In this document: positions 1 to 64,000 of the stretch, piece after piece | How positions within the stretch are numbered: position 1 is the stretch's first letter | Layout: each line of letters starts with the position of its first letter | Virus record (IMG/VR): IMGVR_UViG_3300005337_000441 | Span: 1-64,000 of that record | Direction: 5' to 3' (one strand) | Length of the DNA: 64,000 bases | Notes under the pieces: generated by a model | What the model was told of the DNA's origin: nothing | The model's input: the letters and a program-made list of their open reading frames with translations, nothing else | The model's database searches: none | Translations under genes and position numbers: made by a program

Positions 1-408
1 GCCAACCAAGCCACGGCGGTCTCCATCATTCAAGCTGGTGCGGTGTACGTCTACGAGAGATCGGGCGTGACATGGACACAGGGTGCAAGACTGGTGGCGT
101 TCGATCGGGGCGCTGGCGACACTTTTGGATGTTCAGTGGACATCAATGCTGAAGGTAACAAGGTCATCGTGGGAGCCTTGTTGGCAGACGTCAGCGCACT
201 CACCACAGCAGGGGCGGCCTACGTGTTCACACTCGTGGGCGCCGCATGGGTTCAAGAAGCGAAACTCACGGCTTCTGACAAGGCTACCGGAGACAACTTT
301 GGCTGTGCTGTCGCCATTTCGGGCGAAGGCAGTCGAGCGGTCGTCGGTGCTTGGCAGGAGGATCCCGGCGGAACCAACAACGCAGGCAGCGCATACGTGT
401 ACTCCTGA
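1..408 (+). CDS. FG-GAP beta-propeller tail fibre/receptor-binding protein, 3' end only (starts upstream of window)
   Basis: Frame open from base 1 (ANQATAVSIIQAGAVYVYERSGVTW...); FG-GAP_2-type blades (EAKLTASDKATGDNFGCAVAISG...GSAYVYS); same C-terminus as the downstream paralogues. Confidence 0.75.
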   Translation, partial: ANQATAVSIIQAGAVYVYERSGVTWTQGARLVAFDRGAGDTFGCSVDINAEGNKVIVGALLADVSALTTAGAAYVFTLVGAAWVQEAKLTASDKATGDNFGCAVAISGEGSRAVVGAWQEDPGGTNNAGSAYVYS

Positions 409-424
409 CGTAGCAAACGCACTG

Positions 425-450
425 GCCGCTCCCTTCGGGGGGCGGCTTTT
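425..450 (+). terminator. Intrinsic terminator
   Basis: GCCGCTCCC-TTCG-GGGGGCGGC followed by TTTT. Confidence 0.75.
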
Positions 451-513
451 GCCGAAATCTATTGGGCGGGTCGAAGAAGATCCGTATAGTTTTGAAGCTG
501 AAAGGATACAGCA

Positions 514-2469
514 ATGCAACGTTCCAATCAGCCGCCGACGCCCGCTGTCCAGGACCTGACTGCGGTCGTGCCTGTGAACAAAGGCGGTACGGGGGCAACG
601 AATGTTTCTCAAGCCGCCACCAACCTGGGCGGCATCAACAGCTCCACCCTTGGCCAAGCCAACGGTCTGGCGCAGATGAACGGCTCGGGCCTCATCCCTC
701 AGGCTCAACTGCCTGACGCGGCCGTGGCGGGTCCCACCCTCTCGGGCTCCAGCACCCTGTCACTTGCTCAGATCGCCACGTTTGTGATCAGCAACTACGA
801 CAGTAACAGCACCTATGCGGTGAGCTGCTCAGCCGGCACGATCTCCATCAACGGCGACACGATCACCTACACGGCACCGGGCTCGGCCGGTACGTACACC
901 ATCACGGTGGCAGGCAAGAACTTCAGCGTCGTGGTCGGCGCCATCAAGCCCGTGACACCCACGCTCACGATGACTTCGTCGGGCAACAACACCGCGGCCA
1001 ACGTCGACATGTCGAGTTCGGCCTTCCTGATGGCCGCCGGTACGAGCACACACAAGAGCACGGACTGGGAGGTCTACAGCGACGCCAACCTGCTCAACCT
1101 GGTGAAATCCTCGCTGGACGACCTCACCAACAAGACCGGCTACGGTGCCACGGGTCTGGCTCTGTCCACGACCTACTACGGACGCTGCCGTCATCGCGCT
1201 GCCAACAACGAGGTTTCTGTCTGGTCTGACGTGGTCTCTGTCACCACCAAGGCCAAGTACGTGCCCACGGCTGAAGAAGCCAAGATCGTGGCCAGCGACA
1301 AGGTGGCGAGCGACGCGTTCGGCGCTTCCGTCGCAGTTGACAGCACGGCCACCCGTATCATCGTGGGTGCTAACCTGGCTGACGTCAGCGGTACGACCGA
1401 TGCCGGTGCGGTCTACGTTTTCATCCGTTCGGGGGTAACCTGGACGCTGGAACAGAAGATCACCGCCTCGGACAAGGCGGCCAGCGACAGCTTCGGCAAG
1501 TCGGTGGCCATCGACGCGGACGCCACCCGTCTGGCAATCGGCTCCTACCAGGCCGATGTCAGCGCAGTGACTGACGTGGGTGCGGTGTACATCTACCTGC
1601 GCACCGGCACGGTCTGGGCGTTCGAGCAAAAGATCGTGGCGGCCGACCGTGTCACGGGCGACTACTTCGGCTGGAGCCTGGCCATGGCCACCGACGGTTC
1701 TCGTCTGGTGACCGGCGCCATTCGCAACGACGTGAGCAGCATTCCGGACTCCGGCGCGGCCTACGTGTTCTCGCGCTCCGGCGCCGTCTGGACGCAAGAG
1801 CAGAAGATCGTGCCGACTGATCCGGGCAACACCGACTTCTTCGGCAACCGTGTGTCGTGTGACGCGAGCTGCACCCGCATTGCGGTCGGCGTGCGTCTGG
1901 CTGAAACCGGTTTCACCAACTCTGGTGCCGCCTACGTGTTCCTGCGCACGGGCACCACCTGGGCTCAAGAGCAGAAGATCATCCCGTTCGACGCGGCAAC
2001 CGAACTGAACTTCGGTATGACGGTGGCTCTCGACGCTACCGGTACCCGCATGGTCGTGGGCGCTCCGGCCACGGGTGCGGGCACGAGCTCGACCATTTCG
2101 GCGGTGTACATCTACCTGCGCTCCGGCACGGTCTGGGCGCTGGAGCAGAAGATCGCACCGTCGGACAAGGGTGCGGGTGACCAAGTCGGCTACTGGGTGG
2201 CCATCAACGCCACGGGTTCTCACGTCGTCGTGGGCTCTCACCAGAACGATCCGGCCAGCGTCTCCAACGCAGGTGCTGCCTACCTCTTCTCACGCAACGG
2301 GACCACCTGGAACCAAGAGAACAAGTACACGGCGTCCGACAAAGCGGCCAATGACGGCTACGGTATCACGGTGGCGATCTCTGCGGACAACTCCCGTGTG
2401 GTGATCTGTGCCTCCGATGCTGACCCGGGCGGTACGGTCGACGCCGGTGCGGTGTACGTCTACTCCTAA
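514..2469 (+). CDS. Tail fibre paralogue: GGTGA-type N-terminal anchor, Ig/Fn3-like modules, 7-bladed FG-GAP propeller (651 aa)
   Basis: VPVNKGGTGATN..AATNLG fibre motif; Fn3-like STHKSTDWEV...YYGRCRH...WSDVVSVTT; seven EQK.....D..G..VA blades ending GAVYVF/Y. Confidence 0.75.
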   Translation: MQRSNQPPTPAVQDLTAVVPVNKGGTGATNVSQAATNLGGINSSTLGQANGLAQMNGSGLIPQAQLPDAAVAGPTLSGSSTLSLAQIATFVISNYDSNSTYAVSCSAGTISINGDTITYTAPGSAGTYTITVAGKNFSVVVGAIKPVTPTLTMTSSGNNTAANVDMSSSAFLMAAGTSTHKSTDWEVYSDANLLNLVKSSLDDLTNKTGYGATGLALSTTYYGRCRHRAANNEVSVWSDVVSVTTKAKYVPTAEEAKIVASDKVASDAFGASVAVDSTATRIIVGANLADVSGTTDAGAVYVFIRSGVTWTLEQKITASDKAASDSFGKSVAIDADATRLAIGSYQADVSAVTDVGAVYIYLRTGTVWAFEQKIVAADRVTGDYFGWSLAMATDGSRLVTGAIRNDVSSIPDSGAAYVFSRSGAVWTQEQKIVPTDPGNTDFFGNRVSCDASCTRIAVGVRLAETGFTNSGAAYVFLRTGTTWAQEQKIIPFDAATELNFGMTVALDATGTRMVVGAPATGAGTSSTISAVYIYLRSGTVWALEQKIAPSDKGAGDQVGYWVAINATGSHVVVGSHQNDPASVSNAGAAYLFSRNGTTWNQENKYTASDKAANDGYGITVAISADNSRVVICASDADPGGTVDAGAVYVYS

Positions 2470-2484
2470 GCCACTACAACCTCT

Positions 2485-2526
2485 GGAGGCATCCTGGCTT
2501 CGGCTGGGATGCCTCCTATGCTTTTT
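2485..2526 (+). terminator. Hairpin terminator followed by TATGC
   Basis: GGAGGCATCCTGGC-TTCG-GCTGGGATGCCTCC-TATGC-TTTTT. Confidence 0.75.
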
Positions 2527-2602
2527 CGCAACATCATTTGGCGGATCGCTTATATATGGTCCGAATAGCTTTTCCTCAGTGTGTCCTTGAAAGGATTTCC
2601 CC

Positions 2603-4537
2603 ATGACTCGACAGCTGTCGGCTCCGACCCCCTCGGTGCGGCGCCTGAACATTGTCGCAGCGGTCGCCAAGGGTGGTACCTCTGCCGACAACTCGGTCGA
2701 CGCGGCAACTCAACTCGGAGCAGTCAATCTCTCAACCATCGGCGTGGCCAACGGGCCTGCCAAGGTGCAAGCCGGTGGTTTGATCGACGTGAACAACCTG
2801 CCCGCTGCTTTCCCCAAGGGTCCCACGCTGGATGGCCCTTCGGATTTCTACATCGGCGCGGTCCACACGCTGACCATCACGAACTACGACGTCGCCTCTG
2901 ACGCCTCCTACACGACCAGCGTGACGGCGGGTACGGTCAGCCGCAGCGGCGCCACCATCACCTTCACGGCACCGGGCACCATCCAGACCGTGACGCTCAC
3001 GGTGGCAGGTCGCGCAATGCAGATCAACGTGAAGAACACCGCCCCGATCACGCCTTCGATCGTGGCACCGGTGAACTATGCGACGAATCAAAGCTCGGTC
3101 GTCTACATCACGGGCAGCGCCTTTGCCCTGCCCACGGGTACGCCGTCTCATCAGTTCAGCGACTGGGAGATTGCGCTGGACATCAATTTCACGAACGTCG
3201 TGGCTCAGAGCTTCAACGACACGGTGAACAAGACCAGCTGGACGGCTCCGACCCTGTCGGCGGCAACCCAGTACTACGTGCGCACGCGCTACAAGGACAC
3301 GGTCCAGGGCTACAGCCAGTGGTCCAACCCTTCGACCTTCACCACGAAGGCCAGCTTCACCATCAGCACCGAAGAAGCCAAGCTGGTGTCTACGGACATC
3401 GCTTCCGGCGACAACTTCGGTCAATCCGTGGCTGTGAGCGGTGACGGCACCCGTGTCGTCGTGGGCGCTCATGCCAAGAACAGCTCCACCGGTGCGGCCT
3501 ATGTGTTCCTGCGCAACGCCAACGGCACGTGGACCCAAGAGCAAAAGATCGTCCCCAACGATCCGACCAGCGGTTCGGCCTTCGGTTACTCCGTCATGAT
3601 CTCCATCGATGCCACGCGCATCGTGGTGGCGGCTCCTTCCAAGACCGTCACGGTCAGCAGCCAAGGTTGCGTCTACGTCTTCTCTCGTTCGGGCACGACC
3701 TGGACCCAAGAGCAACGTATCGTGGCCAGTGATCCGGCCACGGGTGACGACTTCGGGATCTCGGCCTCCTTCAGCACGGACATGACCCGCATGGCGGTGG
3801 GTGCTGACCTGAAGACCGGTTCGGTGTCCTCGCAAGGTGCGGTGTACGTGTTCACGCGGTCTGGCACCGTCTGGTCACAAGAGCAGAAGCTGTTGATCGC
3901 TGACCCGCTGGCCAGTGACAAGTTCGGCTTCTCGGTCTCGCTGGACGCCACGGGCACGCGCTTCGTTGCCGGTGCTCAAGGCAAAGCCACCAGTGCCGGT
4001 GCAGCCTACATCTTCCTGCGTTCGGGCGTGACCTGGGCACAAGAAGCCAAGCTGCTGCCTGCGGACCCGACCAACAACTCGTTCTTCGGCTACGCCGTGG
4101 CGTCGAACTCCGACTGCACTCGCTGCGTCATCGGCGCGTACGCCAAGACGGTCACTCAGAGCACTCAGGGTGCGGCCTACATCTTCAACCGCAACACCAC
4201 GACCAACGTGTGGACCCAGGAGCAGCGTCTCGTGGCCACCGATGCGGCTGCGGCGGACTCCTTCGGCTACTCGGTCGCCATCCAGGCCGACGGTGTGCGC
4301 GCCTTCATCGGTGCACGCACCAAGAGTGGCGTGAGTGGTGTCAACCAGGGTGCAGCGTACATGTTCCTGCGCAATACTGGCACGAACGTCTGGGCTCAGG
4401 AGAACAAGCTCTCGGCCAGCGACAACGCCGCAGGTGGTCGCTACGGTCACAGCGGCTGGTTCGCTGACAGCGGCAATCGTGTCGTGATCGGTGCGAACAA
4501 CGCCGACAGCCAAGGTGCGGCCTACGTCTACGGTTAA
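2603..4537 (+). CDS. Tail fibre paralogue with 7-bladed FG-GAP propeller (644 aa)
   Basis: Same architecture as 514..2469; seven blades counted (EEAKLV..., EQKIV..., EQRIV..., EQKLL..., EAKLL..., EQRLV..., ENKLS...). Confidence 0.75.
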   Translation: MTRQLSAPTPSVRRLNIVAAVAKGGTSADNSVDAATQLGAVNLSTIGVANGPAKVQAGGLIDVNNLPAAFPKGPTLDGPSDFYIGAVHTLTITNYDVASDASYTTSVTAGTVSRSGATITFTAPGTIQTVTLTVAGRAMQINVKNTAPITPSIVAPVNYATNQSSVVYITGSAFALPTGTPSHQFSDWEIALDINFTNVVAQSFNDTVNKTSWTAPTLSAATQYYVRTRYKDTVQGYSQWSNPSTFTTKASFTISTEEAKLVSTDIASGDNFGQSVAVSGDGTRVVVGAHAKNSSTGAAYVFLRNANGTWTQEQKIVPNDPTSGSAFGYSVMISIDATRIVVAAPSKTVTVSSQGCVYVFSRSGTTWTQEQRIVASDPATGDDFGISASFSTDMTRMAVGADLKTGSVSSQGAVYVFTRSGTVWSQEQKLLIADPLASDKFGFSVSLDATGTRFVAGAQGKATSAGAAYIFLRSGVTWAQEAKLLPADPTNNSFFGYAVASNSDCTRCVIGAYAKTVTQSTQGAAYIFNRNTTTNVWTQEQRLVATDAAAADSFGYSVAIQADGVRAFIGARTKSGVSGVNQGAAYMFLRNTGTNVWAQENKLSASDNAAGGRYGHSGWFADSGNRVVIGANNADSQGAAYVYG

Positions 4538-4606
4538 CAACAAGGGTCCGTAGGACTCAAGTAGTTTTACGGATCCTCTTTAACTTTAGACTTTTCAGGA
4601 GAAGCA

Positions 4607-6454
4607 ATGGGACGGGAAGTTACCCCTCGCTCCATCCCTGTGTCCAAGATGGTTGTCCCTCTTGAACACGGCGGTACGGGTGCGAATGTGGCGCCAGACG
4701 CTGTCACCAACCTCAACCTTGTGACGACTGCACAGAAGGACCAAGTCAATGGTGTCTTCGCGCTGAACGCACAAGGCAAGATTCCGGGTTCGAAGTTCCC
4801 CAACACGGGTGCTCTGAACAAGGTCAACATGAACGGCAGCCTGACGGTCTACACCAGTCAGGTTGTGCAATTCACGATCACCGACTACGACAGCTTCCGT
4901 GCTTTCACGGTGTCGGTGGATTCCGGCACGGTGAGCCGCTCGGGTGACACCATCACCTACACGGCACCGGGCACGGCAGGCACGGCCAACCTCACGATCA
5001 ATGGTCGTGTGATTGCGATCACGATTGCGTTGCCGGCTCCGGCCACGCCGTCGATCACCTCGCCTGTGAACGGCACGACCAACGTCGTCAACAACCCGTC
5101 GTTCACTTCGTCGGCCTTCACGCCACTGGGGGACTCGTCCACGCATGCGTCCTCTGACTGGCAGATTGCCAGCGACGCAGGCTTCACGACGATCGTTTCG
5201 CAGTCGATCAATGACGCCACGAACAAGACGAGCTGGACCAGCTCGACGACGCTGGCCAACCTGACGACCTACTACGCTCGTGTCCGCTACAAGAGCACCA
5301 ACGGCAACTCCAGCGCCTACAGTGCGGCGGTGAGTTTCACGACGCGCGCCTTTGCTGCCGCGACAAGTGAAGAAGCCAAGATCGTGGCCTCCAACAAGAG
5401 CACCAATGCCCTGTTCGGCTTCTATGTCGACATCGCAGCTGACGGCTCTCGCGTGGTGGCCAACGCGCTGAACGTGGGCGGCTTTTACGTCTTCGTTCGC
5501 AGTGGTTCGACCTGGTCTCAAGAGACGTTCGTATCTGGTTCGGTGTGGTGTTCAACCATCGATGCAACTGGCACCCGTGTGGCCGTCGGTAACGCAAGCG
5601 GCGCCATCTCGATCTACAGGCGCTCGGTCTCGACCTGGTCCCTGGAGCAATCGATCAATGCCGGTGGTCAATTCGGCATCTGTATTGACTTCGACCAGGA
5701 CGCAACGCGCGTGATCGCTGGATCGAACACCGGGGCATTCGTGAACGTCTACAGCCGTTCCGGTGTGACGTGGACGCTGGAGCAAGCGCTCACCGACGCC
5801 ACCATCAGCCAGTTCGGCTGCTTTGCCTGCATGTCGTCCGACGGTACGCGTGTGGCGGCGACGGGCTACAACGGCGTGGGTGCCGGTTCCCCGAAGGTGG
5901 ACGTCTTCGTTCGTTCGGGCGTGACCTGGACACAGGAACAGCAGATCGGACCGACGACCGCTTCCACCAACATGGACTACTTCGGCGCTTGCATGGCGTT
6001 GGATTCCACGGGTACGCGTTTGCTGTGCTCTGCGAAGTACAACACCACCGCTGCGGGTATCACCGAAGCCGGTTGCGCCTATGTGTTCAAGCGCACGGGT
6101 TCCGCTTGGGCTCAAGAAGCAGTGCTCAAAGCCGACAACCCGGCTGCCAGCAACTACTTCAGCTCGGGCGCAGACATCAACGCCAACGGTGACGTCATCG
6201 CGTGTGGTTCGTGCTCTTCGGGTGCGGGCAACATCACGACGCTGTACATCTTCACCCGCACTGGCACCACCTGGACGCTGGGCAACAAGCTGCGTCCGAG
6301 TGACACGGTGGCCGGTGACAACAACCAGTTCGCGCTGAACTATCCTTACCGTCCGGTGGGGATGGCTAGCAACAACAGCCGCATCGTCTACAGTGCGGAA
6401 TACCAGGATCCGGGCGGCACTGTGGACGCTGGTTCGGCCTACATCTTCGTTTGA
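4607..6454 (+). CDS. Tail fibre paralogue with degenerate Cys-rich FG-GAP propeller (615 aa)
   Basis: GGTGA anchor, Fn3-like module, shortened blades, ends DPGGTVDAGSAYIFV. Confidence 0.7.
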   Translation: MGREVTPRSIPVSKMVVPLEHGGTGANVAPDAVTNLNLVTTAQKDQVNGVFALNAQGKIPGSKFPNTGALNKVNMNGSLTVYTSQVVQFTITDYDSFRAFTVSVDSGTVSRSGDTITYTAPGTAGTANLTINGRVIAITIALPAPATPSITSPVNGTTNVVNNPSFTSSAFTPLGDSSTHASSDWQIASDAGFTTIVSQSINDATNKTSWTSSTTLANLTTYYARVRYKSTNGNSSAYSAAVSFTTRAFAAATSEEAKIVASNKSTNALFGFYVDIAADGSRVVANALNVGGFYVFVRSGSTWSQETFVSGSVWCSTIDATGTRVAVGNASGAISIYRRSVSTWSLEQSINAGGQFGICIDFDQDATRVIAGSNTGAFVNVYSRSGVTWTLEQALTDATISQFGCFACMSSDGTRVAATGYNGVGAGSPKVDVFVRSGVTWTQEQQIGPTTASTNMDYFGACMALDSTGTRLLCSAKYNTTAAGITEAGCAYVFKRTGSAWAQEAVLKADNPAASNYFSSGADINANGDVIACGSCSSGAGNITTLYIFTRTGTTWTLGNKLRPSDTVAGDNNQFALNYPYRPVGMASNNSRIVYSAEYQDPGGTVDAGSAYIFV

Positions 6455-6470
6455 CCACACAGGAGAACAC

Positions 6471-7793
6471 ATGGGTCGCCAATTGACCAGTCCTGTGTTG
6501 CGCCAAAGCGATCTGGCTGTCCCCATCTCCAAGGGGGGCACCGGCGCCATCACCGCACCACAGGCTGTTTCGAACTTGAACTTGACGCCGACTTCCGTGA
6601 AGGACCAAGTCGGGGGTACTGTCGGGCTCAATGCCCAAGGCAAGATCCCCGGTTCCCGGTTCCCGAACGGCAACGGCTACAACAAGGTGAACGTGGACGG
6701 AAGTCTGAACGTGGTCGCTGGTACCACGGTGCAGTTCCAAATCACGGACTTCGACAGCTTCCGCAGCTATTCGATCAGTGCTGACGTGGGTACGGTGTCG
6801 CGAACCAACGACATCATCACCTACACGGCACCGGCCTCGCTGCAAACTGCGACGCTCACCGTCAACGGTCGTGCCATCTCGCTGGCCATCGTGGCAGGGC
6901 GTCCGGCTCAGCCGAAGATCCTGGCTCCGTTCGACAACGCGGTGGGTGTCACCACGGCTGTCACTGCGACGTCTTCGGCGTTCAACGCACTGGGACCTGC
7001 GGACACGCACCAAGACTCGGACTGGCAGCTTGCCTCGGATGTGAATTTCACGAACATCCTGCAGCAGTCCCTGGCCAGCACCACCAACAAGACGACGTGG
7101 ACACCCGCGACGCTTTCCAACCTCACCGTGTACTACCTGCGGGTGCGCCATCGCGGTGTGTCTGGCAACGTCAGCGACTGGAGTCGGACTTCGTCCTTCA
7201 CCACGCTGAACCTGCCGGCTCCGACCGTGAATCTGGATCCGGCGATGAACGCGCAAGCCAGCAATGGCTACTTTGGCGCGATCGGTACCTACACGGGCAC
7301 CGTTCAAAGCTGGGTGGCCAAGATCAACGGCACGCCTTATGCAGCAGGTATCCAGTTCAGCGGCGGCAACGTCTTCTGGAACGGTGCTCTGCCGTACAGC
7401 TTGAGCGGCACCACGCTCACACTGGAAGTCACCAACAGCGGTGGTACCAACTCGGACAGCTGCGCGATGAACATCACGCCTGCCCCGATGCCTACCCTGG
7501 AGACGCAGAACTGGTCTCTACCTATCAATGTGCCGATCAATACGTTCGGTGGCGTAGGCGGTCGCAAGTGGATTGCGCGTCCCGCGATCACCTTTGCCAG
7601 CGTGAACTCTGGCTCGCTGCCTCCTGGCCTCGGGATCACTGCCAACCAAGGCGGAAATCAAGACGTCATCATCACCGGTACGCCGACGCAAGCGGGAACC
7701 TTCACCTTCACGATGTCGGTGTTCCGTAGTTCGGACTACTCGGCCGATGAAACGGTCACCACGCCGACCATCACAATCACCATCACGCCTTAA
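6471..7793 (+). CDS. Tail fibre paralogue with Ig-like (He_PIG-type) C-terminus instead of a propeller (440 aa)
   Basis: AGGAG RBS before ATG 6471; N-half paralogous to 4607..6454; C-terminal GSLPPGL...ITGTPTQAGTFTF putative-Ig signature. Confidence 0.7.
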   Translation: MGRQLTSPVLRQSDLAVPISKGGTGAITAPQAVSNLNLTPTSVKDQVGGTVGLNAQGKIPGSRFPNGNGYNKVNVDGSLNVVAGTTVQFQITDFDSFRSYSISADVGTVSRTNDIITYTAPASLQTATLTVNGRAISLAIVAGRPAQPKILAPFDNAVGVTTAVTATSSAFNALGPADTHQDSDWQLASDVNFTNILQQSLASTTNKTTWTPATLSNLTVYYLRVRHRGVSGNVSDWSRTSSFTTLNLPAPTVNLDPAMNAQASNGYFGAIGTYTGTVQSWVAKINGTPYAAGIQFSGGNVFWNGALPYSLSGTTLTLEVTNSGGTNSDSCAMNITPAPMPTLETQNWSLPINVPINTFGGVGGRKWIARPAITFASVNSGSLPPGLGITANQGGNQDVIITGTPTQAGTFTFTMSVFRSSDYSADETVTTPTITITITP

Positions 7794-7797
7794 TACG

Positions 7798-7852
7798 TGA
7801 CGGACAAAAGAGCAGGAGGAGCCTTCGGGCTCCTCCTGCTCCTATGCTGTCA
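7798..7852. terminator. Bidirectional hairpin with flanking conserved motif
   Basis: TGACGGACAAAAG-AGCAGGAGGAGCC-TTCG-GGCTCCTCCTGCT-CCTATGCTGTCA between convergent genes. Confidence 0.8.
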
Positions 7853-8725
7853 TGTCAAGTCGACATTCAAGTCTTCACCGTTAGCCGTGATGGCGCCACC
7901 CGTCATCTTGATGTCACCACCTGCGAGCGTCACATCACCACCCGAGGTGCTCAAGCTGCCACTGATGGTCACGTCACCGTTGAGTTTGATGTCCGGTGAG
8001 TTGACCGTGGTAGAGCTGCTGGCGTTGATCGTCACGTCGGGTGAGTTCACATCCACCTTGGTGCTGGCATTCACCACAGCGTTCTGAGTGTTCACCTCCA
8101 CGTCCACATTGGTCGTGATAGTGAGCTTGTTGTTCGGGCTGTCCAGCAAGATGCTGTTGCCCACGTCATCCGTCACGAGAACCGTACCCACCGCCGTGTC
8201 GATCTTCACGTCGTACTTGAAGGGTTCGGTGTCGTTGTTGGATGTGTGCAGGTGCACGTACTTGTCATGCGTGCTCACCTCGAACCAGTAAGCCGTATCC
8301 TTGTCGAATGCGGTCTTGTAGTCCTTCTTGGGGATGTTACCCCAGATGTAGTTGACGGTCTCCTGGCGCCGGATGAGCGGCTCGAACATGTTCGTCGTCC
8401 AGTAGTACTCGTCGGTGTCGGCAAAGCGCCAGAGCATCACCGTCTCGCCTTCGATCACGTCAGGCGGTGTGGAGCGGTTCGGATTGCCAAAAGGCAGCCA
8501 CACGGCCACGATGGAGATGTCGCCCTCCATCTTGTCTTTGCGTTTGACGCCCTTGTGATCAGGCATGTCGATGTTGTACTCGATCTTCAGATCTTTGAGT
8601 CGGTCGTTGAACATCGAGATTTCCTCGATGGGAGTGACCTTGATCTTGTTCGTATTCCGGGGTTTGTCCTCAGAAACAATGCCCAGAGAGTAGAGTCGAA
8701 GCTGACTCATTCGGTTCAAACTCAT
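7850..8725 (-). CDS. Baseplate central spike (OB-fold plus beta-helix; phiKZ gp164-like)
   Basis: N-terminal LYSLGIV...WLPFG.NR.TPPDVIEGETV.LWRFAD.DEYYW; C-terminal Val/Asn/Thr-rich beta-helix repeats; adjacent to SbcC as in phiKZ-like phages. Confidence 0.7.
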   Translation of the reverse strand: MSLNRMSQLRLYSLGIVSEDKPRNTNKIKVTPIEEISMFNDRLKDLKIEYNIDMPDHKGVKRKDKMEGDISIVAVWLPFGNPNRSTPPDVIEGETVMLWRFADTDEYYWTTNMFEPLIRRQETVNYIWGNIPKKDYKTAFDKDTAYWFEVSTHDKYVHLHTSNNDTEPFKYDVKIDTAVGTVLVTDDVGNSILLDSPNNKLTITTNVDVEVNTQNAVVNASTKVDVNSPDVTINASSSTTVNSPDIKLNGDVTISGSLSTSGGDVTLAGGDIKMTGGAITANGEDLNVDLT

Positions 8726-8782
8726 ACCTGTCCTTTTTTCTGAGAGTCGAAGAATCTTGTAGATCCGACCCTAGGAAAATCA

Positions 8783-11287
8783 ATGAAAATCTTATCCCTT
8801 GAACTCAAGGGGTATAAGCGTTTGAGTCTGAACAAGATCGAGTATCTGAAGTTCACCCCTCAGAGCAAGATCCAACTCATCCTTGGAACCAATGGCAGCG
8901 GCAAGTCTTCGCTGCTCAAGGAACTCACGCCCCTACCCGCCACGCCTGGTGAATACCACAAGGGTGGATTTAAGATCATCGAGATCTCTCACAGGAATAG
9001 CCACTACGTGTTGAAAAGCCTATTCAACACCAATGGCAACCGCTTTCACTTCATCAAGGACGGTGTCGACCTGATGGGTGACGGTGGTACTGCAACCGTG
9101 TACCGGGACCTCGTCAAGCAAGAGTTTGGTGTCACGGCCGACATCCACAAGCTCTTGATCGGTGCGATCAAATTCACCGAGATCGATGCGAGCAAGCGTC
9201 GTGGCTGGATGACGCAGTTCTCGGATGCGGACTACACGTACGCCTTCCGCTACTACCAGCGACTGAAGGATCAGCATCGCGACATCGTCGGCGCCGTCAA
9301 GCTCCAGCAAGCCCGTCTGGTTCAGGAGTCTGAAAAGCTCCTGAAGCCTGAAGAGGAAGCGCGCTACCGTGAAGACATCCGGGTCTTGAACGAGATTCTG
9401 CATGGCTTCCTGGAAGCGAAGACTCCGGGCACGATGATCAAGACGGAGATCCTGCGCAACATCGAACGTCTGGACGGTGTCATCGAGGAGATCACCAAGA
9501 CGTTGATCAAGTCCCGCGGCAACTTCATGCTGACTCGGGAATCGTTCAGCGATCAAGAAGAGATCACGTCGGCCTCCATCCAGATCCAGGCAGACATCCA
9601 GGCCACGCAACAGCTGATCGACAACCTGTGCGAGAAGATCGAGCAGCAGCACAAAGCACTTGCGGCCCTGAAGTCCACCAACGTGCAGTCGATCGCGGAC
9701 ATCGATCGCAACATCGACATCTATCAGATCGCTATCGCCGGTGAGCGCAACAAACTGCACTTTGACTTTGAGTTTGAGGACTCGCAGTCTGTGCTGGACA
9801 GTTTGAACTCGATCTACGAGAACCTCTCGGAAGTCTTGATTCAGATCGAACCCAATCCCGAGCGCACGTTCTCTCGTGAGAACTACATCGCCACTGTCGA
9901 GCGGGTGAAGCAGCAGCAACTCACGCTCGCCGAGATCGAACGCCAGCAGGCTCAAGGCGAAGCAAAAAAGAAAGAACTCGAACACCTCAGGACCCACGAC
10001 AAGACGGAATGTCCCAAGTGCAACCACGTCTGGTACAAGGGTTACGACGAAGTTTCGTACAACCGTCTCGTAAAAGAACTTGCCCATGCGTCTAAAACGC
10101 ACGAGAAGCTCTCAGGAGAGCATAAAGCAGACCAGGAACACCTAGAGAAGGCCAAGACCTATCAGGACCTCTATCGGGCTTATATCACGATCACTCGTGC
10201 GGTGCCCAGTCTCACGCCGTTCTGGGATCACATCGTCGAAGAGAACCTCATCTTCGAGAACCCTCGTGCGATTGTGACCAAGATGGAGTCGCTGCGCGCC
10301 GATCTCATGGTCGGTGTGAAGGTGGCAGAGTTCAAAGCCAAGTTCAAAGAGAACCTGGACTTGAAGATCTTGCTCTCTCGGGACCAGAACAACAGCTTGC
10401 TGAAGATTCAAGAAGAGTCGGACGCTGCGGACAAGGAACTCTACAACCTCACCCGCAGACTGCAGGACAAAAAGCAACGCCTGGCGGAGCTGAAGCAGCT
10501 TTCTGCTACGGCTGCGTTGGTGGCAAAGAAGGCTGCTGAGCTCGAAGAGCTGCTCAACGCCCGGGATCAATTCTCCGAGAAGCTCCACGAGGGTTTCAAG
10601 CGAGAAGCGCTCAACGAATGCATCATGCTCACGCAAGATGTGTTGGCCAATCGGGAACAAGCAATCTCCAAGATCAACATCCAAAAGGCGTTGGTCGAGA
10701 GCATCCAGACGCAGATCGCCGAACTCACCGAGAAGGGTGGTGTGCTGAAGCTTGCGGTGCAAGAGCTCTCTCCCACGGAAGGCTTGATCGCCAAGGGGTT
10801 GACTGGCTTCATCAACCACTTCGTCGCTCAGGTCAACAGCTTCATCAAGAAGGTGTGGCTGTACCCGATGGAGCTCATCCCCATCCAACCCGATGAGGAC
10901 GAGGACTTGGATCTGGACTACAAGTTCCAAGTCTGTGTCAATGACGACAAAGCCAACCCCATTCCGGACATTGCTGACACAAGTTCTGGGATGAAGGAGA
11001 TCATTGACTTGGCGTTCCGTATCGTGAGCATGCAGTACCTGAAGCTCAACGAGTCGCCCATTTACCTGGACGAGTTCGGCAAGGCTTTGGACAGCGCTCA
11101 CCGCGACAGCGTCCACTACGTCATCACCAACCTCTTGACGTCAGCGAACTTCAGCCAGATTTACATGATCTCTCACTACGAACATTCGTACGGGAGTCTG
11201 GCCAACACTGACATCATGGTCCTGTGTGAACAAAACATCCAGCTCGCTCCTGGATCAGTCTTCAATAAACATGTCGAAATGAAATAA
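8783..11287 (+). CDS. sbcC: SbcC/Rad50-like SMC ATPase (phiKZ gp165-like)
   Basis: Walker A GTNGSGKSS, coiled coils with central CPKC zinc hook, signature SSGMKE, Walker B IYLDEFGKALD. Confidence 0.9.
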   Translation: MKILSLELKGYKRLSLNKIEYLKFTPQSKIQLILGTNGSGKSSLLKELTPLPATPGEYHKGGFKIIEISHRNSHYVLKSLFNTNGNRFHFIKDGVDLMGDGGTATVYRDLVKQEFGVTADIHKLLIGAIKFTEIDASKRRGWMTQFSDADYTYAFRYYQRLKDQHRDIVGAVKLQQARLVQESEKLLKPEEEARYREDIRVLNEILHGFLEAKTPGTMIKTEILRNIERLDGVIEEITKTLIKSRGNFMLTRESFSDQEEITSASIQIQADIQATQQLIDNLCEKIEQQHKALAALKSTNVQSIADIDRNIDIYQIAIAGERNKLHFDFEFEDSQSVLDSLNSIYENLSEVLIQIEPNPERTFSRENYIATVERVKQQQLTLAEIERQQAQGEAKKKELEHLRTHDKTECPKCNHVWYKGYDEVSYNRLVKELAHASKTHEKLSGEHKADQEHLEKAKTYQDLYRAYITITRAVPSLTPFWDHIVEENLIFENPRAIVTKMESLRADLMVGVKVAEFKAKFKENLDLKILLSRDQNNSLLKIQEESDAADKELYNLTRRLQDKKQRLAELKQLSATAALVAKKAAELEELLNARDQFSEKLHEGFKREALNECIMLTQDVLANREQAISKINIQKALVESIQTQIAELTEKGGVLKLAVQELSPTEGLIAKGLTGFINHFVAQVNSFIKKVWLYPMELIPIQPDEDEDLDLDYKFQVCVNDDKANPIPDIADTSSGMKEIIDLAFRIVSMQYLKLNESPIYLDEFGKALDSAHRDSVHYVITNLLTSANFSQIYMISHYEHSYGSLANTDIMVLCEQNIQLAPGSVFNKHVEMK

Positions 11288-11289
11288 AC

Positions 11290-11772
11290 ATGACGCAAGA
11301 AACTCAACAGAAAGAACAGGAGGGTCGCTTCTATGACCCTAACCTGCTGGTGCAGTGGTTCAAGAACGGGGATCACCCCGAGGACAACTGCGAGGTCTAC
11401 GCCGACGGTCCCTTTAAGGGCATGAAGAAGGAAGGGCACGTTGTGCGCTACTTCCGTATGCCCGGCATCGGTGACCAAGCCTGTCCGAAGTGTTCCAAGG
11501 ACTACGACGACCACGGCTTCATCGAGCACGCTCGCAACGCGAATGACAGCGAAGCCGGTCCCAACTACCCTGGCATGGTCTGTCCCGGTGACTGGGTGCT
11601 CAAGACGGTCGTCACGCCGGGTGCTGAACGCTACGTCGTCAAGCGTCCCGATGAAGTCATGAACCTGGGACGTTCAAGCTACTACGCCGCTCCTTCGACG
11701 CCGCCGTCGCCGGAGTCCAAGGAAGAACCGGGCTTCATCAAGCGTATCATCCATCGCATCACCGGCCGATAA
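11290..11772 (+). CDS. Conserved phage hypothetical protein (WFKNGDHP / CxxC..HG / CPGDW family)
   Basis: WFKNGDHPED...EGHVVRYFR...CPKC...DHG...VCPGDWV resembles a widespread phage family of unknown function (recognised from memory). Confidence 0.6.
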   Translation: MTQETQQKEQEGRFYDPNLLVQWFKNGDHPEDNCEVYADGPFKGMKKEGHVVRYFRMPGIGDQACPKCSKDYDDHGFIEHARNANDSEAGPNYPGMVCPGDWVLKTVVTPGAERYVVKRPDEVMNLGRSSYYAAPSTPPSPESKEEPGFIKRIIHRITGR

Positions 11773-11776
11773 GCCG

Positions 11777-11828
11777 ACAGCATACACCCCTGGGAGGCCC
11801 GAAGGCTCCCAGGGGTGATGTGCCGTCA
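11777..11828. terminator. Bidirectional hairpin with flanking conserved motif
   Basis: ACAGCATA-CACCCCTGGGAG..CGAA..CTCCCAGGGGTG-ATGTGCCGTCA. Confidence 0.8.
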
Positions 11829-12467
11829 CGGCGGAGGAGCGTTGGCGAGGATGTAGGTCTGCAGACTATCGATGATCTGGTTGGCGCCTTCGAGATCTTG
11901 CAGGGTCTTCATGTAACGGGAGCGGTCGGTCGTGGCAGCGCCCGAAATCGCATCGCGTTCAGCCTGCTTGTTCTCGTGCTTGTCGCTCGGAACAAGCGTG
12001 ATCTTGGAGGTCTCCACGATGTTGACCACGCAGTCCACGCCCAGCGTGTCGCGGATCAGATTCTGCATGTCCGTGATGACGTTGGTGTAGTCACGGTTGG
12101 CAGGCATCGCAGGCAGCTGTACTGCAAACGCCATCGTGCGGTAAGGGATACCGTTGGTCGATGGGAAAGAGATGTTGTAGTGATCAGGGACGTACAGCCA
12201 CTGACCCGTCTCGGCTTGCAGCGAGAGGATGAAAGCGTCTCGGGCGACGTCTGCATCGTAGACGTCTTCCGGGATCTGGTTCTTAGCGTAGATGTCCGTC
12301 TTGACGTCTTCGTTGGCCGCGATGTAGTCGCTGATCCGACGCACCGCTTGACACGTATAGCGAACGTTCTTCGCCATCAGTGTTGCAAACGGTTCACGCA
12401 AGTCGAAGTATCCACTCATCCCGACAGTCGGGATGATGAAGTCCGGTGGAGTGGGTGAGGTCGCCAT
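11826..12467 (-). CDS. Putative virion structural protein (213 aa)
   Basis: Coding-like codon use; co-oriented with 12471..13808; position matches the phiKZ-like structural pair next to SbcC. Confidence 0.6.
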   Translation of the reverse strand: MATSPTPPDFIIPTVGMSGYFDLREPFATLMAKNVRYTCQAVRRISDYIAANEDVKTDIYAKNQIPEDVYDADVARDAFILSLQAETGQWLYVPDHYNISFPSTNGIPYRTMAFAVQLPAMPANRDYTNVITDMQNLIRDTLGVDCVVNIVETSKITLVPSDKHENKQAERDAISGAATTDRSRYMKTLQDLEGANQIIDSLQTYILANAPPP

Positions 12468-12470
12468 GGA

Positions 12471-13808
12471 TTACGGAGTCGGTGTCGGGTAGATGCTCGT
12501 GTTCGAACGCGCAGCCACCAGGAAGTTGATGTTGTCGTACATGCCCGAGATGAAGAGCACACCACCGCGGTTTTGCTTGCGCATGTTCTGCGGAATGGCA
12601 CTGTAGGGCGTGGCCGTTTCCGCCACCAGCAGGAGCTGCTGCACGAAGAGCACCCATTCACGGGTGTGGATCGTCATGCGGTTGAAGTCCTGCGACGTGG
12701 AGGGCACCGGCAGGTAGTCCGGGAAGACCTGATCCAGACGCGCCGCTTCGGTCACGTTGGTGTCACCATTGACCGAGACCATCATGAGGGTCTTGTAGTC
12801 ATAGGGCCATACGAGCGTGTTCTGTTCGATGAACTGGTCCGTGTAGTAGTCGATGGCGTTCTTGGCGAAAGCCACGCACTCCACCGGATCCATCATGGAC
12901 TTGTAGAGGCTGGACTGCCACGTCTGGTTGGGAACAGCGAGCTTGTCCCAGCGCGGGAAGATCGTGAACTGCGTGCGCTTGAAGAGATCCGGCAGGATCA
13001 CTTCCCACTCGGCCTGGCTGTGGCTGCTGTGGCTGAGCACGTACTCGACGATCGCATCCTTGATGGCGTCGATGTTGTCGCCAGCTTGGCCGTAGATCAG
13101 CACGCCCCAGTTGGTGGGATAGGTCTGCGACTGGTTGAGATGGTTGTGGAACGCGTAGGTCTGCAGGCGCACCACCGTCTCGGGATTGGTCTCCAGTTTC
13201 GCAGCTTGGATCTTGTCCATGAACTGCGAGGTGGACGTCTGCTGCAGCTCCTGTACGACGTTGCCGAACGCGTTGAAGAAGTGGTCCAGGTTGTTCAGCG
13301 GCGTGACGACGTCGATCGCGTACTCGTCGTACTGGATGCGGAAGGACTGGTCAGCCAACCAGACCTTGACCTTGTTGTTCATCTCGGCCGGTGTGGCTTG
13401 GTCGATGTTTTCCCAGGAGATCCAGTCCGGCAGCGCGAGCGTGCCATTATCCACGAAATCTCCGAATTCGAGATTCTGGATTTTCTGGAAATACACATTC
13501 AAGATGGTATTCTTGAAATCCTGTGCATCGTAGGGTCGGATGTGAGTCGACGCGTAACTGTAGCACTCACGGATGATGCCCAGAATCTGTTTGACCTGAT
13601 CCTGTGAGATGACGACCGCGACGTTGGTGCTTTCCTCCACCGCGCGGAACGACGTGAAGCCGTAACCGGCCACGCTCGGATCGAGGTACTCACCCTTTTC
13701 TTTGCTGTAGGTCCGGGACCACTGCGACAACTCGCCCAGGATGGCCGTCTGGCCAGGGGTGTTGTTCACGTACTGGGTGATAGTGCCGAAGCCTTTGATG
13801 ATTTGCAT
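12471..13808 (-). CDS. Putative virion structural protein (phiKZ gp157-like, 445 aa)
   Basis: LGELS..S.TYSKEKGEY N-terminal motif, size and synteny. Confidence 0.6.
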   Translation of the reverse strand: MQIIKGFGTITQYVNNTPGQTAILGELSQWSRTYSKEKGEYLDPSVAGYGFTSFRAVEESTNVAVVISQDQVKQILGIIRECYSYASTHIRPYDAQDFKNTILNVYFQKIQNLEFGDFVDNGTLALPDWISWENIDQATPAEMNNKVKVWLADQSFRIQYDEYAIDVVTPLNNLDHFFNAFGNVVQELQQTSTSQFMDKIQAAKLETNPETVVRLQTYAFHNHLNQSQTYPTNWGVLIYGQAGDNIDAIKDAIVEYVLSHSSHSQAEWEVILPDLFKRTQFTIFPRWDKLAVPNQTWQSSLYKSMMDPVECVAFAKNAIDYYTDQFIEQNTLVWPYDYKTLMMVSVNGDTNVTEAARLDQVFPDYLPVPSTSQDFNRMTIHTREWVLFVQQLLLVAETATPYSAIPQNMRKQNRGGVLFISGMYDNINFLVAARSNTSIYPTPTP

Positions 13809-13846
13809 GAGGGCTGCCTTAGCTGAAAAACGAATAGAGGAAGGAC

Positions 13847-14164
13847 ATGTTTCGCATTATCACGATGCTCGTCTACTTCTTCCGGGAATTGATTTTCGAA
13901 TCGAAGGAAGAGTACGACTTCAAGAGCCGTAAGTTCAACTCGAAAAAGGTATTGCTGTTCATTTTGGTTCTGTTGAGCTTCACCGCCAACATGTTCTTCG
14001 TGAACCGCATCTACCACCTGGCTGTCGACAATGCCAAGCTCCGCAAAGAATTGCGAGACGCTGGACACCTTGTCAGCCAGGGAAAAAACTCTCCCACAGT
14101 GTCATCTGATAGCGGGAAGACAGTACTAAATGCAGCGGCATCCGCACCACAGCGGGTCCCCTGA
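13847..14164 (+). CDS. Small membrane protein (single hydrophobic helix plus short coiled coil)
   Basis: RBS GAGGAAGG; KKVLLFILVLLSFTANMFFV hydrophobic segment after basic patch. Confidence 0.6.
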   Translation: MFRIITMLVYFFRELIFESKEEYDFKSRKFNSKKVLLFILVLLSFTANMFFVNRIYHLAVDNAKLRKELRDAGHLVSQGKNSPTVSSDSGKTVLNAAASAPQRVP

Positions 14165-14246
14165 GAACAACAGTTGAGCGTGTGGGGCTTTGTGTGAAAA
14201 CTCAGCCCCATATACTCTACTGGAGAAACAGCGAAAGAGAGTTCAC

Positions 14247-15827
14247 ATGCAAGAAGAAATCGAAGTCGTCGAACCCTCCGAGACATCGGAGGGGCTTATG
14301 CCTTCAACTTTGGATGCTTCCGTACAAGACGTTGACATCAACCTTGGTCTCGTGGCTTACACAGACGGCAGCTGCTGGCCCACCAGCAATGGTTACATGG
14401 GCTGGGGTGTACACGGTTACACCTATCCGGTTGAAGAAGTCTCGACGCCGGTGATGGTCATGGACTATCACCACACCGACTGCGGTTACCGTAAGAAAAA
14501 CGAATTGGGCTGGAAGTTCGGCTCGCAGACACCGAAGTTCGTGGTACCCCAGGCCTACCTGGATTTCATGGGTTCGAGCCTCAAGCTCGGCACCAACAAC
14601 ATCGCCGAGATCCACGCCGTCACCAAGACGCTGCAATACGCACTGGACAACAAGGTCGTGCGCATCACGATCTTCGCTGACAGCGAGTACACCCGTCAAA
14701 GCCTCATGCAGTGGTGTCCGGGCTGGGAGCGCAACGGCTGGATCAAGCACGACGGCCGGGAAGTGGCCAACAAGGAAGATTGGAAGGTCGCCTACTCGCT
14801 GCTCAAGCAGTACAAGGAAAAGGGCGGCAAGATCCAGATGTTCCACATCAAGGCCCACACGGGCTTGGTGGGTAACGTCCAAGCGGACGCGCTGGCCGGC
14901 ATCGCTGCCAACTATTCCACGGCTGGCATCTTTCACGAAACCCTGCATACCACACCGGTCAAGGGCTACTGGAAGCTCGATGCAGACCGCAACCCGCTCC
15001 TGAATTTCAAGCGCGTTTACTTCAACAGCAACGAGAAGTACAACACGCCTGGCACCTACTTCCAGGCTGACACCGGTGCGGCCGATCACCTCATCGGCAA
15101 GCGCATCCCGGAAACGGGCCTGTCCATCTTGAAGCTCAATGAGCCGGTCAAGGTGATCGAGGACGTCAAGAGGCGCCAGTACGACGTCGCTCAAGAGGTC
15201 AACACCATCATCATGATGAAGTTGGACCGTGTCTACGACAAGGAGATCTACCCCTACCTTCAAGAGCACAGCCACCTGGCTCTGCGCCCGGGTAAGGGCA
15301 ACCTGAACCTCAACTGGTTCGACCGCAAGCCCGTGACGGTGGAGATTGGCACCACCGGACTCTCGATGCGCGCCATCGACTGCTTCAACATGCTCGAAGA
15401 GCTGCTGGGTAAGTTCCAGGCCAACATCAAGGGTGAAACTAAAAACACAGGAGAAGGCAATCCTGTGAACGTCCATGACATCACTTCGGAGTTCTACGAG
15501 TACAACGAAGTGCAAGTCCGCAAGGACCGCGTCATGAAGTGCACGTTGAAGCCCGAATTTGGGGTTGGCTTCGCGGACATGACTCTGTACATCGACGAGC
15601 CCCACGAGGACTCTACGGTGAAACTCAAGGTGCCACTCATCTTGGGTACAGACCTTCTGCCCCGCAACAACCTCAAGAAGATTGAGTCGCTCAATCCCAA
15701 GGTGTACCTAATCACATGGAGAGAGTCTTCTCAATCGGTCCGATACGCCACCGCTATCACGTGTGATGCGGGTATCGGGATCTGGTCCAATTTCTTTGCG
15801 GACCGGATCTTTTTCAGCAAACCTTAA
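14247..15827 (+). CDS. rnhA: Ribonuclease HI with long C-terminal extension (phiKZ gp155-like)
   Basis: YTDGSC, TNNIAEI, FADSEY, HIKAHTG...GNVQADALA RNase HI catalytic motifs. Confidence 0.9.
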   Translation: MQEEIEVVEPSETSEGLMPSTLDASVQDVDINLGLVAYTDGSCWPTSNGYMGWGVHGYTYPVEEVSTPVMVMDYHHTDCGYRKKNELGWKFGSQTPKFVVPQAYLDFMGSSLKLGTNNIAEIHAVTKTLQYALDNKVVRITIFADSEYTRQSLMQWCPGWERNGWIKHDGREVANKEDWKVAYSLLKQYKEKGGKIQMFHIKAHTGLVGNVQADALAGIAANYSTAGIFHETLHTTPVKGYWKLDADRNPLLNFKRVYFNSNEKYNTPGTYFQADTGAADHLIGKRIPETGLSILKLNEPVKVIEDVKRRQYDVAQEVNTIIMMKLDRVYDKEIYPYLQEHSHLALRPGKGNLNLNWFDRKPVTVEIGTTGLSMRAIDCFNMLEELLGKFQANIKGETKNTGEGNPVNVHDITSEFYEYNEVQVRKDRVMKCTLKPEFGVGFADMTLYIDEPHEDSTVKLKVPLILGTDLLPRNNLKKIESLNPKVYLITWRESSQSVRYATAITCDAGIGIWSNFFADRIFFSKP

Positions 15828-15839
15828 CCCCTTCTTCCA

Positions 15840-16304
15840 ATGGTCCCAAGCGCCACCACGAGATCGGGCTCCTTCATCGAGAGGCGTGTCCTCTCGAAGT
15901 TGCCCCGCCGCATCAAGCGGATGATCTACGTGTCGAGCATTTTTGGCCTCATCCATGACGCCAAGAATCCCGACATGGAACTCGTGCGCAAGTTGAATGA
16001 CCTCATTCACTTGTCTCGCAGCGAAAAAACCTGCGAATTGCCCATCCACGTCCGTAAAACGATTTGGAAGAACCTCGATGTTCGCAATGTGAACATCAGC
16101 AACGACAGAGCGATCCCTTTGAACACTGTGATCCAAAGTGATCTGTCCATCGAAAACTGCGACGCAATCGGCAAGATGCTGGCCGCCGCCGCACCGCAAT
16201 GGCTGAATTACGGATCCATCGCCACCATGGCAACAGATGTGATCGTGCTGATCAAGCAGCTGAAAAAGCTTCACGGGCAAACACGTGTCGCCGCTCCCGC
16301 ATAG
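15840..16304 (+). CDS. Hypothetical protein (154 aa)
   Basis: ORF fills gap between RNase H and convergent terminator. Confidence 0.55.
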   Translation: MVPSATTRSGSFIERRVLSKLPRRIKRMIYVSSIFGLIHDAKNPDMELVRKLNDLIHLSRSEKTCELPIHVRKTIWKNLDVRNVNISNDRAIPLNTVIQSDLSIENCDAIGKMLAAAAPQWLNYGSIATMATDVIVLIKQLKKLHGQTRVAAPA

Positions 16305-16351
16305 GTTATTTCCGCCTTCAGGAAATGTGTGTCCACTCGTGCGACACACAA

Positions 16352-16407
16352 GCTATCCCAGCGCCCTGCAAAGGGTCGCTGGGATAGCACCTATGCCGTT
16401 TCTTTTT
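16352..16407. terminator. Hairpin at convergent junction with TATGCCGT motif
   Basis: GCTATCCCAGCG...CGCTGGGATAGC-ACCTATGCCGT-TTCTTTTT; second small hairpin TGTGTGTC/GACACACA just upstream. Confidence 0.75.
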
Positions 16408-16419
16408 CAACGGGTGGAT

Positions 16420-17280
16420 TTAGAGGATCTCGCTGAGCTGCTTGACCAGCTTGGCACTGGTGGCCACGGCTTGGTCAACCATGTTGCGGTACAGGGCGAC
16501 GAGTTCGACGTACTTGCCGAGCTCGAAAGCACCTTGGGAGATGTTCATCGCGGCGTTGCCGCTCACGTTGTCCACGCCTTCGGAAGTGGTTTGCTTGACC
16601 ACGATGGCCAGCAGATCGCACGACTTGTGCACCGCAGAGGCGAATTCCTTCAGGCTGTGGTCCCTGCGGTCGCGATCGAGCTTGTCGACCATGGCCACGA
16701 TCTGTTCGAGCTCGGCAAAGCGAGCAACGATTTGACCCAGGCGCTTCTTGGGGGTGACCTGCGTGCCGGGGAAGAACTCCTTCACTCGGGCGGTGATCTC
16801 TTCACGGCGCTTTTCAACACGGCGAAAAAGATCAGAATGGTCTTTAAGCGACGTCTTAGCGTCCTTGTTAGAGATGAAAGTCGAGAGAACACCGTTGTAC
16901 TCCCCGATGGTTTGGAGGGCCTCCCGGAACATTTCTTCGGACACGCTGTGCAGGAAGACGACGTAGTCGTGCAAGCTGCCTTCGAAGCCCTCAGGCACCG
17001 AGACGACGGTGGAGGTGTAGTTGAGATAGACCGCATGCGGCAGCTTCGTCTCCAGGCGACGGAAGTCCGAATGCATCTCGCGTACTTGGACGCTCAGATC
17101 GCTGGAACCCAGCAGGTCTTTGTAACCACCGACGAGATGCTCGACGAGGTTGGGGATGGTGTTGCGAAACAGGTCCGCAACGTTGGCTGTGAAGCCCGAT
17201 TCCAGTGCGAGGCGGCGCATCTGAGCATCGAGCGGGAGAGTGGTATTCTGATTGAGGACTGCCGCTGCGAGAGTGCGCAT
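16420..17280 (-). CDS. Putative virion head protein (phiKZ gp153-like)
   Basis: N-terminal ALES fits the S/A/G-x-E prohead-protease site consensus; synteny next to UvsX. Confidence 0.6.
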   Translation of the reverse strand: MRTLAAAVLNQNTTLPLDAQMRRLALESGFTANVADLFRNTIPNLVEHLVGGYKDLLGSSDLSVQVREMHSDFRRLETKLPHAVYLNYTSTVVSVPEGFEGSLHDYVVFLHSVSEEMFREALQTIGEYNGVLSTFISNKDAKTSLKDHSDLFRRVEKRREEITARVKEFFPGTQVTPKKRLGQIVARFAELEQIVAMVDKLDRDRRDHSLKEFASAVHKSCDLLAIVVKQTTSEGVDNVSGNAAMNISQGAFELGKYVELVALYRNMVDQAVATSAKLVKQLSEIL

Positions 17281-17399
17281 GGAGGGCTCCAGTTTTTAGG
17301 TGGGACGGATAAAAAAGCTTGTACAGGGACCATACTATGAAAACAGTCCGAGCAGGCCTGTATTTTTTACGCTTCGCCGGATAAAACGGAGTTACCGAC

Positions 17400-18848
17400 A
17401 TGTTGCCGAAATCGAACATTGAACCCGCATCTCCCGTCATTCCGCTGATCAACATCGGCGCATGTTTGGACATCCCGACGGGTATCTTCGTCAAGGGTGA
17501 GAAAGGCGAGCACTTGTTGCTCGGCGGCTTGGGACCTGTGACCGGCATCACGGGCAAAGGCAATACCTTCAAGTCCACCGCCATCAACTTCATGTGCATG
17601 AGCGCGCTCGATCGCGTCATGTCCACCGCCGAGAGCCATGTCGAGGACTACGACACTGAGCTCAACAAGGACACCAACCGAGTGGAGAACCTGGCGGGTC
17701 ACTTCGAGAACTTGAAGGGTCGTCGCATCACCGAGGACGGCACCTGGAACCTCACCAACCCGACCAAGTACTACGCCAACAAGTGGTTCGAGGAACTCAA
17801 GGACTACCTGAAGGCCAAGTTCGAAATGAAGGAAGCCTGGGTGGAGCTGCCCTTCATCGGACGCGACGGCAAGCGGCTGAGGATGCTGCTGCCCACCTTC
17901 TCCATGGTGGACTCGTTCTCGCGCTTCGAGACCGAAGATATCGTCAAGATCCAAGACGAGAACGAGCTGGGCGACAGCGGTGGCAACACCATGCACATGC
18001 GTCAGGGTCTGTCCAAAATGAGATTCCTCATGGAGGCCCCAATCCTGTCGAACAAGATGTTCAACTACCTGTTGCTGTCTGCTCACCTCGGCAAGGAAAC
18101 AGCCATCGCCGCTGGCCCCTATGCGCCGCAGCCCGAGAAGAAGCTGCAACACATGAAGATGGGCGACAAGATCAAGGGCGTGACGGACCAGTTCTTCTTC
18201 CTCACGACCAACTTCTGGCAGACCATCTCCAGCGCGCCGTACATCAACCAGACGACCAAGGGACCGGAGTACCCCAAGGACGAGCACGACGTGGCCAACG
18301 ATAGCGGCGAGATCGACCTCGTCACCGTCAACCTGAAGCTGCTGCGTGGCAAGTTCGGGCCTTCGGGCACTGTGGTGGAGCTGGCCGCTTCGCAGCGTGA
18401 CGGCGTGCTGCCCTCGCTCACCGAGTTCCTCCTCATCAAGAACGCAGACCGCTTTGGCCTGGACGGCAATGTTCAGAACTTCTTCTTGACGATGTATCCG
18501 GATGCCAAGCTTTCGCGCACCGTGATCCGTCGCAAGATCGATGCGGACCCCAAACTGCGCCGCGCTCTGAACATCACTTCCGAGTTGTGTCAGATGCGCC
18601 AATTCTATAGAACCATGAAGCCTGAGCTTCTGGAGCCGGCAACGGTCCTCAAGGGTATCCGTGACAACGGATATGACTGGGACTTTATCCTGTCTCAGAC
18701 TCGGGGTTGGTGGACTATCAACAACGACGCTCACCCGCTCTACTTTTTGAGCACGATGGACATCGCTTTGATGTCGGTCGGGGAATACCACCCCTACTGG
18801 CTTGAGGACGATAAAAAGACCATCAAAAAAGAGTACCTCAAGACCTGA
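17400..18848 (+). CDS. uvsX: UvsX/RecA-like recombinase (phiKZ gp152-like)
   Basis: NIGA.LDIPTG, P-loop GITGKGNTFKST, Walker B VDSFS, LRGKFGPSG. Confidence 0.85.
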   Translation: MLPKSNIEPASPVIPLINIGACLDIPTGIFVKGEKGEHLLLGGLGPVTGITGKGNTFKSTAINFMCMSALDRVMSTAESHVEDYDTELNKDTNRVENLAGHFENLKGRRITEDGTWNLTNPTKYYANKWFEELKDYLKAKFEMKEAWVELPFIGRDGKRLRMLLPTFSMVDSFSRFETEDIVKIQDENELGDSGGNTMHMRQGLSKMRFLMEAPILSNKMFNYLLLSAHLGKETAIAAGPYAPQPEKKLQHMKMGDKIKGVTDQFFFLTTNFWQTISSAPYINQTTKGPEYPKDEHDVANDSGEIDLVTVNLKLLRGKFGPSGTVVELAASQRDGVLPSLTEFLLIKNADRFGLDGNVQNFFLTMYPDAKLSRTVIRRKIDADPKLRRALNITSELCQMRQFYRTMKPELLEPATVLKGIRDNGYDWDFILSQTRGWWTINNDAHPLYFLSTMDIALMSVGEYHPYWLEDDKKTIKKEYLKT

Positions 18849-18912
18849 CCCCACCAGACAGACGGGACAATACCCTCCCACCTGTCGGGATTAACTGAAT
18901 GAGAGCCACGCT

Positions 18913-19299
18913 ATGAATGCCGTGCATGATCCGTTGGCGCAGGGGCGCGCCCAATTCTTCCAGCCCAAGCCCGAAGGCGACATCGACCTGGTCGCCGAGG
19001 TCCGCAACCGCCTGATCTCCGCCGGCCTGCTGCGCCAGGCGGAGGCGTTCTACGACACGCACGAACACGTGATCGGTGCCGTGAACAAGGAATCCAGCGT
19101 TCAGCGCCATCTGCTGAACCGCTACTGGAATCTGCAGCTGTCCATGTGCCCGAACAACATGGACGTGCGCTTCTATCTGGTGCCCAACGGCAAGATCGAA
19201 GACTGGCTGCGCCTCTTCAGCGAGAGCGTGATGCCGTTCATCGTGCAGAACCAGCTGCCGCGCGCCGTGCAGGCTGTGCCTGTCAACGAAGGCGTCTGA
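18913..19299 (+). CDS. Conserved hypothetical protein (128 aa)
   Basis: Strong codon bias; operon with vRNAP fragment. Confidence 0.65.
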   Translation: MNAVHDPLAQGRAQFFQPKPEGDIDLVAEVRNRLISAGLLRQAEAFYDTHEHVIGAVNKESSVQRHLLNRYWNLQLSMCPNNMDVRFYLVPNGKIEDWLRLFSESVMPFIVQNQLPRAVQAVPVNEGV

Positions 19300-19307
19300 G
19301 CGACGCC

Positions 19308-19976
19308 ATGGCAGGCAATCGTCAAGCCGCAGAGGCATTCATCCTGAGGTTCATTGACAAGCTGGCGCCTGGCACCAGCAACGCTCAGAACTACAAGGAT
19401 GCCTTTGCGGGGATGAACGACAAGGAATTCGAAGCCTTCATCAACCGACTGGCGAGCGGTGAAGAGTTCCTTGTTCTCATCATGCCCAACTTCGCAAAGA
19501 TCGAGCTCGACGTCGAACGCAACTTCGCCATCGGTGACGAACTCGGACACAACTTCTTCCAGAAACTCTGGATTGAAGGCAAAGACGGGATGCCCACGTA
19601 CCAAACGCCCATCCCCTACCTGGTGCTGGATCTGCCACTGCGACGTGCCTCGCAGCTGCTGACCAAAAAGCGTTCGGTGCCGCAGCACAACCGAGTGATC
19701 GACGCCCTCACGGGCCAGCCCACGGGTGAATCCAAGGGCGCGAAGATCTCCTACCCTGAACTGCAAGTGCTCTCGGCCATGGGCATGGATGCATCTCTCG
19801 TGGAACTGATGAAGTACCGCGGGGGTGACGACAAGGGACGTGCGGCCATGGTGGGACAGTTGTCTCGCTTTGGCACGACCAATCTCAAATCGCTGCAGCC
19901 TTTTGCCAGTGGTGTGAAGTCCACGCAAACGCTCAAGACCTTCCTGACCGCCGCTCACCTGAAGAGCACGCTCTAA
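19308..19976 (+). CDS. rpoB: Virion RNA polymerase beta-subunit C-terminal fragment (phiKZ gp149-like)
   Basis: DALTGQPTGESKGAKISYPELQVLSAMG aligns with the beta C-terminal GQRFGEMEVWALEAYG region; synteny. Confidence 0.75.
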   Translation: MAGNRQAAEAFILRFIDKLAPGTSNAQNYKDAFAGMNDKEFEAFINRLASGEEFLVLIMPNFAKIELDVERNFAIGDELGHNFFQKLWIEGKDGMPTYQTPIPYLVLDLPLRRASQLLTKKRSVPQHNRVIDALTGQPTGESKGAKISYPELQVLSAMGMDASLVELMKYRGGDDKGRAAMVGQLSRFGTTNLKSLQPFASGVKSTQTLKTFLTAAHLKSTL

Positions 19977-19983
19977 CAAGCCC

Positions 19984-20703
19984 ATGGCTCAAGACTCGAT
20001 TTACTCAACCATGTACGTGGAGCTTGACTGCTTGCTGGACACCCGGCTCGCAACGCTTTACGTCATGGGTGAACAGTACTGTGACAGAGCCTTCAAAGCC
20101 AAGTATCACGAGCGGATCAGCGATCTGCTCCCTGGTATCTCCTACGAAGAGTTCTCTGCTGCATACGCCAAACGCAACAAACAAACACTCAAGCACGCAA
20201 TGATGACGCCTGTGGGTGTCATGATGCGTGACTTTGCACAAAAGACAACGGAGAACACTCTCAATTCTCCGCATCACCACGTTCCCAAGATCGTGCTCAA
20301 CGTCTACCCGTATGAACTGGATGACGATGAGCGGATGGTTTTGGCTCGTACTGTCAGGAGCATCACGCTCAGCCTGGCGGACGTCGAGGTGATTCGTCGT
20401 GAACCCAAAGACGTCACACCGCTGTACGTCAAACACAACCTCACCACCTTGGTGATGTACCGCTACGACGAGTGGCTGGAGTTGCATTGCGCCAACGGAC
20501 TCTTCAAGAAGACGTCTGCGCCCGATGTTGCGCTACTCGCTCCGAGGGTGTACTTCAAAAAGCCTGACGCGACCCCAGCGCCTGGCGAGGATCCGTTTCG
20601 CAGCATGGAAGAGATGGCGTCGCCGCTCATCAACCTGCACCTGCTTCCCGCCAATGTGTTCTCGATCATCGTCAATCCCAGTCAGACAGCAAAACAAGCA
20701 TAG
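19984..20703 (+). CDS. Conserved hypothetical protein, HAD-like N-terminus
   Basis: YVELDCLLDTR resembles a degenerate DxD HAD motif. Confidence 0.55.
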   Translation: MAQDSIYSTMYVELDCLLDTRLATLYVMGEQYCDRAFKAKYHERISDLLPGISYEEFSAAYAKRNKQTLKHAMMTPVGVMMRDFAQKTTENTLNSPHHHVPKIVLNVYPYELDDDERMVLARTVRSITLSLADVEVIRREPKDVTPLYVKHNLTTLVMYRYDEWLELHCANGLFKKTSAPDVALLAPRVYFKKPDATPAPGEDPFRSMEEMASPLINLHLLPANVFSIIVNPSQTAKQA

Positions 20704-20737
20704 TCAGGCGCTGCGTGAGCAGGCCTGACTATGCAGT
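20698..20737. terminator. Bidirectional hairpin with flanking conserved motif
   Basis: GCATAGTCAGGC-GCTGC-GTGA-GCAG-GCCTGACTATGCAGT; upstream stop codon lies inside the stem. Confidence 0.75.
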
Positions 20738-20740
20738 AGT

Positions 20741-21139
20741 TCATGCAGATTTGGCGGGGTTCATGATGTCGTCAAGCTGCAGCGTTTGCACGCCGATGTG
20801 TGCTTCGCCTTCCACCGGGATGAAAGGCACGTCCGTCGGCAGCGACGGCATGGACGTGCGTTGCAGATCTGCAGGACGCGCCGTGACGCGACGCAACATC
20901 TCAGCAACCATGGCCGTGGCCGTGGCGTTGTTCTTGGCGTTGGCATCGTCGGACTTGATCTTGGCCTTGGTGAGGTTCACCTTGTCCATGCCGTCCAGTG
21001 CCTTCATGAGGAACGCACGGTTTTCTTCCGACTCCGGAATCTTGCCGTCCTTCATCATCTCGGTGATGATCTGTCCCCGGATGTTTTGAGTCCGCTCAAG
21101 TTGAGCTTTCTCGACATCGGTAAAAAGCTCGTTGGCCAT
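20741..21139 (-). CDS. Hypothetical protein (likely start MANELF, 132 aa)
   Basis: AAGGA RBS precedes ATG at 21139; the longer start at 21178 lacks an RBS. Confidence 0.6.
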   Translation of the reverse strand: MANELFTDVEKAQLERTQNIRGQIITEMMKDGKIPESEENRAFLMKALDGMDKVNLTKAKIKSDDANAKNNATATAMVAEMLRRVTARPADLQRTSMPSLPTDVPFIPVEGEAHIGVQTLQLDDIMNPAKSA

Positions 21140-21168
21140 GATGGGTATCCTTTTTAGAAAGACCTTTC

Positions 21169-21182
21169 GGTCACTCATACTT
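21169..21182 (+). promoter_or_regulatory. Candidate phage promoter motif TCAC-WY-ATACTT
   Basis: GGTCACTCATACTT, 2 mismatches from the copies at 46752 and 61002; 35 nt upstream of ORF 21217. Confidence 0.5.
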
Positions 21183-21216
21183 CAATTGACTTGCTAGCAG
21201 AATCGGGAGCATCCGC

Positions 21217-21732
21217 ATGCTTCGAATCCTTCGGGATCTCCGTGCACGCTTGACTGCTCGCCTTCGAACGTCTCCACCTGTTCAGCTCGAACCGCCTCCG
21301 ACTCCAAAGAACGAGATCGAAGAGCTGATCGACAAATGGAGATCCATCGAGCCCGCTAGGCTAAATGGGGTTTTCTCATCAGATATGTCCATTTTTAAGG
21401 TACATCTCTGCAAGACAACCGTTCAGGAGTACGTGAAACATCTGAACTTTGTGATCGGCTTTTTCGAAAGAGATGTCGATCTACATGCGCAGACACTCGT
21501 CTTCCAAGGCACGCTCGTCTACCTGCGTGACTTCTTTATCAGCGATAAAGGTTTCTATCTCGACCCAGTTGAGGAAAGCGCGGCGCTCCAAGAAAGAGCT
21601 ATCGCGTTCCTGAACCACTACAACCAAGCGAGGACTCGTGTAGATCCGTCCTTCCCCCAACAACGAAATGTCTCCCTCACTAAACACTTGGTGAGCGAGC
21701 TTAACCAGCTGGCCGAAGTTCTTCAACTATGA
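21217..21732 (+). CDS. Hypothetical protein (171 aa)
   Basis: GGGAG RBS; overlaps next ORF by 4 nt (ATGA). Confidence 0.6.
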   Translation: MLRILRDLRARLTARLRTSPPVQLEPPPTPKNEIEELIDKWRSIEPARLNGVFSSDMSIFKVHLCKTTVQEYVKHLNFVIGFFERDVDLHAQTLVFQGTLVYLRDFFISDKGFYLDPVEESAALQERAIAFLNHYNQARTRVDPSFPQQRNVSLTKHLVSELNQLAEVLQL

Positions 21733-22448
21733 GCCTTAAAGACGTTATCAAACCCTACGGTGAAGACATCACCACAGGTATGCCTGACAGCATCCTGTCG
21801 GGTTTGTATCGAACGGTGCTGAAGGACTTGGGGATCGAGGAGACTCGGTTCATCACCCAGGTCAACAAGTACATCCAAAAACGAGAAACTACCGGCGAAA
21901 CGAAAGACGTCTCCAGCGTGAAGGGTACGCTGCGCAACGAGCTTTTGAAGTCTGTCATGACATGGAAGGTCTTTACCAAAGGTCTTCAGGTGATCAACGT
22001 CGCCACATGTCAGATCGGCGTTGAGGTGTATTTCAACGACAAAAGGAGAAGCCCTGTGGCCGTCACGAAGACGCTGCACCTGCTCACACCACGAGGAGAA
22101 GATATTGCCCGAGACGACACATTCCTCTCCGGTTTGTTTCGGGATCTGATGTTCGCCATGGGCACGTCCCACGAGCGGTTTGCGGAGTTGCTTGCGCTGT
22201 ACGTACGCCGAGCCGGAATTCCTGCAAACTTGAAGGAGCTCGCCAGTGCTCGCGGCAACATCAAAAAGGAGCTCTTCAGTCCCAAGATGACCTGGAAGGT
22301 GTTCATCAAGGGTTTGGTGCTTCTGGACGTGTCGGAGTTCATCTTTGCGGTTAGGTTGGATCACCGCAGAGGCGACAGCACGATTCACAGGCGCTCCATC
22401 ATCTTGGACCAGATGACGGATGAGACAGGGGACGGCGATGAGGAATAA
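21729..22448 (+). CDS. Hypothetical protein built from two tandem ~110-aa repeats
   Basis: LSGL[YF]R...RF...MTWKVF.KGL occurs twice. Confidence 0.7.
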   Translation: MSLKDVIKPYGEDITTGMPDSILSGLYRTVLKDLGIEETRFITQVNKYIQKRETTGETKDVSSVKGTLRNELLKSVMTWKVFTKGLQVINVATCQIGVEVYFNDKRRSPVAVTKTLHLLTPRGEDIARDDTFLSGLFRDLMFAMGTSHERFAELLALYVRRAGIPANLKELASARGNIKKELFSPKMTWKVFIKGLVLLDVSEFIFAVRLDHRRGDSTIHRRSIILDQMTDETGDGDEE

Positions 22449-22462
22449 GGACGACGGATAAC

Positions 22463-23104
22463 ATGAACGCTGAAGTGAAATCACCTCAAGATGCAGCGAA
22501 AGCGGGCGGGAATAATTCCAATCTCGCTGTATCTGATGAACCCACCTTACATCCAATCGTTGAACTGATCGTTCAGTCCTTCGATTACGAGTACGTGCGC
22601 AAAGGTTTGTATTTGCAGGCGACTGCAAGTCCGAACCCCGAACCCGATGCCGCTCCTGATCCAGGGATCAAGGCGCTCGGCATGGAGTACTACTCGCTGT
22701 ATTTGGGTGCGAACTTTTTCACGTTCTTCACGGGAAGAAGTCTCGACCAACTCACTACAACGTTCTTCACAAAAGAATTAATCCGGGACTTTCACTTGAA
22801 CTTCACTGAGCGTGTCTCGGTGGGGATTTCGTGTCTGCCGGGAGCCGACATGGATGCGTTCATCGATGGAGTTGTTGCAGCCATCACACGTACCAAGCCG
22901 GATCCTGAATCGCCCGACCTCAACAGCCTCGTCAACAAAGAGACCATCCAAAGTCTCTACCAGTCCCCGGAAGTCCTCAAGAAACTCCTCAAGAGCGACC
23001 TCTGGCTTGTCACCTTGTATGTGTTGTTAGTCAATTTCCAGCACACCAACGTCTTTTCGGAATTCATCTCACCTGTGGCGAGGAACCCACGGTCGAGAAC
23101 CTGA
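22463..23104 (+). CDS. Hypothetical protein (213 aa)
   Basis: ORF in operon. Confidence 0.6.
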   Translation: MNAEVKSPQDAAKAGGNNSNLAVSDEPTLHPIVELIVQSFDYEYVRKGLYLQATASPNPEPDAAPDPGIKALGMEYYSLYLGANFFTFFTGRSLDQLTTTFFTKELIRDFHLNFTERVSVGISCLPGADMDAFIDGVVAAITRTKPDPESPDLNSLVNKETIQSLYQSPEVLKKLLKSDLWLVTLYVLLVNFQHTNVFSEFISPVARNPRSRT

Positions 23105-23154
23105 ACTGAATTCCCCCAACGAAATACACACACTTGAAAAACGGAGATCCAACC

Positions 23155-24117
23155 ATGTCCACCAAGCCCGCTGCACGTGGTCCCATGTTCGAAAAACTGT
23201 CGCAACTGCGTCCGCAGGTCTCGCGGAACAATCAAGGTCGCGGCAATCGTGGTGGTTTCCACGACCCCGTGCCCTCCCCGATGAAGTGGCAAGCCGACGG
23301 CGTTGACCACATCAACATCTGGGAAGACGGTTCGACCGAACTCGGCAAGGCCCTGTCGCATCGCTACAAGTTGGACTTCACCAACTCGGTGTTCGGCCCC
23401 TTCACCACGATGGAAGCCTTCGACCGCTATGTCCAGTCCGAAGAGCGCGACGATCGTCTGCGCCGCCTGACCGACAAGCCGCTGAAGAACTTCGCGGAGA
23501 AGCTGACGTTCCGCCAGGTGACGAACTTCAAGGCGATCAACATGGACGCCAACTACCAGCGCATCAAGCAGTACAAGCCGCTGGTGGACGAGATGATCGC
23601 ATCCACGCTGCCCTTCGACGTCTACTACGTCGCGCGCGACAACGGAATGCGCATCCGCCCGCCTCGCCACGCCTGGTTCATCGCCGGCATGGAGGAGATC
23701 CGCAAGGCCCTGAAGGAAGGCCGTGAACCCGACTTCACCTTCTTGCTCGACAAGAAGAAGTCGAAGATCTACGAGTTCGCGATCGATCCCAACATGGTCA
23801 AGGCGGCCGAAGCGGCCAAGGTGGCGAAGCAGCAGGAACCCAAGAAGGAACCCGCCAAGTCGTCACTGCTGTCCAAGGTGAGCGAGCAAGAAGCCGCGCA
23901 ACGTCAGGCCCAAGAGGGTGGCACTGTCGCTGCGGCCGTGAACGAGCCCGTGGTCGAGACCCCGGCACCGACTGTCGCGCAGACCCCTGCAGCGCCGGCC
24001 GAGCCCGTGGCACGTGTTGACGAGAGCGTCGACAATGTGGCACTGTCTCCGATCGAAGCGGCCGTTCAAGGCGAACAAGAAGCGCAAGAGTCTGCGCAAC
24101 CCGTCGTCGCGGGCTAA
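23155..24117 (+). CDS. NADAR-like domain protein with acidic Ala/Pro-rich disordered tail
   Basis: DHINIW...LGKALSH...F....GPFTTMEAF...STLPFDVYY resembles the T4 gp30.3/NADAR ALSNF..PF...G..F..LEGF pattern. Confidence 0.45.
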   Translation: MSTKPAARGPMFEKLSQLRPQVSRNNQGRGNRGGFHDPVPSPMKWQADGVDHINIWEDGSTELGKALSHRYKLDFTNSVFGPFTTMEAFDRYVQSEERDDRLRRLTDKPLKNFAEKLTFRQVTNFKAINMDANYQRIKQYKPLVDEMIASTLPFDVYYVARDNGMRIRPPRHAWFIAGMEEIRKALKEGREPDFTFLLDKKKSKIYEFAIDPNMVKAAEAAKVAKQQEPKKEPAKSSLLSKVSEQEAAQRQAQEGGTVAAAVNEPVVETPAPTVAQTPAAPAEPVARVDESVDNVALSPIEAAVQGEQEAQESAQPVVAG

Positions 24118-24144
24118 AGACTCCGAGTCATTGAACTCCTAAGG

Positions 24145-24198
24145 TAGAGCACCAGGGCGACTTCGGTCCCCTGGTGCTCTATGCTGTTTTCTTTTTTT
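24145..24198 (+). terminator. Hairpin terminator followed by TATGCTGT
   Basis: TAGAGCACCAGGG..TTCG..CCCTGGTGCTCTATGCTGTTTT. Confidence 0.75.
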
Positions 24199-24245
24199 GC
24201 CGTGGTGGAATCCAATTCTATGATAACTGGTACTGTGGAGTACTC

Positions 24246-25304
24246 ATGACCATTTCTGCAAAGCGCTTTACGTTCCTCGACCAAGAGACGAACGTTCCGC
24301 TGTCTGACTTCTACGATCCGGGCACCTCGGACATCTTCAACTCGCCTCAGGCGGTGGCCAACGAGATCGATACCGATCTGGCCGAGTTCCTGGAAAAGAG
24401 CTTCGGGCAACCGAACATCAACATCAACCAGCTGACGTCTGACCAGTCGTCCAAACTGCGCGTGGCCAAAGACGCCTTCAGCTCGCTGAAGGACATCGGC
24501 AGCTTCAGCCAAAAGGACATCGACAAGGCGGTGATCGGGATGTTCCCCGGCAACCCCACGGCACAAGCCGCCTACAAGGCGCTGGGCCAGTGTCGCACGT
24601 CGCCTTTCGGCCGTCACAACTACGGTCGTCCTTATGACCCCAAGCTGGACTGCAACAGCCGCAATCGTCGCGGCAGGTACGGGGCATGTAACGCATCGGG
24701 CTTCAACAACATCCTGGACAAGCTGACCAATGGTCAGTACTCCGGCAAGTACAAGGACCTCAACCAATCGCTGGCCAACCTTGTGGCTCTGGCCACACAA
24801 GGCTACAGCATGAACATGTGCGGTGTCTTCGGTGCGCTTTCTGGCGACATGGAAGGCTACGTGAAGTCTCGTGGGGCAGCGATGATGCTGGGTACGCTCG
24901 GCACCACCGGCAACCTGCGCGGCATGTTCGATCTGTCGGGGGCGATGGCTGGTATGGGTCCGAGCGTCATGCGTGAGATTCCCAACGGTATCTCCGGTGT
25001 GCTCAACAACTTCCAGCGTCCTTTCGATGCCCGGGAGTCGGAATACTCCACGCTCAACGAAACCACGTTCGAATCGCTGGAGAACTTCGACGGCAAATGG
25101 AACGTGAGTGATTTCGACGATGTGGTCTCGACCAAGAACTCGACCGTCTACTCGGACGACTTGAGCGACATCATGCGCGGCGACGCCATGAACTACAACG
25201 TTGACGAGGACGATCTGGATAGCATTCCGTTGTCCACCAACAATGACATGCGTTGCGGCATCCTCTCCTCTGCATCGAGCTTTGCAGGTGGTTTCTTCGG
25301 TTGA
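24246..25304 (+). CDS. Putative virion structural protein (352 aa)
   Basis: GGAG RBS before ATG 24246; convergent with gp182-like gene as in phiKZ-like phages. Confidence 0.55.
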   Translation: MTISAKRFTFLDQETNVPLSDFYDPGTSDIFNSPQAVANEIDTDLAEFLEKSFGQPNININQLTSDQSSKLRVAKDAFSSLKDIGSFSQKDIDKAVIGMFPGNPTAQAAYKALGQCRTSPFGRHNYGRPYDPKLDCNSRNRRGRYGACNASGFNNILDKLTNGQYSGKYKDLNQSLANLVALATQGYSMNMCGVFGALSGDMEGYVKSRGAAMMLGTLGTTGNLRGMFDLSGAMAGMGPSVMREIPNGISGVLNNFQRPFDARESEYSTLNETTFESLENFDGKWNVSDFDDVVSTKNSTVYSDDLSDIMRGDAMNYNVDEDDLDSIPLSTNNDMRCGILSSASSFAGGFFG

Positions 25305-25355
25305 CAGCAAAAGACCCCCGGGGACCGCAAGGCCTCCGGGGGTCTATGCCGTCTA
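25302..25355. terminator. Bidirectional hairpin with flanking conserved motif
   Basis: TGACAGCAAAAGACCCCCGG...CCGGGGGTCTATGCCGTCTA; both stop codons abut the element. Confidence 0.8.
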
Positions 25356-27497
25356 CTGGATCGTGCCAGCGGAAACTTCAGGTTGTCTCACGAAGGCTTC
25401 GAGCACGTGACCCGCGCCCAACGTGACGTATTGCAGCACACCTGCGGTGGCCGAGTCATGCACCATCGACGCCCAGAAAGCGGGCGAGGTGAGTTTGCCT
25501 GCGTTGGCAATGGCCTTGGCAATGCGCAGCTTTGCTTTGGGCATGGCATACAGCTGTGTGTACAGGTCTTGACCTGCAAGCACTGCCAGGTAGTCCGCCA
25601 GGATGTTGTCTTCGTCCAGACCCGCGTCACCACCGAAGAGCTCGCCCGTGGAGATGGGCATGTGCACAATGGAGGACAGATCCACCACCGTGAACTGCAC
25701 ATCGATCGCCATGGCGTTGCCCTTGACGTCAAACGCCAGGTGACTGACACCACGGTTCACGGACAAAGACTCGACCATGCCGAGCTTGATCTGCTGACGA
25801 CCCTTGTCGAAGACCTGACACAGGAAAGGCGGTCCGTAAGACTGCTTGCCTGTGGAGCGCGGCAAAGCCGCTGCAAGGATCATCGCCAGCGGGATGTAGA
25901 TGTTCATCATCTGCGAAATCACGTTCCCGTACGGGCTCATGAGATGCATCTTGTACGTAGAGCGTGAAAGACTCGACGACGAACTTTGCCAGTGTTTGGG
26001 GATGTCGAGGTAGCCTGAGCCACCCAGACCTGCCAAGAGGTTGCTAAAGCCCATGGTGACGCCATCCAGCGCGCCCAGGGCCACGTCCTTCACGGCACCC
26101 GCCACGGCGCCCACCGTCGCACCGGCCACGCCACCGATGATGTTGCCATCAGCGAAAGCGAAACGCGCCTGACGCATCTCGGAGGATTGGCTGTTGAGCT
26201 TCTGGGAGATCTGCGATTCCATCACCGCGTTGGTGAACGAATCGTTTTGAGCTCCGGTGTGTTCCACCTTGAAGACTGCGAACTGTGAACCGTCACGGAA
26301 CTCTGCGTCGAAGAAGTTCCAGAACGACGTGAACGTCGTGGGATCCTTCTTGGCCTTGGGGTCCGGGTTGTTCGGATCCACGCGGGGATCTTGTTCCATG
26401 CGAGGATTGTTGTCCTTGGACTCGTAGTACTCACCGAACGTGAGCACCCGGTTGATATAGGACATGAACGTCGCAGGCTTGCTCGGATTCAGGTACGTGG
26501 TGTGCGTGCCGCTGCCGGTCAACTGCTTCTGCAGGTAACCGGTGTAGTCGGTTGCCGAGCCTTGGTTCAGGCGGTCGTAGTCTTCGAGAAACGCTTGGTT
26601 GGCCAGACGCTGTGCGCGATTGGCCAGGGCGTAGATGTCGAAGTAGTTCGCTGCCGATTTCTTGTCCAGGATGGAAGGCGGGAACACGTCCGGCATCATC
26701 TTGGAGAGCTCGTTGTAGTACTCTTGGTCCAGCGTGTACGGCTGACCCAGGCGCTGCCCCTTCGTGGCGTCGTCCGCCATGATCTTGGGGAAGATGCCCT
26801 TGTTGATCGCGATGTTGTTCACGAGCTGGTTGACTGCGCCCCAGTACGTGTGCATCGTGGGCTTGAGCGTGTAGAACTTGCTCGTCGGGCGCGAGAAGAT
26901 CCAGTTGAGCAACTGTGCGCCTGCCACGAGTGCAGCCACCGCAGGGAAGGCCACCACCACCGTGATGGTGCCCGCGAGCTTGCCCAAGTTGTAGAACGCA
27001 CTCGTTGCGCGACCTGTGCGCACCAGCGCCGTGTCGTCAGCGGAGAACGCTTTGGACAGGAATGTGGAGAGAGAGTTGAACTGCTCCACACCGAAGCGCA
27101 TGTAGATGGTCTGTGCCGGATCATCGATGGCTTCGCTGTAGTAGCGACCCATGCCGAAGTTGCCCGACGTCGCGGTGGGCGACACGTCGTTGCGACCCGA
27201 GACACGACCCTTGGCACGGATGTCGCTGTAGCGGGTGAACTGCGGTTTGGGGTTGATACCGATATTGCAACCGAGCCTGGCGTCGGTGAACTTCGCATCT
27301 GCCGAAGACCAGTAGCGGTTGGCGACGTCGTTCGGATCGTCCAGACTGTTGTCAGAAATCAGGAACGCATTCTTGGCCCAGCTGTTGTCCAGGTGAAAGG
27401 CCAAGGGATCGGTCTTGAGTTGGTCCTCGAACGCAGTGATCGGGACACCCTCTTGACTCGTGATGATGGGCCTGATGCCACCAGCGGTGGATGTCAT
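25353..27497 (-). CDS. Tail/baseplate hub protein (phiKZ gp182-like, 714 aa)
   Basis: NP.PQFTRYSD, GMGRYYSEAIDD, YMRFGV..FNSL..F, ALPRSTG..SYG.PF motifs; directly downstream of gp181-like gene. Confidence 0.7.
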   Translation of the reverse strand: MTSTAGGIRPIITSQEGVPITAFEDQLKTDPLAFHLDNSWAKNAFLISDNSLDDPNDVANRYWSSADAKFTDARLGCNIGINPKPQFTRYSDIRAKGRVSGRNDVSPTATSGNFGMGRYYSEAIDDPAQTIYMRFGVEQFNSLSTFLSKAFSADDTALVRTGRATSAFYNLGKLAGTITVVVAFPAVAALVAGAQLLNWIFSRPTSKFYTLKPTMHTYWGAVNQLVNNIAINKGIFPKIMADDATKGQRLGQPYTLDQEYYNELSKMMPDVFPPSILDKKSAANYFDIYALANRAQRLANQAFLEDYDRLNQGSATDYTGYLQKQLTGSGTHTTYLNPSKPATFMSYINRVLTFGEYYESKDNNPRMEQDPRVDPNNPDPKAKKDPTTFTSFWNFFDAEFRDGSQFAVFKVEHTGAQNDSFTNAVMESQISQKLNSQSSEMRQARFAFADGNIIGGVAGATVGAVAGAVKDVALGALDGVTMGFSNLLAGLGGSGYLDIPKHWQSSSSSLSRSTYKMHLMSPYGNVISQMMNIYIPLAMILAAALPRSTGKQSYGPPFLCQVFDKGRQQIKLGMVESLSVNRGVSHLAFDVKGNAMAIDVQFTVVDLSSIVHMPISTGELFGGDAGLDEDNILADYLAVLAGQDLYTQLYAMPKAKLRIAKAIANAGKLTSPAFWASMVHDSATAGVLQYVTLGAGHVLEAFVRQPEVSAGTIQ

Positions 27498-27519
27498 TCA
27501 GAGTCCTCCAAAAAGAAAA

Positions 27520-27570
27520 CATAGGTAATGAGACCGGAGCCCGAGAGCTCCGGTCTCACTTAGGCTGTCA
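27520..27570 (-). terminator. Hairpin between gp181-like and gp182-like genes, flanked by motif variant and TATG
   Basis: TGAGACCGGAGC/GCTCCGGTCTCA stem; minus strand reads TGACAGCCTA before the stem and TATG-TTTTCTTTTT after it. Confidence 0.65.
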
Positions 27571-27580
27571 TAGGATGACT

Positions 27581-30500
27581 TTACGCAGATTTTCTTGTCA
27601 GATCCACTGCGGCTTCGATCCTCTGAAACGATGCCGGTTGTTGCACAGGCTTGACAGCGTTGGGCTGTTGAGCTTGGGCGGGTTGTGCCGCGGCCTTCGT
27701 GACGGCTTGCGTCATGGCTTCGCTGTTCTGCAGCATCTTCTGCAAGACCGAGAGGGTCTGCACATGGATGTCCAGAGACTTGGTCAGGATGTCGTTGGTG
27801 GTGGCCGTGGTCTGTGACGAAGAACCCATCGCTTGCGGACGGCTGACAGTGTCCGGCTGCACGGCAGTTGTCGGAACAACCGGTGCAACACGACCCTGTG
27901 CCATTGGCATGGGCTGACGCACGATCGGAGCAGGCTCCGTCGAAGCGCGTGGCGTCACGGGAGGCTGGCCGCCCGTAGCGTCTCTCACAATGACTGGCGG
28001 CTCATCGCTCATCCGCCTTGCAGCGGGTTTGCTTTGAAGGTCACCACCACCTTGGTAGTTGATGCCGAACTCTTGCGCCTTCTTGGACAGACGTTGGTCG
28101 ATCTTGCGATAGACCTCACCGACCGTCAGAGGACGAGTGCCCTCGTAGAAGTAGCTCCTGTTGGCCGCTGCCGCGTTGGGCAGCACATTGGCTGCGATCT
28201 CGTTGGGATCAGCAGACAAGAACTTGCGTGCCCCGGTCGGACCGAGGAAGTGCGCCAAGTACACGTCCGTCATGTTCGGGTTGGGTTTGACCGAACTGAT
28301 GAAACGCTTGTTGGTTTTGTAGTAGTCCGACGCTGCGATGGTCGAGTCTTCCACGTCAGTGCGACGCGGGTTCGGGCCCATGCGAGGACCTGCGACTTGA
28401 ACCTGCTGATTCCAGCTGGCGTTCGTGAAGCCGAAGAGGCCTTCCGAAGTACCAACCGTAGAGCGAGCGTTGGGGTTCAGGCTCGACTCGACAGCAGCGT
28501 ACGTGAGGAGATCGTTCGGAGGCACGCCTTCTTGACGCGCCACCTTGGTCACCTTGTCCTTCACGTCGCCGTAAGGTCCCGACTGTTTGTCGTCGCCAGC
28601 GGTTGCCACGTCCTTGGGACGCGCTTCCATGTCCGGCATCTTAGCCGCAGCGTTGTACTTGTCGCTTTGTTGGTAGCTTGCCTGCACGCTGCTCGCCTGC
28701 TTGACACCCACGGAGGGTGCGTTTGCAGCCGTTTGCATCGGAGGCTTGATGGCCGCAACGGCAGCCACCGGCTTCGGAGCGGTCACGGGTTCGTTGGCGC
28801 CAGAGACATTCGGACCTTGCGCGAGCTCGGCCACCTTGTCCTTGTCTGACTTGCCATCGTCCTTCACGGTTTGACCCGTGAGTCCCATTTGAGCCACAGC
28901 GAACATCGTGTCGCGCTTGCCCAGCGGCGTGCCGCGAATGGAACCCACGCCACCGCCACCCTTGTTGATCGATGCACCCACCGCCTGAGAGGCAAAGTTG
29001 GGATCGTTCTTCGCGAGTTTGAGGTTACCCTGGATACCAGCAGCTTCCGTGTGCCACGGCTCGCCACCCACCGGGCGGGTGAAGCCGTACTTGCGCATCA
29101 GTCCAAGATCATCCATCGCGTCCAAGTCACCGCTGTTCATGTCGACCGCGAGGCCGTACTCGTGCAGCGAAGTGCCAGGCCTTGCAGCCTTCTTGGGATT
29201 TTGACGGAAGAGCTTTTCTTGTTCAGCGGTGTCACGTACTGCGGCATTCATCGTCACCGACTTGCCCGTGCGTTCACCGTACTCCTGGATCATGGCCAGG
29301 AGTTGTTGCTTCATGGCCGGGTTCATGCCGTCAAGCTTGACCCCGTCACCCATCTTCAGGTACTGCATGGCTTGAGAGCCGTCGCGCACGGGGCCATCGG
29401 CCACCTTAAGCGGACCCCCGAGCTTGCTAGGACCTTCATTGATGGTCTTGTCCACCGGACCCTTCTCACCTGTGGCAGGTTTCTCACGCAGCGGACCATC
29501 TTCGGCCGACTGTGATTCATCCCTGGGAGCAGCCTTGTTGCGGTCCTCGTTGGACTTGACAACTTGAGCCACGACCTTCTTGCCTTCATCGGCTTTCGGG
29601 TCCACAGCAGGTTTCTTGGTCGGATCGATCGCAGCAGTGACAGCGGTGACGCCAGCGACAGCCTTGGCAGCTTTGTCCGCCTTGTCCTTGTCCGCCTTTG
29701 CCTTCTTCTCTGCTTTGTCTTTGTCCGAAGCGGCTTGCTTGTCAGCGGCTTCCTTGGCCGTTGCCGTGCAGACCTTGATCAGCTCTTGAACCTGCGGTCT
29801 GGTGTAAGCCAGTTGCGGCAGATCCTTGAACGGAGAGACCGTCACGTTGTACGGACCGCTCTCGTAGCCGATCAAGCCATAGAACTTGACCTTCTCCGCG
29901 GCCGTCAATTCATCGTGAGCATTCTTCAGGCTCACCTTCTTGTTCACAGCGTAGAGCGCCGTGCAGTTGGTGAGGAAGAACGGTTTGAAGCGAGCGTCGA
30001 ACCATTGGCCCAGTTTAGAGGCCGATTCACCGTCTGCTTTGTCGATAGAGAAGATGTTCAGGAGTTCTTCCGGATCGATCTTCTTGTCCATCAAGACAGC
30101 TTTGTCACCCACGAACCCGACACGGCCGTCCAGGAGGTATTCCTCCAGTGCGAGCATGAGGTGGTTGTGCGATTTGTCACCGACCGTCAGACCGTATTGG
30201 TACATCCGGATCTGTTCGGTATCGTTGACGTTGTCTCGCGTGGAGTATTTGTAGAGCTTGTAAGCACCGTAGCCGACAGCAGCCACTGCTGCGGCGCCAA
30301 GTACCACAGGAGAAGCCAGGACTGCACCGATCGCTGAGATACCGGCACCGACAGCGCCGAGGATCGCAGAACCGACACCACCCGTCATGAGGCTGCCGAC
30401 GAGAGCGACGTTGCGAATCATGCCGACCTTGGAGACCAAGTTGGCCACCATGCCCACACGACCAGCACCTGCAACAGCGCCAGCGATCGGGCGTCCGATG

Positions 30501-33500
30501 GCGCCCAGCGCAGAGCCGACGGCTCCTGCTGCACGACCACCCAGTCCCAACAGACCCTTGGCTCCGTTGAAGACCTTGCCGACCAGACCACCAGCCATGC
30601 TGGCCACCGACCCTACACCGCTGATAACGCTACCCGCAGCGCCAAACAGCCTGCCCGCACCACTGGTGAGGAAACTGAAGACGCCAGACACCTTGTCCAT
30701 GATGGACTTGAAGATATCCTTTTCGGACACGTATTTGGCTTCGGCCGCTTGAAGACCCGGCGCATTGGCGCGACGTTGTGCGTCGGCTTCTGCTTGAGCT
30801 TCCAAGCGGTCTTCCCACGAACCATCCCGACGACCACTGCCGTCACGATCGTTGTAAGCAGGGTTGTCGACCTTGCGGCGACGACGCGTGGTCGTGGTCT
30901 TCTTCGGTGCGGCCTTTTGTGCCAGAGCCTTGTCGGTTTTCTTGCGACCCCGCTTTTTGGTTTCCGGCTCAGCTTCTTCAGCCTTGCCACCAAAGAACGA
31001 CATCGCGCCACCGAGCAACTTGCCCTTCAGACCACCCGCATTGGCCTTGATGGAACCCAGGACCTTGGAACCACGCTCCTTGAGTCCCTTCGTTCCGCCC
31101 AGCGATGCAAGTTTGTCTTTGCCTTGTTGGACCAGTTTATCAAAGCCCGTTTTCGGAGGCTCCACCGGAGCAGCCTTGGCCTTGCGGCGACGGCGCTTAC
31201 CCTTGACGGGCTCAGGTGCGACTTCTTCTTCCTTGGCAAAGCGATTCATGATGCGGTCCTTGAGGGACTTGGCACCACCGAGAATCCCGCTGAACGTATC
31301 GCCAAGCGTCTTGTCAGAGGTGTACTTGGCTTCCGGAGTTTCAAGTTCCGTGCCTTCAGAGCCACCTTCTGTGGTCGTGGTGATTTCTTCGTCGCCACCG
31401 CCTGCTGCACGCTGCGCAGCGAGCTTGCGGCCAACCAAAGTTTTCTTGCCGTAAGGGTTCTTCCTCTTTTCGAGGGTTTCCAGGAGCTTGTCTTTGAGAG
31501 ACTTGCTCTGGTCCTTTTCAGCAGCGCGTTGCGCCGCCAACTTACGACCCACCAGTGTTTTCTTGCCAGAGGGGTTGCGCTTCTTGTCCAGAAGCTCCAT
31601 GGCCTTGTCCTTGAGGGACATGCCTTTGGCGGTGATTTTGTCTTTGAGCTCGCCAGCTTTGCTCTTGAGATCAGTGAACGTGGCGCCACTGGCTCCAGAC
31701 TTCTTGTACTTCTCTTCGTGACGAGGTGGATTTTCACCACGCATCAGGTCACGCATCTCCACGAGCACATCGTAGATGCGCTTGTTGCCGAGGAGACCGA
31801 AGTTCTGGAAGAAGTCCTTGATGCCAGGCAGCCATTTGTCCATGAGCTTGCCACCGAACTCTTGACCCTTTTGCAGCAACATGTCCCAGGTCGAGCGCAG
31901 TGCCTTGATGGTCTTGCCACCGAGGTCCTTCGCCTTTTCTGCGATGCGTTCCAAGCCGGTCTTGACTCGGTTGCCGTACTGGTCGTACACGCCTTCAACA
32001 AGATCTTGAGCGTCAAGGATGACTTCACCTGCCTTGTTGACGATGGCGCCCTTGGCTTTCACCAAGTCGTCCATGGTCTTCAGCACCTGACCCGAGGCTG
32101 AGTCGTAGTACTCGCCCTCACGCAGCAACGAAGCCTTGATCACCGGAGACTTGCGTCCCTTGATGTAGACGTCGCGCACAGCGTACAGCGAGTTCTTCAC
32201 GGTGGCTTTCGCATCCGTGAGGAGATCCTTGGCCTTTTGGATATGGATCGGCAGTTTGTTGTCGATGTAGTCCTTACCGTAGGCGTAGCCTTGCTGAGCC
32301 AGCTCCCCGCCCTTGTCACGCGCTTGGCGCAGCTTGTCAAGGAAGGGATCACGGTAACGGTCATAGAGTTCTTGGGCTTTGTCCATGCCCGGCTTGACGA
32401 TGCGGTCACGACCGTATTCATAGCCGCGAATGGCACCTGCCTTGGCATCTTGAGCACCGCGTTTGACGAGTTCACCAGAGGCCGTCCAGATGTTACCCAG
32501 GATGTCCTGATAGGTGTCCTCACCCTTGTACTTGGAGCCAGTGCGACGTGCACCAGCTCTACCACCGGCCCCACCACCAAAACCACCCTTGCCCGATTCA
32601 ACGAGCTTACGGATGGCCTTGACGTCAGTGGCAATGGCCTTGACAGGGTTGGCAGCTTCTTCCTTCTTCGTGAAGAGCTTCTTGACCTTGTCGACAATAT
32701 CGTCTTGCTGGTCAGCGAGCTCCTGGATGGCAGCCATGTTGTTGCCATTCATCGAGGTCAGGTCGATCTTTTTGCCGCCCGGGGCTGCACCATCACCCAT
32801 GTTCTTGCGAACGTCTTGGGCCATGGGACCACGGTGCTGTTCATCGTCACCTTCGCCTGGCTTGTAGAACCAGTCAAAGATGCCCGTCTTGCGGATGGCG
32901 TTGAGTGCGCGCTTCGGATGCAGCGGGTGGATGTCTTCCTTGGTCTCCTCATCGGACTTGATGAGTTGCTTCGGCAGACGCTTGCCCGTGGCATTGCGGC
33001 GCTTCGGACGAGCCTTCTTGATGGCCGTCTTCTTGTTGCGATCCGAAGTCACAAGACCTTCGTCACGCACGAGCTTCAGGTAAGCTTCCTCATTGATGAT
33101 GAAGTCACCCTTGGCATCGCGGTCAACGAGACCTTGCTCTTCGAGGAGCTCACCGTAGCCGGCGTGGATGAGTTGTTCGATGACACCGCGAGCATCTGGC
33201 GTAGCGCTACGCACATTCATGATGCTCTTGGTCAGACCCAGCTGCCCGCGCAGCGGATCCTCAGCGTTTGTCACCTTGTGGTCAAGCAGCGTGTCCACGA
33301 GTTTCTTCGTGTCCGGATCGAGCATCTTGTACGCGTTAGTCGTCTTGATGTTCTCCGGCGTGAACGCCATGTTGGGGATCGACGACACCTTGGCGATGAA
33401 ATCGGTGATCTTCGCCTTGGTGCCCTCGTCTGTCTTCTTGTCGCCGATGAAGTCCTCTGCCGCATCACGGGCAAAGAAACCATAGCTCGACGTCTTGATC

Positions 33501-35059
33501 TTGTCGGACAGCGACTTCTTCACCATCTCGCCGATTGCTTTGCGATTGACGAACTTGCCGCTGCTCTGATCGTAGTAAACCATCTCGGCTTGCTCATCAC
33601 CCGTCCGCAACACGGTGATTTCACGCAAGATGCGTGCGAGGTAGCCAGGGATGATGTCCGTGATGCTGCGCTGCGTCTTGTCATTGAAGACGCCCACATT
33701 GGACGGAGATGTGATGCCGTAGGGGCTATTGACCCGGTTATCCGGTTGAGAGTCGGTGAAGTAGTTGGCGAATCGATCGATCCCTCGGGCCAACGAGCCC
33801 TTGGGTCCTTCTGCCTTCAAGTACTCTTGCGCCTTGTCGGATTTGCGAAGCTCTCCGATGGCACCGGGTAGGTTAGTGACGGCGTTGGCCCCTTTGGTGA
33901 GGGCGTTACGCAGCGCGGGCACTTTGTCCAAGCGCGGTCGTGCGAAACGACCAACCTTGTCACCCACCTTGTCACCAAGGAAACCTCCGAACGCATTGCC
34001 AGCCAGCTGGGCTCCGGAGAGCTGCTCGCCGCCAATTTCCTTGAGGATGTCGTTCGTTTCCTTGAGCTGCTGGTAACTGTCCACCCCCATGGTAACAGCT
34101 TCCAGACCTTGCTTCACCCCTTTGACATAGTCTTTGATGTCTGCAGTGATGCGCTTCAACCCGCGATCGATCGCGGAGCCTTCACCGAAGAACGAGTTTT
34201 GAATCCTGTCCATGAACTTGGTTCGCGCCAAGTCCTTGAAACGTTCAGAAGCCTTGATCTTCACGAACTCCGGCAACGCGGTGTTCTTGGCGATCGCTTC
34301 GTTTTGTGCTTTGAAGACCTCAAAGTACTGCTTCGACGTCGAAGCAATGTCCGTGAGAGCAAAGTAGCTACGGTATTGTAGCTCCAATGATTTCTTCTGT
34401 ACAGCTTGGGTGATGCGCTCCTGGTAGGAGGACATGCGTCCCACGTTGTTGCTGATCGTGGTCAGGATACCGAGACTTTGATCGAACTCCTTACGGCGGA
34501 TGTTCTCAACAATCTCGTCCTTGGCATTTCGACGTGCCTCAACCTCGGTCTGCGTGGCTTGTTGCTGCTGGAAGATGGAACCCAGGTTCGTTGCGATGCC
34601 TTGGTCTTGCAGCTGTTCTTTGGAGAGAGAAGACGGGCTCGACTCATCCCCGAAGAGGGAAGCGATTCGAGAGGAGATCTTCTTGAGCGTTTTGCGCTCT
34701 TCAGGCACCAGGCGGTCGACCTTCTTGGCCAACCGCGACGCCTGTGGTTTTAGCTCTTTTACCGCGTCATCGTATAGCGATGAGGCTGTGCCTGCGGCTT
34801 TATCGGCCGCATCCACGATGGTCCCGAACTCCTCCGGGAGAGCACTACGGGTCAATCTTGCTAAAAACGATGGGCTCTTGAACTTATCGACCGCTCCTGA
34901 GATGGTGCCCTTGAAGACCTCCGTCGTCGGAGATCGTGACGAGCGTTTCTTCGCATCAGGAGTGAGTTGACTGTCGATTTTCTCGTAGTCAAACTGGTCG
35001 AAATTCAGTTCATCGTCAAGCGAGAAGTCCTCGGTTCGAACTTTCTCATTCTTTGCCAT
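27581..35059 (-). CDS. Tape-measure / tail-associated peptidoglycan hydrolase (phiKZ gp181-like, 2492 aa) with internal S74, M15 peptidase and SLT domains
   Basis: Long Lys/Ala/Gly-rich helical body; RDGSW motif; M15 motifs SLHEYGLAVD and EPWH; SLT motif AAVESSLNPNA...DVYLAHFLGP.GA; divergent from vRNAP beta-prime gene. Confidence 0.85.
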   Translation of the reverse strand: MAKNEKVRTEDFSLDDELNFDQFDYEKIDSQLTPDAKKRSSRSPTTEVFKGTISGAVDKFKSPSFLARLTRSALPEEFGTIVDAADKAAGTASSLYDDAVKELKPQASRLAKKVDRLVPEERKTLKKISSRIASLFGDESSPSSLSKEQLQDQGIATNLGSIFQQQQATQTEVEARRNAKDEIVENIRRKEFDQSLGILTTISNNVGRMSSYQERITQAVQKKSLELQYRSYFALTDIASTSKQYFEVFKAQNEAIAKNTALPEFVKIKASERFKDLARTKFMDRIQNSFFGEGSAIDRGLKRITADIKDYVKGVKQGLEAVTMGVDSYQQLKETNDILKEIGGEQLSGAQLAGNAFGGFLGDKVGDKVGRFARPRLDKVPALRNALTKGANAVTNLPGAIGELRKSDKAQEYLKAEGPKGSLARGIDRFANYFTDSQPDNRVNSPYGITSPSNVGVFNDKTQRSITDIIPGYLARILREITVLRTGDEQAEMVYYDQSSGKFVNRKAIGEMVKKSLSDKIKTSSYGFFARDAAEDFIGDKKTDEGTKAKITDFIAKVSSIPNMAFTPENIKTTNAYKMLDPDTKKLVDTLLDHKVTNAEDPLRGQLGLTKSIMNVRSATPDARGVIEQLIHAGYGELLEEQGLVDRDAKGDFIINEEAYLKLVRDEGLVTSDRNKKTAIKKARPKRRNATGKRLPKQLIKSDEETKEDIHPLHPKRALNAIRKTGIFDWFYKPGEGDDEQHRGPMAQDVRKNMGDGAAPGGKKIDLTSMNGNNMAAIQELADQQDDIVDKVKKLFTKKEEAANPVKAIATDVKAIRKLVESGKGGFGGGAGGRAGARRTGSKYKGEDTYQDILGNIWTASGELVKRGAQDAKAGAIRGYEYGRDRIVKPGMDKAQELYDRYRDPFLDKLRQARDKGGELAQQGYAYGKDYIDNKLPIHIQKAKDLLTDAKATVKNSLYAVRDVYIKGRKSPVIKASLLREGEYYDSASGQVLKTMDDLVKAKGAIVNKAGEVILDAQDLVEGVYDQYGNRVKTGLERIAEKAKDLGGKTIKALRSTWDMLLQKGQEFGGKLMDKWLPGIKDFFQNFGLLGNKRIYDVLVEMRDLMRGENPPRHEEKYKKSGASGATFTDLKSKAGELKDKITAKGMSLKDKAMELLDKKRNPSGKKTLVGRKLAAQRAAEKDQSKSLKDKLLETLEKRKNPYGKKTLVGRKLAAQRAAGGGDEEITTTTEGGSEGTELETPEAKYTSDKTLGDTFSGILGGAKSLKDRIMNRFAKEEEVAPEPVKGKRRRRKAKAAPVEPPKTGFDKLVQQGKDKLASLGGTKGLKERGSKVLGSIKANAGGLKGKLLGGAMSFFGGKAEEAEPETKKRGRKKTDKALAQKAAPKKTTTTRRRRKVDNPAYNDRDGSGRRDGSWEDRLEAQAEADAQRRANAPGLQAAEAKYVSEKDIFKSIMDKVSGVFSFLTSGAGRLFGAAGSVISGVGSVASMAGGLVGKVFNGAKGLLGLGGRAAGAVGSALGAIGRPIAGAVAGAGRVGMVANLVSKVGMIRNVALVGSLMTGGVGSAILGAVGAGISAIGAVLASPVVLGAAAVAAVGYGAYKLYKYSTRDNVNDTEQIRMYQYGLTVGDKSHNHLMLALEEYLLDGRVGFVGDKAVLMDKKIDPEELLNIFSIDKADGESASKLGQWFDARFKPFFLTNCTALYAVNKKVSLKNAHDELTAAEKVKFYGLIGYESGPYNVTVSPFKDLPQLAYTRPQVQELIKVCTATAKEAADKQAASDKDKAEKKAKADKDKADKAAKAVAGVTAVTAAIDPTKKPAVDPKADEGKKVVAQVVKSNEDRNKAAPRDESQSAEDGPLREKPATGEKGPVDKTINEGPSKLGGPLKVADGPVRDGSQAMQYLKMGDGVKLDGMNPAMKQQLLAMIQEYGERTGKSVTMNAAVRDTAEQEKLFRQNPKKAARPGTSLHEYGLAVDMNSGDLDAMDDLGLMRKYGFTRPVGGEPWHTEAAGIQGNLKLAKNDPNFASQAVGASINKGGGGVGSIRGTPLGKRDTMFAVAQMGLTGQTVKDDGKSDKDKVAELAQGPNVSGANEPVTAPKPVAAVAAIKPPMQTAANAPSVGVKQASSVQASYQQSDKYNAAAKMPDMEARPKDVATAGDDKQSGPYGDVKDKVTKVARQEGVPPNDLLTYAAVESSLNPNARSTVGTSEGLFGFTNASWNQQVQVAGPRMGPNPRRTDVEDSTIAASDYYKTNKRFISSVKPNPNMTDVYLAHFLGPTGARKFLSADPNEIAANVLPNAAAANRSYFYEGTRPLTVGEVYRKIDQRLSKKAQEFGINYQGGGDLQSKPAARRMSDEPPVIVRDATGGQPPVTPRASTEPAPIVRQPMPMAQGRVAPVVPTTAVQPDTVSRPQAMGSSSQTTATTNDILTKSLDIHVQTLSVLQKMLQNSEAMTQAVTKAAAQPAQAQQPNAVKPVQQPASFQRIEAAVDLTRKSA

Positions 35060-35076
35060 GTGTGGGAAACCTCCGG

Positions 35077-35080
35077 CATA
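35077..35080 (-). promoter_or_regulatory. Candidate late promoter TATG upstream of gp181-like gene
   Basis: Minus strand TATGCCGGAGGTTTCCCACACATG: TATG, then GGAGG RBS, then start; matches the phiKZ late consensus TATG (only 4 bp, weak on its own). Confidence 0.4.
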
Positions 35081-35112
35081 GACGAATTAACAAATCTCAC
35101 AGGATCAGGCTT

Positions 35113-36735
35113 ATGTCTTTAATTAGCCAAACGCCGTTCAATATCGCACTGCTCATCCCGAGCGATGCAGATGTTGCCGGTATGCGCCCCGTGAAAGTGC
35201 TGGACATCAACGATGGTCTGAGCAAAAACTTTCACCCCGATGGTCTGTTCTCGGTGGAAACGTTCGGCAAAGTGGGTGAGGAAAGGCGCAACCGTCTCTT
35301 CTCCTACATCGACATGCACATCAGCGTCTTCCACCCCGTGGTGTATAAGGCGCTGTTGGACTTGAAGAGCCTGTACGGTGACATCATCGCAGGCACGGGT
35401 TATGCGGTGTTCGACCCCGAAACCAACGATTTCGAAAAGTCCGACGTCACTCAAGGGGACACGGGCTTTGCCTTCTTCGTGAAGCACTTCGAGAAGATCC
35501 AGTTCGAGTCGCGCCCCAGCGCCAAGCGGGAGTTCAACATCGCGCTGGTGAACAAGTACCGCAAGAACTGCCTGATGGACAAACTCGTCGTCATGCCGGC
35601 AGGCCTGCGTGACTACACGGTCGACGAAAACTCCAAGCCGAGTGAAGACGAGATCAATGGCCTGTACCGTCGCGTGCTCAATGTGGCTTCGGTCATCGAG
35701 AACGTCAACGCCAAGAGCAACGTCGAGTACCTGGACTCCACCCGCTACGGCCTGCAACAGCGCGTCAACGAGATCTACGAGTACATCGTGAATCTGCTTG
35801 AAGGCAAGAGCAAGCTCATTCAGGGCAAGTGGGCCTCGCGCAAGATCTTCGACTCCACTCGAAACGTGATTTCCCCGCACGTCTCCAAGACGGACGAGTT
35901 CTTCACGGGTCGCACGGTGTCTTCGAATCAGACCATCGTCGGCTTGTACCAGTACCTGCGCTGCATCATGCCGCTGGCGGTCAAGCACGTGCGCGACACG
36001 TACCTCTCCAAAGTGTTCCTGGGTCCGAACTCACCCGCCGTGCTGGTGAACAAGAAGACCTACAAGAAGGAACTGGTCAACCTCGATCCGCGTTACTACG
36101 ACGAGTGGATGACGTACGAGGGTCTGGAAAAGCTCATGGCCCGGTTCGGTCAGGAAGAGCTCCGTGACGACGTCCTGGAGATCGAGAACTACTACGTGGG
36201 TCTGCTGTACAGGCAAGGTGGTCATGTGCGCTTCGTGCAGGACATCTCCGACGTCCCCATCAACGGCTCGCACGATCCTCGCGAACTCCTCACGCCCATC
36301 ACGTTCTGTGAACTGCTGTACCTGTCGGTGTTTGCTGACGCGGCGAGCATCCCTTGCCTGCTGACACGTTATCCGGTCACGGGGTATGGCTCGATCTATC
36401 CGAGCTACGTCTACCTCAAGACCACGGTGCGTGCTGAACAGGTCAAGGTCCTGGGCGACGACTGGGAAACCGTGATCGGCACAGCCTACGAGTTCCCCAT
36501 CAAAGGCGAACAGTACTTCAACGCGATGAGTCCTTCGACCACTCACGTGGCTCGTCTGGGCGCAGACTACGACGGCGACACTTGCTCGCTGATCTGCCTG
36601 CTCACCGAAGACGCCAAGGTGGAAGTCAAGAAGAAGCTCAACAGCCGCGACTACTATGTGGGTGTCAATGGCAAGATGGCGTTCAGCGCCGGCAACGACA
36701 TCATCGATCTGGTGTTGGCCAACGTCACGAGCTGA
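35113..36735 (+). CDS. rpoC: Virion RNA polymerase beta-prime subunit, catalytic part (phiKZ gp180-like), uninterrupted
   Basis: FHPDGLFSVETFG, IQGKWASRKIF..TRNVI, TRYPV, LGADYDGD catalytic Asp triad. Confidence 0.9.
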   Translation: MSLISQTPFNIALLIPSDADVAGMRPVKVLDINDGLSKNFHPDGLFSVETFGKVGEERRNRLFSYIDMHISVFHPVVYKALLDLKSLYGDIIAGTGYAVFDPETNDFEKSDVTQGDTGFAFFVKHFEKIQFESRPSAKREFNIALVNKYRKNCLMDKLVVMPAGLRDYTVDENSKPSEDEINGLYRRVLNVASVIENVNAKSNVEYLDSTRYGLQQRVNEIYEYIVNLLEGKSKLIQGKWASRKIFDSTRNVISPHVSKTDEFFTGRTVSSNQTIVGLYQYLRCIMPLAVKHVRDTYLSKVFLGPNSPAVLVNKKTYKKELVNLDPRYYDEWMTYEGLEKLMARFGQEELRDDVLEIENYYVGLLYRQGGHVRFVQDISDVPINGSHDPRELLTPITFCELLYLSVFADAASIPCLLTRYPVTGYGSIYPSYVYLKTTVRAEQVKVLGDDWETVIGTAYEFPIKGEQYFNAMSPSTTHVARLGADYDGDTCSLICLLTEDAKVEVKKKLNSRDYYVGVNGKMAFSAGNDIIDLVLANVTS

Positions 36736-36737
36736 TC

Positions 36738-37136
36738 ATGACCAAACTCACGAGCGACTACCGCGAAGGCAAAGGCAGCACGGCCACCTCGGAAGGACAC
36801 GAGTACCAACTCGACATCCTCTTCGAGTTGACGTGGGACCGCAAGCCTACCATCAAGAATGTCTCGGATCTGGACTGGATCCTGGAATACACCGAGATCG
36901 ACGAAGAGCGTGTCAAGAACGCTGACCTCGGAGTTCCCATCCTGATCTACTGGTCCGATGCACTCCAACACTGGGTGACGCTGGACGGGGCACATCGCCT
37001 CACAAAAGCCAAGCGTGAACACAAGCATGGAATCGGTTGTCGTATCGTTGACGAGGACATGCTCGCCAAGGCTCGAATCGATCACCACAAAAAACATGTC
37101 GCCGTGGAGAGCATGCCTCTTTACGCCAAGTGGTAA
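36738..37136 (+). CDS. ParB/Sulfiredoxin-fold small protein with C-terminal AVES-MPLYAKW tail (132 aa)
   Basis: PILIYW....HWVTLDGAHRL matches the ParB N-terminal PI.V...DG.HR motif. Confidence 0.65.
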   Translation: MTKLTSDYREGKGSTATSEGHEYQLDILFELTWDRKPTIKNVSDLDWILEYTEIDEERVKNADLGVPILIYWSDALQHWVTLDGAHRLTKAKREHKHGIGCRIVDEDMLAKARIDHHKKHVAVESMPLYAKW

Positions 37137-37154
37137 CCAACCCATAGGTCTCCG

Positions 37155-40100
37155 ATGCAAATGCATTTCAACGTCTTTTACCACCAGTACGGTATCAGAC
37201 GAATCGATCACCTGCTGACCCCGAAGCTGCTCACGCTTCAGAGTCTGCCCCGAGATGCGATGGTCCACTACCTCAGTGACGACCCGCAAGCTCCTGACCT
37301 GGATGTCTCCCAGCCCTGGCTGGCGACGTCCAACAAGAACGTGGCTGTGGACTATGCGACACAGCTCACTGACCTGCTGGGCAATCCTCACCCTCACATG
37401 GGGAAGACCGTGCGTGACCTCACGCGCGACTTCCATCAAAGCCACCGCAAGTTCAAGTTCACGCCGGACGGGGTGAACAAGATCGGTGACCAGACGGTGC
37501 TGCAAGTCATGAACTACAGCTACCTGGATGCGATGTACACCTACGCACCGGTGCCCCTCACGCCCTGGTACAAGTTCTGGAACAACAACCGCCTGCTGTT
37601 CGGCACCATTGCCAAGATCGGTCAGAGCAAGTCGAAGAACCACTTCGTCTTTCTGAAGGTGCCTCAACAACTGCCGTCCTACCAGCTGCTCAACCTGTAC
37701 GCTGACAAGGAAGTGGCGCGCGTCACACTGCAGGTCTTCAACTCCTACGCGGATCTCATGATCTTGCAGCTGTGGAAATGGCTGGAAGGCGAGGATCGCG
37801 AGGTGACGGTCTTCGGTGCGCTCACGCAAAGCGACCTGGCCAAGGTGAACATCGTCTTCGTCGTGCCGGACGGCCGCTCGATCGTGATGAACCTGGGCTA
37901 CATGGACAGTTGGATCAAGGGTCATGCCAAGCTCGACGCTCAGAAGAGCCAACAGCAGCAAGACCCCCAGGCGCTCAAGAAGCTTTTCTTGAAGTTCCTG
38001 ATCACGGTGACCGCTGCCATCCCGGAAGCCGAAGTCGCTGAGATCCAAGGCGCCCAAACACCGGAAGACAAGCAAGACCAGACCGAGCTTCAAGCGGAGT
38101 CCGACGAGTACCTGCGTGAACATGACGATGACGCCGAAGACAGCATCGACGATCACGAGTTCGAGGACGCCGCGGATCTGATGTCTGGTCTTGGCAAAAA
38201 CACCAAGACGCTTAAAAAGCGTCCGAATGAAGACGTTGCTCAGCGCCTGCAAGCTCTGGACAAGGACATCGACTCCTCGATGTCTTCCGCAACACTGGAC
38301 CTGGGCGAGAAGCTCAAGACGATCGATCAAGACCTGAAGGTGCTCGACCTGCTCAACAGCCGTCGCCTGAAGGATCGTGGCATCCGTCTGGACAAGGAAG
38401 GCGAGCAAGTGCCGCCGGCCGCTCCGGTGGAAGACATTCCGCTGGAAGTACTGCAGCAGCAGATCTACCAGCCTGTCGACTACGAAGAAGCGCTGCTCAA
38501 GCAGATCAATGAATCGGCGGACTTCGGTCTGCTCTCGGCTGCGGACTTCCGCAGGGCTACAGCTGACGTTCAGAAGTACAAGACGTCGCAAGACCCTTAC
38601 GGGTCAGGCCAGCTCACCGTGCAAGCCATGGTGGTCACGCCTGAGGCGATCAAGCTCAATCCGCAAAAGACCGAGATCACGGTGTCGGACAAGGTCGTGG
38701 ACAAGACGATGGCTCAGTCCTCGCTCATGGCCTTCGATCACGACTATATCAAGAACGTCTACAAGAAAGACATGCTGGGCATGATCAATAACCTGCAAAA
38801 AGCAGGCGTGATCGTGCGCAACCATGAAATCGAACTGGACCACAGCGCGCTGGGCACCTACGAGAACCACACGCTCGAACTCAAGCCGATCGATGGCCAG
38901 CCTTCCAAGCTGAGGTTCCGTCTGCCGCAGGTGCAAACCGATGGCACGTTCGTGGCCAATGGCAACAAGTACGTGATGCGCAAGCAGCGCGTGGATGTAC
39001 CCATTCGCAAGACCAACGCCTACACGGTGGCTTTGACGAGCTACTACGGCAAGACCTTCGTCACGGTCAACCAAAAGCAGGCGAACAATTCGCTGGCTTG
39101 GATCGTGAAGGAACTCAACAAAGCGTCGTTCTCGGACAACCACCCTTACATCACGCGCGTGGCGCCTGCCCAGGTCTTCGACAACAACTTCGAAGCCCCG
39201 TGGATCTACAACGCCCTGGCCAACCACTTCAAGTCGGTGACCACGAAGGACTACACGTTGGTCTTTGACCATCAGGAACGTCTGGGTCTCTTTGAAGAAG
39301 CCAGCGAAGGCGGTGAGAAGCTCGGTCCCTACGATCCGGTGCATGCCGCCAAGATCGAAAACGCGGGTGGTAAGGCGTGGAAGTACCGACTCGTCGGCTA
39401 CAGCAACGCAGGCCTGGGCCACATCGTGGTCGACCGTGCCAACCAGTTCTGGCTGCTCGGTCGTGAAGGCGAGCCTCAGCCGCTGGGCGACATCTACCAA
39501 GTGTTGCAACTGGACGCTCACAAGGCTCCGGTGGACTTCACCGAAGTGCGCATCTTCTCCAAGACGGTGCCTGTCGGTGTGGTGCTCGGTTACACCATCG
39601 GTTTCAAGAACCTCTTGAAGCTGCTGGGTGCCAAGCATGAAGTCGTGGAAGGTCGCCGGCTGCCGGACCTCACACCACACCAGTACGTCATTTCCTTCAA
39701 GAACGAGAAGTACATTCTCGATCGCCGTCAACGCACCGCCTCCATGATCCTTTCGGGGTATCTGGACTACGAACGCCAACTGCGCTCGTACGACGCGGCG
39801 GAGTTCGACAAGAAGGACGTCTACCTGAACCTGCTGGCCTCCAAGGGCCTGGGGTCTTTGTACATCCGTGAGCTTGAACTCACCAACCAGCTCTTTGTCG
39901 ACCAGATCACTCTGTCGATCCTGCAGCAAATGAACGAGCCTTCGACGTTCCACGGTCTGCTGATCCGTGCAACGCAGATGCTGGAGACCTACCACCATCC
40001 GGACTCGCAGGACATGAAGTCCATGCGCATCCGCGGCTACGAACGTTTCCCTGGTGCGGTCTACAAAGAACTCACGGCGCAAATCCGTCAGTTCAAGAAC

Positions 40101-41615
40101 CGCAACATCGCGGGCAAGTCCCGTGTGGAAATGAGTCCGTACCAGATCTGGCAGACGGTGATGAAGGATCCGGCCATCAAGCTGGTGGAAGACATCAACC
40201 CGATCCAGAATCTGAAGGAAGCCGAAATCATCACGTACGTGGGTACGGGTGGCCGCTCCAAGGACTCAATCAACAAAGAAAACCGTGCGTTCCATCCGAA
40301 CGACATGGGCATCGTCTCTGAAGCCACGGTGGACAGCTCGGACGTGGGTATCAATGCCTACCTCTCTGCGAACCCCAACTTTGCCGACATGCGCGGCATC
40401 GCGCTGCCGGACAAGAACTTCAACCCTGCGAACCTGATCTCCACCAGTGCACTGCTGGCGGTGGGCGCCAACCACGACGACCCCAAGCGCGTGAACTTCG
40501 TGTCGATCCAGCAATCGCACACCATCGCCGCTCACGGCTATCACCAGCCCGTCGTGCGCACCGGTTACGAATACGTGATCGGTAACCGTACCACGGACAT
40601 GTTTGCCTACTTCGCCAAGGACGACGGCAAGGTGGTGAGCGTGGACGACAACGGCGTGATCATCGAGTACGCGGACGGCACCAAGAAGGGTGTGACGCTC
40701 GGCCGTGTCTACGGCAAGGCCGAAGGCAGCGTCTATCCGCACGACATCGTCTGTCCCCTGAAGGTGAACGCGAAGTTCAAGAAGGGTGACACGATCGCTT
40801 ACAACACGGGTTTCTTCGAGCCAGACTTCCTCGACCGCAGCAAGGTCGTGATGAAGAACTCCATGGTCGTGAAGGTGGCACTCCTGGAGTCCAGCAACAC
40901 GCACGAAGACGCCTCCGCCATCAGCAAGAGCGTGGGCCAACGCTTGAGTGCTCGTACCACCAAGGTGCGTTCGTTCACCGTGGACTTCAAGCAACGTCTG
41001 AACGATGTCGTGAAGGTCGGCGATTCCGTCGGTCCCAAGGACATCCTGATGGTGATCGAAGACGAGATCACGTCCAACACCAACATCTTCGACCAGCAGT
41101 CGCTGGAAGTGCTGAAGAACTTCTCCAAGCAAGCCCCCAAGGCCAACTACCTCGGGACGATCGACAAGATCGAGGTGTTCTACCACGGCGCCAAGCAAGA
41201 CATGAGCGCTTCGCTCAAGATGCTGGCTGACCGCAGTGATCGCCAGCTCGGTGAGGTTTGCCGCGCTTCCAACAAGCCGGTCATCACCGGTCAAGTCAAC
41301 GACGACTACCGGGTCTCCGGTGTGCCGCTCGCACTCGACAAGGCCGAAGTGAAGATCTACATCACGGTGACCACCACCGCCGGTGTGGGTGACAAGGGCG
41401 TGTTCGCATCACAAATGAAGAGCGTGATCGGTGAGGTGATGGACTACAAGGTTCACACCGAAGAAGGTCAAGAGGTTGAAGCGATGTTCGGTTACCGCTC
41501 CATCGCGGCCCGTATCGTGGAAAGCCCTGTGATCATCGGCACCACCACGACTCTGTTGAAAGTGATCGCCAAAAAGGCGGTCGACATCTACCGAGGATCT
41601 GTGCAAAAAGCCTAG
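37155..41615 (+). CDS. rpoB: Virion RNA polymerase beta subunit, large part (phiKZ gp178-like, 1486 aa)
   Basis: YVMRKQRVDVPIRK, TYVGTGGRS, DDPKRVNFVSIQQSH, GVGDKGVFASQMKSVI beta-family motifs. Confidence 0.9.
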   Translation: MQMHFNVFYHQYGIRRIDHLLTPKLLTLQSLPRDAMVHYLSDDPQAPDLDVSQPWLATSNKNVAVDYATQLTDLLGNPHPHMGKTVRDLTRDFHQSHRKFKFTPDGVNKIGDQTVLQVMNYSYLDAMYTYAPVPLTPWYKFWNNNRLLFGTIAKIGQSKSKNHFVFLKVPQQLPSYQLLNLYADKEVARVTLQVFNSYADLMILQLWKWLEGEDREVTVFGALTQSDLAKVNIVFVVPDGRSIVMNLGYMDSWIKGHAKLDAQKSQQQQDPQALKKLFLKFLITVTAAIPEAEVAEIQGAQTPEDKQDQTELQAESDEYLREHDDDAEDSIDDHEFEDAADLMSGLGKNTKTLKKRPNEDVAQRLQALDKDIDSSMSSATLDLGEKLKTIDQDLKVLDLLNSRRLKDRGIRLDKEGEQVPPAAPVEDIPLEVLQQQIYQPVDYEEALLKQINESADFGLLSAADFRRATADVQKYKTSQDPYGSGQLTVQAMVVTPEAIKLNPQKTEITVSDKVVDKTMAQSSLMAFDHDYIKNVYKKDMLGMINNLQKAGVIVRNHEIELDHSALGTYENHTLELKPIDGQPSKLRFRLPQVQTDGTFVANGNKYVMRKQRVDVPIRKTNAYTVALTSYYGKTFVTVNQKQANNSLAWIVKELNKASFSDNHPYITRVAPAQVFDNNFEAPWIYNALANHFKSVTTKDYTLVFDHQERLGLFEEASEGGEKLGPYDPVHAAKIENAGGKAWKYRLVGYSNAGLGHIVVDRANQFWLLGREGEPQPLGDIYQVLQLDAHKAPVDFTEVRIFSKTVPVGVVLGYTIGFKNLLKLLGAKHEVVEGRRLPDLTPHQYVISFKNEKYILDRRQRTASMILSGYLDYERQLRSYDAAEFDKKDVYLNLLASKGLGSLYIRELELTNQLFVDQITLSILQQMNEPSTFHGLLIRATQMLETYHHPDSQDMKSMRIRGYERFPGAVYKELTAQIRQFKNRNIAGKSRVEMSPYQIWQTVMKDPAIKLVEDINPIQNLKEAEIITYVGTGGRSKDSINKENRAFHPNDMGIVSEATVDSSDVGINAYLSANPNFADMRGIALPDKNFNPANLISTSALLAVGANHDDPKRVNFVSIQQSHTIAAHGYHQPVVRTGYEYVIGNRTTDMFAYFAKDDGKVVSVDDNGVIIEYADGTKKGVTLGRVYGKAEGSVYPHDIVCPLKVNAKFKKGDTIAYNTGFFEPDFLDRSKVVMKNSMVVKVALLESSNTHEDASAISKSVGQRLSARTTKVRSFTVDFKQRLNDVVKVGDSVGPKDILMVIEDEITSNTNIFDQQSLEVLKNFSKQAPKANYLGTIDKIEVFYHGAKQDMSASLKMLADRSDRQLGEVCRASNKPVITGQVNDDYRVSGVPLALDKAEVKIYITVTTTAGVGDKGVFASQMKSVIGEVMDYKVHTEEGQEVEAMFGYRSIAARIVESPVIIGTTTTLLKVIAKKAVDIYRGSVQKA

Positions 41616-41629
41616 ATCAAATGAAGGAT

Positions 41630-41660
41630 ACCGTCGGGAGGGAGACTTCCCGACGGTTCT
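41630..41660 (+). terminator. Hairpin after vRNAP beta gene
   Basis: ACCGTCGGGAG...TTCCCGACGGT-TCT; weak U tract. Confidence 0.55.
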
Positions 41661-41734
41661 TGCATGCTTCCCATCTTCACGTCGTGGAGGATGGATTAGA
41701 CCTCTGACCCATCCCCCATTTCCAAGGATTCCAC

Positions 41735-41950
41735 ATGAGTCAAATCACCATCACTTTGGAGCAGCAGAACACGCTCAAGAGCAGCGCAGTTCTGGCCAAT
41801 GCCGGTGAAGTGGCCTGCGCGATCGTCGGCCAGATCGCAGGCAACGACATCTCCACCGCCATCAACGGTGCGAAGGCCACCAACGAGATCGTTCAGTCGC
41901 TGCTGTACTCGCGCATCATCAAGCGCGTTCAGGCGCGCAAGGCCGCCTAA
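41735..41950 (+). CDS. Small hypothetical protein (71 aa)
   Basis: AAGGA RBS; strong codon bias. Confidence 0.65.
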   Translation: MSQITITLEQQNTLKSSAVLANAGEVACAIVGQIAGNDISTAINGAKATNEIVQSLLYSRIIKRVQARKAA

Positions 41951-41980
41951 GGCATCGACCACCAAGACTGGAGCAAAAGA

Positions 41981-43435
41981 ATGATTCGTGGTTCCTCCTT
42001 CATGACCGCAGCAGGTGCTGCTGCGGCTCTCGCTGCCCGCGGCCAAGCCCTGTCGGCACTGCCGAGCACCATGCTCAGCGACCTCGTGGCCAAGTCCGCT
42101 CTGGACGGCGACGCACTGTCCCTCGTCGCCACGGGTGGTGGCGGCGGTGATCCCGTCATGGCCTACGGCGTCATGATCCAACAAGCCACCGACGACCAAG
42201 CCGGCAATCCCAGCGATCACAGCCTGGCCCAAGGTGCCTTCGTCGACCAAATCGCCAAGCTCGTGCAAGGCCATGTTTCCTACGCCAAGTCGGTCGTCAA
42301 GCCGCTGGTGCTGGAACTCGGCGAACGCCTGGGCAAGCGCGCTCAAGAACTCAAGGGTGCTGACCCGGCCGCTGGCGTGGACGTCGTCGTGCAAAACATC
42401 CCTGCGCTGCTCAAGGACACCAGCTTCCTCGACACGCTGAGCTACTACAAGGACAAGCCCGTCATCACCATCAAGGACCGGCTGAACCTGCAACCCAAGA
42501 CCAACGATGAAGTGCGCGCCCTGATGCTGACGGGCCACCAGCGCACGGACGAGATGGTCACGGCCTGGCTGTCGACGCAGGAAGCCAACTTCCCGCTGAA
42601 GGTCTGGTGCACGTTCTTCACGACCGATCAGCAGACCGACTACTGGGGTCAAGAAGACCTGGACTACCTGGACGTCTTCTCCAAGCAAGACGTGCTGCTG
42701 GGCGCCTACCTCGTGGCTCGCCGCATCTACGACGAAGTCCAGGAAAGCTCGCTGCCGCTGTCCACCTACAAGGATCAAGTCCTGCAGGTGCGTGACTACG
42801 CCGGCGCCGTCGTGGTGCTCAGCCTGAAGTCCATCTTCGACCTGATCACGGCCAACATCCTGGTGGTGCATCACTCCAGCCGCGACAAGAAGCTCTGGGT
42901 CAACGGCGAGATCTACAACGACTGGCTGGCCAAGGGTGGCAAGCCCGAGATCCTGCTGGGCATGCTGGTCTCCAACAACGTCGCCAAGAGCGTCTCGCTC
43001 ATCGACGAGGGCAAGGCTGCGCATGAAGCGGCCTGGCAGTCCTACCTGACCTTCAAGGCGGTGGACACCCGCAACAAGTTCTACGACAACTACCGCGTCG
43101 CGGTGCTGTCGGAGTTCACCACGCAACTGGCCGATCAGCACGAGACCGAGCAAGACGTCAACGTGCGCAACACCGATCGTCTCACCAAGACCATCGAAGC
43201 TGCGGGCAACTACCTCAGCACGCTGACGAGCGAAGCACTCAACGACAGCTACGCGCTGGCGCTGAGCCTGGTCGCGCAGATCCGCTTCTGCCACACCTCC
43301 AGCTTCCAAATCCTGTCGGACATCGAGACGGCCTGCAAGGCCAACCCGAACGTCGACGTGCGTGAAGCGGCGCTGCTGGCCGTCATCAACTATCTCGGCG
43401 ACTGGCTGGGCGACCAAGTCACGCTGACTGCCTGA
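41981..43435 (+). CDS. Conserved virion protein (phiKZ gp177 / SPN3US gp243-like)
   Basis: GGAG RBS; size and position between vRNAP beta and protease; H.SYAK.VV.P motif. Confidence 0.65.
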   Translation: MIRGSSFMTAAGAAAALAARGQALSALPSTMLSDLVAKSALDGDALSLVATGGGGGDPVMAYGVMIQQATDDQAGNPSDHSLAQGAFVDQIAKLVQGHVSYAKSVVKPLVLELGERLGKRAQELKGADPAAGVDVVVQNIPALLKDTSFLDTLSYYKDKPVITIKDRLNLQPKTNDEVRALMLTGHQRTDEMVTAWLSTQEANFPLKVWCTFFTTDQQTDYWGQEDLDYLDVFSKQDVLLGAYLVARRIYDEVQESSLPLSTYKDQVLQVRDYAGAVVVLSLKSIFDLITANILVVHHSSRDKKLWVNGEIYNDWLAKGGKPEILLGMLVSNNVAKSVSLIDEGKAAHEAAWQSYLTFKAVDTRNKFYDNYRVAVLSEFTTQLADQHETEQDVNVRNTDRLTKTIEAAGNYLSTLTSEALNDSYALALSLVAQIRFCHTSSFQILSDIETACKANPNVDVREAALLAVINYLGDWLGDQVTLTA

Positions 43436-44154
43436 TGGCCAAGCTCCGCAGGAATGCCGAACTCGTCCTGAGCCAACTCAAAGAGAACTCCGCTGGACAG
43501 ATCATCGCCAAACTGCCTATGGTGATCCAAGTTCCAGTGCGGTTTTCCGAGATCGGCCTGGGCGAGATCGGTATCAATACGTTCACGTACGGGCTCCTGG
43601 CCATCATCCTGGAGTCCGGCGACTACGCAGTCCTCAACGTCAACGCCCTGCTGGAACTGAACCCCTACAAGCTCTCGATCGTCACCATGGACGACGTCGA
43701 TTACCACCAATTCCACTTCGATGCGGGAGACGTGGTGATCAAGACGACGGACTTGGTCAAGCGAGAGGCGTTGCTGTTCAATGTCTTTAACGAGTTCATC
43801 TTTAACGGCAAGGTACCCTGGTACACGGACTACGAAGATCTGGGCAAGCTCTTCGACACGGCCAAGTACCACGCGGGATCCAATGTGGCTCAGAATCCCG
43901 AGGTGATTGAGTTCATTGCATCCATGGTGTCTCGTTCCAAGAACGATCGCACCAAGTACATCCGCAGCGTGGCTCAGAAGCAGAGCGACTTCACGTTGAA
44001 CGACATCGACTACGTGCCTCTGAAGAGCGTTTACTGGTCGGTTACGAGTACGGTGAACAAACTCACCGGTAGCCATTTCGCCGACGGTGTGACGAGTGCG
44101 CTCGTGACGCCGACGACCAAGACTGACAAGATTGAACGCATATTGAGGGCATGA
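43435..44154 (+). CDS. phiKZ gp176 / SPN3US gp244-like protein (candidate fifth vRNAP subunit)
   Basis: Synteny immediately upstream of protease; GKVPWY..YEDL...FDTA..HAG motif. Confidence 0.65.
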   Translation: MAKLRRNAELVLSQLKENSAGQIIAKLPMVIQVPVRFSEIGLGEIGINTFTYGLLAIILESGDYAVLNVNALLELNPYKLSIVTMDDVDYHQFHFDAGDVVIKTTDLVKREALLFNVFNEFIFNGKVPWYTDYEDLGKLFDTAKYHAGSNVAQNPEVIEFIASMVSRSKNDRTKYIRSVAQKQSDFTLNDIDYVPLKSVYWSVTSTVNKLTGSHFADGVTSALVTPTTKTDKIERILRA

Positions 44155-44155
44155 C

Positions 44156-44920
44156 ATGGGAATGATCAAGTTTCAAGCCACCCGACTGGAAGGTACGGGC
44201 AAGGCAGGCGTGTTGCAAGCCGATGCGGACGGGTACTACACCCTGCCCATCGGCGGACTGAACTGTCTCAACAGTGCAGGCAAGTACTACACGCTGCAAG
44301 GCGCGGAGGAACTCTTCAAGGAGTCCTCCACGTTCATGCGGCGAGTGAAAAACGGATGTCTCAAGGGCGAAGTGGGTCACCCCAAGCGCGACCCCAAGAT
44401 GTCCGACGACGACTTCGTGGCGCGGTTGCTCACCATCGATGAGACCAACATCTGCTGCCACATCTCCGAGATCTGGCTGGACCATGAGTTCGGTGCCAAG
44501 AACCCGGAGTTCAAGAACCCGGCGCTCGTGGCCATCATGGCCAAGGTCAAGCCTGCCGGTGCCAAGGGCCAGTTCCTGAAGGAAGCCTTCGAGAACAAGA
44601 ACGAGAACGTCTGCTTCTCGATCCGCTCGTTCACGAACGACTACTACCAGCGTGGCCAGTGCTTCCGAGTGCTGGAAACCATCGTGACGTTCGACTACGT
44701 CAACGAAGGCGGCATCGCCAACGCTTCCAAATGGAGCGCTCCGACGCTGGAGGAACTCAACGAGACGGCCGTGACCCACGGTCAACTGCGTCGCTTCCTG
44801 GCTACCGAGTCGATCGGCGCCATGGAAGACAGCAAGAGCATCGCCCTGGAGCTCGTCTCCAATGTCGCGAAGCCCTCGCAGCAGTTCCAGTCTCCCAAGC
44901 CCGGTTACGCCAACTGGTAA
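44156..44920 (+). CDS. Prohead maturation protease (phiKZ gp175-like, peptidase S80)
   Basis: G.LKGEVGHPK, CCHISEIW, VCFSIRSFT, IVTFDYVNEGGI motifs; C-terminal ATE/AME/ALE candidate autocleavage sites. Confidence 0.85.
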   Translation: MGMIKFQATRLEGTGKAGVLQADADGYYTLPIGGLNCLNSAGKYYTLQGAEELFKESSTFMRRVKNGCLKGEVGHPKRDPKMSDDDFVARLLTIDETNICCHISEIWLDHEFGAKNPEFKNPALVAIMAKVKPAGAKGQFLKEAFENKNENVCFSIRSFTNDYYQRGQCFRVLETIVTFDYVNEGGIANASKWSAPTLEELNETAVTHGQLRRFLATESIGAMEDSKSIALELVSNVAKPSQQFQSPKPGYANW

Positions 44921-44935
44921 TGAAAACCGCCATAG

Positions 44936-44980
44936 AGAGCCCGGGGAATAACCCTGGGCTCTTTGTGGTTGTTTTTCTTT
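44936..44980 (+). terminator. Intrinsic terminator ending the vRNAP/protease operon
   Basis: AGAGCCCGGGG-AATA-ACCCTGGGCTCT followed by T-rich tract. Confidence 0.7.
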
Positions 44981-45097
44981 TTATCAGTTATCGATTGGGT
45001 AGGATCATCAGCATCTTACCTCAATTACATTCACAAAAGGGAGTTCCCCCATGATGACCACTGGTGCCATCGCCGACTAAGTCCCGGTAGGTTTTAC

Positions 45098-45622
45098 ATG
45101 AACATCATCTCTCGACTCTTCCTGTTCTATGAGCAGGCTGAACTTCAAAAACATCGCCCCATCGGCGATATCTTCAACTACGAGTCAGACTTTGTGGGCC
45201 CCAAGATGCTCGCAGAGTTCGTGGTTCGCATGAAAGAATACACGGTGGCTTCGCTGCTTTTCCCGCCCAACGGCGTGGACAGCATCCTGACGCTGCCCAG
45301 CGGCAAGTACCGCTCCGGTTTTCACCTCGATCACAAAATCGAGGGCCTCTTCGAGAAGAAGCACTTCATCTTGGTGATGCAGCGCGAAGCATTCATCGAG
45401 ACGGGCAACTACGTTGTGCTCAAGATCTCCGAAGAAGGCGACCGGGTGTACATGTACTACGTCCTGGAAACGCACACCACGCCAGTGCTCTTCACCAACC
45501 TGGAACTCGACCTCCTGGAGACACACTCCGTGATCGTGGAGAAGATGTTCCAGATCGTGCTGGGTGAGATGGAGACGGTGCTCGGCCCTCAGGTCAAGAC
45601 CTTCGCTGTCACGCAGGTGTGA
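45098..45622 (+). CDS. Hypothetical protein (174 aa)
   Basis: Coding-like codon use from ATG 45098. Confidence 0.6.
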   Translation: MNIISRLFLFYEQAELQKHRPIGDIFNYESDFVGPKMLAEFVVRMKEYTVASLLFPPNGVDSILTLPSGKYRSGFHLDHKIEGLFEKKHFILVMQREAFIETGNYVVLKISEEGDRVYMYYVLETHTTPVLFTNLELDLLETHSVIVEKMFQIVLGEMETVLGPQVKTFAVTQV

Positions 45623-45624
45623 TC

Positions 45625-46143
45625 ATGAAGGACATCAAACGGATGTACAAAGACAAGGACGCCTTGGTGAACCTGGTGTACAACCACATGAAAGTGGCTG
45701 GTCCCAAGTCCTTGACGATCCGAACCGATATCCCTCTCGTGAACCAACACCAGCTGTGGAACATCCAGGAGTTCGCTGCGGTCAGAGACTACTACGCGCA
45801 GCTGTACACCGAACTCCAGTCCTACATCGAGAGCGCCTATGGGCGAGGGATCAATCCGGTGACGGATTATCTGTACAAGTCGTTCCTGGACTCTCTGGCG
45901 TCTTCCGACCTCCAGAAGAGCGTGCACCAGCTCCATGCGTTTTACAAACGCACCATGACCGAGCAGAACGCGATCGTGATCGACACGGCCGTGGAGAGGA
46001 ATACCGCCTCAACGCCCACGGACTATTCGGTCGCCGTGAAGCTCTTCGTGCGCATGGTCAGGCTCAGCTCCACCGAGCCTTTGTTGGTAGTACCTTTGGC
46101 CCAGTACCGCTTCAATCTCGAAATCAAGCATCAAAGCAAATAG
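45625..46143 (+). CDS. Hypothetical protein (~172 aa)
   Basis: Starts 2 nt after upstream stop; followed by hairpin AGCAAATAGTCGGGG/CCTCGGCTATTTGCT. Confidence 0.6.
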   Translation: MKDIKRMYKDKDALVNLVYNHMKVAGPKSLTIRTDIPLVNQHQLWNIQEFAAVRDYYAQLYTELQSYIESAYGRGINPVTDYLYKSFLDSLASSDLQKSVHQLHAFYKRTMTEQNAIVIDTAVERNTASTPTDYSVAVKLFVRMVRLSSTEPLLVVPLAQYRFNLEIKHQSK

Positions 46144-46242
46144 TCGGGGACAACCTCGGCTATTTGCTCTTTTGTGCTGTCTCCAATTTTTACTGGAAGT
46201 TACTAATTCCTGTGGTTTGGGTCTGTACACCCAGGAGAACAT

Positions 46243-46728
46243 ATGACCGCACAATACACCCCTAATGGCGGCATCCCGATCGAGATGCTGCACAATCTGC
46301 ACGCCGGCCTGGAGAACATGCTGAGCGGTAATAACCAGGCAACTGTCGCACTGATGTTCACTCGCGAAGAAGCGCTGGGTGAAACCTACGGCAAGTTTGT
46401 TGCAGCGATCCTGAATGAAGCCCAGTCTTTCATCGAGACCCGTTGGCCGCTGTCGATGGACAGGCGCGTGAAGTCGATCACGGAAGCGCTCTCGATCACG
46501 GGTCCCACTCCCGAAGGCGTCTTCCAGTCGGAAACGAAAGTGCTGGGTCTGACCGGCGTTACGGAGAAGCTGACTGGCGGCGTGATGCAGATCAGCTTTG
46601 AAGCGCGCAATCTGGACAAGTCCATCATCTTCAATGTGGTGGCGGAGATGAGCATGAACTTCAGCGGTCACCGTGTGACCACGGGTCAGAACTTCATCCT
46701 CGGCATTCATCATCGTTCCGAAAGTTGA
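46243..46728 (+). CDS. Hypothetical protein (161 aa)
   Basis: AGGAG RBS. Confidence 0.65.
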   Translation: MTAQYTPNGGIPIEMLHNLHAGLENMLSGNNQATVALMFTREEALGETYGKFVAAILNEAQSFIETRWPLSMDRRVKSITEALSITGPTPEGVFQSETKVLGLTGVTEKLTGGVMQISFEARNLDKSIIFNVVAEMSMNFSGHRVTTGQNFILGIHHRSES

Positions 46729-46751
46729 AGGCTCACCTTCAATCGTTTTTT

Positions 46752-46765
46752 GGTCACATATACTT
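46752..46765 (+). promoter_or_regulatory. Candidate phage promoter motif GGTCACATATACTT
   Basis: Exact 14-mer repeated at 61002..61015; both intergenic and upstream of plus-strand non-structural ORFs. Confidence 0.6.
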
Positions 46766-46828
46766 TCCTCGACAGAACTTCTAGATCAATGATTCTAGAT
46801 TCTGATTCACTTCAAGAAAGTGGTCTTT

Positions 46829-47185
46829 ATGTCTACAACAAAGACACTTCACCTCGTAATGTGGATTCCAGTCAATGGTGACATGGAGCAGTCCAATTAC
46901 GTCAGTGCGACGATGAATGGGTACGACTATCGTACTACCATTGATCACGCCAGGAATTTCGGATCACCTGAAGCGGCTCGCGAGTATGTTCGTGTACATA
47001 ACTCTGTTGAAGACCCTTCGGAGCTGATCTACGTGCAGGTTGGGGCGATTTATACCCCCAACTACATCCCCAACGTTATCCCGGCAGCGGGACACCAAAA
47101 ACCCCGCGGTCGGGCTCAAGGAACCCTCCGCAATGAACCTGCAAGCCACAGCGAACGACGTCGCAGAAGCGACCACGACAACTGA
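46829..47185 (+). CDS. Hypothetical protein (118 aa)
   Basis: ORF downstream of promoter motif; last 53 nt overlap next ORF. Confidence 0.5.
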   Translation: MSTTKTLHLVMWIPVNGDMEQSNYVSATMNGYDYRTTIDHARNFGSPEAAREYVRVHNSVEDPSELIYVQVGAIYTPNYIPNVIPAAGHQKPRGRAQGTLRNEPASHSERRRRSDHDN

Positions 47186-47621
47186 GACAAAGAAGCGCAT
47201 CAAGCTCAGTAAGTACAAACAGAACTTCATCCAACACATGCAGTTCCTGTTCCCCGAAGAGGTCCTGGACTTCACGGTGGACGACACCAACGAGTTCACG
47301 GACCCGACGGTGGCGAAGTACTTCAAGATCTTTCATAAAGGTCGCGATACTGGGCGTTTCTATGAGCCCGAGCTTTTCATCGTGGGTAAAGTCACAGACG
47401 CTGGTGAACTCCAGTTCTCTGATGCACCCAAGGTGATGAAGAACTTCCACATGGCGCAAGTGGCCATCGACCGGATGACCAAACGCTTTGGTGGACCCTA
47501 TCTCGCATTCGGCCTGTCCAAGGGCTGGGCGCAGATGCTCGCCAAGAAGCTGTTGCTGGAAGACACCCAGCAGCTCGAACAACTCAAGGTCCGCGTACGA
47601 CCCAACCCGAAACCACGATAG
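47133..47621 (+). CDS. Hypothetical protein (162 aa)
   Basis: AAGGAA RBS before ATG 47133. Confidence 0.6.
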   Translation: MNLQATANDVAEATTTTETKKRIKLSKYKQNFIQHMQFLFPEEVLDFTVDDTNEFTDPTVAKYFKIFHKGRDTGRFYEPELFIVGKVTDAGELQFSDAPKVMKNFHMAQVAIDRMTKRFGGPYLAFGLSKGWAQMLAKKLLLEDTQQLEQLKVRVRPNPKPR

Positions 47622-47630
47622 GAAACTGTC

Positions 47631-47864
47631 ATGTTCAACATTGACCCCGATATGTCCACGGAAGAGATCAAGGCGTATTTCGAGGCTTTGCCCGAAGAAG
47701 AGAAACACGCCATGGTCAAAATGATCGTGTCGGGCGTCAATGCTCTTGTGTTCGACGTACTGGCAGTGGACCAGGTCGCCAAGAGCAACGGCCACGACAT
47801 GCCCACCGAGGCAGACTTCACCCAAGCACTGATGGGTAGCAACATCCCTCAGCAACTGCACTAA
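47631..47864 (+). CDS. Hypothetical protein (77 aa)
   Basis: AGGA RBS. Confidence 0.6.
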   Translation: MFNIDPDMSTEEIKAYFEALPEEEKHAMVKMIVSGVNALVFDVLAVDQVAKSNGHDMPTEADFTQALMGSNIPQQLH

Positions 47865-47894
47865 AACCAACCCGCCATTGAAAGGAGAAAACTC

Positions 47895-48239
47895 ATGGCA
47901 CTGAACCACACGCACCTGATCGATTCTTTGCTGGGTCCGCAAGCCGGCGCCATTGCCGTGCTGGCCAATGCAAGCCACGCAGAACTTCCCCAGCTGGGTC
48001 GTGAACCTTCGGCCAAAGCGCTGGAGGCCTACATCGACATCTACCTCAGCACCCGTGCCAAGCCGGCGGGCAACCCCCATGCTCCCATCTTCAAGGTGGA
48101 GCTGCCGGACAACACCATCGTCACTCTGGCCGTGGGCATGGAACTCAGCCGCACCTACTTGGCCACCGGCTGGGTCAGCTGCCGCCACCAGGCGGGTTCA
48201 GCTGACAACGCCAACGCCAGCTTCCTGTGGATGTCATGA
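47895..48239 (+). CDS. Hypothetical protein (114 aa)
   Basis: AAGGAG RBS. Confidence 0.65.
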   Translation: MALNHTHLIDSLLGPQAGAIAVLANASHAELPQLGREPSAKALEAYIDIYLSTRAKPAGNPHAPIFKVELPDNTIVTLAVGMELSRTYLATGWVSCRHQAGSADNANASFLWMS

Positions 48240-48586
48240 CAGAGGGCCAAGTCACTGGGCCTGAGGCCTACGACCGGCTGGCCTCCAAGGTGCGCATTCC
48301 ACAGCGTGTCACGTTCCTGGAAGCCATCGCTTACATCGAATGGTGGCTCGCCAAGCCTTTCGAGAACGCTGCCAGCCTGGACATCCAAGCGTTCGAGCAT
48401 CTGTACACGAACTCCGTGTTCATTCGGTTCCCGGACGCTTCGATCTTTGATGACGAGATTTACACCAAGCTCATTGCCATCTACCGGCAAGCGGGTTGGG
48501 GTGACCTCACCATCCTCTACGGCGACAGTCCCGATACCGAGTACCAAGTCCATGTGGTGCTCTCCAAGCCGCTGAAGCACTCATAG
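48236..48586 (+). CDS. Hypothetical protein (116 aa)
   Basis: ATGA overlap with upstream stop; followed by hairpin GAGAGGAGGGC/GCCCTCCTCTT. Confidence 0.6.
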   Translation: MTEGQVTGPEAYDRLASKVRIPQRVTFLEAIAYIEWWLAKPFENAASLDIQAFEHLYTNSVFIRFPDASIFDDEIYTKLIAIYRQAGWGDLTILYGDSPDTEYQVHVVLSKPLKHS

Positions 48587-48643
48587 GAGAGGAGGGCATT
48601 GCGCCCTCCTCTTTCTTTGTCTGTCAATTTTCAAGGAGTTTGA

Positions 48644-49435
48644 ATGAAAGCAGTGAAACTGTGGGCACTTCTTGCGAAGGCGACTCGCATCGAAATTCTG
48701 GACTGGGGCAAGGACACCTTTCACAAGGTTGAAGGCTCCATCCTCCTGATCGGCAACAGCACGCTGTACGGTGGTCGTGCGGAGTTCCAAGTTGACATCC
48801 GTCAGACGGTGCTCTACGGCGGCGGTGAAGCGCTGGTGCCGGTAACCTATGTCGGCATTCCACAGCCGGCACAACAGCCGCGTGAACACATCATCCGTTT
48901 CTTCGAGGAAACGCCGCTGAACCTGGACAACGCCCTGAACCCGATCACGCCGGATCACCAGTGCGAGCTGGCGATCCACGTGCCGTGTCCGGTGTGTAAG
49001 GTCGAGGTGGGTAAACGCTGCCACGATGGCGGGAACGAGCCGCTGCACCCGCACACGCACCGCATCAAGGCCGCCTTGGTCGAAGCAGGCATGGATCCCG
49101 AAGAGGTCGAGACCTTTTGGAAGGAACCCCCGCTCAAGTCGCTCTTGGGTGGGGATCCGGACGAGAAGGTCACGCTCAACATCTTCGAAACCGATGGCCT
49201 GGCCCGTTTCTGGCGTGACGGTGCGGAGATCTCGATCGACGACGTCAAGACGATTGGCGAGTTCATCCAGACCAACGTCGAGACCGAGTACGAGTTGCGC
49301 GTCGTGGCCGTCAAGGACGACTCCACGCTGCTGCGCATCGTCCAACAGCGCTTGGTGTTCCCCATTCCTGCCGGCGGCTCCCAGAACAACAAATGGGATC
49401 CGAAGGGCAAGGTGTTCCGCACCATCGTCGACTGA
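48644..49435 (+). CDS. Paralogue-family domain fused to a C3H zinc finger and an acidic C-terminal domain (263 aa)
   Basis: AAGGAG RBS; CPVC-x6-RC-x-(...)H..HR finger; N-terminal ~100 aa similar to 49570 and 52251 ORFs. Confidence 0.65.
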   Translation: MKAVKLWALLAKATRIEILDWGKDTFHKVEGSILLIGNSTLYGGRAEFQVDIRQTVLYGGGEALVPVTYVGIPQPAQQPREHIIRFFEETPLNLDNALNPITPDHQCELAIHVPCPVCKVEVGKRCHDGGNEPLHPHTHRIKAALVEAGMDPEEVETFWKEPPLKSLLGGDPDEKVTLNIFETDGLARFWRDGAEISIDDVKTIGEFIQTNVETEYELRVVAVKDDSTLLRIVQQRLVFPIPAGGSQNNKWDPKGKVFRTIVD

Positions 49436-49569
49436 GAGAAGGGGTCCCTGCAAAGGGGCCTCTTTTTTTTTTGTTTTCGGGAGGCCTTCTGAAGTTTTCG
49501 ACAGTCATACATACTGTATGTGAGACCTATCCCCGTTCTAATTGTAACGGCAACAAGAGAGTTTCCAGA

Positions 49570-49875
49570 ATGAGTACCCAATTCACACTCGAACAACTGC
49601 TCGACGCCACTGAGCTGACAGTGATCGACGACGTCGAATGTCTCCGTGCAGAATACGGCATTGCTGGTGACAAGGACTGTGCAGCCTTTCACATGGCTGA
49701 CGAGACCACCATCTTCTTTGACCCCAGTCAACAAGTGACGCTGGAAGACGGCAAAGCTGTGATCCGTGTCACCTACCACGGCGACAAGACACGTACCGAG
49801 ACTACGGCGCTCTTCTTCACCTATGAGAAGGTCACGGCTGAGAAGGTCTTGGCCAAGATCCAAGAGCCTGGCTGA
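49570..49875 (+). CDS. Small paralogue-family protein (101 aa)
   Basis: MST.FTLEQLLDA...TTIFFDPSQQV...GKAVIRVTYHG. Confidence 0.65.
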   Translation: MSTQFTLEQLLDATELTVIDDVECLRAEYGIAGDKDCAAFHMADETTIFFDPSQQVTLEDGKAVIRVTYHGDKTRTETTALFFTYEKVTAEKVLAKIQEPG

Positions 49876-49903
49876 CCCAGCCTGACCAACCTAGGGAGTC
49901 CAC

Positions 49904-50557
49904 ATGCGCAAGCAAGTTAACTCCACCTACGTTGGAGACGAGTTCACCGTCCGTTACCCACGGATTGAAAAAGAGGCCATTCCACCCTACAACGGGATGC
50001 GATGTAAACTCATGGGGTTCAAAGCTCGACTGGAGTATGCACTGCCCCATGTGCCTCGACTACAACATCTTGAGCCTGGTATTTACCAGACCATCGGAGA
50101 TCCGCTGGTAAAGCTTGAGACCGGCAAATTGCTCGACATCCCTCTCATGTACCTGGAACCCGAAGGCTACACCTTCGAAGATGAGATCGACAAGAACTAC
50201 CGGTATTACAAAGAGCAAATGACGTTTCACCGTGTGGGAGAACTCCCCACGATCAAGTGCAACGTCGGCGATACAATCTTGATTGCCAAAGACGGCGTCC
50301 TCGAAGACGACGTGGTGGCAACGGTCGATGACGTGTCCGTCCAGGGCAGTCGCGTCATCGTCGCTTTTGAACATGAGGACCAGCTGTTGACCGTTCCTCA
50401 AACACAAATCATCGACGTACTTGAACTGGGGCCGTATTCAGAGGAGTTCCGGTACCGTCGACAAATGAAGACCGTCAAAGAGATGGCGCGCTTAACGAAC
50501 CCCGGCATGAAATATGCCGACCATGAACAACTCGATGAAGGATGTGAACAGGAGTGA
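49904..50557 (+). CDS. Hypothetical protein, possibly tandem SH3/KOW-like barrels (217 aa)
   Basis: GGGAG RBS; KCNVGDTILI...VATV..V...VIVAF beta pattern. Confidence 0.55.
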   Translation: MRKQVNSTYVGDEFTVRYPRIEKEAIPPYNGMRCKLMGFKARLEYALPHVPRLQHLEPGIYQTIGDPLVKLETGKLLDIPLMYLEPEGYTFEDEIDKNYRYYKEQMTFHRVGELPTIKCNVGDTILIAKDGVLEDDVVATVDDVSVQGSRVIVAFEHEDQLLTVPQTQIIDVLELGPYSEEFRYRRQMKTVKEMARLTNPGMKYADHEQLDEGCEQE

Positions 50558-50743
50558 ATTCTAGAGGACCCTCCCACCTCTACTATCTCTACCCCTTTTC
50601 CTCCTCCAAACGACCCATGTGCCGTCAGGACCGCCTGTTCCCCTTGATCGGGGATCCATCAGCCAGAACGTCCGATCTTACATGAGTTTGAGGGGGTAAT
50701 AACCCGTCAGGTATTGGACCCTGACATTCCTCAGGTAAAACTT

Positions 50744-51085
50744 ATGTCTGAAACAACTGTCAAATACGTGCTGTCGGATGTGCTCAGAAGCGCATCCAGT
50801 ATCATGATCGGTGAACGCAATGTGATCAAGGTGGAGATCCCATCGACACTCACACACCTCGTGCGCCTCGTGACGCTTGGACCCAGCGGTGAGATGGCCT
50901 ATCTGGCCGATCACACCAAGGAAGTCGAAGTCACCGAGGGCAAGATCGTCGTACCGTTGACGATCGAGGGCGTTGAAACCGAGGAGCTCACGGAAATCGA
51001 GCTCTTTGTGACGCGACCCCTGCTCAGCCAGGATGTCAAGCGTCAGATCGTCTCGGCGCCTGCCGAGAGTGCCCTCACGCAGTAA
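50744..51085 (+). CDS. Hypothetical protein (113 aa)
   Basis: AGGT RBS before ATG 50744. Confidence 0.55.
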   Translation: MSETTVKYVLSDVLRSASSIMIGERNVIKVEIPSTLTHLVRLVTLGPSGEMAYLADHTKEVEVTEGKIVVPLTIEGVETEELTEIELFVTRPLLSQDVKRQIVSAPAESALTQ

Positions 51086-51164
51086 AAAACCTGGATTCCT
51101 CGGGATCTAGTGGTATAGAGAGAACCCATTTCGGGAAAGTACCCCTTTCCTAGAGGTGGGTTAC

Positions 51165-51176
51165 TCACTTATACTT
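51165..51176 (+). promoter_or_regulatory. Candidate phage promoter motif TCACTTATACTT
   Basis: Matches TCAC-WY-ATACTT; 67 nt upstream of a strongly codon-biased ORF. Confidence 0.5.
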
Positions 51177-51242
51177 CACGTGGACCTAGAACGAGAACTG
51201 TTCTAAGGAACCACCTTGTCAAACAATCGGAGATCCGACAAC

Positions 51243-51734
51243 ATGTCCAAGACCGCCACCGCGACCGAGGCCAAAGGCCCGACGCTCAAGACCGAAGTCC
51301 TCGAACTGGCCGACCGCATCGAAGCCGCCCTGAACGTCGACAACAAGACCGGCATGGCTCCCGCCGCCGACGACATCTACGAGCAGACCCTGCCCGAAGA
51401 CGTCACGATGACCCTGGTCAACAAGATCGAGAAGCACAACGCCAACTTCATCGCCGCCTCCACCTACGCGCTCGGCCGCGTCGGCACCAAGGCCCTGGCC
51501 GGCCACAAGAAGCTGGACAGCGTCGAGACCGTGATCAAGATGGGCGGCAAGAACGAGCTGCACCTGACCATGGAGCGTCAGCGCACCTACCCGAATCCGC
51601 AGGACAAGGAAAACCCCATCGTCAAGCATGGCGTGATCTCCGTGAACTACGACATCGTCGCCGACAACAACGCCGGCCAGCTCAAGATCGCGCGCTCGCT
51701 GATCAACGACCTGGCGGCCGACGCGCTGAAGTAA
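51243..51734 (+). CDS. Conserved hypothetical protein, probably highly expressed (163 aa)
   Basis: GGAG RBS; almost exclusively C/G third positions. Confidence 0.75.
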   Translation: MSKTATATEAKGPTLKTEVLELADRIEAALNVDNKTGMAPAADDIYEQTLPEDVTMTLVNKIEKHNANFIAASTYALGRVGTKALAGHKKLDSVETVIKMGGKNELHLTMERQRTYPNPQDKENPIVKHGVISVNYDIVADNNAGQLKIARSLINDLAADALK

Positions 51735-51823
51735 TTCGGCGCCCGCCACCAACGCTACTCCTCAGAGCCCCGGGACGTCCCGGGGCTCTGTTGTGCCCTT
51801 TCCTTTTTCACCGAGAACAATAC

Positions 51824-52246
51824 ATGGGCAACAAACCCATTACCGAAGGTAGCTACAGCCGCTTGACCATGCGTCCTGCCATGCAATCCGCAACGGCCAC
51901 GCTGTTCGACCGCATGCTGCCTGCCCTGTCGAGTCTCGTGGGTGACAGCCGACGAGACCCGACGCCAGACGAGTACGAATTCACCATCACGCCCGGTATG
52001 ACTGCCAACCCCACTGAGACGCAGAAGGCCAAGCGTTTCATGGACTACATGGCAATCCTCGTGGGTGAGGACGACCTCGCGATCTTCACAGAGACGCCGA
52101 ACCGCATTGCCTATCGCATCACGCCGGTGTTTGTGTCGATTGCCATCACAGGCTTGACCTCCAAGCCCCGAGAAACAGCGGTCAGCAAGACCCTCGTATA
52201 CAACTTCTCCATGACTTCGCTGAACAAAAACGCAGCGTTGAACTAA
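51824..52246 (+). CDS. Hypothetical protein (140 aa)
   Basis: ORF downstream of hairpin CAGAGCCCCGGGAC/GTCCCGGGGCTCTG. Confidence 0.55.
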   Translation: MGNKPITEGSYSRLTMRPAMQSATATLFDRMLPALSSLVGDSRRDPTPDEYEFTITPGMTANPTETQKAKRFMDYMAILVGEDDLAIFTETPNRIAYRITPVFVSIAITGLTSKPRETAVSKTLVYNFSMTSLNKNAALN

Positions 52247-52250
52247 AACC

Positions 52251-52547
52251 ATGAGCACCCTGTATCCACTTCACAAACTGCTTGAAGCAGCAGACCGCAT
52301 TGAGGTTGTGGGATGTCTCTGTGAGCTCGTATCTTTTCACGATCTTGACTCTACCAGTGAACCGGTAATGCTGAATCAAGTTTTCGGGGATACTACTCAT
52401 TACTTTGATGCCGCTCAGCTGGTGGACATCACCAAACCCATCATGGTGGATGAATTGCATCCACCACCTGGTCACCAAGGGCGCCAGCTCAAGGAGATCA
52501 AACTCTTCATGTTCCGACCAATGACGCTCGACGACGTGACGGCATAA
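52251..52547 (+). CDS. Small paralogue-family protein (98 aa)
   Basis: MSTLYPLHKLLEAADRIEV...DTTHYFDAAQLV...KLFMFRPMT. Confidence 0.65.
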   Translation: MSTLYPLHKLLEAADRIEVVGCLCELVSFHDLDSTSEPVMLNQVFGDTTHYFDAAQLVDITKPIMVDELHPPPGHQGRQLKEIKLFMFRPMTLDDVTA

Positions 52548-52600
52548 AAAGACCACCAGGGCCGAAGCCCCGGTGGTCTCTTGCCGTTGTGGCTTTTTTT
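52537..52600. terminator. Bidirectional hairpin with flanking conserved motif
   Basis: TGACGGCATAAAAAGACCACC...CGAA...GGTGGTCTCTTGCCGT. Confidence 0.8.
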
Positions 52601-52603
52601 GGC

Positions 52604-53473
52604 TTAACGCAGGCCAGGAACGGCCGAAGCGCCCAGCGTCTCGATGCCCGACTTGTAGCCCTTGGCCGAAGCCTGGACGTCTGCCGAGATGTCCTGGATG
52701 AAGGACGGTGCGAGGAACGGGTTGGCGTTGTCCATGCGGATGGACTCCAGCACCTTCTGCGCGAACTGGTTCGTGCCGAGGTTGAACTGGTAGATGCCGG
52801 TGAACTCGATCGAGAGATTGCTCAGCTCGTTCGGCTCGGTCAGGTTGCGCTTGCCGGTGATCTCACCGGTGGAGCGCGGCATCATGTTGGTGCCGACCCA
52901 GCTCTTCACCACGCGACGGTGGCTCGGATCGGGTTCCAGGAACAGCATGCTCATCGTGAACTGGTCAGCGAGCATGTCGTCCGGGCGGGCGCCGGTCAGC
53001 GTGTTGATCAGAGCGAACTTGGTCGCCGGATCCATGATGCCGTAGGTGATCCACTGGTAGAGGAAGTTCTGGATCGGCATGCCGTAGAGGTCCACGAAGG
53101 TCATGACGACCTTGGAGGGCTCACGCTTGCTGTCCACCACTTCTTCCTGGACTTCACCAGCACCACCGACGGGATGCTCCTCGAACTCCAGCGTGACGCC
53201 GGCGTTGAGGCCCTCGATGGAGCGCGGACGCAGCTCGACGATCGCCTTGAGCGTGTCGATCCACTTCTGCGGCTCGGGCATGTATTGGAAGAACTTCGGC
53301 GCTTCCAGCAGGATCGGAATGATCTGCCGGCGGACGTACGCCTGGTTCGACACCCATTCGGGCAGGTTGGGAGCGTAGCCCAGTTGACCGCCGAAGGTGG
53401 GGTCGAGCATGGGCTGGTTGGAGCCGCGGCCAAAGGCGCGTTGGCCCAACAGAGCTTCAGTGATTCGTGCCAT
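52604..53473 (-). CDS. Tail tube protein (phiKZ gp30-like)
   Basis: GGQLGYAPN..EWVSNQAYV, LFLEPDP...V..SW...NMMP..TGEI...R motifs; directly downstream of sheath. Confidence 0.85.
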   Translation of the reverse strand: MARITEALLGQRAFGRGSNQPMLDPTFGGQLGYAPNLPEWVSNQAYVRRQIIPILLEAPKFFQYMPEPQKWIDTLKAIVELRPRSIEGLNAGVTLEFEEHPVGGAGEVQEEVVDSKREPSKVVMTFVDLYGMPIQNFLYQWITYGIMDPATKFALINTLTGARPDDMLADQFTMSMLFLEPDPSHRRVVKSWVGTNMMPRSTGEITGKRNLTEPNELSNLSIEFTGIYQFNLGTNQFAQKVLESIRMDNANPFLAPSFIQDISADVQASAKGYKSGIETLGASAVPGLR

Positions 53474-53504
53474 GTGTGATTCTCCTTGTGTTCAGCTTGT
53501 GGGT

Positions 53505-55577
53505 TTACTGCTCCAGGTCCTCGATCCGGAACGCCTGAACATAGGTGGTCATCACCGTCTTCATGTTCGGCGCGAAGATCTGGATCGGCAGCGTCCAGCT
53601 GAAGCCACGGAGCTCGTCCATGTCCGTCACCTGAGCCTGGGGCTTGATGACGAAGCGACCGTCGAAGATGTTGTTCACGCGGTCGTTGACGAAGTCATTG
53701 ACGCGTTGGCACAGTTGAGCGTTGGTCAGGTGATCCACGCCCGAGAACTCGCGCCAGCAGGCGTGAGCAATCTTGTTGAGCTGGCAGATCGCCATCACGG
53801 TGTTGAAGCTGTTCAGCACCGACGTGTCGTCGTCGTAGACGGTCTTGAAGGCCGGGAAGAAGTACGACGATTGGTCGTAGGCTTGCACCCAGTTCAGGCC
53901 GACGTCCCAGTTGCGGTTGCGCACCGAAGCGGGCACCCACGTGATGTTGATGTCGGTCATGACTTCCAGGATCGAACCCGGAGCGCCGTCGAAGTTCTCG
54001 CCGTTGGTCCAGCGGCCGTTGCCCGCGCCCATGTAGCTCGCTGCCTTGATCAGGAACTCATAGGTGAGCGGAACGCGCTTCTTCCACTGGCTGTTGCGGA
54101 TCTTGCCATCACGGCCGATGATGATGCAGCGCATGACCGGCGTGCCGAAGTAGTCCGACTCGGGGTACAGCTGAGCACGGGTGCGCAGCGCGATGGCCAC
54201 GGACTGTTCTTCAGCGGCGCCGAGCGAGGCTTCGGATTGGTCGAACGGCGACAGCACCACGCAGGTGTCGTGACGCTGGCTGATGAAGTCGATCAGCGCG
54301 AACTTGGTTTCCAGCGGGAAGCCCGAGTCGTAGGTGATCGATTCGACGTTGACGGCCAGTTCCTGCACCGGGTTCAGCGGATCCAGGTAGTCGGCCATCT
54401 TGTTCTTCACCAGGATGGCGAAGTTCTCGTCGGACATCGTGCCGTCGGAGCTGCCGGCCGAGTAGACGTTGGTCGACTCGGAGAAGCGCGTCGTGTTGGG
54501 GCTGTCGGTGAAGACGAAGCTGTTGTACGGCACGCCGTAGGAGCTCTGACCCGACACGAAGTTGAACAGGTGCATGTCCAGCGGATCGGCCGAGAAGTCC
54601 GAGAAGGCACCGATGAACGGGATCTCGGCGGCGTGGAACATTTCCAGCAGCGTGGCGATGTTGTCGTCGTACCAGCGGGCTTCGTGGTAGTTGCCGTAGA
54701 TCTTCGGGTAGCGAGGATCGGTCGTGTTCTCGTAGCTGGGGATGATGATCTCACCAGCATAGAGGTTCAGATCCGTGACCGGGTCCACCACGTCTTGCTT
54801 GAACGTGAACATCACCGATTGCTCGGCGAAGATGGTGGGCACGACCTTCGGCGAGGACACGTCGTCCGGCTTTTGGATCATCTGGATGAAGTAGGGATAA
54901 GCCTTTTCCTGGCTCATCATCTTCGTGGGCATCGACGTCGTCTTGATCGTCGGGGCCCACATGCGGATGCCCGAGTAGTTGCCGTAGCTGCCGACGCTGT
55001 TGGCCTTCAGCTCGAACATCGGGTAGCGCTGCGACTGCGTGGTGCCGTCGGTCTGGTCGCCCGGCATGATGGTCAGTTGACCGAAGTTGTCGGCCAGGTC
55101 TTGGACGCTGGCGTGGTGGGTGACGACCCACTTGACCTTGTAGCCCGGGGTGTTGCCGATGACGATCGGATCACCAGCGACGTCGACCTTGATCGAGCCG
55201 TCGGTGTTGCGCTCGTACACGTCCACCGTGGTGGGCAGCACGTCGAGCCAGCCGATGATCGTGGCCTCGGGGCCGGCGTCTTCGGGGATCAGGCGTTGCA
55301 CCATCAGAGCGTTGCCCTTGGACATCGCGCCCTGGGCAAAAACGGTGGCATGGTTGGCGAACTTGCCACGGAGATTGAAGGTTTCCTGCCCGTAGATGTT
55401 CACCAATTCGGCGCCGCTGCCCAGCTGCGGATCCGTCGTCCCCTTCTGCGCGAAGAGGAACTGTTTTGGGAGATGTTGTGGAACGGCGATGGGCTCACGG
55501 GGGACTTGGCGCTTGCTCAAGTCCTGGGTACCGCGATCGATCACCATCGGGGCGGCATTGACGATCTGTTGTGCCAT
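53505..55577 (-). CDS. Tail sheath protein (phiKZ gp29-like, 690 aa)
   Basis: NAAPMVIDRGTQDLS, PQHLP, YDSGFPLETK, LYPES.YFGTP..R, W..GLNWVQ.YD...YFFPA.KTVYDDDTSVLNS. Confidence 0.9.
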   Translation of the reverse strand: MAQQIVNAAPMVIDRGTQDLSKRQVPREPIAVPQHLPKQFLFAQKGTTDPQLGSGAELVNIYGQETFNLRGKFANHATVFAQGAMSKGNALMVQRLIPEDAGPEATIIGWLDVLPTTVDVYERNTDGSIKVDVAGDPIVIGNTPGYKVKWVVTHHASVQDLADNFGQLTIMPGDQTDGTTQSQRYPMFELKANSVGSYGNYSGIRMWAPTIKTTSMPTKMMSQEKAYPYFIQMIQKPDDVSSPKVVPTIFAEQSVMFTFKQDVVDPVTDLNLYAGEIIIPSYENTTDPRYPKIYGNYHEARWYDDNIATLLEMFHAAEIPFIGAFSDFSADPLDMHLFNFVSGQSSYGVPYNSFVFTDSPNTTRFSESTNVYSAGSSDGTMSDENFAILVKNKMADYLDPLNPVQELAVNVESITYDSGFPLETKFALIDFISQRHDTCVVLSPFDQSEASLGAAEEQSVAIALRTRAQLYPESDYFGTPVMRCIIIGRDGKIRNSQWKKRVPLTYEFLIKAASYMGAGNGRWTNGENFDGAPGSILEVMTDINITWVPASVRNRNWDVGLNWVQAYDQSSYFFPAFKTVYDDDTSVLNSFNTVMAICQLNKIAHACWREFSGVDHLTNAQLCQRVNDFVNDRVNNIFDGRFVIKPQAQVTDMDELRGFSWTLPIQIFAPNMKTVMTTYVQAFRIEDLEQ

Positions 55578-55625
55578 GGATTACCTCGAAGAGAAGAGAA
55601 GATTCACTAGACTGGAGTTTTAAAA

Positions 55626-56630
55626 ATGCCTATTTTCAAGGACAGTTATCAGACGACTGTTGGATCGGCGTTTGTCACCAAATCCATCGAGACGGCGGTT
55701 AAGTCGGCGTTCATTCGCGACGGCCTGCATCACACCAACTTGGGCGTGCGTCGATCCGGCAATGTTTCGCCTGTGTTCGTGATCGGTAGTTGGTCCAGTG
55801 AAGCGGATATTCCACTGTTCACTCATCCGATTGTGGTTTTGAACCACGACAAGGAGAAGTTTCTCTGTACTGACTTGCGTTTCTATGTCAAGAAAGGTAC
55901 CCCCGCATCTGAGATCGAGAGCGGCATTCGCAACCTGACGGAGTACAACTTCGCCAAGAGCCGTGCCATCCTCAACCTCTTGTGGGTGAGTGAGCGAGTC
56001 GGAGAAATCCGCAACGGCCTACGCTTCGCTGGCGCGATGTACGCCACCTGGCTGTCCGACGCCATCGGCAAGACGTATGCCTTGGACCACGGCGACAAGC
56101 AGACGGTGGCCATCATCGCTCACTTCTTCTACCAAGCGCTGTTCTCCGAGGAGACGACGTTCGATGAAGAAGCCAAACAAATCATGGCTGCTCATACCAT
56201 AAAAGCGACTTTTTCCACAGCGGATCAAGTCTTCAAGGTTTTGGACAAGCTTCCGCCCTTGAAGGACATCACCGACTTCTGCAAAGCGGTCGCTGAACTC
56301 GTGGAGAACGTGCGGGTCAAGGACTTCAACCTGGCCGCTTTGCTGACCATGGTGAGCAACTCCTGGTACGGCACCAACAGCCGCGAGATCATCTCGGTGG
56401 CGCTGGAACATCCGCCGACCTGGCTGGCCATCGTCTACACGGGCCTGACCGAGCGCACCTACAAGACCAGCGCCATCGCCCGCATCGGCGAGATGCTGGG
56501 CAAGCGCGGCGTGGGCGACGAGTTCATCAAGCACTACCAACTGCTGATGCGCGAGAACACGGTCGAGCAAAAGCCCGGCCTGGTGATCTCCAACGAGGAA
56601 ATCATCGCTGAGCTGGGTGAGTTCAAGTAA
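55626..56630 (+). CDS. Virion structural protein (phiKZ gp28-like)
   Basis: Divergent from sheath; IP.F.HPI, VALEHPPTW.A.VY motif; C-terminal SNE candidate cleavage site. Confidence 0.7.
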   Translation: MPIFKDSYQTTVGSAFVTKSIETAVKSAFIRDGLHHTNLGVRRSGNVSPVFVIGSWSSEADIPLFTHPIVVLNHDKEKFLCTDLRFYVKKGTPASEIESGIRNLTEYNFAKSRAILNLLWVSERVGEIRNGLRFAGAMYATWLSDAIGKTYALDHGDKQTVAIIAHFFYQALFSEETTFDEEAKQIMAAHTIKATFSTADQVFKVLDKLPPLKDITDFCKAVAELVENVRVKDFNLAALLTMVSNSWYGTNSREIISVALEHPPTWLAIVYTGLTERTYKTSAIARIGEMLGKRGVGDEFIKHYQLLMRENTVEQKPGLVISNEEIIAELGEFK

Positions 56631-56644
56631 GGTCTGATCCGATC

Positions 56645-59254
56645 ATGGAACAGTACTTGGTCTCCCATGCGTTGAGGAACGTGTGGGGTAATCCTTCGCA
56701 AGACCGCCAGCTGGTGTTCGCTGCCAAAAGGATTACCCCTTTGAACGGGGCCCTCAATCGCTTCACCCTCATGAACAGAAAGGTAGCGCTGCCCATCCAG
56801 GGTAAGCGCTACCATGTTTTCCAAATCGGTCAACTCAACCCGAACCTGATCGGCTTTGCTAGCACGAAGCCGGACTGGGTCAACGAGAGCTGGCTGAACC
56901 TGGCGCAATCGATCGAGTCCAACAAGATGATGATCAGCCTGTACACGGCTGATGGCACTTGCATCCCTCGGTTCCAAACCTATTTGCTCTTCAGCAACGA
57001 GCGAGACCTCGTGGTCGCGGTCGAGGACAACTCCCGCGTCAAGATCGACTACAAGACCGATCAGGTCTACTTCCGGGTCTACAGCAACGCTTACTACGAG
57101 AGCCAAGCTGCCGACCAGCTGCCCGACGTCATGAAGTGCAAGGGCAAGATTGCCCTGAACGTCAACGACATTCTGGCCATGCAGCTGGAGGTCACCGCAC
57201 TCAGGCAGCTGACCGGTCACGTCTTCACGTACTGCAACGGCTTCTTGGTCGATGAGATCTCGCCCGTGACGGTGCAAATCGGTGACGCCATGGAGTACGT
57301 CTACGACTACTCCGTGAAGAAGATGGTCACCTTCGACGTGAACTCGCTCAACATCTTCTCCAGTACGCTGGACCTGAAGACCAAGTTCTTGCTCCACTAC
57401 GCCGGTACCGATGACAATACCATCGACTACCAGGACGATCTGGACATCTACATCCTGAACCCGAATGGCGCGCGCTACAAGGGTTACTACTACCATCGCA
57501 ACACGCCGGAGTCTCACCGCATGGTGACGCACCGTGACTATGCGATCGTGGTGGACTACTACACCTACATCGCTCAGAAGCTCGCTGAAGACACCTCGAC
57601 CACCCCGGTGGACATCATGGGCTTCAAGCTTCAGGTCGCCATCCGCAAGTCGGGCACCAACAATCGCCCGCTCATCTACGACAACGCACGCATCTTCGAG
57701 ATGTACAAGTTGGACGATGAGAAGATCCTCCAGGCCATGATGGGTGTCAACTCGTCGCTGGAAATCTGGAAGGCTCAAAGCCTGGAAGCCAATGCGTACA
57801 CCGAGCTCATGCGCGCTCCGTACGCCGAGAACGTCACGCTCTCGTTGGTGCAGTCGGCCTATGGCTACAACAGCATGTCCAAGATCGTCGGGGACACACC
57901 GCAGAAGACCACGCTCATCTCGGGCCGTCAGACTGCGACATTGCCCGAAGCGTTGATCGGCAACTGCACGGTCTACGAGTACGACGTGAACGGTCAGCTG
58001 CTCGGCTGGCACTACCACTCGGGCGATGTCACCTATCAGGCCGTGGACAACAACACGCGTCTGATCGAGGCAATCTCCGGTCGTGGCACGGACGCTCCGG
58101 ATGTGCGCTTCGGGACCGACAACATCCCGGTGCCTGCGGTGGACAACTACCGCGTGTACCGCTGCTGGTTTGACAACGGCGTGCCGAACAACCAGTGGGC
58201 CGATGTGACGGGTTCTTCCGAGTACCACATCGAAAACGGCATCCTGATCTGGGACAACGAGCAGATTGAGCAGTTCGTCATGGTGCGCACGGACGCCAAG
58301 TTCCTGGCCTATGACCTCGACCTGACGTGCGTCAACGGCAACCTCTTCTTCACTTTCGCAGAGAAGGAAGACCGAGGCCTGGGCGACGGCGTGCAGGACT
58401 ACACCCTGCCGGTGCCTCTGGGTGAGATCGACGTGTTCTTGAATGGACACTCCCTCATCAAAGGTCTGGACTACAACATCGTGTTCCCGACGATCCACGT
58501 TGTGAACAAGAAGTACCTGAACCAGCCTGGTACTGACGCGCTGCAACATCTGCATGTGCGCATGACCGGCTTCTGTTCTTCGGACTTGAAGTTCGAACAG
58601 ATCGATGACTACGGTTTCGTTCAATACGGGTTCCTCTCGGAGAACAACCGCTACGACATCCGTGACGACAAGGTGCTTCGCATCACGATGGACGGCAAGA
58701 CCCTGCATCGCGACGCTCTGCTCTTCTCCGAGGAGCATGACGGTGTGAGTGTGGCGGACCCGACCAACGGTCTGCCGTACCAAGTCAAGGACATCGTCGT
58801 CCCGCTCAAGCAGCTGGTCAACGAGAACACCTACAGCCTGCGTGCCAAGTCGATCCAGATTGACGAGGACGTCTCGGACTACATGACGATCAAGGACCCG
58901 GAAGCCGATCGTGGGGATCTGGACATCATCCCGGAGAAGTACCCGGTGGTGTCACCCTTCGTGAGCCGTGTCCTGAACGCCTTGCTGACCGACTACATCA
59001 CGAAAACCCAAATCGAGAATGCTGTCACGGACAATGACGTCATCGCGCTGGTGAGTGAGTTCGAACCTCTGCTTCAGTTTGACCCTGTCAACGAGGATCT
59101 GGAATATGACTACCGTTTCGTTGATGTGCATCCGCACCGCAACACGACGGTGATCAACTTGGAACTCTACCAGTTCCGCTTCCTGAATCGTGTAGTGGGT
59201 CTGTACTGTCACGGGCTCGTGAATCTCTCTCCCTTCTTCACCGTCAATCCGTAG
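56645..59254 (+). CDS. Virion structural/baseplate protein (phiKZ gp27-like, 869 aa)
   Basis: AL.NVW.NP.QDRQ, YYHRN...S.RMVTHRDY, FLNGHSLI.GLDY motifs; synteny. Confidence 0.75.
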   Translation: MEQYLVSHALRNVWGNPSQDRQLVFAAKRITPLNGALNRFTLMNRKVALPIQGKRYHVFQIGQLNPNLIGFASTKPDWVNESWLNLAQSIESNKMMISLYTADGTCIPRFQTYLLFSNERDLVVAVEDNSRVKIDYKTDQVYFRVYSNAYYESQAADQLPDVMKCKGKIALNVNDILAMQLEVTALRQLTGHVFTYCNGFLVDEISPVTVQIGDAMEYVYDYSVKKMVTFDVNSLNIFSSTLDLKTKFLLHYAGTDDNTIDYQDDLDIYILNPNGARYKGYYYHRNTPESHRMVTHRDYAIVVDYYTYIAQKLAEDTSTTPVDIMGFKLQVAIRKSGTNNRPLIYDNARIFEMYKLDDEKILQAMMGVNSSLEIWKAQSLEANAYTELMRAPYAENVTLSLVQSAYGYNSMSKIVGDTPQKTTLISGRQTATLPEALIGNCTVYEYDVNGQLLGWHYHSGDVTYQAVDNNTRLIEAISGRGTDAPDVRFGTDNIPVPAVDNYRVYRCWFDNGVPNNQWADVTGSSEYHIENGILIWDNEQIEQFVMVRTDAKFLAYDLDLTCVNGNLFFTFAEKEDRGLGDGVQDYTLPVPLGEIDVFLNGHSLIKGLDYNIVFPTIHVVNKKYLNQPGTDALQHLHVRMTGFCSSDLKFEQIDDYGFVQYGFLSENNRYDIRDDKVLRITMDGKTLHRDALLFSEEHDGVSVADPTNGLPYQVKDIVVPLKQLVNENTYSLRAKSIQIDEDVSDYMTIKDPEADRGDLDIIPEKYPVVSPFVSRVLNALLTDYITKTQIENAVTDNDVIALVSEFEPLLQFDPVNEDLEYDYRFVDVHPHRNTTVINLELYQFRFLNRVVGLYCHGLVNLSPFFTVNP

Positions 59255-59262
59255 GAGCTTCG

Positions 59263-60930
59263 ATGCCAACAAATTCTCCTGTGGTCGGCACCGATGGCCA
59301 ACCACCGATCTATCAGCCCGACGCGCGTTGGTGCTGGTGGTCGCTCGAAGAGATCTATCGAGGTCAACAAGGCGCCAACAAGTACATCCCGAAGGTCAAA
59401 GACTACGTGATGGACACCGACACGTACACCGCGTACCGTGTCGAGGCGCTGGACCCCGTCACCTATATCCCCACGCTCAAGGAAGTGCGTCCGGCCAACA
59501 TGGACTTCGTGTTCACGGAAACCGATGTGCTCTTCGGCGTGGGGCCGGGTACGCAAGCGGACACGTACCGCGTGTACCTGGATACGTCCGACATGCCCTA
59601 TTCGCTCGCCGTCGATGCACGGCTGCGCGTGGGTGGCACCATGTGCGCCTATGCCAAGATCTTCCGTGGCGCTGCCATCGACGGTCAAGGCGAGGTCATC
59701 TCCAAGGTCTACAACTCCAACGGTCAGTTCGTCTCCGAGAACGTGCCGCTGGAAGTGGTGGCTCTGGACTCGCACACCAACTACTCCATCAAGGCAGTAC
59801 CGCCCTGCAAGACCACCACGCAAATGCCCAACGGGGAGATCGTTACGGCGGTCTTCTACGCGAGCAACGGCACGGTGGTCTCCAAACGTCAGCTGCTCGT
59901 TGAGAACTCCAGCTTCATCCGCAGCGTGGACGCCTCGGCCAAGTACATCACGGGCATCCGTCTGGAGTCGCCCTTCATGTCGCCCACGATCGACAAGCAG
60001 ATCGACTATCCGCTGAACGTGCCCATGAACGCCCTGAACCTCATGGGCGTGGTCATGTACTCGGACGGCTCGGAGCTCAAGCTCCCGGTGGACGGCACGA
60101 AGTTCACGATGTTCGGTCTGGACCAGTACGTGTCCACGATCATCGGCCAGAAGCTCAACCTGGTGTTGCGCTATGCGATGGCTCCCAACGAGACGTCGTA
60201 CTCCGGCGTGAACAACGATGGCAATCACTACGTGACGGAGTCCTACGACCTCGTGACGGTGAACCCGAACAACAGCTACTCCGTGAAGCTCTTCGGCTAC
60301 CCGTACTGGGTGGACGCCTTCACCGGCTACCAGATGCGCTGGTGGATGATGAACCTGGACCGCAATGTCTGGTTCGACGTCACCGGCAAGGTGAGCTTCA
60401 ACGCCAACACGGGTCCCTACGATCCGAAGGGCTACGGCATCTTGCAACGCAAGAGCGTGAGCGTGAATCTGAAGGACGTCTCCGGCGTCTTCAAGAACTT
60501 CATCCACACGCAGCTCGTGGAGATCGTGCTCAACGGTCCCCCGAACGGTGTCGCCACGCCGTGGACGGTCTCTCACGAGTCCAACGCCACGCGTCCGCTC
60601 TACGGTCAAGGCCTCTTCGCCAAGATGAAGTCGGCCAACACCGTGAACCTGAGCTCGGACATCACCGACTACAACGAGTGGAAGACGCGCGTCTACCAGA
60701 ACACGTTCCCGTTGGTCAATCCGGCGAGCGAGCTGGCAGCGCCCACCCCCACACACTTCATCGTGGACTACCTGGGTCTGCAAACCACGTACGGCGTCGA
60801 GGACTGGAACCAAGACATCAACGTGGGCAGCAACGTCCAAGGGGCCAAGACGTTGTCCATCCGCTTCATCAAGCGCGTGGGCAACACCGATCAACAGCTC
60901 GCCGTGGCTGCGATGATCATCAACCCGTAA
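59263..60930 (+). CDS. Virion structural/baseplate protein (phiKZ gp26-like, 555 aa)
   Basis: W...EIY.G......YIPKV.DYV.D, SKRQLLVEN..F, KYITGI.L.SPF motifs; synteny. Confidence 0.75.
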   Translation: MPTNSPVVGTDGQPPIYQPDARWCWWSLEEIYRGQQGANKYIPKVKDYVMDTDTYTAYRVEALDPVTYIPTLKEVRPANMDFVFTETDVLFGVGPGTQADTYRVYLDTSDMPYSLAVDARLRVGGTMCAYAKIFRGAAIDGQGEVISKVYNSNGQFVSENVPLEVVALDSHTNYSIKAVPPCKTTTQMPNGEIVTAVFYASNGTVVSKRQLLVENSSFIRSVDASAKYITGIRLESPFMSPTIDKQIDYPLNVPMNALNLMGVVMYSDGSELKLPVDGTKFTMFGLDQYVSTIIGQKLNLVLRYAMAPNETSYSGVNNDGNHYVTESYDLVTVNPNNSYSVKLFGYPYWVDAFTGYQMRWWMMNLDRNVWFDVTGKVSFNANTGPYDPKGYGILQRKSVSVNLKDVSGVFKNFIHTQLVEIVLNGPPNGVATPWTVSHESNATRPLYGQGLFAKMKSANTVNLSSDITDYNEWKTRVYQNTFPLVNPASELAAPTPTHFIVDYLGLQTTYGVEDWNQDINVGSNVQGAKTLSIRFIKRVGNTDQQLAVAAMIINP

Positions 60931-60937
60931 ACCAACC

Positions 60938-60987
60938 AGCAGGTGGAGTGGGCTCTCGCAAGGGGGCCTGCTCCACCTGTATTCCGT
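60938..60987 (+). terminator. Hairpin after gp26-like gene with TATTCCGT motif variant
   Basis: CAGGTGGAG..GGCTC...GGGCC..CTCCACCTG-TATTCCGT. Confidence 0.65.
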
Positions 60988-61001
60988 CTCAAAAAAGATA
61001 C

Positions 61002-61015
61002 GGTCACATATACTT
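61002..61015 (+). promoter_or_regulatory. Candidate phage promoter motif GGTCACATATACTT
   Basis: Identical to 46752..46765; preceded by AAAAAA tract. Confidence 0.6.
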
Positions 61016-61057
61016 CATTTGACCACATAGCGTCAAACATCAAAACCGAGAGGAAAC

Positions 61058-61654
61058 ATGTCGCTACAACACTCGTTCCTGAATGTCTATTTCAGGAATA
61101 TGCATTTCAGCCCGCCCGTCGAGCAGTTCGTTCAAATCCTGCCGGTCGGCGAACTCTGGCAAGACGTGAGCAGCAGCTTGCTCAACGGCTTCATCAACAT
61201 CTTCTGCGAAGGCTCTGGTCCGATCGCAGCCGCCCTGGTGCACTACGACAAGGGCTCCGACGAACCCCTGCAGAACATCCAGAACTTCCAGTACGCTGAA
61301 GGGCTGGGTCCGCTACGCACCTTCGAGGTCTTCACTCGCAAGGACACGGTGCTCAACCTGATGCGCACGACCGACCTGCATTTGCGCAGCAGCACTCCAC
61401 TCAGCATCTTCGAGGACGGGGTGATGGTGCTGTACAAGTCCACAGGTACGGTGGACTGGGGTCCGATCTACTGGTTCTTCTGGTACGACCCGGATACCAC
61501 GAAGTGCGTCATCGGCCGCTTCACGTCGGAAGCGCCTGAGCCGAACATCCTGGCGGACTTCTACGCCTTCGCCGACGACATCTCCATTCGACACCAGGAA
61601 GAAGGGGCATCCCGCTTGCCTCAATCTCTCTTCCGTGGATGGATCGCGTACTAA
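61058..61654 (+). CDS. Hypothetical protein (198 aa)
   Basis: GAGG RBS. Confidence 0.65.
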   Translation: MSLQHSFLNVYFRNMHFSPPVEQFVQILPVGELWQDVSSSLLNGFINIFCEGSGPIAAALVHYDKGSDEPLQNIQNFQYAEGLGPLRTFEVFTRKDTVLNLMRTTDLHLRSSTPLSIFEDGVMVLYKSTGTVDWGPIYWFFWYDPDTTKCVIGRFTSEAPEPNILADFYAFADDISIRHQEEGASRLPQSLFRGWIAY

Positions 61655-61680
61655 ACCCCGTTCATGCAAAAGGAAACCAC

Positions 61681-62577
61681 ATGAATCTGATCGAACGACT
61701 TTCCCGCAGCCTCAATATGTCCAGCAAGCCGGACCTTCAGTCTGGCAACAAAACGGACTCGCCTTTCATCCAGGACATGCTCCTGGCTGGCGACGTCCAG
61801 ACCAACGTGAAGTCTCAGTTCGCAACCATCGTGGTCTACAACCCGCTGAACATCGAAGCCATCCTGGCGGCTTCGGAGATCAAGCGGCACTTCGATCACG
61901 TGCAGGTGTTGGCTGCTGACCAACTCATCCCGTCCGAAGACGAGATCGTGCAAGAAAAGACCACCTTCGTGTGGATTGGCGTTACGCTGGGAAGCGATCG
62001 TCTGCGCGCCATGCGCATCCACAAGGCCTCACACCGCCTGTACAGCAGCCGCGACGGTGTCGTCGCCGATGACACTGGCTACCGTCCCACGCTCATCGAG
62101 CGCGTTTGCGTGGACATGGGAATTCACGTCACGGCACGTCGCATCAAGCTGGGTTACCTGGCTTCGCAGTTCCATGAGCCTACCGGTCCCAACGAGACCA
62201 AGGCCGACAAGCTCGCTGCTCTGGTGGAAACCTGGGCAGAGCTGCGTGCTGCACTGGTGCACCTGAACGGCGACAACTACATGAGCCGTGTCAACATGTC
62301 GGCACAGACCATCTATCTGGAAGACATGGCGCGCGCCAAGCGCAAGATCAGCGGCAACTACCGCTTGATGATGAGTAAGGACGGTCACAAGGCGGTGCGC
62401 ACCCTCGTCACCCACTTCAACGACCACCTGTTCATCTTGGCTCTGCGCCTGATCGGCCTGAGCCACACGGCGTTCATGAACCACTGGGTCAGCAGCAATG
62501 GCACGCTGCTGTACACCAACATCTACCGCCCCCATCTGCACGAGGAAGAGAAGATCTCTCCCATCTTGCTGAGCTGA
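61681..62577 (+). CDS. Hypothetical protein, possible degenerate DHH-fold (298 aa)
   Basis: AAGGA RBS; IVVYNPLNIEAILAASEI resembles DHH motif I (Y-H..D.DG..AA) without the acidic/His residues. Confidence 0.55.
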   Translation: MNLIERLSRSLNMSSKPDLQSGNKTDSPFIQDMLLAGDVQTNVKSQFATIVVYNPLNIEAILAASEIKRHFDHVQVLAADQLIPSEDEIVQEKTTFVWIGVTLGSDRLRAMRIHKASHRLYSSRDGVVADDTGYRPTLIERVCVDMGIHVTARRIKLGYLASQFHEPTGPNETKADKLAALVETWAELRAALVHLNGDNYMSRVNMSAQTIYLEDMARAKRKISGNYRLMMSKDGHKAVRTLVTHFNDHLFILALRLIGLSHTAFMNHWVSSNGTLLYTNIYRPHLHEEEKISPILLS

Positions 62578-62625
62578 CGGCATACGCCCCCAGGAGCTTC
62601 ACGGCTCCTGGGGGCTCTATGCTGT
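62575..62625. terminator. Bidirectional hairpin with flanking conserved motif (cleanest copy)
   Basis: TGACGGCATA-C-GCCCCCAGGAGC-TTCACG-GCTCCTGGGGGC-TC-TATGCTGT. Confidence 0.85.
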
Positions 62626-62633
62626 CTCTTTTT

Positions 62634-64000
62634 TCAGTGGTACGTGTAGCCGTACGGATTGCGGTTCCCGAAACCCGAGAAGTTACGGGCTTGGTTGTTA
62701 AGGCGTCGCTGAAGCTTACGGCCTTCGCGCAGGTTGTTGATGAGCTCATCCACCGAGAGGTGTTGGTTGTCACTCTCGTTCAGACGCATCACGGCGCCGC
62801 GCAAGCGGTTCTCCAACATGTCGATGGCGAAGTCATCGCGTTCGTTACGAATCTGCTCAGTGAGGACTTCCACCTGTTGGCGGTAGTACTCCTGTTCCAT
62901 CCGTTTGTATTTGGCAGTGGGGTCGTTTTCAACCTGGTGTTGTTTGTTGTTCACCAAGATGTCACGAGCCTGAATACCGTAGTAGTGCAGATTGCGACCA
63001 GACAGCAAGATCCAAGCGCTCAAAAGCCAGGCGATGACCATGTCGTCATGCTTGCCTGCGGCGTGGTCGATACGCCCGTTGCGCACTTCCAGTCCCAGGA
63101 TCTGTTCAATGACCTTCTTGTCTTTGACCAGCTTGCCTGTGAGCTTGGCAGAATTTTGCAGTGTAGTGCTGTAGAGCTCCGTACGGCTTGTCGCACCGGT
63201 TGCCGAGGTGGCAAAGCCAAAGTGCTTCTTGAAGCGCACGTAGACATCTTCGCGGCGCATGGCCAGCGACACTTGAATCTCTTTCCAAGCCTCCGGATAG
63301 AGTTCCGGTTCTTGGACGATCTTGTTGTAGATCCGCTTGAACGGATCGATGCCACGCTTGGGCAGCATCAGCAGGAGGTAGTCCAGGATCGTGGCGCCAG
63401 AGGAGCGACGCTCCACGACCAGGGTGACGCTGGGGTACTTCTCCAACCAGTCACACAGCCACTCGGCGAACGTGATCAGGTTGGTTTCGTTGTAGTTGCC
63501 TGCAGCGGCCACAGAGCCGTCCTTGACCGCACGCAGCACCAAACCGATGTCGTCCTTGCCCACGGCGTCTGATGTGTCCACAGCCAGCGTATGGGCCTCT
63601 TGCATCTTGATGGCGATCTCACGCTCAGCGTAGTACCAGCGCGTGGTGTAGGCGTGAGGACGAGAGATGACGGTCTGGTAGTCGTCCGCTTGAGAGTTGC
63701 GGATGTCGTTGTTGAGCTCGGTCGTCAGCGGCGAGCTGATGCTACCAGACGTCCAGTGGTTCAGGTAGTCACGCTCAGCGGCTTCACCGGCAGCGTTGGT
63801 TGTCTTGATCTGTTCACGCAGCCATTCGTCGGTGTAACCCAGTTGACGATGGTTGAACGTGCAGTTCACTACGAGCTTGTCACCCGAAGACGCCTTGCGC
63901 ACGATCTCGCAGAGCTCTTCTTCGTTCTGTGCGTCCATGAACATCTCGGACCAAATGGCGGCTTCCATGAGGAGCTTGTGGGCGTAGGCACCGTCACGGT
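62634..64000 (-). CDS. terL: Terminase large subunit, C-terminal part (phiKZ gp25-like; starts beyond window end)
   Basis: Frame open to the window edge; FNHRQLG.TDEWL, nuclease motifs VDTSDAVGKD, LVVERRSSG, HDDMVIAWLL. Confidence 0.9.
   Translation of the reverse strand, partial: RDGAYAHKLLMEAAIWSEMFMDAQNEEELCEIVRKASSGDKLVVNCTFNHRQLGYTDEWLREQIKTTNAAGEAAERDYLNHWTSGSISSPLTTELNNDIRNSQADDYQTVISRPHAYTTRWYYAEREIAIKMQEAHTLAVDTSDAVGKDDIGLVLRAVKDGSVAAAGNYNETNLITFAEWLCDWLEKYPSVTLVVERRSSGATILDYLLLMLPKRGIDPFKRIYNKIVQEPELYPEAWKEIQVSLAMRREDVYVRFKKHFGFATSATGATSRTELYSTTLQNSAKLTGKLVKDKKVIEQILGLEVRNGRIDHAAGKHDDMVIAWLLSAWILLSGRNLHYYGIQARDILVNNKQHQVENDPTAKYKRMEQEYYRQQVEVLTEQIRNERDDFAIDMLENRLRGAVMRLNESDNQHLSVDELINNLREGRKLQRRLNNQARNFSGFGNRNPYGYTYH

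What the first reader, a model, noticed from the sequence alone, without database searches (positions are those of the whole stretch)
32700..33052. Self-cleaving Peptidase_S74 chaperone domain with two tandem catalytic motifs in the middle of the tape-measure/tail lysin
Seen: residues ~670-786 of the 2492-aa gp181-like protein read VT-SDRNKK-TAI...K-SDEETK-EDIHPLHPKRALNAIRKTGIFDWFYKPGEGDDEQHRGPMAQDVRKNMG...KIDLTSMNGNNMAAIQEL. Established: this is the S74/intramolecular-chaperone pattern (SDxxxK Ser-Lys dyad, aL..i, Y-K, HxGxxAQ, final AIQEL helix) of K1F endosialidase and MYRF, which trimerises and cuts just before the Ser. In phages it normally sits at the C-terminus of spikes/fibres. Here it is internal with ~1700 aa following it, and there are two correctly spaced dyads (S672/K677 and S702/K707). 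Inference: the tape measure may trimerise through this domain and cut itself, separating a ~670-700-aa N-terminal piece from the lysin-bearing piece. That would be an assembly- or ejection-coupled self-processing mechanism that does not need the prohead protease. I do not recall it from phiKZ gp181.
Basis: partly seen in the sequence, partly recalled or inferred. Interest (0 to 1): 0.8.

Follow-up and report, generated by a model that had tools for sequence, protein, structure and literature searches.

The report
Self-cutting domain inside giant tail protein
The 2492-residue tail tape-measure/lysin protein of this uncultured phiKZ-like jumbo phage carries, one third of the way along, a genuine self-cleaving trimerisation domain (Peptidase S74) that normally ends phage tail fibres, so the protein probably cuts itself in two during tail assembly; cleavage itself is not shown.

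Summary
The ORF at 27581-35059 (-) is a syntenic, collinear orthologue of phiKZ gp181. Residues 702-798 are a bona fide Peptidase_S74 (ICA) domain: Pfam 37.6 bits against a cut-off of 22, and a top fold match to the MyRF ICA domain. The Ser-Lys dyad, the aromatic pair W730/Y732 and a heptad C-terminal helix are all in place.

The domain is absent from nine cultured chimallivirus gp181 proteins, and no jumbo phage in the phage collection matched it. It is present at about residue 650-860 in more than 120 diverse giant homologues from metagenomes. All but one of these, a truncated sequence, keep at least one SDxxxK dyad.

The second, upstream dyad (S672/K677) is real. It lies outside the Pfam match, in a segment predicted to be disordered. 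It is not chance: 18 of 123 relatives have both dyads, 22 have only the upstream one and 2 have three, against 0.005 expected per window.

Best reading: like MYRF, the domain trimerises and cuts before S702 and/or S672. That would split a 74-78 kDa helical N-terminal piece from a roughly 191-195 kDa lysin-bearing piece. Cleavage, the site used and its timing are inferred, not shown. This is a new variant of a known kind.

The parts
27581..35059 (-). Whole gene: 2492-aa orthologue of phiKZ gp181 (putative tail tape-measure protein with wall hydrolases).
   Evidence: phrog_3201 matches with E 8e-196. Four blocks are collinear with phiKZ gp181 by BLASTP. The gene is syntenic with the vRNAP subunit genes and a gp182-like gene.
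33047..35059 (-). N-terminal module, aa 1-671, shared with all chimallivirus gp181 proteins. It is mostly long alpha-helices followed by a helical globular domain at aa 460-668.
   Evidence: tblastn homology to 215 phage records ends at aa 645-684. Foldseek found no PDB fold match for this module.
33029..33046 (-). Distal Ser-Lys motif S672-D-R-N-K-K677, directly after the N-module.
   Evidence: Translation. pLDDT is below 50. In the 56-sequence alignment this position carries the invariant S, D and K columns. Among 17 two-dyad relatives the motif is SD[KR]NxKxxI, with S, D, K and I at 17 of 17.
32957..33028 (-). Basic linker, aa 678-701, with net charge +10. Together with the distal motif it would be a 30-aa, 3.5-kDa peptide of pI 12 if both sites were cut.
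   Evidence: In relatives the linker is 10-48 aa long, hypervariable, and always net positive (+1 to +12). It is predicted disordered.
32939..32956 (-). Proximal Ser-Lys dyad S702-D-E-E-T-K707. It is the canonical catalytic dyad at profile position 1 of Peptidase_S74, and the predicted scissile bond is K701|S702.
   Evidence: It aligns with MyRF S587(A)/K592 and with the N-terminal SDERHK of the GA-1 neck-appendage chaperone. S702 to W730 is 28 residues, the same as MyRF S587 to Y615.
32666..32956 (-). Folded S74/ICA domain, aa 702-798.
   Evidence: Pfam. AF2 pLDDT is above 90. Foldseek matches 7dc3, 4uw8 and 3gw6 and S74 proteins in BFVD.
32864..32872 (-). Aromatic pair W730/Y732 on the first beta-strand, equivalent to MyRF Y615/Y617, which line the 'cutter hole'.
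   Evidence: Invariant in 38 of 38 and 56 of 56 homologues. The role of Y615/Y617 is described in PMC8326128.
32666..32761 (-). Long C-terminal helix of the domain, aa 767-798, with a/d heptad positions at I778, L781, Q785, I788, V792 and L795. It is the likely trimeric coiled coil.
   Evidence: AF2 helix 143-174 of the model. Hydrophobic spacing. In MyRF this coiled coil drives trimerisation (PMC8326128).
30245..30697 (-). Gly/Ala-rich hydrophobic region, aa 1455-1605, in the fragment downstream of the cut. It resembles the membrane-active segments of tape-measure proteins.
   Evidence: It is homologous to the Gly-rich segment in L005.
29117..29326 (-). VanY-like (M15) peptidase domain, aa 1912-1981.
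   Evidence: Pfam PF02557, 24.8 bits against a cut-off of 25. phrog_13118 and phrog_2649, annotated as endolysin.
28310..28546 (-). Lytic transglycosylase (SLT) domain, aa 2172-2250.
   Evidence: Pfam PF01464, 19.6 bits against a cut-off of 21.3. phrog_4067, transglycosylase, E 5e-30. It aligns with the lytic C-terminal region of phiKZ gp181.

Best explanation
Residues 702-798 are a catalytically competent Peptidase_S74 (intramolecular chaperone auto-processing) domain embedded in the gp181-type tail tape-measure/lysin protein.

Inferred mechanism, by analogy with MyRF and phage fibre chaperones:
1. Three chains are brought into register by the domain's C-terminal coiled-coil helix.
2. The N-terminal 'cable' of each chain, which carries the dyad, threads through the beta-strand 'donut' of a neighbouring chain, lined by W730/Y732.
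3. The Ser-Lys dyad cuts the bond just before the Ser.

The principal site is K701|S702. This would give a trimeric, mostly helical N-terminal fragment of about 78 kDa. It would also give a fragment of about 191 kDa that starts with the S74 domain and carries the Gly-rich hydrophobic region and both wall hydrolases.

The upstream motif S672/K677 comes from a partial duplication of the domain's first segment. It is probably an alternative or second cleavage site.

Shown here: the identity of the domain, intact catalytic and structural residues, the internal position, conservation, and the duplication history. Inferred: trimerisation, cleavage, the site used, and that both products stay in the tail.
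For: Domain identity:
- Pfam PF13884 is above its cut-off.
- A profile of 38 homologues hits MyRF ICA, the GA-1 neck-appendage chaperone and a tail-fibre chain, each aligned at SDxxxK.
- The AF2 model matches 7dc3, 4uw8 and 3gw6 and S74 fibre proteins in BFVD.

Catalytic and structural residues:
- S702/K707 align with MyRF S587/K592. W730/Y732 align with Y615/Y617. The Ser-to-aromatic spacing is 28 residues in both.
- The C-terminal helix has a clean heptad pattern.

Selection on the dyad:
- 122 of 123 giant representatives keep at least one SDxxxKxx[IVLF]. Their N-modules are as little as 25% identical to the window's. The single exception is N-truncated and reads TSVYVK.
- In the 56-sequence alignment, S, D and K are invariant.
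- A purely structural oligomerisation domain would not be expected to retain the dyad.

Precedent:
- An internal ICA domain that cleaves and releases an N-terminal trimer exists in MYRF. There, trimerisation of the ICA alone suffices and the upstream stalk is not needed (PMC8326128).
- Tape-measure proteins of lambda and T5 are cleaved in the virion by an unknown catalyst (PMC12617516).
Against: - No proteomic or biochemical data exist for this phage or any S74-bearing relative.
- The segment just upstream of the dyad is predicted as an alpha-helical domain plus a disordered linker, not the triple beta-helix that triggers cleavage in phage fibres.
- Only a monomer could be modelled.
- Cultured chimalliviruses assemble functional tails with gp181 proteins that lack the domain, so cleavage at this position is not essential to the family.
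- In canonical phage proteins the S74 part is discarded. Here it would have to stay attached to the indispensable lysin-bearing part.
Confidence: 0.62

Rival explanations
1. Trimerisation or chaperone role only. The S74 domain registers three chains of the helical N-module or of the tape measure, but no cleavage occurs in this context. The protein stays intact in the virion, as gp181 presumably does in phiKZ.
For: No beta-helical stalk is predicted upstream. In phage endosialidase an upstream residue (R897) contributes to autocleavage (cited in PMC8326128). S74-less orthologues function without any cut here.
Against: The Ser, Asp and Lys of at least one dyad are retained in 122 of 123 diverged homologues, and the aromatic pair is invariant. 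That is hard to explain without catalysis. MyRF cleaves without any stalk contribution.
Confidence: 0.17
2. The distal site is the operative one. Cleavage occurs before S672, the family-invariant position directly after the N-module. The proximal SDEETK is a relaxed duplicate that now serves mainly as the structural start of the fold. Alternatively both are cut, releasing a 30-aa basic peptide.
For: - 22 of 123 relatives keep only a distal dyad, 53-121 residues upstream of GPMA. They include a coherent clade of 12.
- The distal motif keeps the ancestral-type Asn at +3 in 16 of 17 two-dyad proteins, while the proximal one keeps it in 5 of 17.
- In the 56-sequence alignment the invariant S, D and K map to S672/D673/K677.
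- In MyRF the cable is cut by a neighbouring subunit, so a longer tether is geometrically conceivable.
Against: - In this protein the distal motif lacks the duplicated helix that follows it in distal-only relatives. It is predicted disordered.
- Only the proximal dyad has the canonical 28-residue spacing to W730.
- Proximal S, D, K and I are also 17 of 17 conserved.
- Alignment of a single motif to either copy is ambiguous.
Confidence: 0.18
3. Inert relic. The domain would be a leftover of an old fusion or insertion of a fibre-type gene end, with no present function.
For: The nearest non-giant relatives carry the domain at their C-terminus in proteins of about 380 aa, phrog_8003. The junction after the N-module is a variable cassette site, occupied by a GEAGPEAIMPL motif in RSL2 and a Pro/Arg linker in FLC9.
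Against: The core is 42-75% identical to the window's across the 37 closest relatives, with 15 invariant columns. That is much better conserved than the flanks. The domain is retained in more than 120 clusters at 50% identity.
Confidence: 0.03

Closest known systems
[quoted passage not shown]
   Same: This is the best fold match. The S74 domain is internal rather than terminal. The Ser-Lys dyad, the aromatic pair and the 28-residue spacing are the same. A C-terminal coiled-coil helix is present. A hydrophobic, membrane-type segment and further domains lie downstream. Cleavage would free an N-terminal trimer.
   Different: There is no NDT80-type DNA-binding domain, so the protein is not a transcription factor. 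No beta-helical stalk is predicted upstream. The downstream part is about 1700 aa of phage tail protein. There is an extra upstream dyad. Sequence identity is only about 18%.
C-terminal intramolecular chaperone domains of phage spikes and fibres (K1F endosialidase 3gw6, T5 pb1 4uw8, GA-1/phi29 neck appendage 3gud; phrog_8003 virion proteins)
   Same: Same Pfam family, dyad and fold. The closest sequence relatives outside the giant proteins are phrog_8003 proteins of phages of about 58 kb.
   Different: Those domains are the last roughly 100-150 residues, follow a beta-helix or receptor-binding domain, and are discarded after cleavage. Here the domain follows an alpha-helical module and stays fused to the functional C-terminal two thirds of the protein.
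phiKZ gp181 / SPN3US gp239 (chimallivirus tail tape-measure protein with a lytic domain)
   Same: Orthologous by HMM, four collinear blocks and synteny. It is the largest gene, sits next to the gp182-like gene, and has a C-terminal transglycosylase.
   Different: phiKZ, RSL2, Goslar, Vibrio Yong, SPLA10, FLC9, DT01, PCH45 and LucasX have no S74 domain at any threshold tried. The window protein also has a VanY-like peptidase.
Proteolytic processing of tape-measure proteins (lambda gpH to gpH* plus gpHC; T5 pb2)
   Same: A tail-lumen protein is cut after or during tail assembly into pieces that stay in the virion (PMC12617516).
   Different: In lambda and T5 the cut is near the C-terminus and its catalyst is unknown. 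Here a recognisable autoprotease sits at about 28% of the length. No homology was found.

Membership tests
Peptidase_S74 / CIMCD / ICA domain (PF13884, MEROPS S74) | Match to the family HMM above the curated threshold. | tested here: met
   37.6 bits on the whole protein and 45.1 bits on aa 640-820, against a cut-off of 22. The match covers aa 702-753, profile positions 1-52 of 58.
Peptidase_S74 / CIMCD / ICA domain (PF13884, MEROPS S74) | Ser-Lys catalytic dyad (Ser, with Lys at +5) at the first residues of the domain. | tested here: met
   S702/K707 align with MyRF S587(A)/K592 and with the GA-1 SDERHK. Ser, Asp and Lys are at least 90% conserved in 38 homologues and invariant in 56 when the distal copy is used.
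Peptidase_S74 / CIMCD / ICA domain (PF13884, MEROPS S74) | Fold: N-terminal cable and helix, a small beta 'donut', and a long C-terminal helix. | tested here: met
   AF2 pLDDT is above 90. Foldseek probability is 1.00 to 7dc3, followed by 4uw8 and 3gw6. There are 15 BFVD hits at E<=0.001; those that carry names are S74, fibre or chaperone proteins.
Peptidase_S74 / CIMCD / ICA domain (PF13884, MEROPS S74) | Aromatic residues lining the cleavage pocket (MyRF Y615/Y617). | tested here: met
   W730/Y732 are invariant in all aligned homologues. The equivalence comes from the alignment. Their role is described in PMC8326128.
Peptidase_S74 / CIMCD / ICA domain (PF13884, MEROPS S74) | Homotrimerisation through the C-terminal coiled coil. 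| not testable with these tools
   Only a monomer could be predicted. The helix at aa 767-798 has a/d heptad spacing, which is consistent with a coiled coil but is not a test.
Peptidase_S74 / CIMCD / ICA domain (PF13884, MEROPS S74) | Autoproteolysis immediately N-terminal to the Ser. | not testable with these tools
   This needs expression or proteomics. It is supported only indirectly, by retention of the dyad in 122 of 123 homologues.
Peptidase_S74 / CIMCD / ICA domain (PF13884, MEROPS S74) | Phage-type context: the domain is at the C-terminal end and preceded by a trimeric beta-helix or fibre. | tested here: not met
   1694 residues follow the domain. The upstream region is alpha-helical plus a disordered linker in the monomer models. 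This is a feature of the usual phage context, not of the Pfam family, and MYRF also departs from it.
phiKZ gp181-type tail tape-measure/lysin protein (phrog_3201) | HMM match and collinear homology with gp181. | tested here: met
   phrog_3201, E 8e-196. BLASTP blocks pair as 33-645 with 38-664, 942-1080 with 915-1064, 1612-1778 with 1364-1533, and 2173-2475 with 1888-2223.
phiKZ gp181-type tail tape-measure/lysin protein (phrog_3201) | Synteny: divergent from the virion RNA polymerase subunit genes and followed by a gp182-like gene. | tested here: met
   The ORFs at 35053-36732 and 37155-41612 are annotated as RNAP beta subunits in PHROGs. The ORF at 25356-27497 is phrog_3181. The same order is seen in phiKZ, RSL2, Goslar and others and in relative L012.
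phiKZ gp181-type tail tape-measure/lysin protein (phrog_3201) | Actual tape-measure function and location in the tail lumen. | not testable with these tools
   The literature calls gp181 'likely' the tape measure (10.1101/2025.11.23.690004) and calls SPN3US gp239 the 'tail tape measure protein' (PMC10052503). Long helices and a Gly-rich hydrophobic region are consistent with this.
MYRF-type membrane-bound transcription factors | An NDT80/PhoG-type DNA-binding domain N-terminal to the ICA domain. | tested here: not met
   No such Pfam hit at E<=1. The N-module is helical and has no PDB fold match. The protein works like MYRF at the level of the ICA module but is not a member.

The most novel reading that the evidence does not exclude
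A large, so far uncultured branch of phiKZ-like jumbo phages has a built-in S74 'cable-cutter' that processes the tail tape-measure protein. This would be the first identified catalyst for tape-measure cleavage. The duplicated dyads would make processing two-step, or would excise a short, strongly basic peptide of 10-48 residues. On the N-module tree, S74-less FLC9 lies among S74-bearing proteins and the other cultured proteins are their sister group, so cultured chimalliviruses may have lost the module at least once.
Probability: 0.3. Interest if true: 0.75.

Novelty: new variant of a known kind. Interest (0 to 1): 0.6.

Why it matters
Tape-measure proteins of lambda and T5 are known to be cut inside the tail, but how the cut is catalysed is unknown (PMC12617516). 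Here a recognisable autoprotease sits inside the putative tape measure of more than 120 diverged jumbo-phage lineages. That gives a directly testable self-processing mechanism that needs no separate protease.

It also extends the MYRF-type 'internal ICA' architecture back into phages, where the domain was thought to be terminal and disposable. In addition it provides natural variants with one, two or three dyads at different tether lengths. These variants can probe how the S74 cutter recognises its substrate strand.

No cultured phage in the collection searched carries the domain, so the feature has been invisible to experimental work on phiKZ-like phages.

Tried and rejected
1. A cryptic S74 domain in cultured gp181 proteins. 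I tried Pfam at E<=1 on three of them, hhalign of the S74 profile against phiKZ and RSL2, and hmmsearch --max at E<=100 on nine. Nothing was found. The 'HFIGPMYQ' string in phiKZ gp181 (aa ~722-729) is treated as chance.

2. Direct phmmer of aa 640-820 against PDB sequences gave only a spurious tRNA-transferase hit. A profile was needed.

3. Megablast of 2 kb of the gene against phages found no match. tblastn of the S74 region found only terminal S74 domains of small phages.

4. A fold search of the whole N-module model found nothing beyond the S74 part. The N-module fold remains unassigned, and its long helices are of low confidence.

5. A recent DNA-level duplication behind the two dyads: no repeat links the two motif regions. 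The duplication is old or reduced to the motif.

6. Natural gene splits at the S74 boundary as evidence for modularity. Two metagenome contigs split the gene, but 160-470 residues downstream of the domain, and at least one looks like a frameshift. These were not used as evidence.

7. Literature searches linking S74 to phiKZ-type gp181 or to tape-measure proteins found nothing relevant. Thomas et al. 2012 on phiKZ proteolysis was not held.

8. A trimer prediction was not possible with the tools.
Full report
**The gene**

The finding lies in the ORF at 27581..35059 on the minus strand, which encodes 2492 aa with no stop.

The protein is an orthologue of phiKZ gp181:
- It matches phrog_3201 over aa 2-919 with E 8e-196.
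- BLASTP against phiKZ gp181 gives four collinear blocks: 33-645, 942-1080, 1612-1778 and 2173-2475.
- It is divergently adjacent to two genes for virion RNA-polymerase beta-type subunits and is followed by a phrog_3181 gene. The same order is seen in phiKZ, RSL2, Goslar, SPLA10, FLC9, DT01, PCH45 and LucasX.

The literature calls phiKZ orf181 'likely' the tape measure and essential (10.1101/2025.11.23.690004). It calls SPN3US gp239 the 'tail tape measure protein' (PMC10052503).

The phage itself is far from anything cultured. Its vRNAP beta protein is at most 42% identical to any record in the phage collection.

**Checking the observation**

Pfam places Peptidase_S74 (PF13884) at aa 702-753, profile positions 1-52 of 58. 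The score is 37.6 bits against a curated cut-off of 22, and 45.1 bits on the excised aa 640-820.

A profile of the region from 38 homologues hits three PDB chains: the MyRF ICA domain (7dc3), the GA-1 neck-appendage chaperone (3gud) and a tail-fibre chain (8jov). Each is aligned at the SDxxxK start.

An AlphaFold2 model of aa 625-800 has pLDDT above 90 for aa 703-800. Its best PDB matches are 7dc3 (probability 1.00, E 6.6e-4), then the T5 pb1 chaperone 4uw8 and the K1F endosialidase chaperone 3gw6. Against viral predicted structures, the named top hits are S74, tail-fibre or 'intramolecular chaperone auto-processing' proteins.

The domain is real.

**Catalytic equipment**

From the alignment and the MyRF structure paper (PMC8326128):
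- S702 and K707 correspond to MyRF S587 and K592, which in turn correspond to endoNF S911 and K916.
- W730 and Y732 correspond to MyRF Y615 and Y617. These line the hole through which the neighbouring chain's 'cable' is threaded and cut.
- The Ser-to-aromatic spacing is 28 residues in both proteins.
- MyRF is cut between P586 and S587, so 'cuts just before the Ser' is correct.

The last helix (aa 767-798) has hydrophobic residues at 778, 781, 785, 788, 792 and 795, a clean heptad. This matches the triple coiled coil that drives ICA trimerisation in MyRF.

**How widespread it is**

No cultured chimallivirus has the domain:
- tblastn of aa 640-820 against 50,697 phage records hit only nine small phages, all with terminal S74 domains.
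- Pfam, hhalign and a filter-free hmmsearch found nothing in nine cultured gp181 proteins.
- Homology of those proteins to the window protein stops at aa 645-684, just before the domain.

In metagenomes the picture is the opposite. A word-indexed search found 37 giant proteins (1510-3480 aa, on contigs up to 270 kb) with the domain at the same place. A profile search of 1.84 billion representatives gave 1149 hits at E<=1e-10. Among the best 150, about 110 are proteins of 1300-3650 aa with the domain at about residue 650-860. Most of the rest are proteins of about 100-500 aa; where they appear full-length the domain is C-terminal, and the sampled ones are phrog_8003 virion proteins. One relative that was checked has the same gene neighbourhood.

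The domain core is much better conserved than its flanks. There are 15 invariant columns, including W730, Y732, G744-P-M-A747, D749 and G772.

**The two dyads**

The distal SDRNKK (aa 672-677) lies outside the Pfam match and in a segment with pLDDT below 50, together with the strongly basic 24-residue linker. It is nevertheless not a chance string.

Among 123 giant representatives:

| Dyad arrangement | Number |
|---|---|
| Canonical (proximal) dyad only | 80 |
| Both proximal and distal | 18 |
| Distal only | 22 |
| Three dyads | 2 |
| No SD dyad (N-truncated, reads TSVYVK) | 1 |

The motif's background rate predicts 0.005 per upstream window.

In distal-only proteins the dyad is followed by a duplicate of the domain's first helix (P..LL..V..RF). 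Then comes a linker of about 15-70 residues and a second helix without a dyad (WNP..AY.GIKKT) leading into the core. This is the signature of a partial tandem duplication of the domain's N-terminal segment, with lineages keeping one copy, the other, or both.

On an N-module tree, the distal-only state forms one coherent clade of 12. The window's own clade mixes both-dyad, proximal-only and distal-only states. Other two-dyad and three-dyad proteins lie elsewhere on the tree. The arrangement has therefore arisen or been resolved several times.

In 17 two-dyad proteins, S, D, K(+5) and I(+8) are 17 of 17 in both copies. The linker between them varies from 10 to 48 residues and is always net positive. 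The distal copy keeps the ancestral-type Asn at +3 in 16 of 17, and the proximal copy in 5 of 17. In a 56-sequence alignment the invariant S, D and K columns fall on S672/D673/K677.

There is no DNA-level repeat in the window, so the duplication is old.

My reading is as follows. In this protein the proximal dyad is the canonical cutter substrate. The distal one is under selection and is plausibly a second or alternative site. Which is used cannot be decided here.

**What would be separated**

The N-module (aa 1-671) is predicted as long helices, with low to moderate confidence, followed by a better-defined helical domain at aa 460-668. It has no PDB fold match.

Cleavage would give a fragment of 74.3 kDa (cut at 671/672) or 77.8 kDa (cut at 701/702). 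The remainder would be 194.7 or 191.2 kDa, and a 3.5-kDa peptide of pI 12 would be released if both sites were cut.

The C-terminal fragment would begin with the S74 domain. It would also carry:
- a basic, low-complexity stretch that includes a 2 x ~41-aa repeat;
- a 150-residue Gly/Ala-rich hydrophobic region;
- a block conserved with phiKZ;
- a VanY-like peptidase;
- an SLT transglycosylase.

**Mechanism and its rivals**

The best-supported model is MYRF-like: trimerise, thread, cut, and free an N-terminal trimer from a C-terminal part that contains a membrane-active segment. The main support is that the dyad is almost universally retained across homologues whose N-modules are as little as 25% identical to the window's. 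An inert oligomerisation domain would not need it.

Against this:
- No beta-helical stalk is predicted upstream.
- S74-less orthologues work without a cut at this position.
- No protein-level data exist.

In MyRF the stalk is dispensable for cleavage, which weakens the first objection. I put self-cleavage at about 0.6, trimerisation without cleavage at about 0.17, and predominant or additional use of the distal site at about 0.18.

**Gain or loss**

On a midpoint-rooted N-module tree, eight cultured S74-less proteins form a weakly supported group (0.57). That group sits inside a well-supported clade (0.99) together with 14 S74-bearing proteins. FLC9, also S74-less, is nested among S74-bearing ones. 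This suggests at least one loss.

Two caveats apply. The uncultured set was selected for having the domain, and the root is uncertain, so the direction of change is not settled. The junction after the N-module behaves as a variable cassette site. RSL2 has a GEAGPEAIMPL motif there and FLC9 has a Pro/Arg-rich linker.

**Comparison with what is known, and novelty**

S74 domains are well known at the ends of phage fibres and spikes, and internally in MYRF. A comparative review of jumbo phages mentions S74 only for 'group 2' jumbo phages (example AAQ64368.1) and in the context of tail-fibre and tail-spike assembly (PMC7824862).

Full-text searches found no paper that links S74 to gp181-type proteins or to tape-measure proteins. 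A 2025 study states that only the lambda and T5 tape measures are known to be cleaved and that the catalyst is unknown (PMC12617516).

This is therefore a new variant of a known kind: a known autoprotease module in a new and mechanistically suggestive host protein, with an unusual duplicated substrate strand.

**Verdict**

- Observation: confirmed.
- Interpretation: partly supported. Identity and architecture are shown; cleavage is inferred.
- Interest: 0.6.

Noticed in passing
window ~31394-31591 (-), aa ~1157-1222 of the same ORF: There is a tandem repeat of about 41 aa, 'KRNP.GKKTLVGRKLAAQRAA' twice, in the basic low-complexity stretch between the S74 domain and the Gly-rich region.
   Followed up: no
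L002 (Ralstonia phage RSL2 ORF039), aa ~680-695; L008 (FLC9), aa ~650-690: At the junction where this clade has S74, RSL2 carries a 'GIMGEAGPEAIMPL' motif and FLC9 a Pro/Arg-rich linker. From memory, the RSL2 motif resembles ones seen in tape-measure proteins; this was not tested here. The site after the gp181 N-module looks like a cassette position.
   Followed up: partly
L004:2422-6622 and L005:1413-6391: In two metagenome contigs the gp181-like gene is split into two ORFs, 160-470 residues downstream of the S74 domain. The second ORF is homologous to later parts of the window protein. In L004 the gap appears to be coding in another frame, so a frameshift or assembly error is likely.
   Followed up: partly
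P0097 and P0152 (giant homologues), aa ~680-780: Two representatives carry three tandem SDxNxKEE[IV] motifs upstream of one S74 core.
   Followed up: partly
P0150, aa 17-25: This is the only giant representative without an S-D dyad. It reads 'TSVYVKEAI' at the distal position, possibly with Thr as the nucleophile. The sequence is N-terminally truncated.
   Followed up: no
window 29117-29326 and 28310-28546 (-): The protein carries two different wall-hydrolase domains, VanY-like M15 and SLT. phiKZ gp181 has only SLT, and RSL2 and Goslar have GH19 instead, so the lytic end is swapped between lineages.
   Followed up: partly
window 35053-35059: The ATG of the 2492-aa ORF (35059, minus strand) overlaps by 7 bases the first possible TTG start of the divergent vRNAP-subunit ORF (35053, plus strand). 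The PHROG match of that ORF begins at residue 26, so its real start is probably further downstream, leaving a short divergent promoter region.
   Followed up: no
L003:2212-2640 (Goslar): The Goslar record annotates a group I intron between the vRNAP-subunit genes next to its gp181 homologue. Nothing comparable was looked for in the window.
   Followed up: no

What the first reader, a model, noticed from the sequence alone, without database searches (positions are those of the whole stretch)
36738..37136. ParB/Srx-fold gene between the two virion RNAP genes, carrying an apparent head-processing tail
Seen: 132-aa ORF with PILIYW...TLDGAHRL (ParB-N/sulfiredoxin nucleotide-binding motif), no HTH, ending HHKKHV-AVE-SMPLYAKW. 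It starts 2 nt after the beta-prime stop. Established: the phiKZ gp175 protease cuts after S/A/G-x-E in head proteins, and stand-alone ParB/Srx domains act as NTPases or nucleotide-handling enzymes. Inference: the protein is packaged, trimmed at AVE and ejected with the vRNAP, so it could be an immediate-acting nucleotide-metabolising effector (anti-defence or vRNAP co-factor).
Basis: partly seen in the sequence, partly recalled or inferred. Interest (0 to 1): 0.6.

Follow-up and report, generated by a model that had tools for sequence, protein, structure and literature searches.

The report
Jumbo-phage ParB-like cargo with protease-type tail
A small nucleotide-binding-type protein encoded between the two virion RNA polymerase genes of an uncultured jumbo phage ends in the same short tail as the phage's own head protease, which suggests it is loaded into the capsid, trimmed and injected with the DNA, and that this tail is a reusable packaging tag.

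Summary
It lies 2 nt after the stop of a vRNAP subunit gene and 18 nt before the next one.

**Fold.** The fold is ParB/sulfiredoxin. A profile matches SbnI at E 1.2e-5, and VIA gives Z 9.0 for SerK, 8.5 for Srx and 8.3 for ParB. The DGxHR motif is invariant. There is no HTH and no Pfam model. The family is phrog_17560, with 892 representatives.

**Delivery context.** Elsewhere the domain is fused to virion-delivered carriers (MuF, portal, lysozyme). At three or more independent places it is fused to, or inserted in, jumbo-phage vRNAP subunits. One such fusion, RP31 ORF39, is detected in virions by mass spectrometry.

**The tail.** AVE alone is chance level. The decisive feature is the extreme C-terminus, PLYAKW-COOH. 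In the whole 216-kb genome only one other real gene ends this way: the S80 prohead protease (PGYANW). 118 of 120 homologous proteases end in W. In SPN3US this C-terminal propeptide is auto-cleaved and is needed for prohead incorporation. The upstream site V-A-V-E|S matches the published cleavage logo. It also matches sites in this phage's internal head proteins. Unrelated genes in the same slot of relatives carry the same tail.

**Verdict.** This is probably a packaged, trimmed, ejected ParB/Srx enzyme. Its biochemical activity is unknown, and nothing has been shown experimentally.

The parts
36738..37136 (+). CDS of the 132-aa stand-alone ParB/Srx-fold protein (P0001; family phrog_17560)
   Evidence: Translation. 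phrog_17560 at E 1.7e-18. AF2 model with pLDDT 85. Fold matches. Profile match to SbnI at E 1.2e-5.
36984..36998 (+). D83-G-A-H86-R87, the DGxHR phosphate-binding motif of the ParB/Srx fold
   Evidence: D83, H86 and R87 are invariant and G84 is at least 90% conserved in 104 family members. The motif aligns to DGVHR of SbnI and to GERR of ParB.
37098..37112 (+). V121-A-V-E124 | S125, the predicted prohead-protease cleavage site (P4 to P1')
   Evidence: It matches the SPN3US gp245 logo: A-x-E with V preferred at P4 and S at P1' (PMC10052503). VA.ES occurs 3 times in 110,465 ORF residues of the genome. The same phi-A-x-E-S occurs near residue 120 of two internal head proteins and in the protease propeptide. 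Cleavage has not been shown.
37116..37133 (+). P127-L-Y-A-K-W132-COOH, a C-terminal tail motif shared with the prohead protease
   Evidence: Only 3 of 1600 ORFs in the genome end P.[YFW]..W; two of these are real genes, this one and the protease. Only 3 of 9803 ORFs in 147 other loci end this way. P127 is nearly invariant in tail-bearing relatives. pLDDT is low (55-61), so the tail is probably flexible.
35113..36735 (+). Virion RNAP beta'-N-like subunit (phiKZ gp180 type), immediately upstream
   Evidence: phrog_2986 at E 1.9e-182. The ORF is open from TTG 35053, but the probable start is ATG 35113, judged from homologue lengths and the divergent lysin start at 35059.
37155..41615 (+). Virion RNAP large beta-N-like subunit (phiKZ gp178 type), immediately downstream
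   Evidence: phrog_3148 at E 0. No terminator-like site lies between the three genes on the + strand.
44156..44920 (+). S80 prohead maturation protease (phiKZ gp175 type). Its last residues (44900-44917) are PGYANW-COOH, preceded by LATE|S, ME|D and ALE|L sites.
   Evidence: phrog_3014 at E 7e-70. PF20034 on its cluster. C-terminus. 118 of 120 homologues end in W and 89 of 120 match P.[YFW]..W.
27581..35059 (-). gp181-like 2492-aa tail lysin, divergent neighbour that marks the conserved vRNAP block
   Evidence: Peptidase_S74, VanY and SLT. phrog_3201. The same arrangement occurs in RP31, RSL2, the phiKZ-like phage and Moabite.

Best explanation
The gene encodes a single-domain ParB/sulfiredoxin-fold protein of a widespread, unnamed phage family (phrog_17560). 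The phage most likely carries it in its head as cargo.

Shown:
- The fold, and an intact DGxHR phosphate-binding motif.
- The absence of any DNA-binding or dimerisation module.
- Recurrent fusion of this domain to proteins that are delivered by virions, including jumbo-phage virion RNAP subunits.
- A C-terminal tail that copies the conserved C-terminal end of the phage's own S80 prohead protease, preceded by a V-A-x-E|S protease-type site.

Inferred:
- The P-x-Y-x-x-W-COOH tail docks the protein onto the same prohead-core receptor that recruits the protease.
- After assembly the protease cuts after E124 and removes the 8-residue tag.
- The mature 124-residue enzyme stays in the head and is ejected with the DNA and the vRNAP, in chimalliviruses into the early infection vesicle.
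- There it binds or turns over a nucleotide (NTPase, switch or phosphotransfer; nuclease is less likely) at the very start of infection.

Relatives that fuse the domain to a vRNAP subunit lack the tail. This fits the view that fusion and tail are alternative ways of getting the same domain packaged.
For: **Fold.**
- Foldseek's top hits are all ParB/Srx members.
- VIA gives Z 9.0 for SerK (91 residues aligned), 8.5 for Srx and 8.3 for ParB.
- A 104-sequence profile hits SbnI at E 1.2e-5 across the DGxHR core.
- W47, D83, H86 and R87 are invariant.

**Delivery context of the domain.**
- It is fused to MuF/DNA-pilot, to portal+InPase+GNAT, to ART-PolyVal, to endolysin and to helicase. These are the polyvalent-protein architectures of PMC5512222.
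- The PA5oct homologue is annotated 'structural protein, ESI-MS/MS'.
- RP31 ORF39, a beta'-N subunit with this domain at its C-terminus, was found in virions with 26 peptides and 41% coverage.

**Links to vRNAP.**
- A separate gene occupies the slot in the window, L011, L013, L015 and the P0010 contig.
- C-terminal fusions occur in RP12/RP31, FLC4-3B, L113 and L131.
- The domain is inserted inside the large subunit in L041.
- These cases sit at three or more separate places on the domain tree.

**The tail.**
- In the 215,768-bp genome only this gene and the prohead protease, among real genes, end P.[YFW]..W.
- 118 of 120 protease homologues end in W.
- Protease and cargo carry the motif together in four genomes.
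- The background rate is 3 of 9803 ORFs, and all three hits are cargo-like.
- Unrelated slot genes carry it too: L011 192 aa (VAKE|S...PLFNRW) and L089 228 aa (GLE|S...PSFGEW).

**Experimental precedent.**
- SPN3US gp245 removes a 64-residue C-terminal propeptide. A truncation lacking the last 26 residues is active but is not incorporated into proheads (PMC7411985).
- The cleavage logo is A-x-E with V at P4 and S at P1' (PMC10052503).
- The same phi-A-x-E-S lies near residue 120 of two internal head proteins of this phage.
Against: - There are no proteomic, cleavage or expression data for this uncultured phage. No RNA run holds it.
- The E of the site is absent from about a third to a half of the tail-bearing relatives, so trimming cannot be universal.
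- In RP31 the fused protein runs at 74 kDa against 75.2 kDa theoretical. It is therefore not cut at its conserved P-A-x-E linker, although that table's masses are coarse.
- The receptor of the protease tail is unknown.
- In cultured phages the protease end varies: phiKZ PGFMR, Psa21 PAYMR, SPN3US-like GVRSW, RSL2 none. The SPN3US experiment therefore concerns a diverged tail.
- Tail-less free-standing homologues exist in EL, Psa21, Huxley and Xoo-sp14. Psa21 gp219 is annotated 'hypothetical protein' while several neighbouring genes are annotated 'virion structural protein'.
- No catalytic activity can be assigned from sequence.
Confidence: 0.58

Rival explanations
1. It is a genuine accessory subunit or co-factor of the virion RNA polymerase. 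On this reading the protein binds the beta'-N/beta-N assembly, enters the head as part of the pre-assembled vRNAP, and acts in early transcription, for example by handling NTPs at the polymerase.
For: The gene lies between, and is probably co-transcribed with, the two vRNAP genes. The domain is covalently fused to beta'-N in at least four genomes and is inserted inside the large subunit in L041. In SPN3US the vRNAP assembles before it is packaged (PMC5694885).
Against: Of the 80 nearest beta'-N loci in IMG/VR, only 3 have the domain, and phiKZ, RSL2 and Moabite lack it, so the polymerase does not need it. Most family members are far from RNAP genes or sit in non-chimalliviruses such as PA5oct. 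Unrelated tail-bearing genes occupy the same slot, which points to a cargo hot spot. If the protein rode in on the vRNAP it would not need a tail of its own. The complex prediction could not be run.
Confidence: 0.17
2. It is a non-packaged enzyme made during infection, in the cytoplasm or the phage nucleus. On this reading the shared C-terminal motif serves another purpose, such as binding the protease or another common partner, regulating turnover, or localisation.
For: Free-standing, tail-less homologues lie among nucleotide-metabolism genes, next to thymidylate synthase and dTMP kinase in Xoo-sp14, or next to tRNAs in Huxley. Psa21 gp219 is not annotated as a virion protein. Nothing shows packaging for this phage.
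Against: The only other real gene in the genome with this ending is a protein whose job is inside the prohead. The motif is preceded by a protease-type site that also occurs in internal head proteins. The family is repeatedly fused to head-delivered carriers.
Confidence: 0.15
3. It is a selfish or mobile insert, a free-standing ParB-type nuclease gene that targets the junction between the vRNAP genes. The resemblance of the tail to the protease end would then be a coincidence.
For: The slot and the vRNAP genes themselves hold many sporadic insertions of 0.4-6 kb in related genomes. ParB-like domains can be nucleases (PMC5512222). Presence of the gene is patchy.
Against: There is no DNA-binding or second nuclease module. 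The gene is conserved with the same junction at 62-80% identity. The tail motif is conserved across a subfamily and across unrelated slot genes at a background rate of about 3 in 10,000 ORFs. The domain core clusters with other tail-bearing members.
Confidence: 0.06

Closest known systems
phrog_17560 proteins of cultured jumbo phages (Pseudomonas phage EL ORF075, Psa21 gp219, Erwinia phage Huxley/Machina gp11 'putative ParB', Xanthomonas phage Xoo-sp14 gp29, and the C-terminal half of PA5oct EST35_0140)
   Same: Same domain family: 27-41% identity, the same Y-x-E...S-T N-terminal motif, and W47, R58 and DGxHR conserved. BFVD models match at E 1e-8 to 1e-11. The PA5oct protein is virion-associated by MS.
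   Different: None of them has the P-x-Y-x-x-W tail or lies between the vRNAP genes. None has been studied functionally.
Ralstonia phage RP31 ORF39 / RP12 ORF42 (vRNAP beta'-N subunit with a C-terminal ParB-like domain)
   Same: Same domain at the same genomic position, directly before the large vRNAP subunit. The protein is present in virions by LC-MS/MS.
   Different: There the domain is covalently fused through a linker with a conserved P-A-x-E, has no C-terminal tail, and is apparently not cleaved off. The fusion branch is separate from the window's clade on the domain tree. The original paper does not mention the extra domain.
DdrB-like ParB domains of phage polyvalent proteins (phage P1 DdrB; Iyer et al. 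2017, PMC5512222)
   Same: ParB/Srx-superfamily domain that is restricted to phages, occurs solo or fused to MuF, lysozyme, ART and similar carriers, is linked to head packaging and early delivery, and has no ParA partner.
   Different: No member of the family was reported to hit the DdrB-ParB Pfam model, so this looks like a distinct family. The nearest solved relatives are SerK/SbnI. P1 DdrB is thought to be processed by its own metallopeptidase, not by a prohead protease.
Free serine kinases SerK / SbnI (ParB/Srx fold)
   Same: Best sequence-profile match (SbnI, E 1.2e-5) and best structural match (Z 9.0, model residues 6-115), with a shared P-[IV]-L-V...DG-x-HR core.
   Different: SerK and SbnI have a second, C-terminal substrate-binding domain of about 140 residues, which is missing here. 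Nothing indicates a serine substrate.
Capsid-targeting signals: the T4 N-terminal CTS of IPI-III and Alt, and the C-terminal propeptide of the SPN3US gp245 / phiKZ gp175 prohead proteases
   Same: A short terminal peptide that brings a protein into the prohead core and is then removed by cleavage after glutamate (PMC7411985, PMC10052503, PMC5694885).
   Different: In giant phages all known cargo propeptides are N-terminal, and a C-terminal one is known only for the protease itself. Here the protease-type C-terminal end appears on cargo proteins. In the papers I read and searched I found no such description.

Membership tests
ParB/sulfiredoxin (ParB/Srx) fold superfamily | The alpha/beta core fold shared by Srx, ParB-N, SerK/SbnI, Noc and KorB | tested here: met
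   AF2 model with pLDDT 85. The top Foldseek PDB matches listed are ParB/Srx members at prob 1.00. VIA Z 9.0 for SerK, 8.5 for Srx and 8.3 for ParB, covering model residues ~21-115.
ParB/sulfiredoxin (ParB/Srx) fold superfamily | Conserved phosphate-binding G-x-x-R / DGxHR motif at the strand-helix junction | tested here: met
   D83, H86 and R87 are invariant and G84 is at least 90% conserved in 104 sequences. The motif aligns to DGVHR of SbnI and GERR of ParB.
ParB/sulfiredoxin (ParB/Srx) fold superfamily | Match to the curated Pfam model ParB_N (PF02195) at its gathering score | tested here: not met
   P0001 has no hit at E <= 0.1. Only 2 of 104 relatives reach E 0.055. Membership therefore rests on fold and on profile-to-SbnI similarity.
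Canonical partition ParB (CTP-dependent DNA clamp) | HTH parS-binding domain, C-terminal dimerisation domain, GERRxRA box, and a ParA partner | tested here: not met
   The 132 residues are filled by the N-domain plus a short tail. The motif is DGAHR. No parA-like gene was seen among the neighbours examined.
Sulfiredoxin | Catalytic cysteine in the GGCHR motif | tested here: not met
   Alanine (A85) occupies that position, and the position is variable in the family.
SerK/SbnI free serine kinases | Two-domain architecture with a C-terminal substrate-binding domain | tested here: not met
   The protein ends about 45 residues after DGxHR. The matches cover only the N-domain of the 240-256-residue kinases.
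DdrB-like ParB domain of polyvalent proteins | Match to the family's Pfam model | tested here: not met
   No such hit was reported for P0001, for 104 relatives, or for 20 multidomain relatives.
DdrB-like ParB domain of polyvalent proteins | Restricted to phages, solo or fused in head-delivered polyvalent proteins, and next to virion genes | tested here: met
   Fusions to MuF, portal, ART-PolyVal, InPase, endolysin and helicase. In the window the gene lies within a block of virion genes. It works like this family but is not filed as a member.
phrog_17560 | Profile match | tested here: met
   E 1.7e-18 over residues 7-111.
Substrates of the giant-phage S80 prohead protease | Cleavage motif A-x-E, with V at P4 and S at P1' preferred | tested here: met
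   The site is V121-A-V-E124|S125. The logo is from PMC10052503. VA.ES occurs 3 times in 110,465 residues.
Substrates of the giant-phage S80 prohead protease | Presence in proheads or virions, and an observed new terminus after Glu | not testable with these tools
   This is an uncultured rhizosphere-metagenome phage. There are no proteomics data and no RNA runs.
Proteins with a prohead-protease-type C-terminal targeting propeptide | A C-terminal end shared with the cognate protease of the same genome | tested here: met
   G000: PGYANW versus PLYAKW. The same pairing is seen in three other genomes. 118 of 120 proteases end in W.
Proteins with a prohead-protease-type C-terminal targeting propeptide | The tail is necessary and sufficient for encapsidation | not testable with these tools
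   Only indirect precedent exists: the SPN3US am66 truncation (PMC7411985).

The most novel reading that the evidence does not exclude
A clade of nucleus-forming jumbo phages uses a portable C-terminal tag for loading cargo into the capsid. The tag consists of a prohead-protease site (phi-A-x-E|S) followed by the protease's own terminal motif P-x-[YF]-x-x-W-COOH. It loads arbitrary cargo enzymes (ParB/Srx, ParB-GNAT, and unrelated 190-260-aa proteins) into the prohead core and then releases them. The gap between the two virion RNAP genes serves as a hot spot where such cargo genes are inserted, or fused outright to the polymerase. This would be the first C-terminal capsid-targeting sequence for cargo in giant phages, and it would be a ready-made tag for engineering.
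Probability: 0.42. Interest if true: 0.78.

Novelty: new variant of a known kind. Interest (0 to 1): 0.62.

Why it matters
How giant phages choose the dozens of proteins they pack into the head and inject with their DNA is largely unknown. Only N-terminal propeptides, and a hypothesised C-terminal signal on the protease, have been described.

A short C-terminal motif shared by the protease and by several unrelated cargo proteins would make that question directly testable. It would also give a small tag for loading foreign proteins into jumbo-phage capsids, as the T4 CTS does.

The finding also defines a large phage family of stand-alone ParB/Srx domains (892 representatives, no Pfam model) as likely early-delivered enzymes. 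It shows that jumbo-phage virion RNAP subunits, like the N4 virion RNAP, act as carriers for effector domains.

Tried and rejected
- **Direct database hits.** Megablast of the 7-kb region against phage records found nothing. Pfam and NCBIfam gave no family for the protein. The word-index protein search found only 5 relatives. I therefore used the one exhaustive search, with a 5-sequence profile.
- **Locus search.** The search for related loci with the 104-sequence alignment failed for lack of a conserved stretch. It was repeated with a closer alignment.
- **AVE as evidence by itself.** Rejected as chance level.
- **An N-terminal propeptide cut at GHE22.** Rejected. Residues Y8, E10, S14 and T15 upstream of it are conserved across the whole family, including non-chimalliviruses.
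- **A programmed -1 frameshift that would make a beta'-N-ParB fusion like RP31.** Rejected. The open extension upstream of the ATG is not conserved: 100 codons here, about 40 in L011 and L013, and 8 in L015. I saw no slippery heptamer.
- **Cleavage of the RP31-type fusion at its conserved P-A-x-E linker.** Not supported by the published masses: 74 kDa observed against 75.2 kDa theoretical.
- **Complex prediction (beta'-N + P0001).** Nothing was tested.
- **Expression.** No RNA run holds the sequence. The only full holder is the probable source rhizosphere metagenome.
- **The other tail-bearing slot proteins.** Atlas look-ups gave only 'hypothetical viral protein', with weak ART/RES-like leads for L089. 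Pfam and PHROGs gave nothing.
- **A receptor for the tail.** None could be named.
Full report
**Observation.**
- It starts 2 nt after the TGA of the upstream gene and ends 18 nt before the ATG of the next.
- The neighbours are jumbo-phage virion RNA polymerase subunits: phrog_2986 at E 1.9e-182 upstream and phrog_3148 at E 0 downstream. By the subunit table of PMC5468394, these are the beta'-N (phiKZ gp180-type) and beta-N (gp178-type) subunits.
- A gp181-like 2492-aa lysin is divergent upstream.
- The window is the first 64 kb of a 215,768-bp IMG/VR virus contig. The contig comes from a rhizosphere metagenome.
- Its nearest cultured relatives, Ralstonia phages RSL2, RSF1 and RP12, share only about 42% identity in the beta'-N subunit.
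- The gene is conserved, with the same stop+2nt+ATG junction, in contigs at 80% and 62% protein identity (L013, L011). It is also conserved in L015 and in the contig of P0010. It is a real gene.
- No terminator-like site separates the three genes on the + strand.

**Fold and family.**
- Pfam and NCBIfam give nothing. PHROGs gives phrog_17560, 'unknown function', at E 1.7e-18.
- The word search found only five relatives. I therefore ran the exhaustive search with a profile. It returned 892 representatives at E <= 1e-3 and 427 at E <= 1e-10. Most are 105-130 residues long; a minority are embedded in larger proteins.
- In 104 aligned members W47, D83, H86 and R87 are invariant. Y8, E10, Y23, R58, P67, G84, L88 and A91 are nearly so.
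- An AlphaFold model built on this alignment has mean pLDDT 85.
- Foldseek's best solved matches are all ParB/Srx-fold proteins: sulfiredoxin, ParB-CDP, SbnI, Noc, KorB, PadC and SerK.
- VIA-align gives Z 9.0 for the free serine kinase SerK (91 residues, model 6-115), Z 8.5 for Srx and Z 8.3 for ParB.
- The 104-sequence profile matches SbnI at E 1.2e-5 over P-I-L-V...DG-x-HR.
- The ParB/Srx fold is therefore confirmed, and its closest solved branch is SerK/SbnI. There is no HTH, no dimerisation domain, no Srx cysteine and no second SerK domain.
- None of the 104 members reaches a Pfam ParB model. This is an unmodelled family of the superfamily.

**Where the domain occurs.**
- In multidomain relatives it is joined to Mu-F/DNA-pilot minor head proteins and to portal+InPase+GNAT.
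- It is also joined to ART-PolyVal+cytidylyltransferase, NUDIX, LigD 3'-phosphoesterase and metallophosphoesterase+DUF4326.
- Other partners are endolysin and a helicase.
- These are the 'polyvalent protein' architectures that Iyer et al. interpret as head-packaged, early-delivered effectors. They describe a ParB/Srx family (DdrB-like) as a hub of these architectures (PMC5512222). The present family did not hit that Pfam model, so I treat it as analogous and not as a member.
- In the non-chimallivirus PA5oct, the domain is the C-terminal half of a protein annotated 'structural protein, ESI-MS/MS'.

**Link to the virion polymerase.**
- In phiKZ-like phages, RSL2 and Moabite the two vRNAP genes abut.
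- Among the 80 closest beta'-N loci in IMG/VR, about 50 have gaps under 70 nt. Only three contain the domain, and all three are C-terminal fusions to beta'-N (L113, L124 = RP12, L131). RP31 and FLC4-3B are fused in the same way.
- In L041 the domain is inserted in the middle of the large subunit. Residues 699-798 lie between segments that align to residues 510-713 and 794-1169 of the window's subunit.
- On a tree of the domain core, these fusions fall at three or more separate places, and the window's clade is a fourth. The tree is poorly resolved, with 109 columns.
- RP31's fused ORF39 was identified in purified virions with 26 peptides and 41% coverage, at 74 kDa against 75.2 kDa theoretical. 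So a protein containing this domain does travel in a chimallivirus virion.
- The authors of that paper did not comment on the extra domain.

**The tail.**
- S/A/G-x-E by itself is uninformative: 1.6 sites are expected in 132 residues.
- A subset of the family ends in P-x-[YF]-x-x-W-COOH. At least 26 of the 154 proteins on hand end in W. P127 is nearly invariant in that subset, which was selected only for the terminal W.
- I scanned all 1600 stop-to-stop ORFs of at least 60 aa in the whole contig for this ending and found three. One is a spurious 79-aa frame. The second is this gene. The third is the head maturation protease at 44156-44920 (...ALELVSNVAKPSQQFQSPKPGYANW). That protease matches phrog_3014 and Pfam Peptidase_S80.
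- Of 120 homologous proteases, 118 end in W and 89 match P.[YFW]..W. Typical ends are PLYTKW, PLYKKW and PGYAKW.
- Protease and cargo carry the motif together in four genomes:
  - G000: protease PGYANW, cargo PLYAKW.
  - The L011 contig: protease IPLYKKW, cargo SPLFNKW.
  - G001: protease LPTFSRW, cargo LPAFARWI.
  - G002: protease KPNFIKW, cargo KPAFLSW.
- In 9803 ORFs of 147 other loci the motif occurs three times, and each hit looks like cargo. One is the ParB-GNAT protein of L056, one is its immediate neighbour, and one is a 228-aa non-ParB gene in the vRNAP slot of L089 (GLE|SLTPSFGEW).
- L011 has a second, unrelated 192-aa slot gene that ends VAKE|SIATPLFNRW.
- Fused versions of the domain lack the tail.

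**What is known about the protease end.**
- In SPN3US the protease gp245 removes a 64-residue C-terminal propeptide by autocleavage. An amber fragment lacking the last 26 residues is catalytically active but absent from proheads. [quoted passage not shown]
- All other known propeptides in that phage are N-terminal.
- The cleavage logo is A-x-E at P3-P1, with V preferred at P4 and S at P1'.
- P0001 has H-V121-A-V-E124|S125. VA.ES occurs only three times in 110,465 ORF residues of this genome.
- The same phi-A-x-E-S is found in the protease's own propeptide (LATE|S). It is also found near residue 120 of two proteins that PHROGs calls internal head proteins (DVAIE|S and KIALE|S). That is the position where SPN3US and phiKZ inner-body proteins are cut.
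- The model's confidence drops to 55-61 in the tail, as expected for a flexible linear motif.

**Interpretation.**
- The most economical reading is that the tail is a copy of the protease's prohead-targeting end, preceded by a release site. On this reading the ParB/Srx protein is head cargo that is trimmed to 124 residues and ejected.
- Fusion to a vRNAP subunit, MuF or portal is an alternative route to the same end. This explains why fused versions have no tail.
- I rate this reading at about 0.58.
- What the enzyme does is not shown. The intact DGxHR motif and the SerK/SbnI/Srx/ParB precedents argue for nucleotide binding with hydrolysis or phosphotransfer. A nuclease role is possible. In chimalliviruses the injected proteins first share the early infection vesicle with the DNA and the vRNAP (bioRxiv 10.64898/2026.04.21.720040). 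The target may therefore be the phage's own early compartment rather than the host cytoplasm. That last point is inference.

**Caveats.**
- There is no experimental evidence for this phage.
- The Glu of the site is missing in about a third to a half of the tail-bearing relatives.
- RP31's fusion is apparently not cut at its conserved P-A-x-E linker.
- The terminal motif varies in cultured phages: phiKZ PGFMR, Psa21 PAYMR, SPN3US-like GVRSW, RSL2 none.
- The receptor is unknown.
- The rivals are a true vRNAP accessory subunit, a non-packaged enzyme whose tail has another use, and a selfish insert. They are scored in their own sections.

**Novelty.** The protein is a new member of a known superfamily, and 'ParB/Sulfiredoxin domain-containing protein' already labels its EL and Psa21 relatives in UniProt-derived tables. 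I did not find the following in the papers I read or searched:
- the protease-type C-terminal tail on cargo proteins;
- the use of the vRNAP gene junction as a cargo slot;
- the repeated fusion or insertion of this domain into jumbo-phage vRNAP subunits.

I file the finding as a new variant of a known kind (capsid-targeting propeptides; polyvalent delivery of ParB/Srx domains).

Noticed in passing
L041:4910-10024 (IMGVR_UViG_3300029985_000036): A 1704-aa vRNAP large subunit has the phrog_17560 ParB-like domain inserted in its middle (residues 699-798). The flanking segments align to residues 510-713 and 794-1169 of the window's subunit.
   Followed up: partly
L089:6992-7678 (IMGVR_UViG_3300023440_000005): In this relative the slot between the two vRNAP genes holds an unrelated 228-aa gene that ends GLE|SLTPSFGEW, the same protease-type tail. 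The Atlas gives only viral hypothetical clusters, with weak ADP-ribosyltransferase/RES-like leads.
   Followed up: partly
L011:7385-7963 (Logan contig SRR16126897_13066): A second slot gene (192 aa, no family hit) follows the ParB-like gene and ends VAKE|SIATPLFNRW. This is almost the same tail as its neighbour's (VAKE|SIPSPLFNKW) and as that of the protease of the same contig (IPLYKKW).
   Followed up: partly
L056:5893-6663 and L056:6989-7762 (IMGVR_UViG_3300002026_000025): Two adjacent tail-bearing genes lie far from the vRNAP genes. One is a 256-aa protein of unknown family (APEYLKW). The other is a ParB-like + GNAT acetyltransferase fusion (KPAFLSW).
   Followed up: partly
window:35053-35115: The mechanical ORF of the beta'-N subunit starts at TTG 35053 and would overlap the divergent lysin start (35059). 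The likely start is ATG 35113, preceded by AGGA, which gives 540 aa as in the 97%-identical L013 homologue.
   Followed up: yes
L083-L162 (80 beta'-N loci); e.g. L084, L088, L114, L121, L136, L146, L150, L154: Many related genomes have insertions of 0.4-6 kb within or between the two vRNAP genes. These include split matches and ORFs of 390-600 aa, probably introns, homing-endonuclease genes or extra genes. They do not carry the tail.
   Followed up: no
L163-L168 (protease genes of phiKZ, SPLA1a, RSL2, FLC1-1B, MIZ-Pa99, Psa21): The protease C-terminus varies by lineage. phiKZ and Psa21 end P-G-F-M-R and P-A-Y-M-R. The SPN3US-like phage and FLC1-1B end in W without the proline. RSL2 and the EL-like phage differ altogether. 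I did not examine whether cargo tails co-vary with these ends.
   Followed up: partly
G000:C1:156469-157878 and 160113-161468 (outside the window; L175, L176): Two paralogous internal head proteins (phrog_2497) carry phi-A-x-E-S (DVAIE|S, KIALE|S) near residue 120. These are probably their maturation sites. A third protein (147072-148304, no family) has RIALE|S at 169.
   Followed up: partly
L004:7930-7990, L014, L131 (linker of the beta'-N-ParB fusions): The linker between the polymerase part and the ParB-like domain has a conserved P-A-[VILM]-E-[SE]-[FW]-S-L. In two genomes it has a second A-V-E just before the domain. Published RP31 masses suggest that it is not cleaved.
   Followed up: partly
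window:27581-35059 (-): A 2492-aa gp181-like protein combines an endosialidase-chaperone (Peptidase_S74) domain, a VanY-type peptidase and an SLT transglycosylase.
   Followed up: no

What the first reader, a model, noticed from the sequence alone, without database searches (positions are those of the whole stretch)
62575..62625. Conserved ACRGCAWA-[variable hairpin]-TATGCYGT element at all seven convergent gene junctions
Seen: stems differ completely, but the flanks recur on one or both sides at every +/- junction: 7798-7852, 11777-11828, 16352-16399, 20698-20737, 25302-25355, 52537-52577 and 62575-62625. One-sided or variant copies also follow hairpins at tandem junctions (2517 TATGC, 24180 TATGCTGT, 27561 TAGGCTGTCA, 60980 TATTCCGT). 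The motif often overlaps or abuts the stop codon (TGACGGCATA, TGACAGC), and several copies lack the U-tract of a normal intrinsic terminator. Established: phiKZ-like phages transcribe with their own RNAPs, and the phiKZ late promoter consensus is just TATG. Inference: this is either a sequence-specific terminator/RNA-processing signal for the phage RNAP or a terminating factor, or back-to-back late promoters firing antisense RNAs into each neighbour's 3' end.
Basis: partly seen in the sequence, partly recalled or inferred. Interest (0 to 1): 0.65.

Follow-up and report, generated by a model that had tools for sequence, protein, structure and literature searches.

The report
phiKZ-type hairpin-plus-box transcription terminators
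The recurring flanks are real and match the "hairpin + TTATKYYGT" terminator already mapped by RNA 3' ends in phage phiKZ, found here in a distant, GC-rich, uncultured relative; so it is a known kind of signal whose mechanism is still open.

Summary
TATGCYGT occurs 29 times in the 215.8-kb genome against about 3.4 expected. 28 of the 29 copies sit directly 3' of a GC-rich hairpin.

A looser box, T[ATG]T[GTA]YYGT, follows 34 of 78 strong post-gene hairpins against 0.4 expected. De novo motif discovery on the hairpin tails recovers TTWTKCYKTYW.

The box follows the direction of transcription:
- Tandem junctions: 19/55 on the transcribed side, 3/55 on the other.
- Convergent junctions: both sides (15/23 and 13/23).
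- The 19 divergent regions: no enrichment.

The ACRGCAWA flank is simply the same box on the opposite strand.

This matches the phiKZ terminator consensus (hairpin + YTTATKYYGT; Putzeys 2024). I combined the published phiKZ 3'-end positions with the phiKZ sequence. At 18 box-type terminators the last RNA nucleotide was never placed beyond box position 6: it was at position 5-6 in 11 and at position 3 in 4.

The box recurs after unrelated stems at the orthologous tail-tube junction in Burkholderia, Ralstonia and Erwinia phages and in metagenomic kin. It is absent in the SPN3US-like and Vibrio relatives sampled and in a non-phiKZ control.

Verdict: uni- and bidirectional terminators of the phiKZ type. 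The back-to-back-promoter reading is not supported. How the box replaces a U-tract is unknown.

The parts
62586..62615 (.). Hairpin of the bidirectional terminator between genes 61681-62577 (+) and 62634-64820 (-).
   Evidence: The 62575-62625 stretch folds at -39.1 kcal/mol, z -7.9. Hairpin coordinates.
62618..62625 (+). Exact box TATGCTGT, 2 nt after the stem, followed by a T-rich run. By analogy with phiKZ, the + strand RNA should end inside it.
   Evidence: phiKZ 3' ends.
62577..62584 (-). Exact box TATGCCGT on the - strand, seen as ACGGCATA on the + strand. It overlaps the TGA stop of the + gene by one base.
7810..7841 (.). Hairpin with a UUCG loop at convergent junction 7793/7850.
   Evidence: -39.4 kcal/mol, z -7.3.
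7843..7850 (+). Exact box TATGCTGT. The following CA completes the TCA that is the stop codon of the converging - gene.
7798..7809 (-). Weak variant box on the - strand (TTTTGTCCGTCA).
   Evidence: PWM score 11.4.
11785..11817 (.). Hairpin at convergent junction 11772/11826.
   Evidence: -35.4 kcal/mol.
11777..11784 (-). Exact box TATGCTGT on the - strand.
11819..11826 (+). One-mismatch box TGTGCCGT, followed by CA, which completes the stop of the converging gene.
16352..16388 (.). Hairpin at convergent junction 16304/16420. A second, weaker hairpin lies at 16326-16350.
   Evidence: -32.8 kcal/mol.
16392..16399 (+). Exact box TATGCCGT followed by a T-run. There is no box on the - side of this hairpin.
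20698..20734 (.). Hairpin at convergent junction 20703/20741. Its outer stem is formed by GCATA pairing with TATGC.
   Evidence: -31 kcal/mol, z -7.8.
20730..20737 (+). One-mismatch box TATGCAGT.
20686..20693 (-). One-mismatch box TTTGCTGT on the - strand.
25312..25345 (.). Hairpin at convergent junction 25304/25353. The 51-nt cassette is 98% identical to one at 148305-148355, although the flanking genes are unrelated.
25345..25352 (+). Exact box TATGCCGT. It abuts the CTA that is the stop codon of the converging - gene.
25304..25311 (-). One-mismatch box TTTGCTGT on the - strand. It overlaps the TGA stop of the + gene.
52547..52582 (.). Hairpin with a UUCG loop, downstream of the tail-tube gene (52604-53473, -), at convergent junction 52547/52604.
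   Evidence: -38.7 kcal/mol; Phage_TTP_14.
52539..52546 (-). Exact box TATGCCGT on the - strand. The equivalent box is kept at the orthologous junction in FLC9, RSF1 (as TTTGCCGT), Simmy50 and many metagenomic kin.
52580..52587 (+). Weak variant box CTTGCCGT.
2485..2524 (+). Tandem-junction terminator: hairpin 2485-2516, then TATGCTTT and a T-run.
24150..24187 (+). Tandem-junction terminator: hairpin 24150-24176, then exact box 24180-24187 and a T-run.
27516..27568 (-). Terminator after the 2492-aa - strand gene. Hairpin 27527-27560, TATGTTTT plus a T-run on the transcribed - side (27516-27523), and TAGGCTGT on the + side (27561-27568).
46135..46180 (+). Tandem-junction terminator: hairpin 46135-46168, then one-mismatch box TGTGCTGT at 46173-46180.
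60939..60987 (+). Tandem-junction terminator: hairpin 60939-60980, then TATTCCGT. About 20 nt further on is the CATATAC promoter-like motif at 61007.
35113..41615 (+). Context: two genes for phiKZ-type multisubunit RNA polymerase subunits (35113-36735 and 37155-41615). These are the enzymes presumed to read the terminators.
   Evidence: PHROG 2986 and 3148, E 1.7e-182 and 0. Position matches the annotated RNAP genes of RSF1.

Best explanation
These are transcription terminators of the phiKZ type. Each is a GC-rich stem-loop followed within 0-3 nt by a conserved box, (T)TATGCYGT(C), in place of a U-tract.

At tandem junctions the box sits only on the transcribed side. At convergent junctions one hairpin serves both directions and carries a box on each strand. 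That produces the apparent ACRGCAWA ... TATGCYGT symmetry and lets the flanks extend the stem in the released RNA.

By analogy with phiKZ, transcripts should end inside the box. There the last mapped RNA nucleotide was most often at box position 5-6, just before the G-T at positions 7-8.

My inferred mechanism has three steps:
1. The hairpin forms behind the polymerase.
2. The weak U-A-U segment next to the stem allows the hairpin to invade the RNA:DNA hybrid.
3. The GCY|GT part acts as a sequence-specific pause or release signal for the phage's own multisubunit RNA polymerases. This would be a pyrimidine at -1 and G at +1, as in the general pause rule for multisubunit polymerases.

The identity as a terminator is well supported. 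The role of the box is inference.
For: Shown here:
- 29 exact boxes against about 3.4 expected; 28 follow a hairpin.
- 34 of 78 strong post-gene hairpins carry the box against 0.4 expected, binomial p about 2e-56.
- De novo EM on the hairpin tails gives TTWTKCYKTYW.
- Tandem junctions: 19/55 on the transcribed side against 3/55 on the opposite side, Fisher p = 2e-4. Convergent junctions: 15/23 and 13/23.
- By position, 26 of the 29 exact copies have the strand expected of a terminator at their junction class.
- Position 9 is C in 26 of 34 sites, although the search pattern did not require it.
- The phage encodes phiKZ-type RNA polymerase subunits, a homologue of phiKZ GP123, and a phiKZ-type tail sheath.

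From papers:
- 61 phiKZ terminators defined by ONT-cappable-seq 3' ends share a hairpin plus YTTATKYYGT, and six bidirectional terminator regions lie between convergent genes (PMC10914365).
- The main terminator motif of 201phi2-1 is said to resemble it strongly. Eight 201phi2-1 terminators, chosen to carry different motifs, terminated strongly in uninfected host cells (PMC11512511).
- phiKZ infection is resistant to rifampicin, an inhibitor of the host RNA polymerase (PMC4666361).

Combining the published phiKZ 3'-end positions with the genome: at 18 box-type terminators the last RNA nucleotide is at box position 5-6 in 11, position 3 in 4, and never beyond position 6.

Conservation:
- The box follows hairpins in FLC9, RSF1, phiKZ and Erwinia Simmy50.
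- It is kept at the orthologous tail-tube junction after unrelated stems.
- It recurs in many metagenomic relatives with locus GC of 0.35-0.62.
Against: - There are no RNA data for this phage.
- The published 3' ends cannot separate termination from processing or exonuclease trimming back to the hairpin. The method resolves ends only to about 2 nt.
- Only 34 of 78 strong hairpins carry the box. 7 have plain U-tracts and 37 have degenerate or other tails, so the box is not obligatory.
- Several relatives (Salmonella SPFM2, Vibrio phage 5, and a number of metagenomic kin) use ordinary U-tracts although they have homologous polymerases.
- The 201phi2-1 terminators worked in uninfected cells, presumably with host polymerase. 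A phage-polymerase-specific reading of the box is therefore not required.
Confidence: 0.82

Rival explanations
1. RNA processing or stability element. Transcripts read through, an endonuclease cuts in or after the single-stranded box, and the hairpin then blocks 3' exonucleases. The mapped 3' ends would be processed ends rather than termination sites.
For: - The phiKZ 3' ends are spread over box positions 1-6, as trimming would give.
- ONT-cappable-seq 3' ends do not show how an end was made.
- At bidirectional sites the flanks pair and would give a blunt, protected 3' end.
Against: - In phiKZ, termination sites were called only where read coverage fell by at least 20% across the site.
- Cloned 201phi2-1 terminators strongly reduced expression of a downstream reporter in uninfected cells.
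- A processing signal has no evident reason to be needed on both strands at convergent junctions, where read-through would be antisense RNA.
Confidence: 0.1
2. Late promoters. The TATG in the box is the late-promoter core of the non-virion RNA polymerase (G = +1). The boxes would start transcripts towards the next gene at tandem junctions, and antisense RNAs at convergent ones.
For: - TATG with G as the start site is the phiKZ late-promoter consensus and is necessary for transcription in vitro (PMC4666361).
- At tandem junctions the box lies upstream of the next gene.
Against: - 0 exact boxes, and no enrichment of loose boxes, in the 19 divergent regions.
- Boxes occur on both sides of convergent junctions, where no co-oriented gene follows.
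- The conserved part extends well beyond TATG (CYGTC), whereas no conservation downstream of TATG was found in phiKZ late promoters.
- A2 and G4 of the box are often replaced, yet every TATG position matters for promoter activity.
- In the phiKZ start-site rows read, no mapped start coincides with a terminator's own TATG. Where a late start follows a terminator it uses a second TATG downstream, as with T046 and P054.
Confidence: 0.05
3. A dispersed palindromic repeat (REP- or MITE-like), or a DNA-level protein-binding site unrelated to transcription.
For: - It is an inverted-repeat element found in intergenic DNA.
- One 51-nt cassette is duplicated at 98% identity between unrelated genes.
Against: - An all-against-all comparison of 69 hairpins found one near-identical pair and one small three-member family; other matches were 16-17 nt. 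The stems are otherwise unrelated.
- The box follows the direction of transcription at tandem junctions, which a DNA-level palindrome would not.
- No Rfam family matches.
Confidence: 0.03

Closest known systems
Conserved phiKZ terminator motif (Putzeys et al. 2024, PMC10914365), and the 201phi2-1 terminator motif A that its authors say strongly resembles it (PMC11512511)
   Same: - A GC-rich stem-loop directly followed by (Y)TTATKYYGT.
- The same ACRRCATA ... TTATGYYGT symmetry at convergent junctions.
- Terminator followed by the next promoter at tandem junctions.
- The host genome is a phiKZ-like phage with its own multisubunit RNA polymerases.
   Different: - In phiKZ the stem itself is conserved (CCYCCCC / GGGRRGG). 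Here the stems vary widely.
- Box positions 5-6 are more often C here (TATGCCGT) than in AT-rich phiKZ (TATGTTGT).
- A C at position 9 is added.
- No RNA ends have been mapped for this phage.
Canonical bacterial intrinsic (rho-independent) terminators, including bidirectional ones at convergent genes
   Same: - A stable GC-rich hairpin.
- In phiKZ the mapped RNA ends lie within a few nucleotides after the stem.
- One hairpin can serve both strands.
- The 201phi2-1 terminators that were tested worked in uninfected bacteria.
   Different: There is no U-tract next to the stem: 3-4 T in 9 nt, and the consensus scan does not detect these sites. A specific, conserved, fairly G+C-rich sequence takes its place.
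Consensus elemental pause of multisubunit RNA polymerases (G at -10, pyrimidine at -1, G at +1). This is from my own knowledge, not from a tool.
   Same: In phiKZ the commonest 3' ends are a pyrimidine followed by G (after Y6 before G7, or after T3 before G4). The G-rich 3' arm of the stem lies about 10 nt upstream.
   Different: It was described for bacterial polymerases and as a pause, not as release. It has never been tested for the phage enzymes, and the register is only approximately known.
[quoted passage not shown]
   Same: The same four letters begin the box, and both are read by the same family of polymerases.
   Different: The position and orientation logic is that of a terminator. 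Conservation extends downstream of TATG. The TATG letters themselves are partly replaceable in the box.
T7 RNA polymerase class II (sequence-specific) termination signal. This is from my own knowledge.
   Same: It shows the idea of a short specific sequence, rather than a U-tract alone, halting a phage polymerase.
   Different: It involves a single-subunit polymerase, needs no hairpin, and has a different sequence. It is an analogy only.

Membership tests
phiKZ-type conserved terminator (hairpin + YTTATKYYGT) | GC-rich stem-loop immediately followed by the TTATKYYGT box. | tested here: met
   De novo tail motif TTWTKCYKTYW. 34 of 78 hairpins carry the box against 0.4 expected. Box offset from the stem end is mostly -1 to +1 nt.
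phiKZ-type conserved terminator (hairpin + YTTATKYYGT) | Lies downstream of genes on the transcribed side, and is paired on both strands between convergent genes. | tested here: met
   Tandem 19/55 against 3/55; convergent 15/23 and 13/23; no enrichment in divergent regions.
phiKZ-type conserved terminator (hairpin + YTTATKYYGT) | RNA 3' ends accumulate at the site. | not testable with these tools
This was shown only for phiKZ, by combining published positions with the sequence.
phiKZ-type conserved terminator (hairpin + YTTATKYYGT) | The genome encodes phiKZ-type multisubunit RNA polymerases. | tested here: met
   PHROG RNA polymerase families at 35113-36735 and 37155-41615. GP123 homologue at 207859-209484, 28% identity, E 4e-59.
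phiKZ-type conserved terminator (hairpin + YTTATKYYGT) | Conserved stem sequence CCYCCCC ... GGGRRGG, as in phiKZ. | tested here: not met
   Stems are diverse. There is only one near-identical pair and one small family. UUCG loops are common. Some high-GC metagenomic kin do have the phiKZ-like stem.
Canonical intrinsic terminator | U-tract directly after the stem. | tested here: not met
   Mostly 3-4 T in the first 9 nt at box sites. These junction hairpins are not reported by the consensus scan.
phiKZ late promoter (TATG, G = +1) | Located upstream of a co-oriented gene, including in divergent regions; primary 5' ends at the G. | tested here: not met
   No enrichment in divergent regions, and present at convergent junctions. 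In the phiKZ start-site rows read, starts are not at the terminators' own TATG. 5' ends in this phage are not testable.
REP/MITE-like dispersed palindromic repeat | Copies share full-length sequence. | tested here: not met
   All-against-all blastn of 69 hairpins with flanks.

The most novel reading that the evidence does not exclude
The box is a sequence-specific termination or pause signal read as DNA by the phage polymerase core. The non-template-strand pocket of the beta-like subunit, which recognises TATG at late promoters, would also capture the TATG of the box during elongation. It would hold the enzyme a few nucleotides past the hairpin so that release can occur without a U-tract. One recognition pocket would then serve both to start and to stop transcription in this phage family.
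Probability: 0.12. Interest if true: 0.8.

Novelty: new member of a known kind. Interest (0 to 1): 0.42.

Why it matters
phiKZ-like nucleus-forming phages transcribe with two very divergent multisubunit RNA polymerases, and how these enzymes terminate has not been studied. The papers that reported the motif simply filed these sites as intrinsic terminators.

This work shows three things:
- The post-hairpin box survives across relatives with locus GC of 0.35-0.62 while the stems are replaced.
- It takes the place of the U-tract.
- In phiKZ the mapped RNA ends were placed inside it, never beyond position 6.

Together these point to a specific signal that can be tested directly with purified phiKZ polymerase. 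In practice the box gives a cheap way to annotate transcription-unit ends and orientation in uncultured jumbo-phage genomes.

Tried and rejected
I did not try another route.
- Close relatives for compensatory-change analysis: none in the phage collection by DNA. None in viral contigs with two proteins. The metagenome scan gave 36 relatives at 47-71% tail-tube identity. These are too distant for base-by-base covariation but good for comparing the orthologous junction.
- Correlating the box with the GP123 TATG-binding pocket: F151, K158 and H331 are kept, and H185 and Y406 stay mostly aromatic, in every homologue. That includes Salmonella SPFM2 and Vibrio phage 5, whose sampled regions lack the box. 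The comparison is therefore uninformative.
- Pfam finds nothing in the RNA polymerase subunits. PHROGs does.
- Rfam: no family matches in the window.
- Supplementary tables for the journal versions of the two transcriptome papers are not held. The preprint's table was used instead.
- The first Markov simulation timed out and was rewritten.
- My first PWM partly merges the box with plain T-tracts, so the final statistics use an explicit pattern.
- REP-like repeat and late-promoter readings were considered and rejected; see the rival explanations.

Full report
**What the window is.**
The window is the first 64 kb of a single 215,768-bp contig with 57% G+C. The contig is a JGI metagenome record, Ga0070682_100000020.

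It is an uncultured phiKZ-like jumbo phage:
- A virion protein matches Burkholderia phage FLC9, Ralstonia RP12/RSF1/RSL2, Xanthomonas phages and 288 phiKZ-like records at 21-42% identity.
- The tail tube and phiKZ-type sheath are recognised by Pfam.
- Two genes at 35113-41615 and one at 207859-209484 are phiKZ-type RNA polymerase subunits.
- Sigma-70-like promoters are fewer than in shuffles: 3 against 7.1, and 0 against 6.5.

**Checking the observation.**
A simple codon-usage gene caller gave 252 genes covering 92% of the genome.

All seven carry hairpins of -31 to -39 kcal/mol, with z-scores of -5.7 to -7.9.

ACRGCATA is the reverse complement of TATGCYGT, so the two flanks are one motif on the two strands. 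At bidirectional sites the flanks can therefore pair and lengthen the stem.

TATGCYGT occurs 19 times on the + strand and 10 times on the - strand. A third-order Markov model expects 1.8 and 1.6. 28 of the 29 copies directly follow a GC-rich hairpin.

**Unbiased motif and direction.**
I took the best hairpin after every gene end. I then ran a small EM motif search on the tails of the 78 hairpins with dG of -14 or lower. It returned TTWTKCYKTYW.

I then used the explicit pattern T[ATG]T[GTA]YYGT:
- 34 of 78 tails carry the box against 0.4 expected (p about 2e-56).
- At tandem junctions the transcribed side has it in 19 of 55 cases, and the opposite side in 3 of 55 (p = 2e-4).
- At convergent junctions both sides have it (15/23 and 13/23).
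- The 19 divergent regions show 3 hits against 2.7 expected.

By position, 26 of the 29 exact copies have the strand expected of a terminator at their junction class. None is in a divergent region.

Position 9 is C in 26 of 34 sites, which gives TATGCYGTC. Box sites mostly have only 3-4 T in the 9 nt after the stem. UUCG is the commonest loop. A consensus terminator scan does not report these junction hairpins.

**What it matches.**
Putzeys et al. mapped 133 phiKZ termination sites by ONT-cappable-seq. They found that 61 share 5'-BCCYCCCCHWWDGGGRRGGBYTTATKYYGT-3', a hairpin followed by TTATKYYGT. Six bidirectional terminator regions lie between convergent genes (PMC10914365).

The main 201phi2-1 terminator motif is said to resemble it strongly. 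Eight cloned 201phi2-1 terminators, chosen to carry different motifs, terminated strongly in uninfected cells (PMC11512511).

TATGCCGT fits TATKYYGT exactly. The phiKZ table shows the same ACRRCATA ... TTATGYYGT pairs.

**Where the RNA ends in phiKZ.**
I fetched phiKZ 50,001-200,000 and placed the published 3'-end coordinates on it.

I numbered the box T1 A2 T3 G4 Y5 Y6 G7 T8. At 18 box-type terminators the last RNA nucleotide is:
- at position 5-6 in 11,
- at position 3 in 4,
- at position 1 in 2,
- at position 4 in 1,
- never beyond position 6.

In the first 43 sites examined, 42 of the terminal bases are pyrimidines. Ends followed by A are ambiguous because of the poly(A) tailing used in the method.

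The conserved G7-T8 therefore lie just downstream of the commonest end. This suggests that the box acts partly through the polymerase and the DNA ahead of it, not only through the RNA:DNA hybrid. That last step is my inference.

**Promoter alternative.**
phiKZ late promoters are TATG with G at +1 (PMC4666361). The beta-like core subunit GP123 binds these four non-template bases (PMC12809450).

In the part of the phiKZ start-site table that I read, no start coincides with a terminator's own TATG. Starts that follow a terminator lie further downstream. For example, terminator T046 ends at 101370 and late start P054 is at a second TATG at 101390.

Together with the lack of enrichment in divergent regions, this rejects the back-to-back-promoter reading.

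A separate motif, CATATAC, occurs 19 times on the + strand and never on the - strand. 18 of the copies are intergenic, and all lie 24-376 nt upstream of the next + strand gene. It looks like the counterpart of the phiKZ early-promoter core TATATTAC.

**Conservation.**
The box follows hairpins in FLC9, RSF1, phiKZ and Erwinia Simmy50. It does not do so in the regions sampled from Salmonella SPFM2 (plain U-tracts), Vibrio phage 5, or the non-phiKZ jumbo phage RSL1.

At the orthologous junction after the tail-tube gene, four phages keep the same layout: this phage, FLC9, RSF1 and Simmy50. The layout is an A-tract, then the stem, then the box, and the stems are unrelated. A reverse-complement box precedes the stem in all but RSF1. 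RSF1's box is a T-variant, TTTGCCGT.

Among 36 metagenomic relatives with locus GC of 0.28-0.62, many keep TTATGYYGT-like tails at that junction. Others have U-tracts. Overall, 19 box-bearing tails were found against 3.4 expected.

**Rivals and limits.**
Processing rather than termination cannot be excluded from 3' ends alone. A REP-like repeat is unlikely because the stems share no sequence apart from one duplicated cassette and one small family.

The GP123 pocket residues are broadly kept even in relatives whose sampled regions lack the box, so that comparison says nothing either way.

There are no RNA data for this phage.

**Verdict.**
The element is real and strongly non-random. It belongs to a terminator type already described in phiKZ and, by its authors' account, in 201phi2-1.

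New here:
- Its extension to a distant, GC-rich, uncultured lineage.
- The direction and divergent-region tests.
- The placing of phiKZ RNA ends within the box.
- The comparison of the orthologous junction across relatives.

Why a specific box replaces the U-tract remains open and is testable.

Noticed in passing
window 14209, 46757, 61007 (16 more copies elsewhere in the genome): CATATAC occurs 19 times on the + strand and never on the - strand. 18 copies are intergenic, and all lie 24-376 nt upstream of the next + strand gene. The wider consensus is about ggTCACATATACTtt, and it often sits about 20-25 nt after a terminator box. It is probably the early (virion polymerase) promoter, the counterpart of the phiKZ TATATTAC core.
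   Followed up: partly
window 25304-25354 and genome 148305-148355: A 51-nt terminator cassette (both boxes plus the hairpin) is 98% identical at two loci. The flanking genes show no protein similarity, so the terminator module itself was copied or converted.
   Followed up: partly
genome 124494-124511 (outside the window): The box is tandemly duplicated on the - strand: TATGCCGTC twice in a row after one hairpin.
   Followed up: no
genome 71471-71478 (outside the window): This is the only exact box without a preceding hairpin. It lies 17 nt upstream of the start called at 71496.
   Followed up: no
genome 78821-78870 and 113862-113897 (outside the window): Hairpins at junctions that I called tandem carry the box on both strands. 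This hints at antisense transcription or at small unannotated - strand genes.
   Followed up: no
window 7000-26500 and 44500-64000: Sigma-70-like promoter matches are fewer than in shuffles: 3 against 7.1, and 0 against 6.5. This fits transcription that does not rely on the host polymerase.
   Followed up: no
The two tail types might go with different temporal classes or different polymerases.
   Followed up: no
whole genome: There is strong strand bias: 199 tandem junctions on the + strand against 14 on the - strand, with 19 convergent and 19 divergent junctions.
   Followed up: no
L017-L053: The genome is metagenome contig Ga0070682_100000020. 36 uncultured relatives have 47-71% tail-tube identity and locus GC of 0.28-0.62. 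They include contigs of 202-259 kb (L025, L044, L051).
   Followed up: partly
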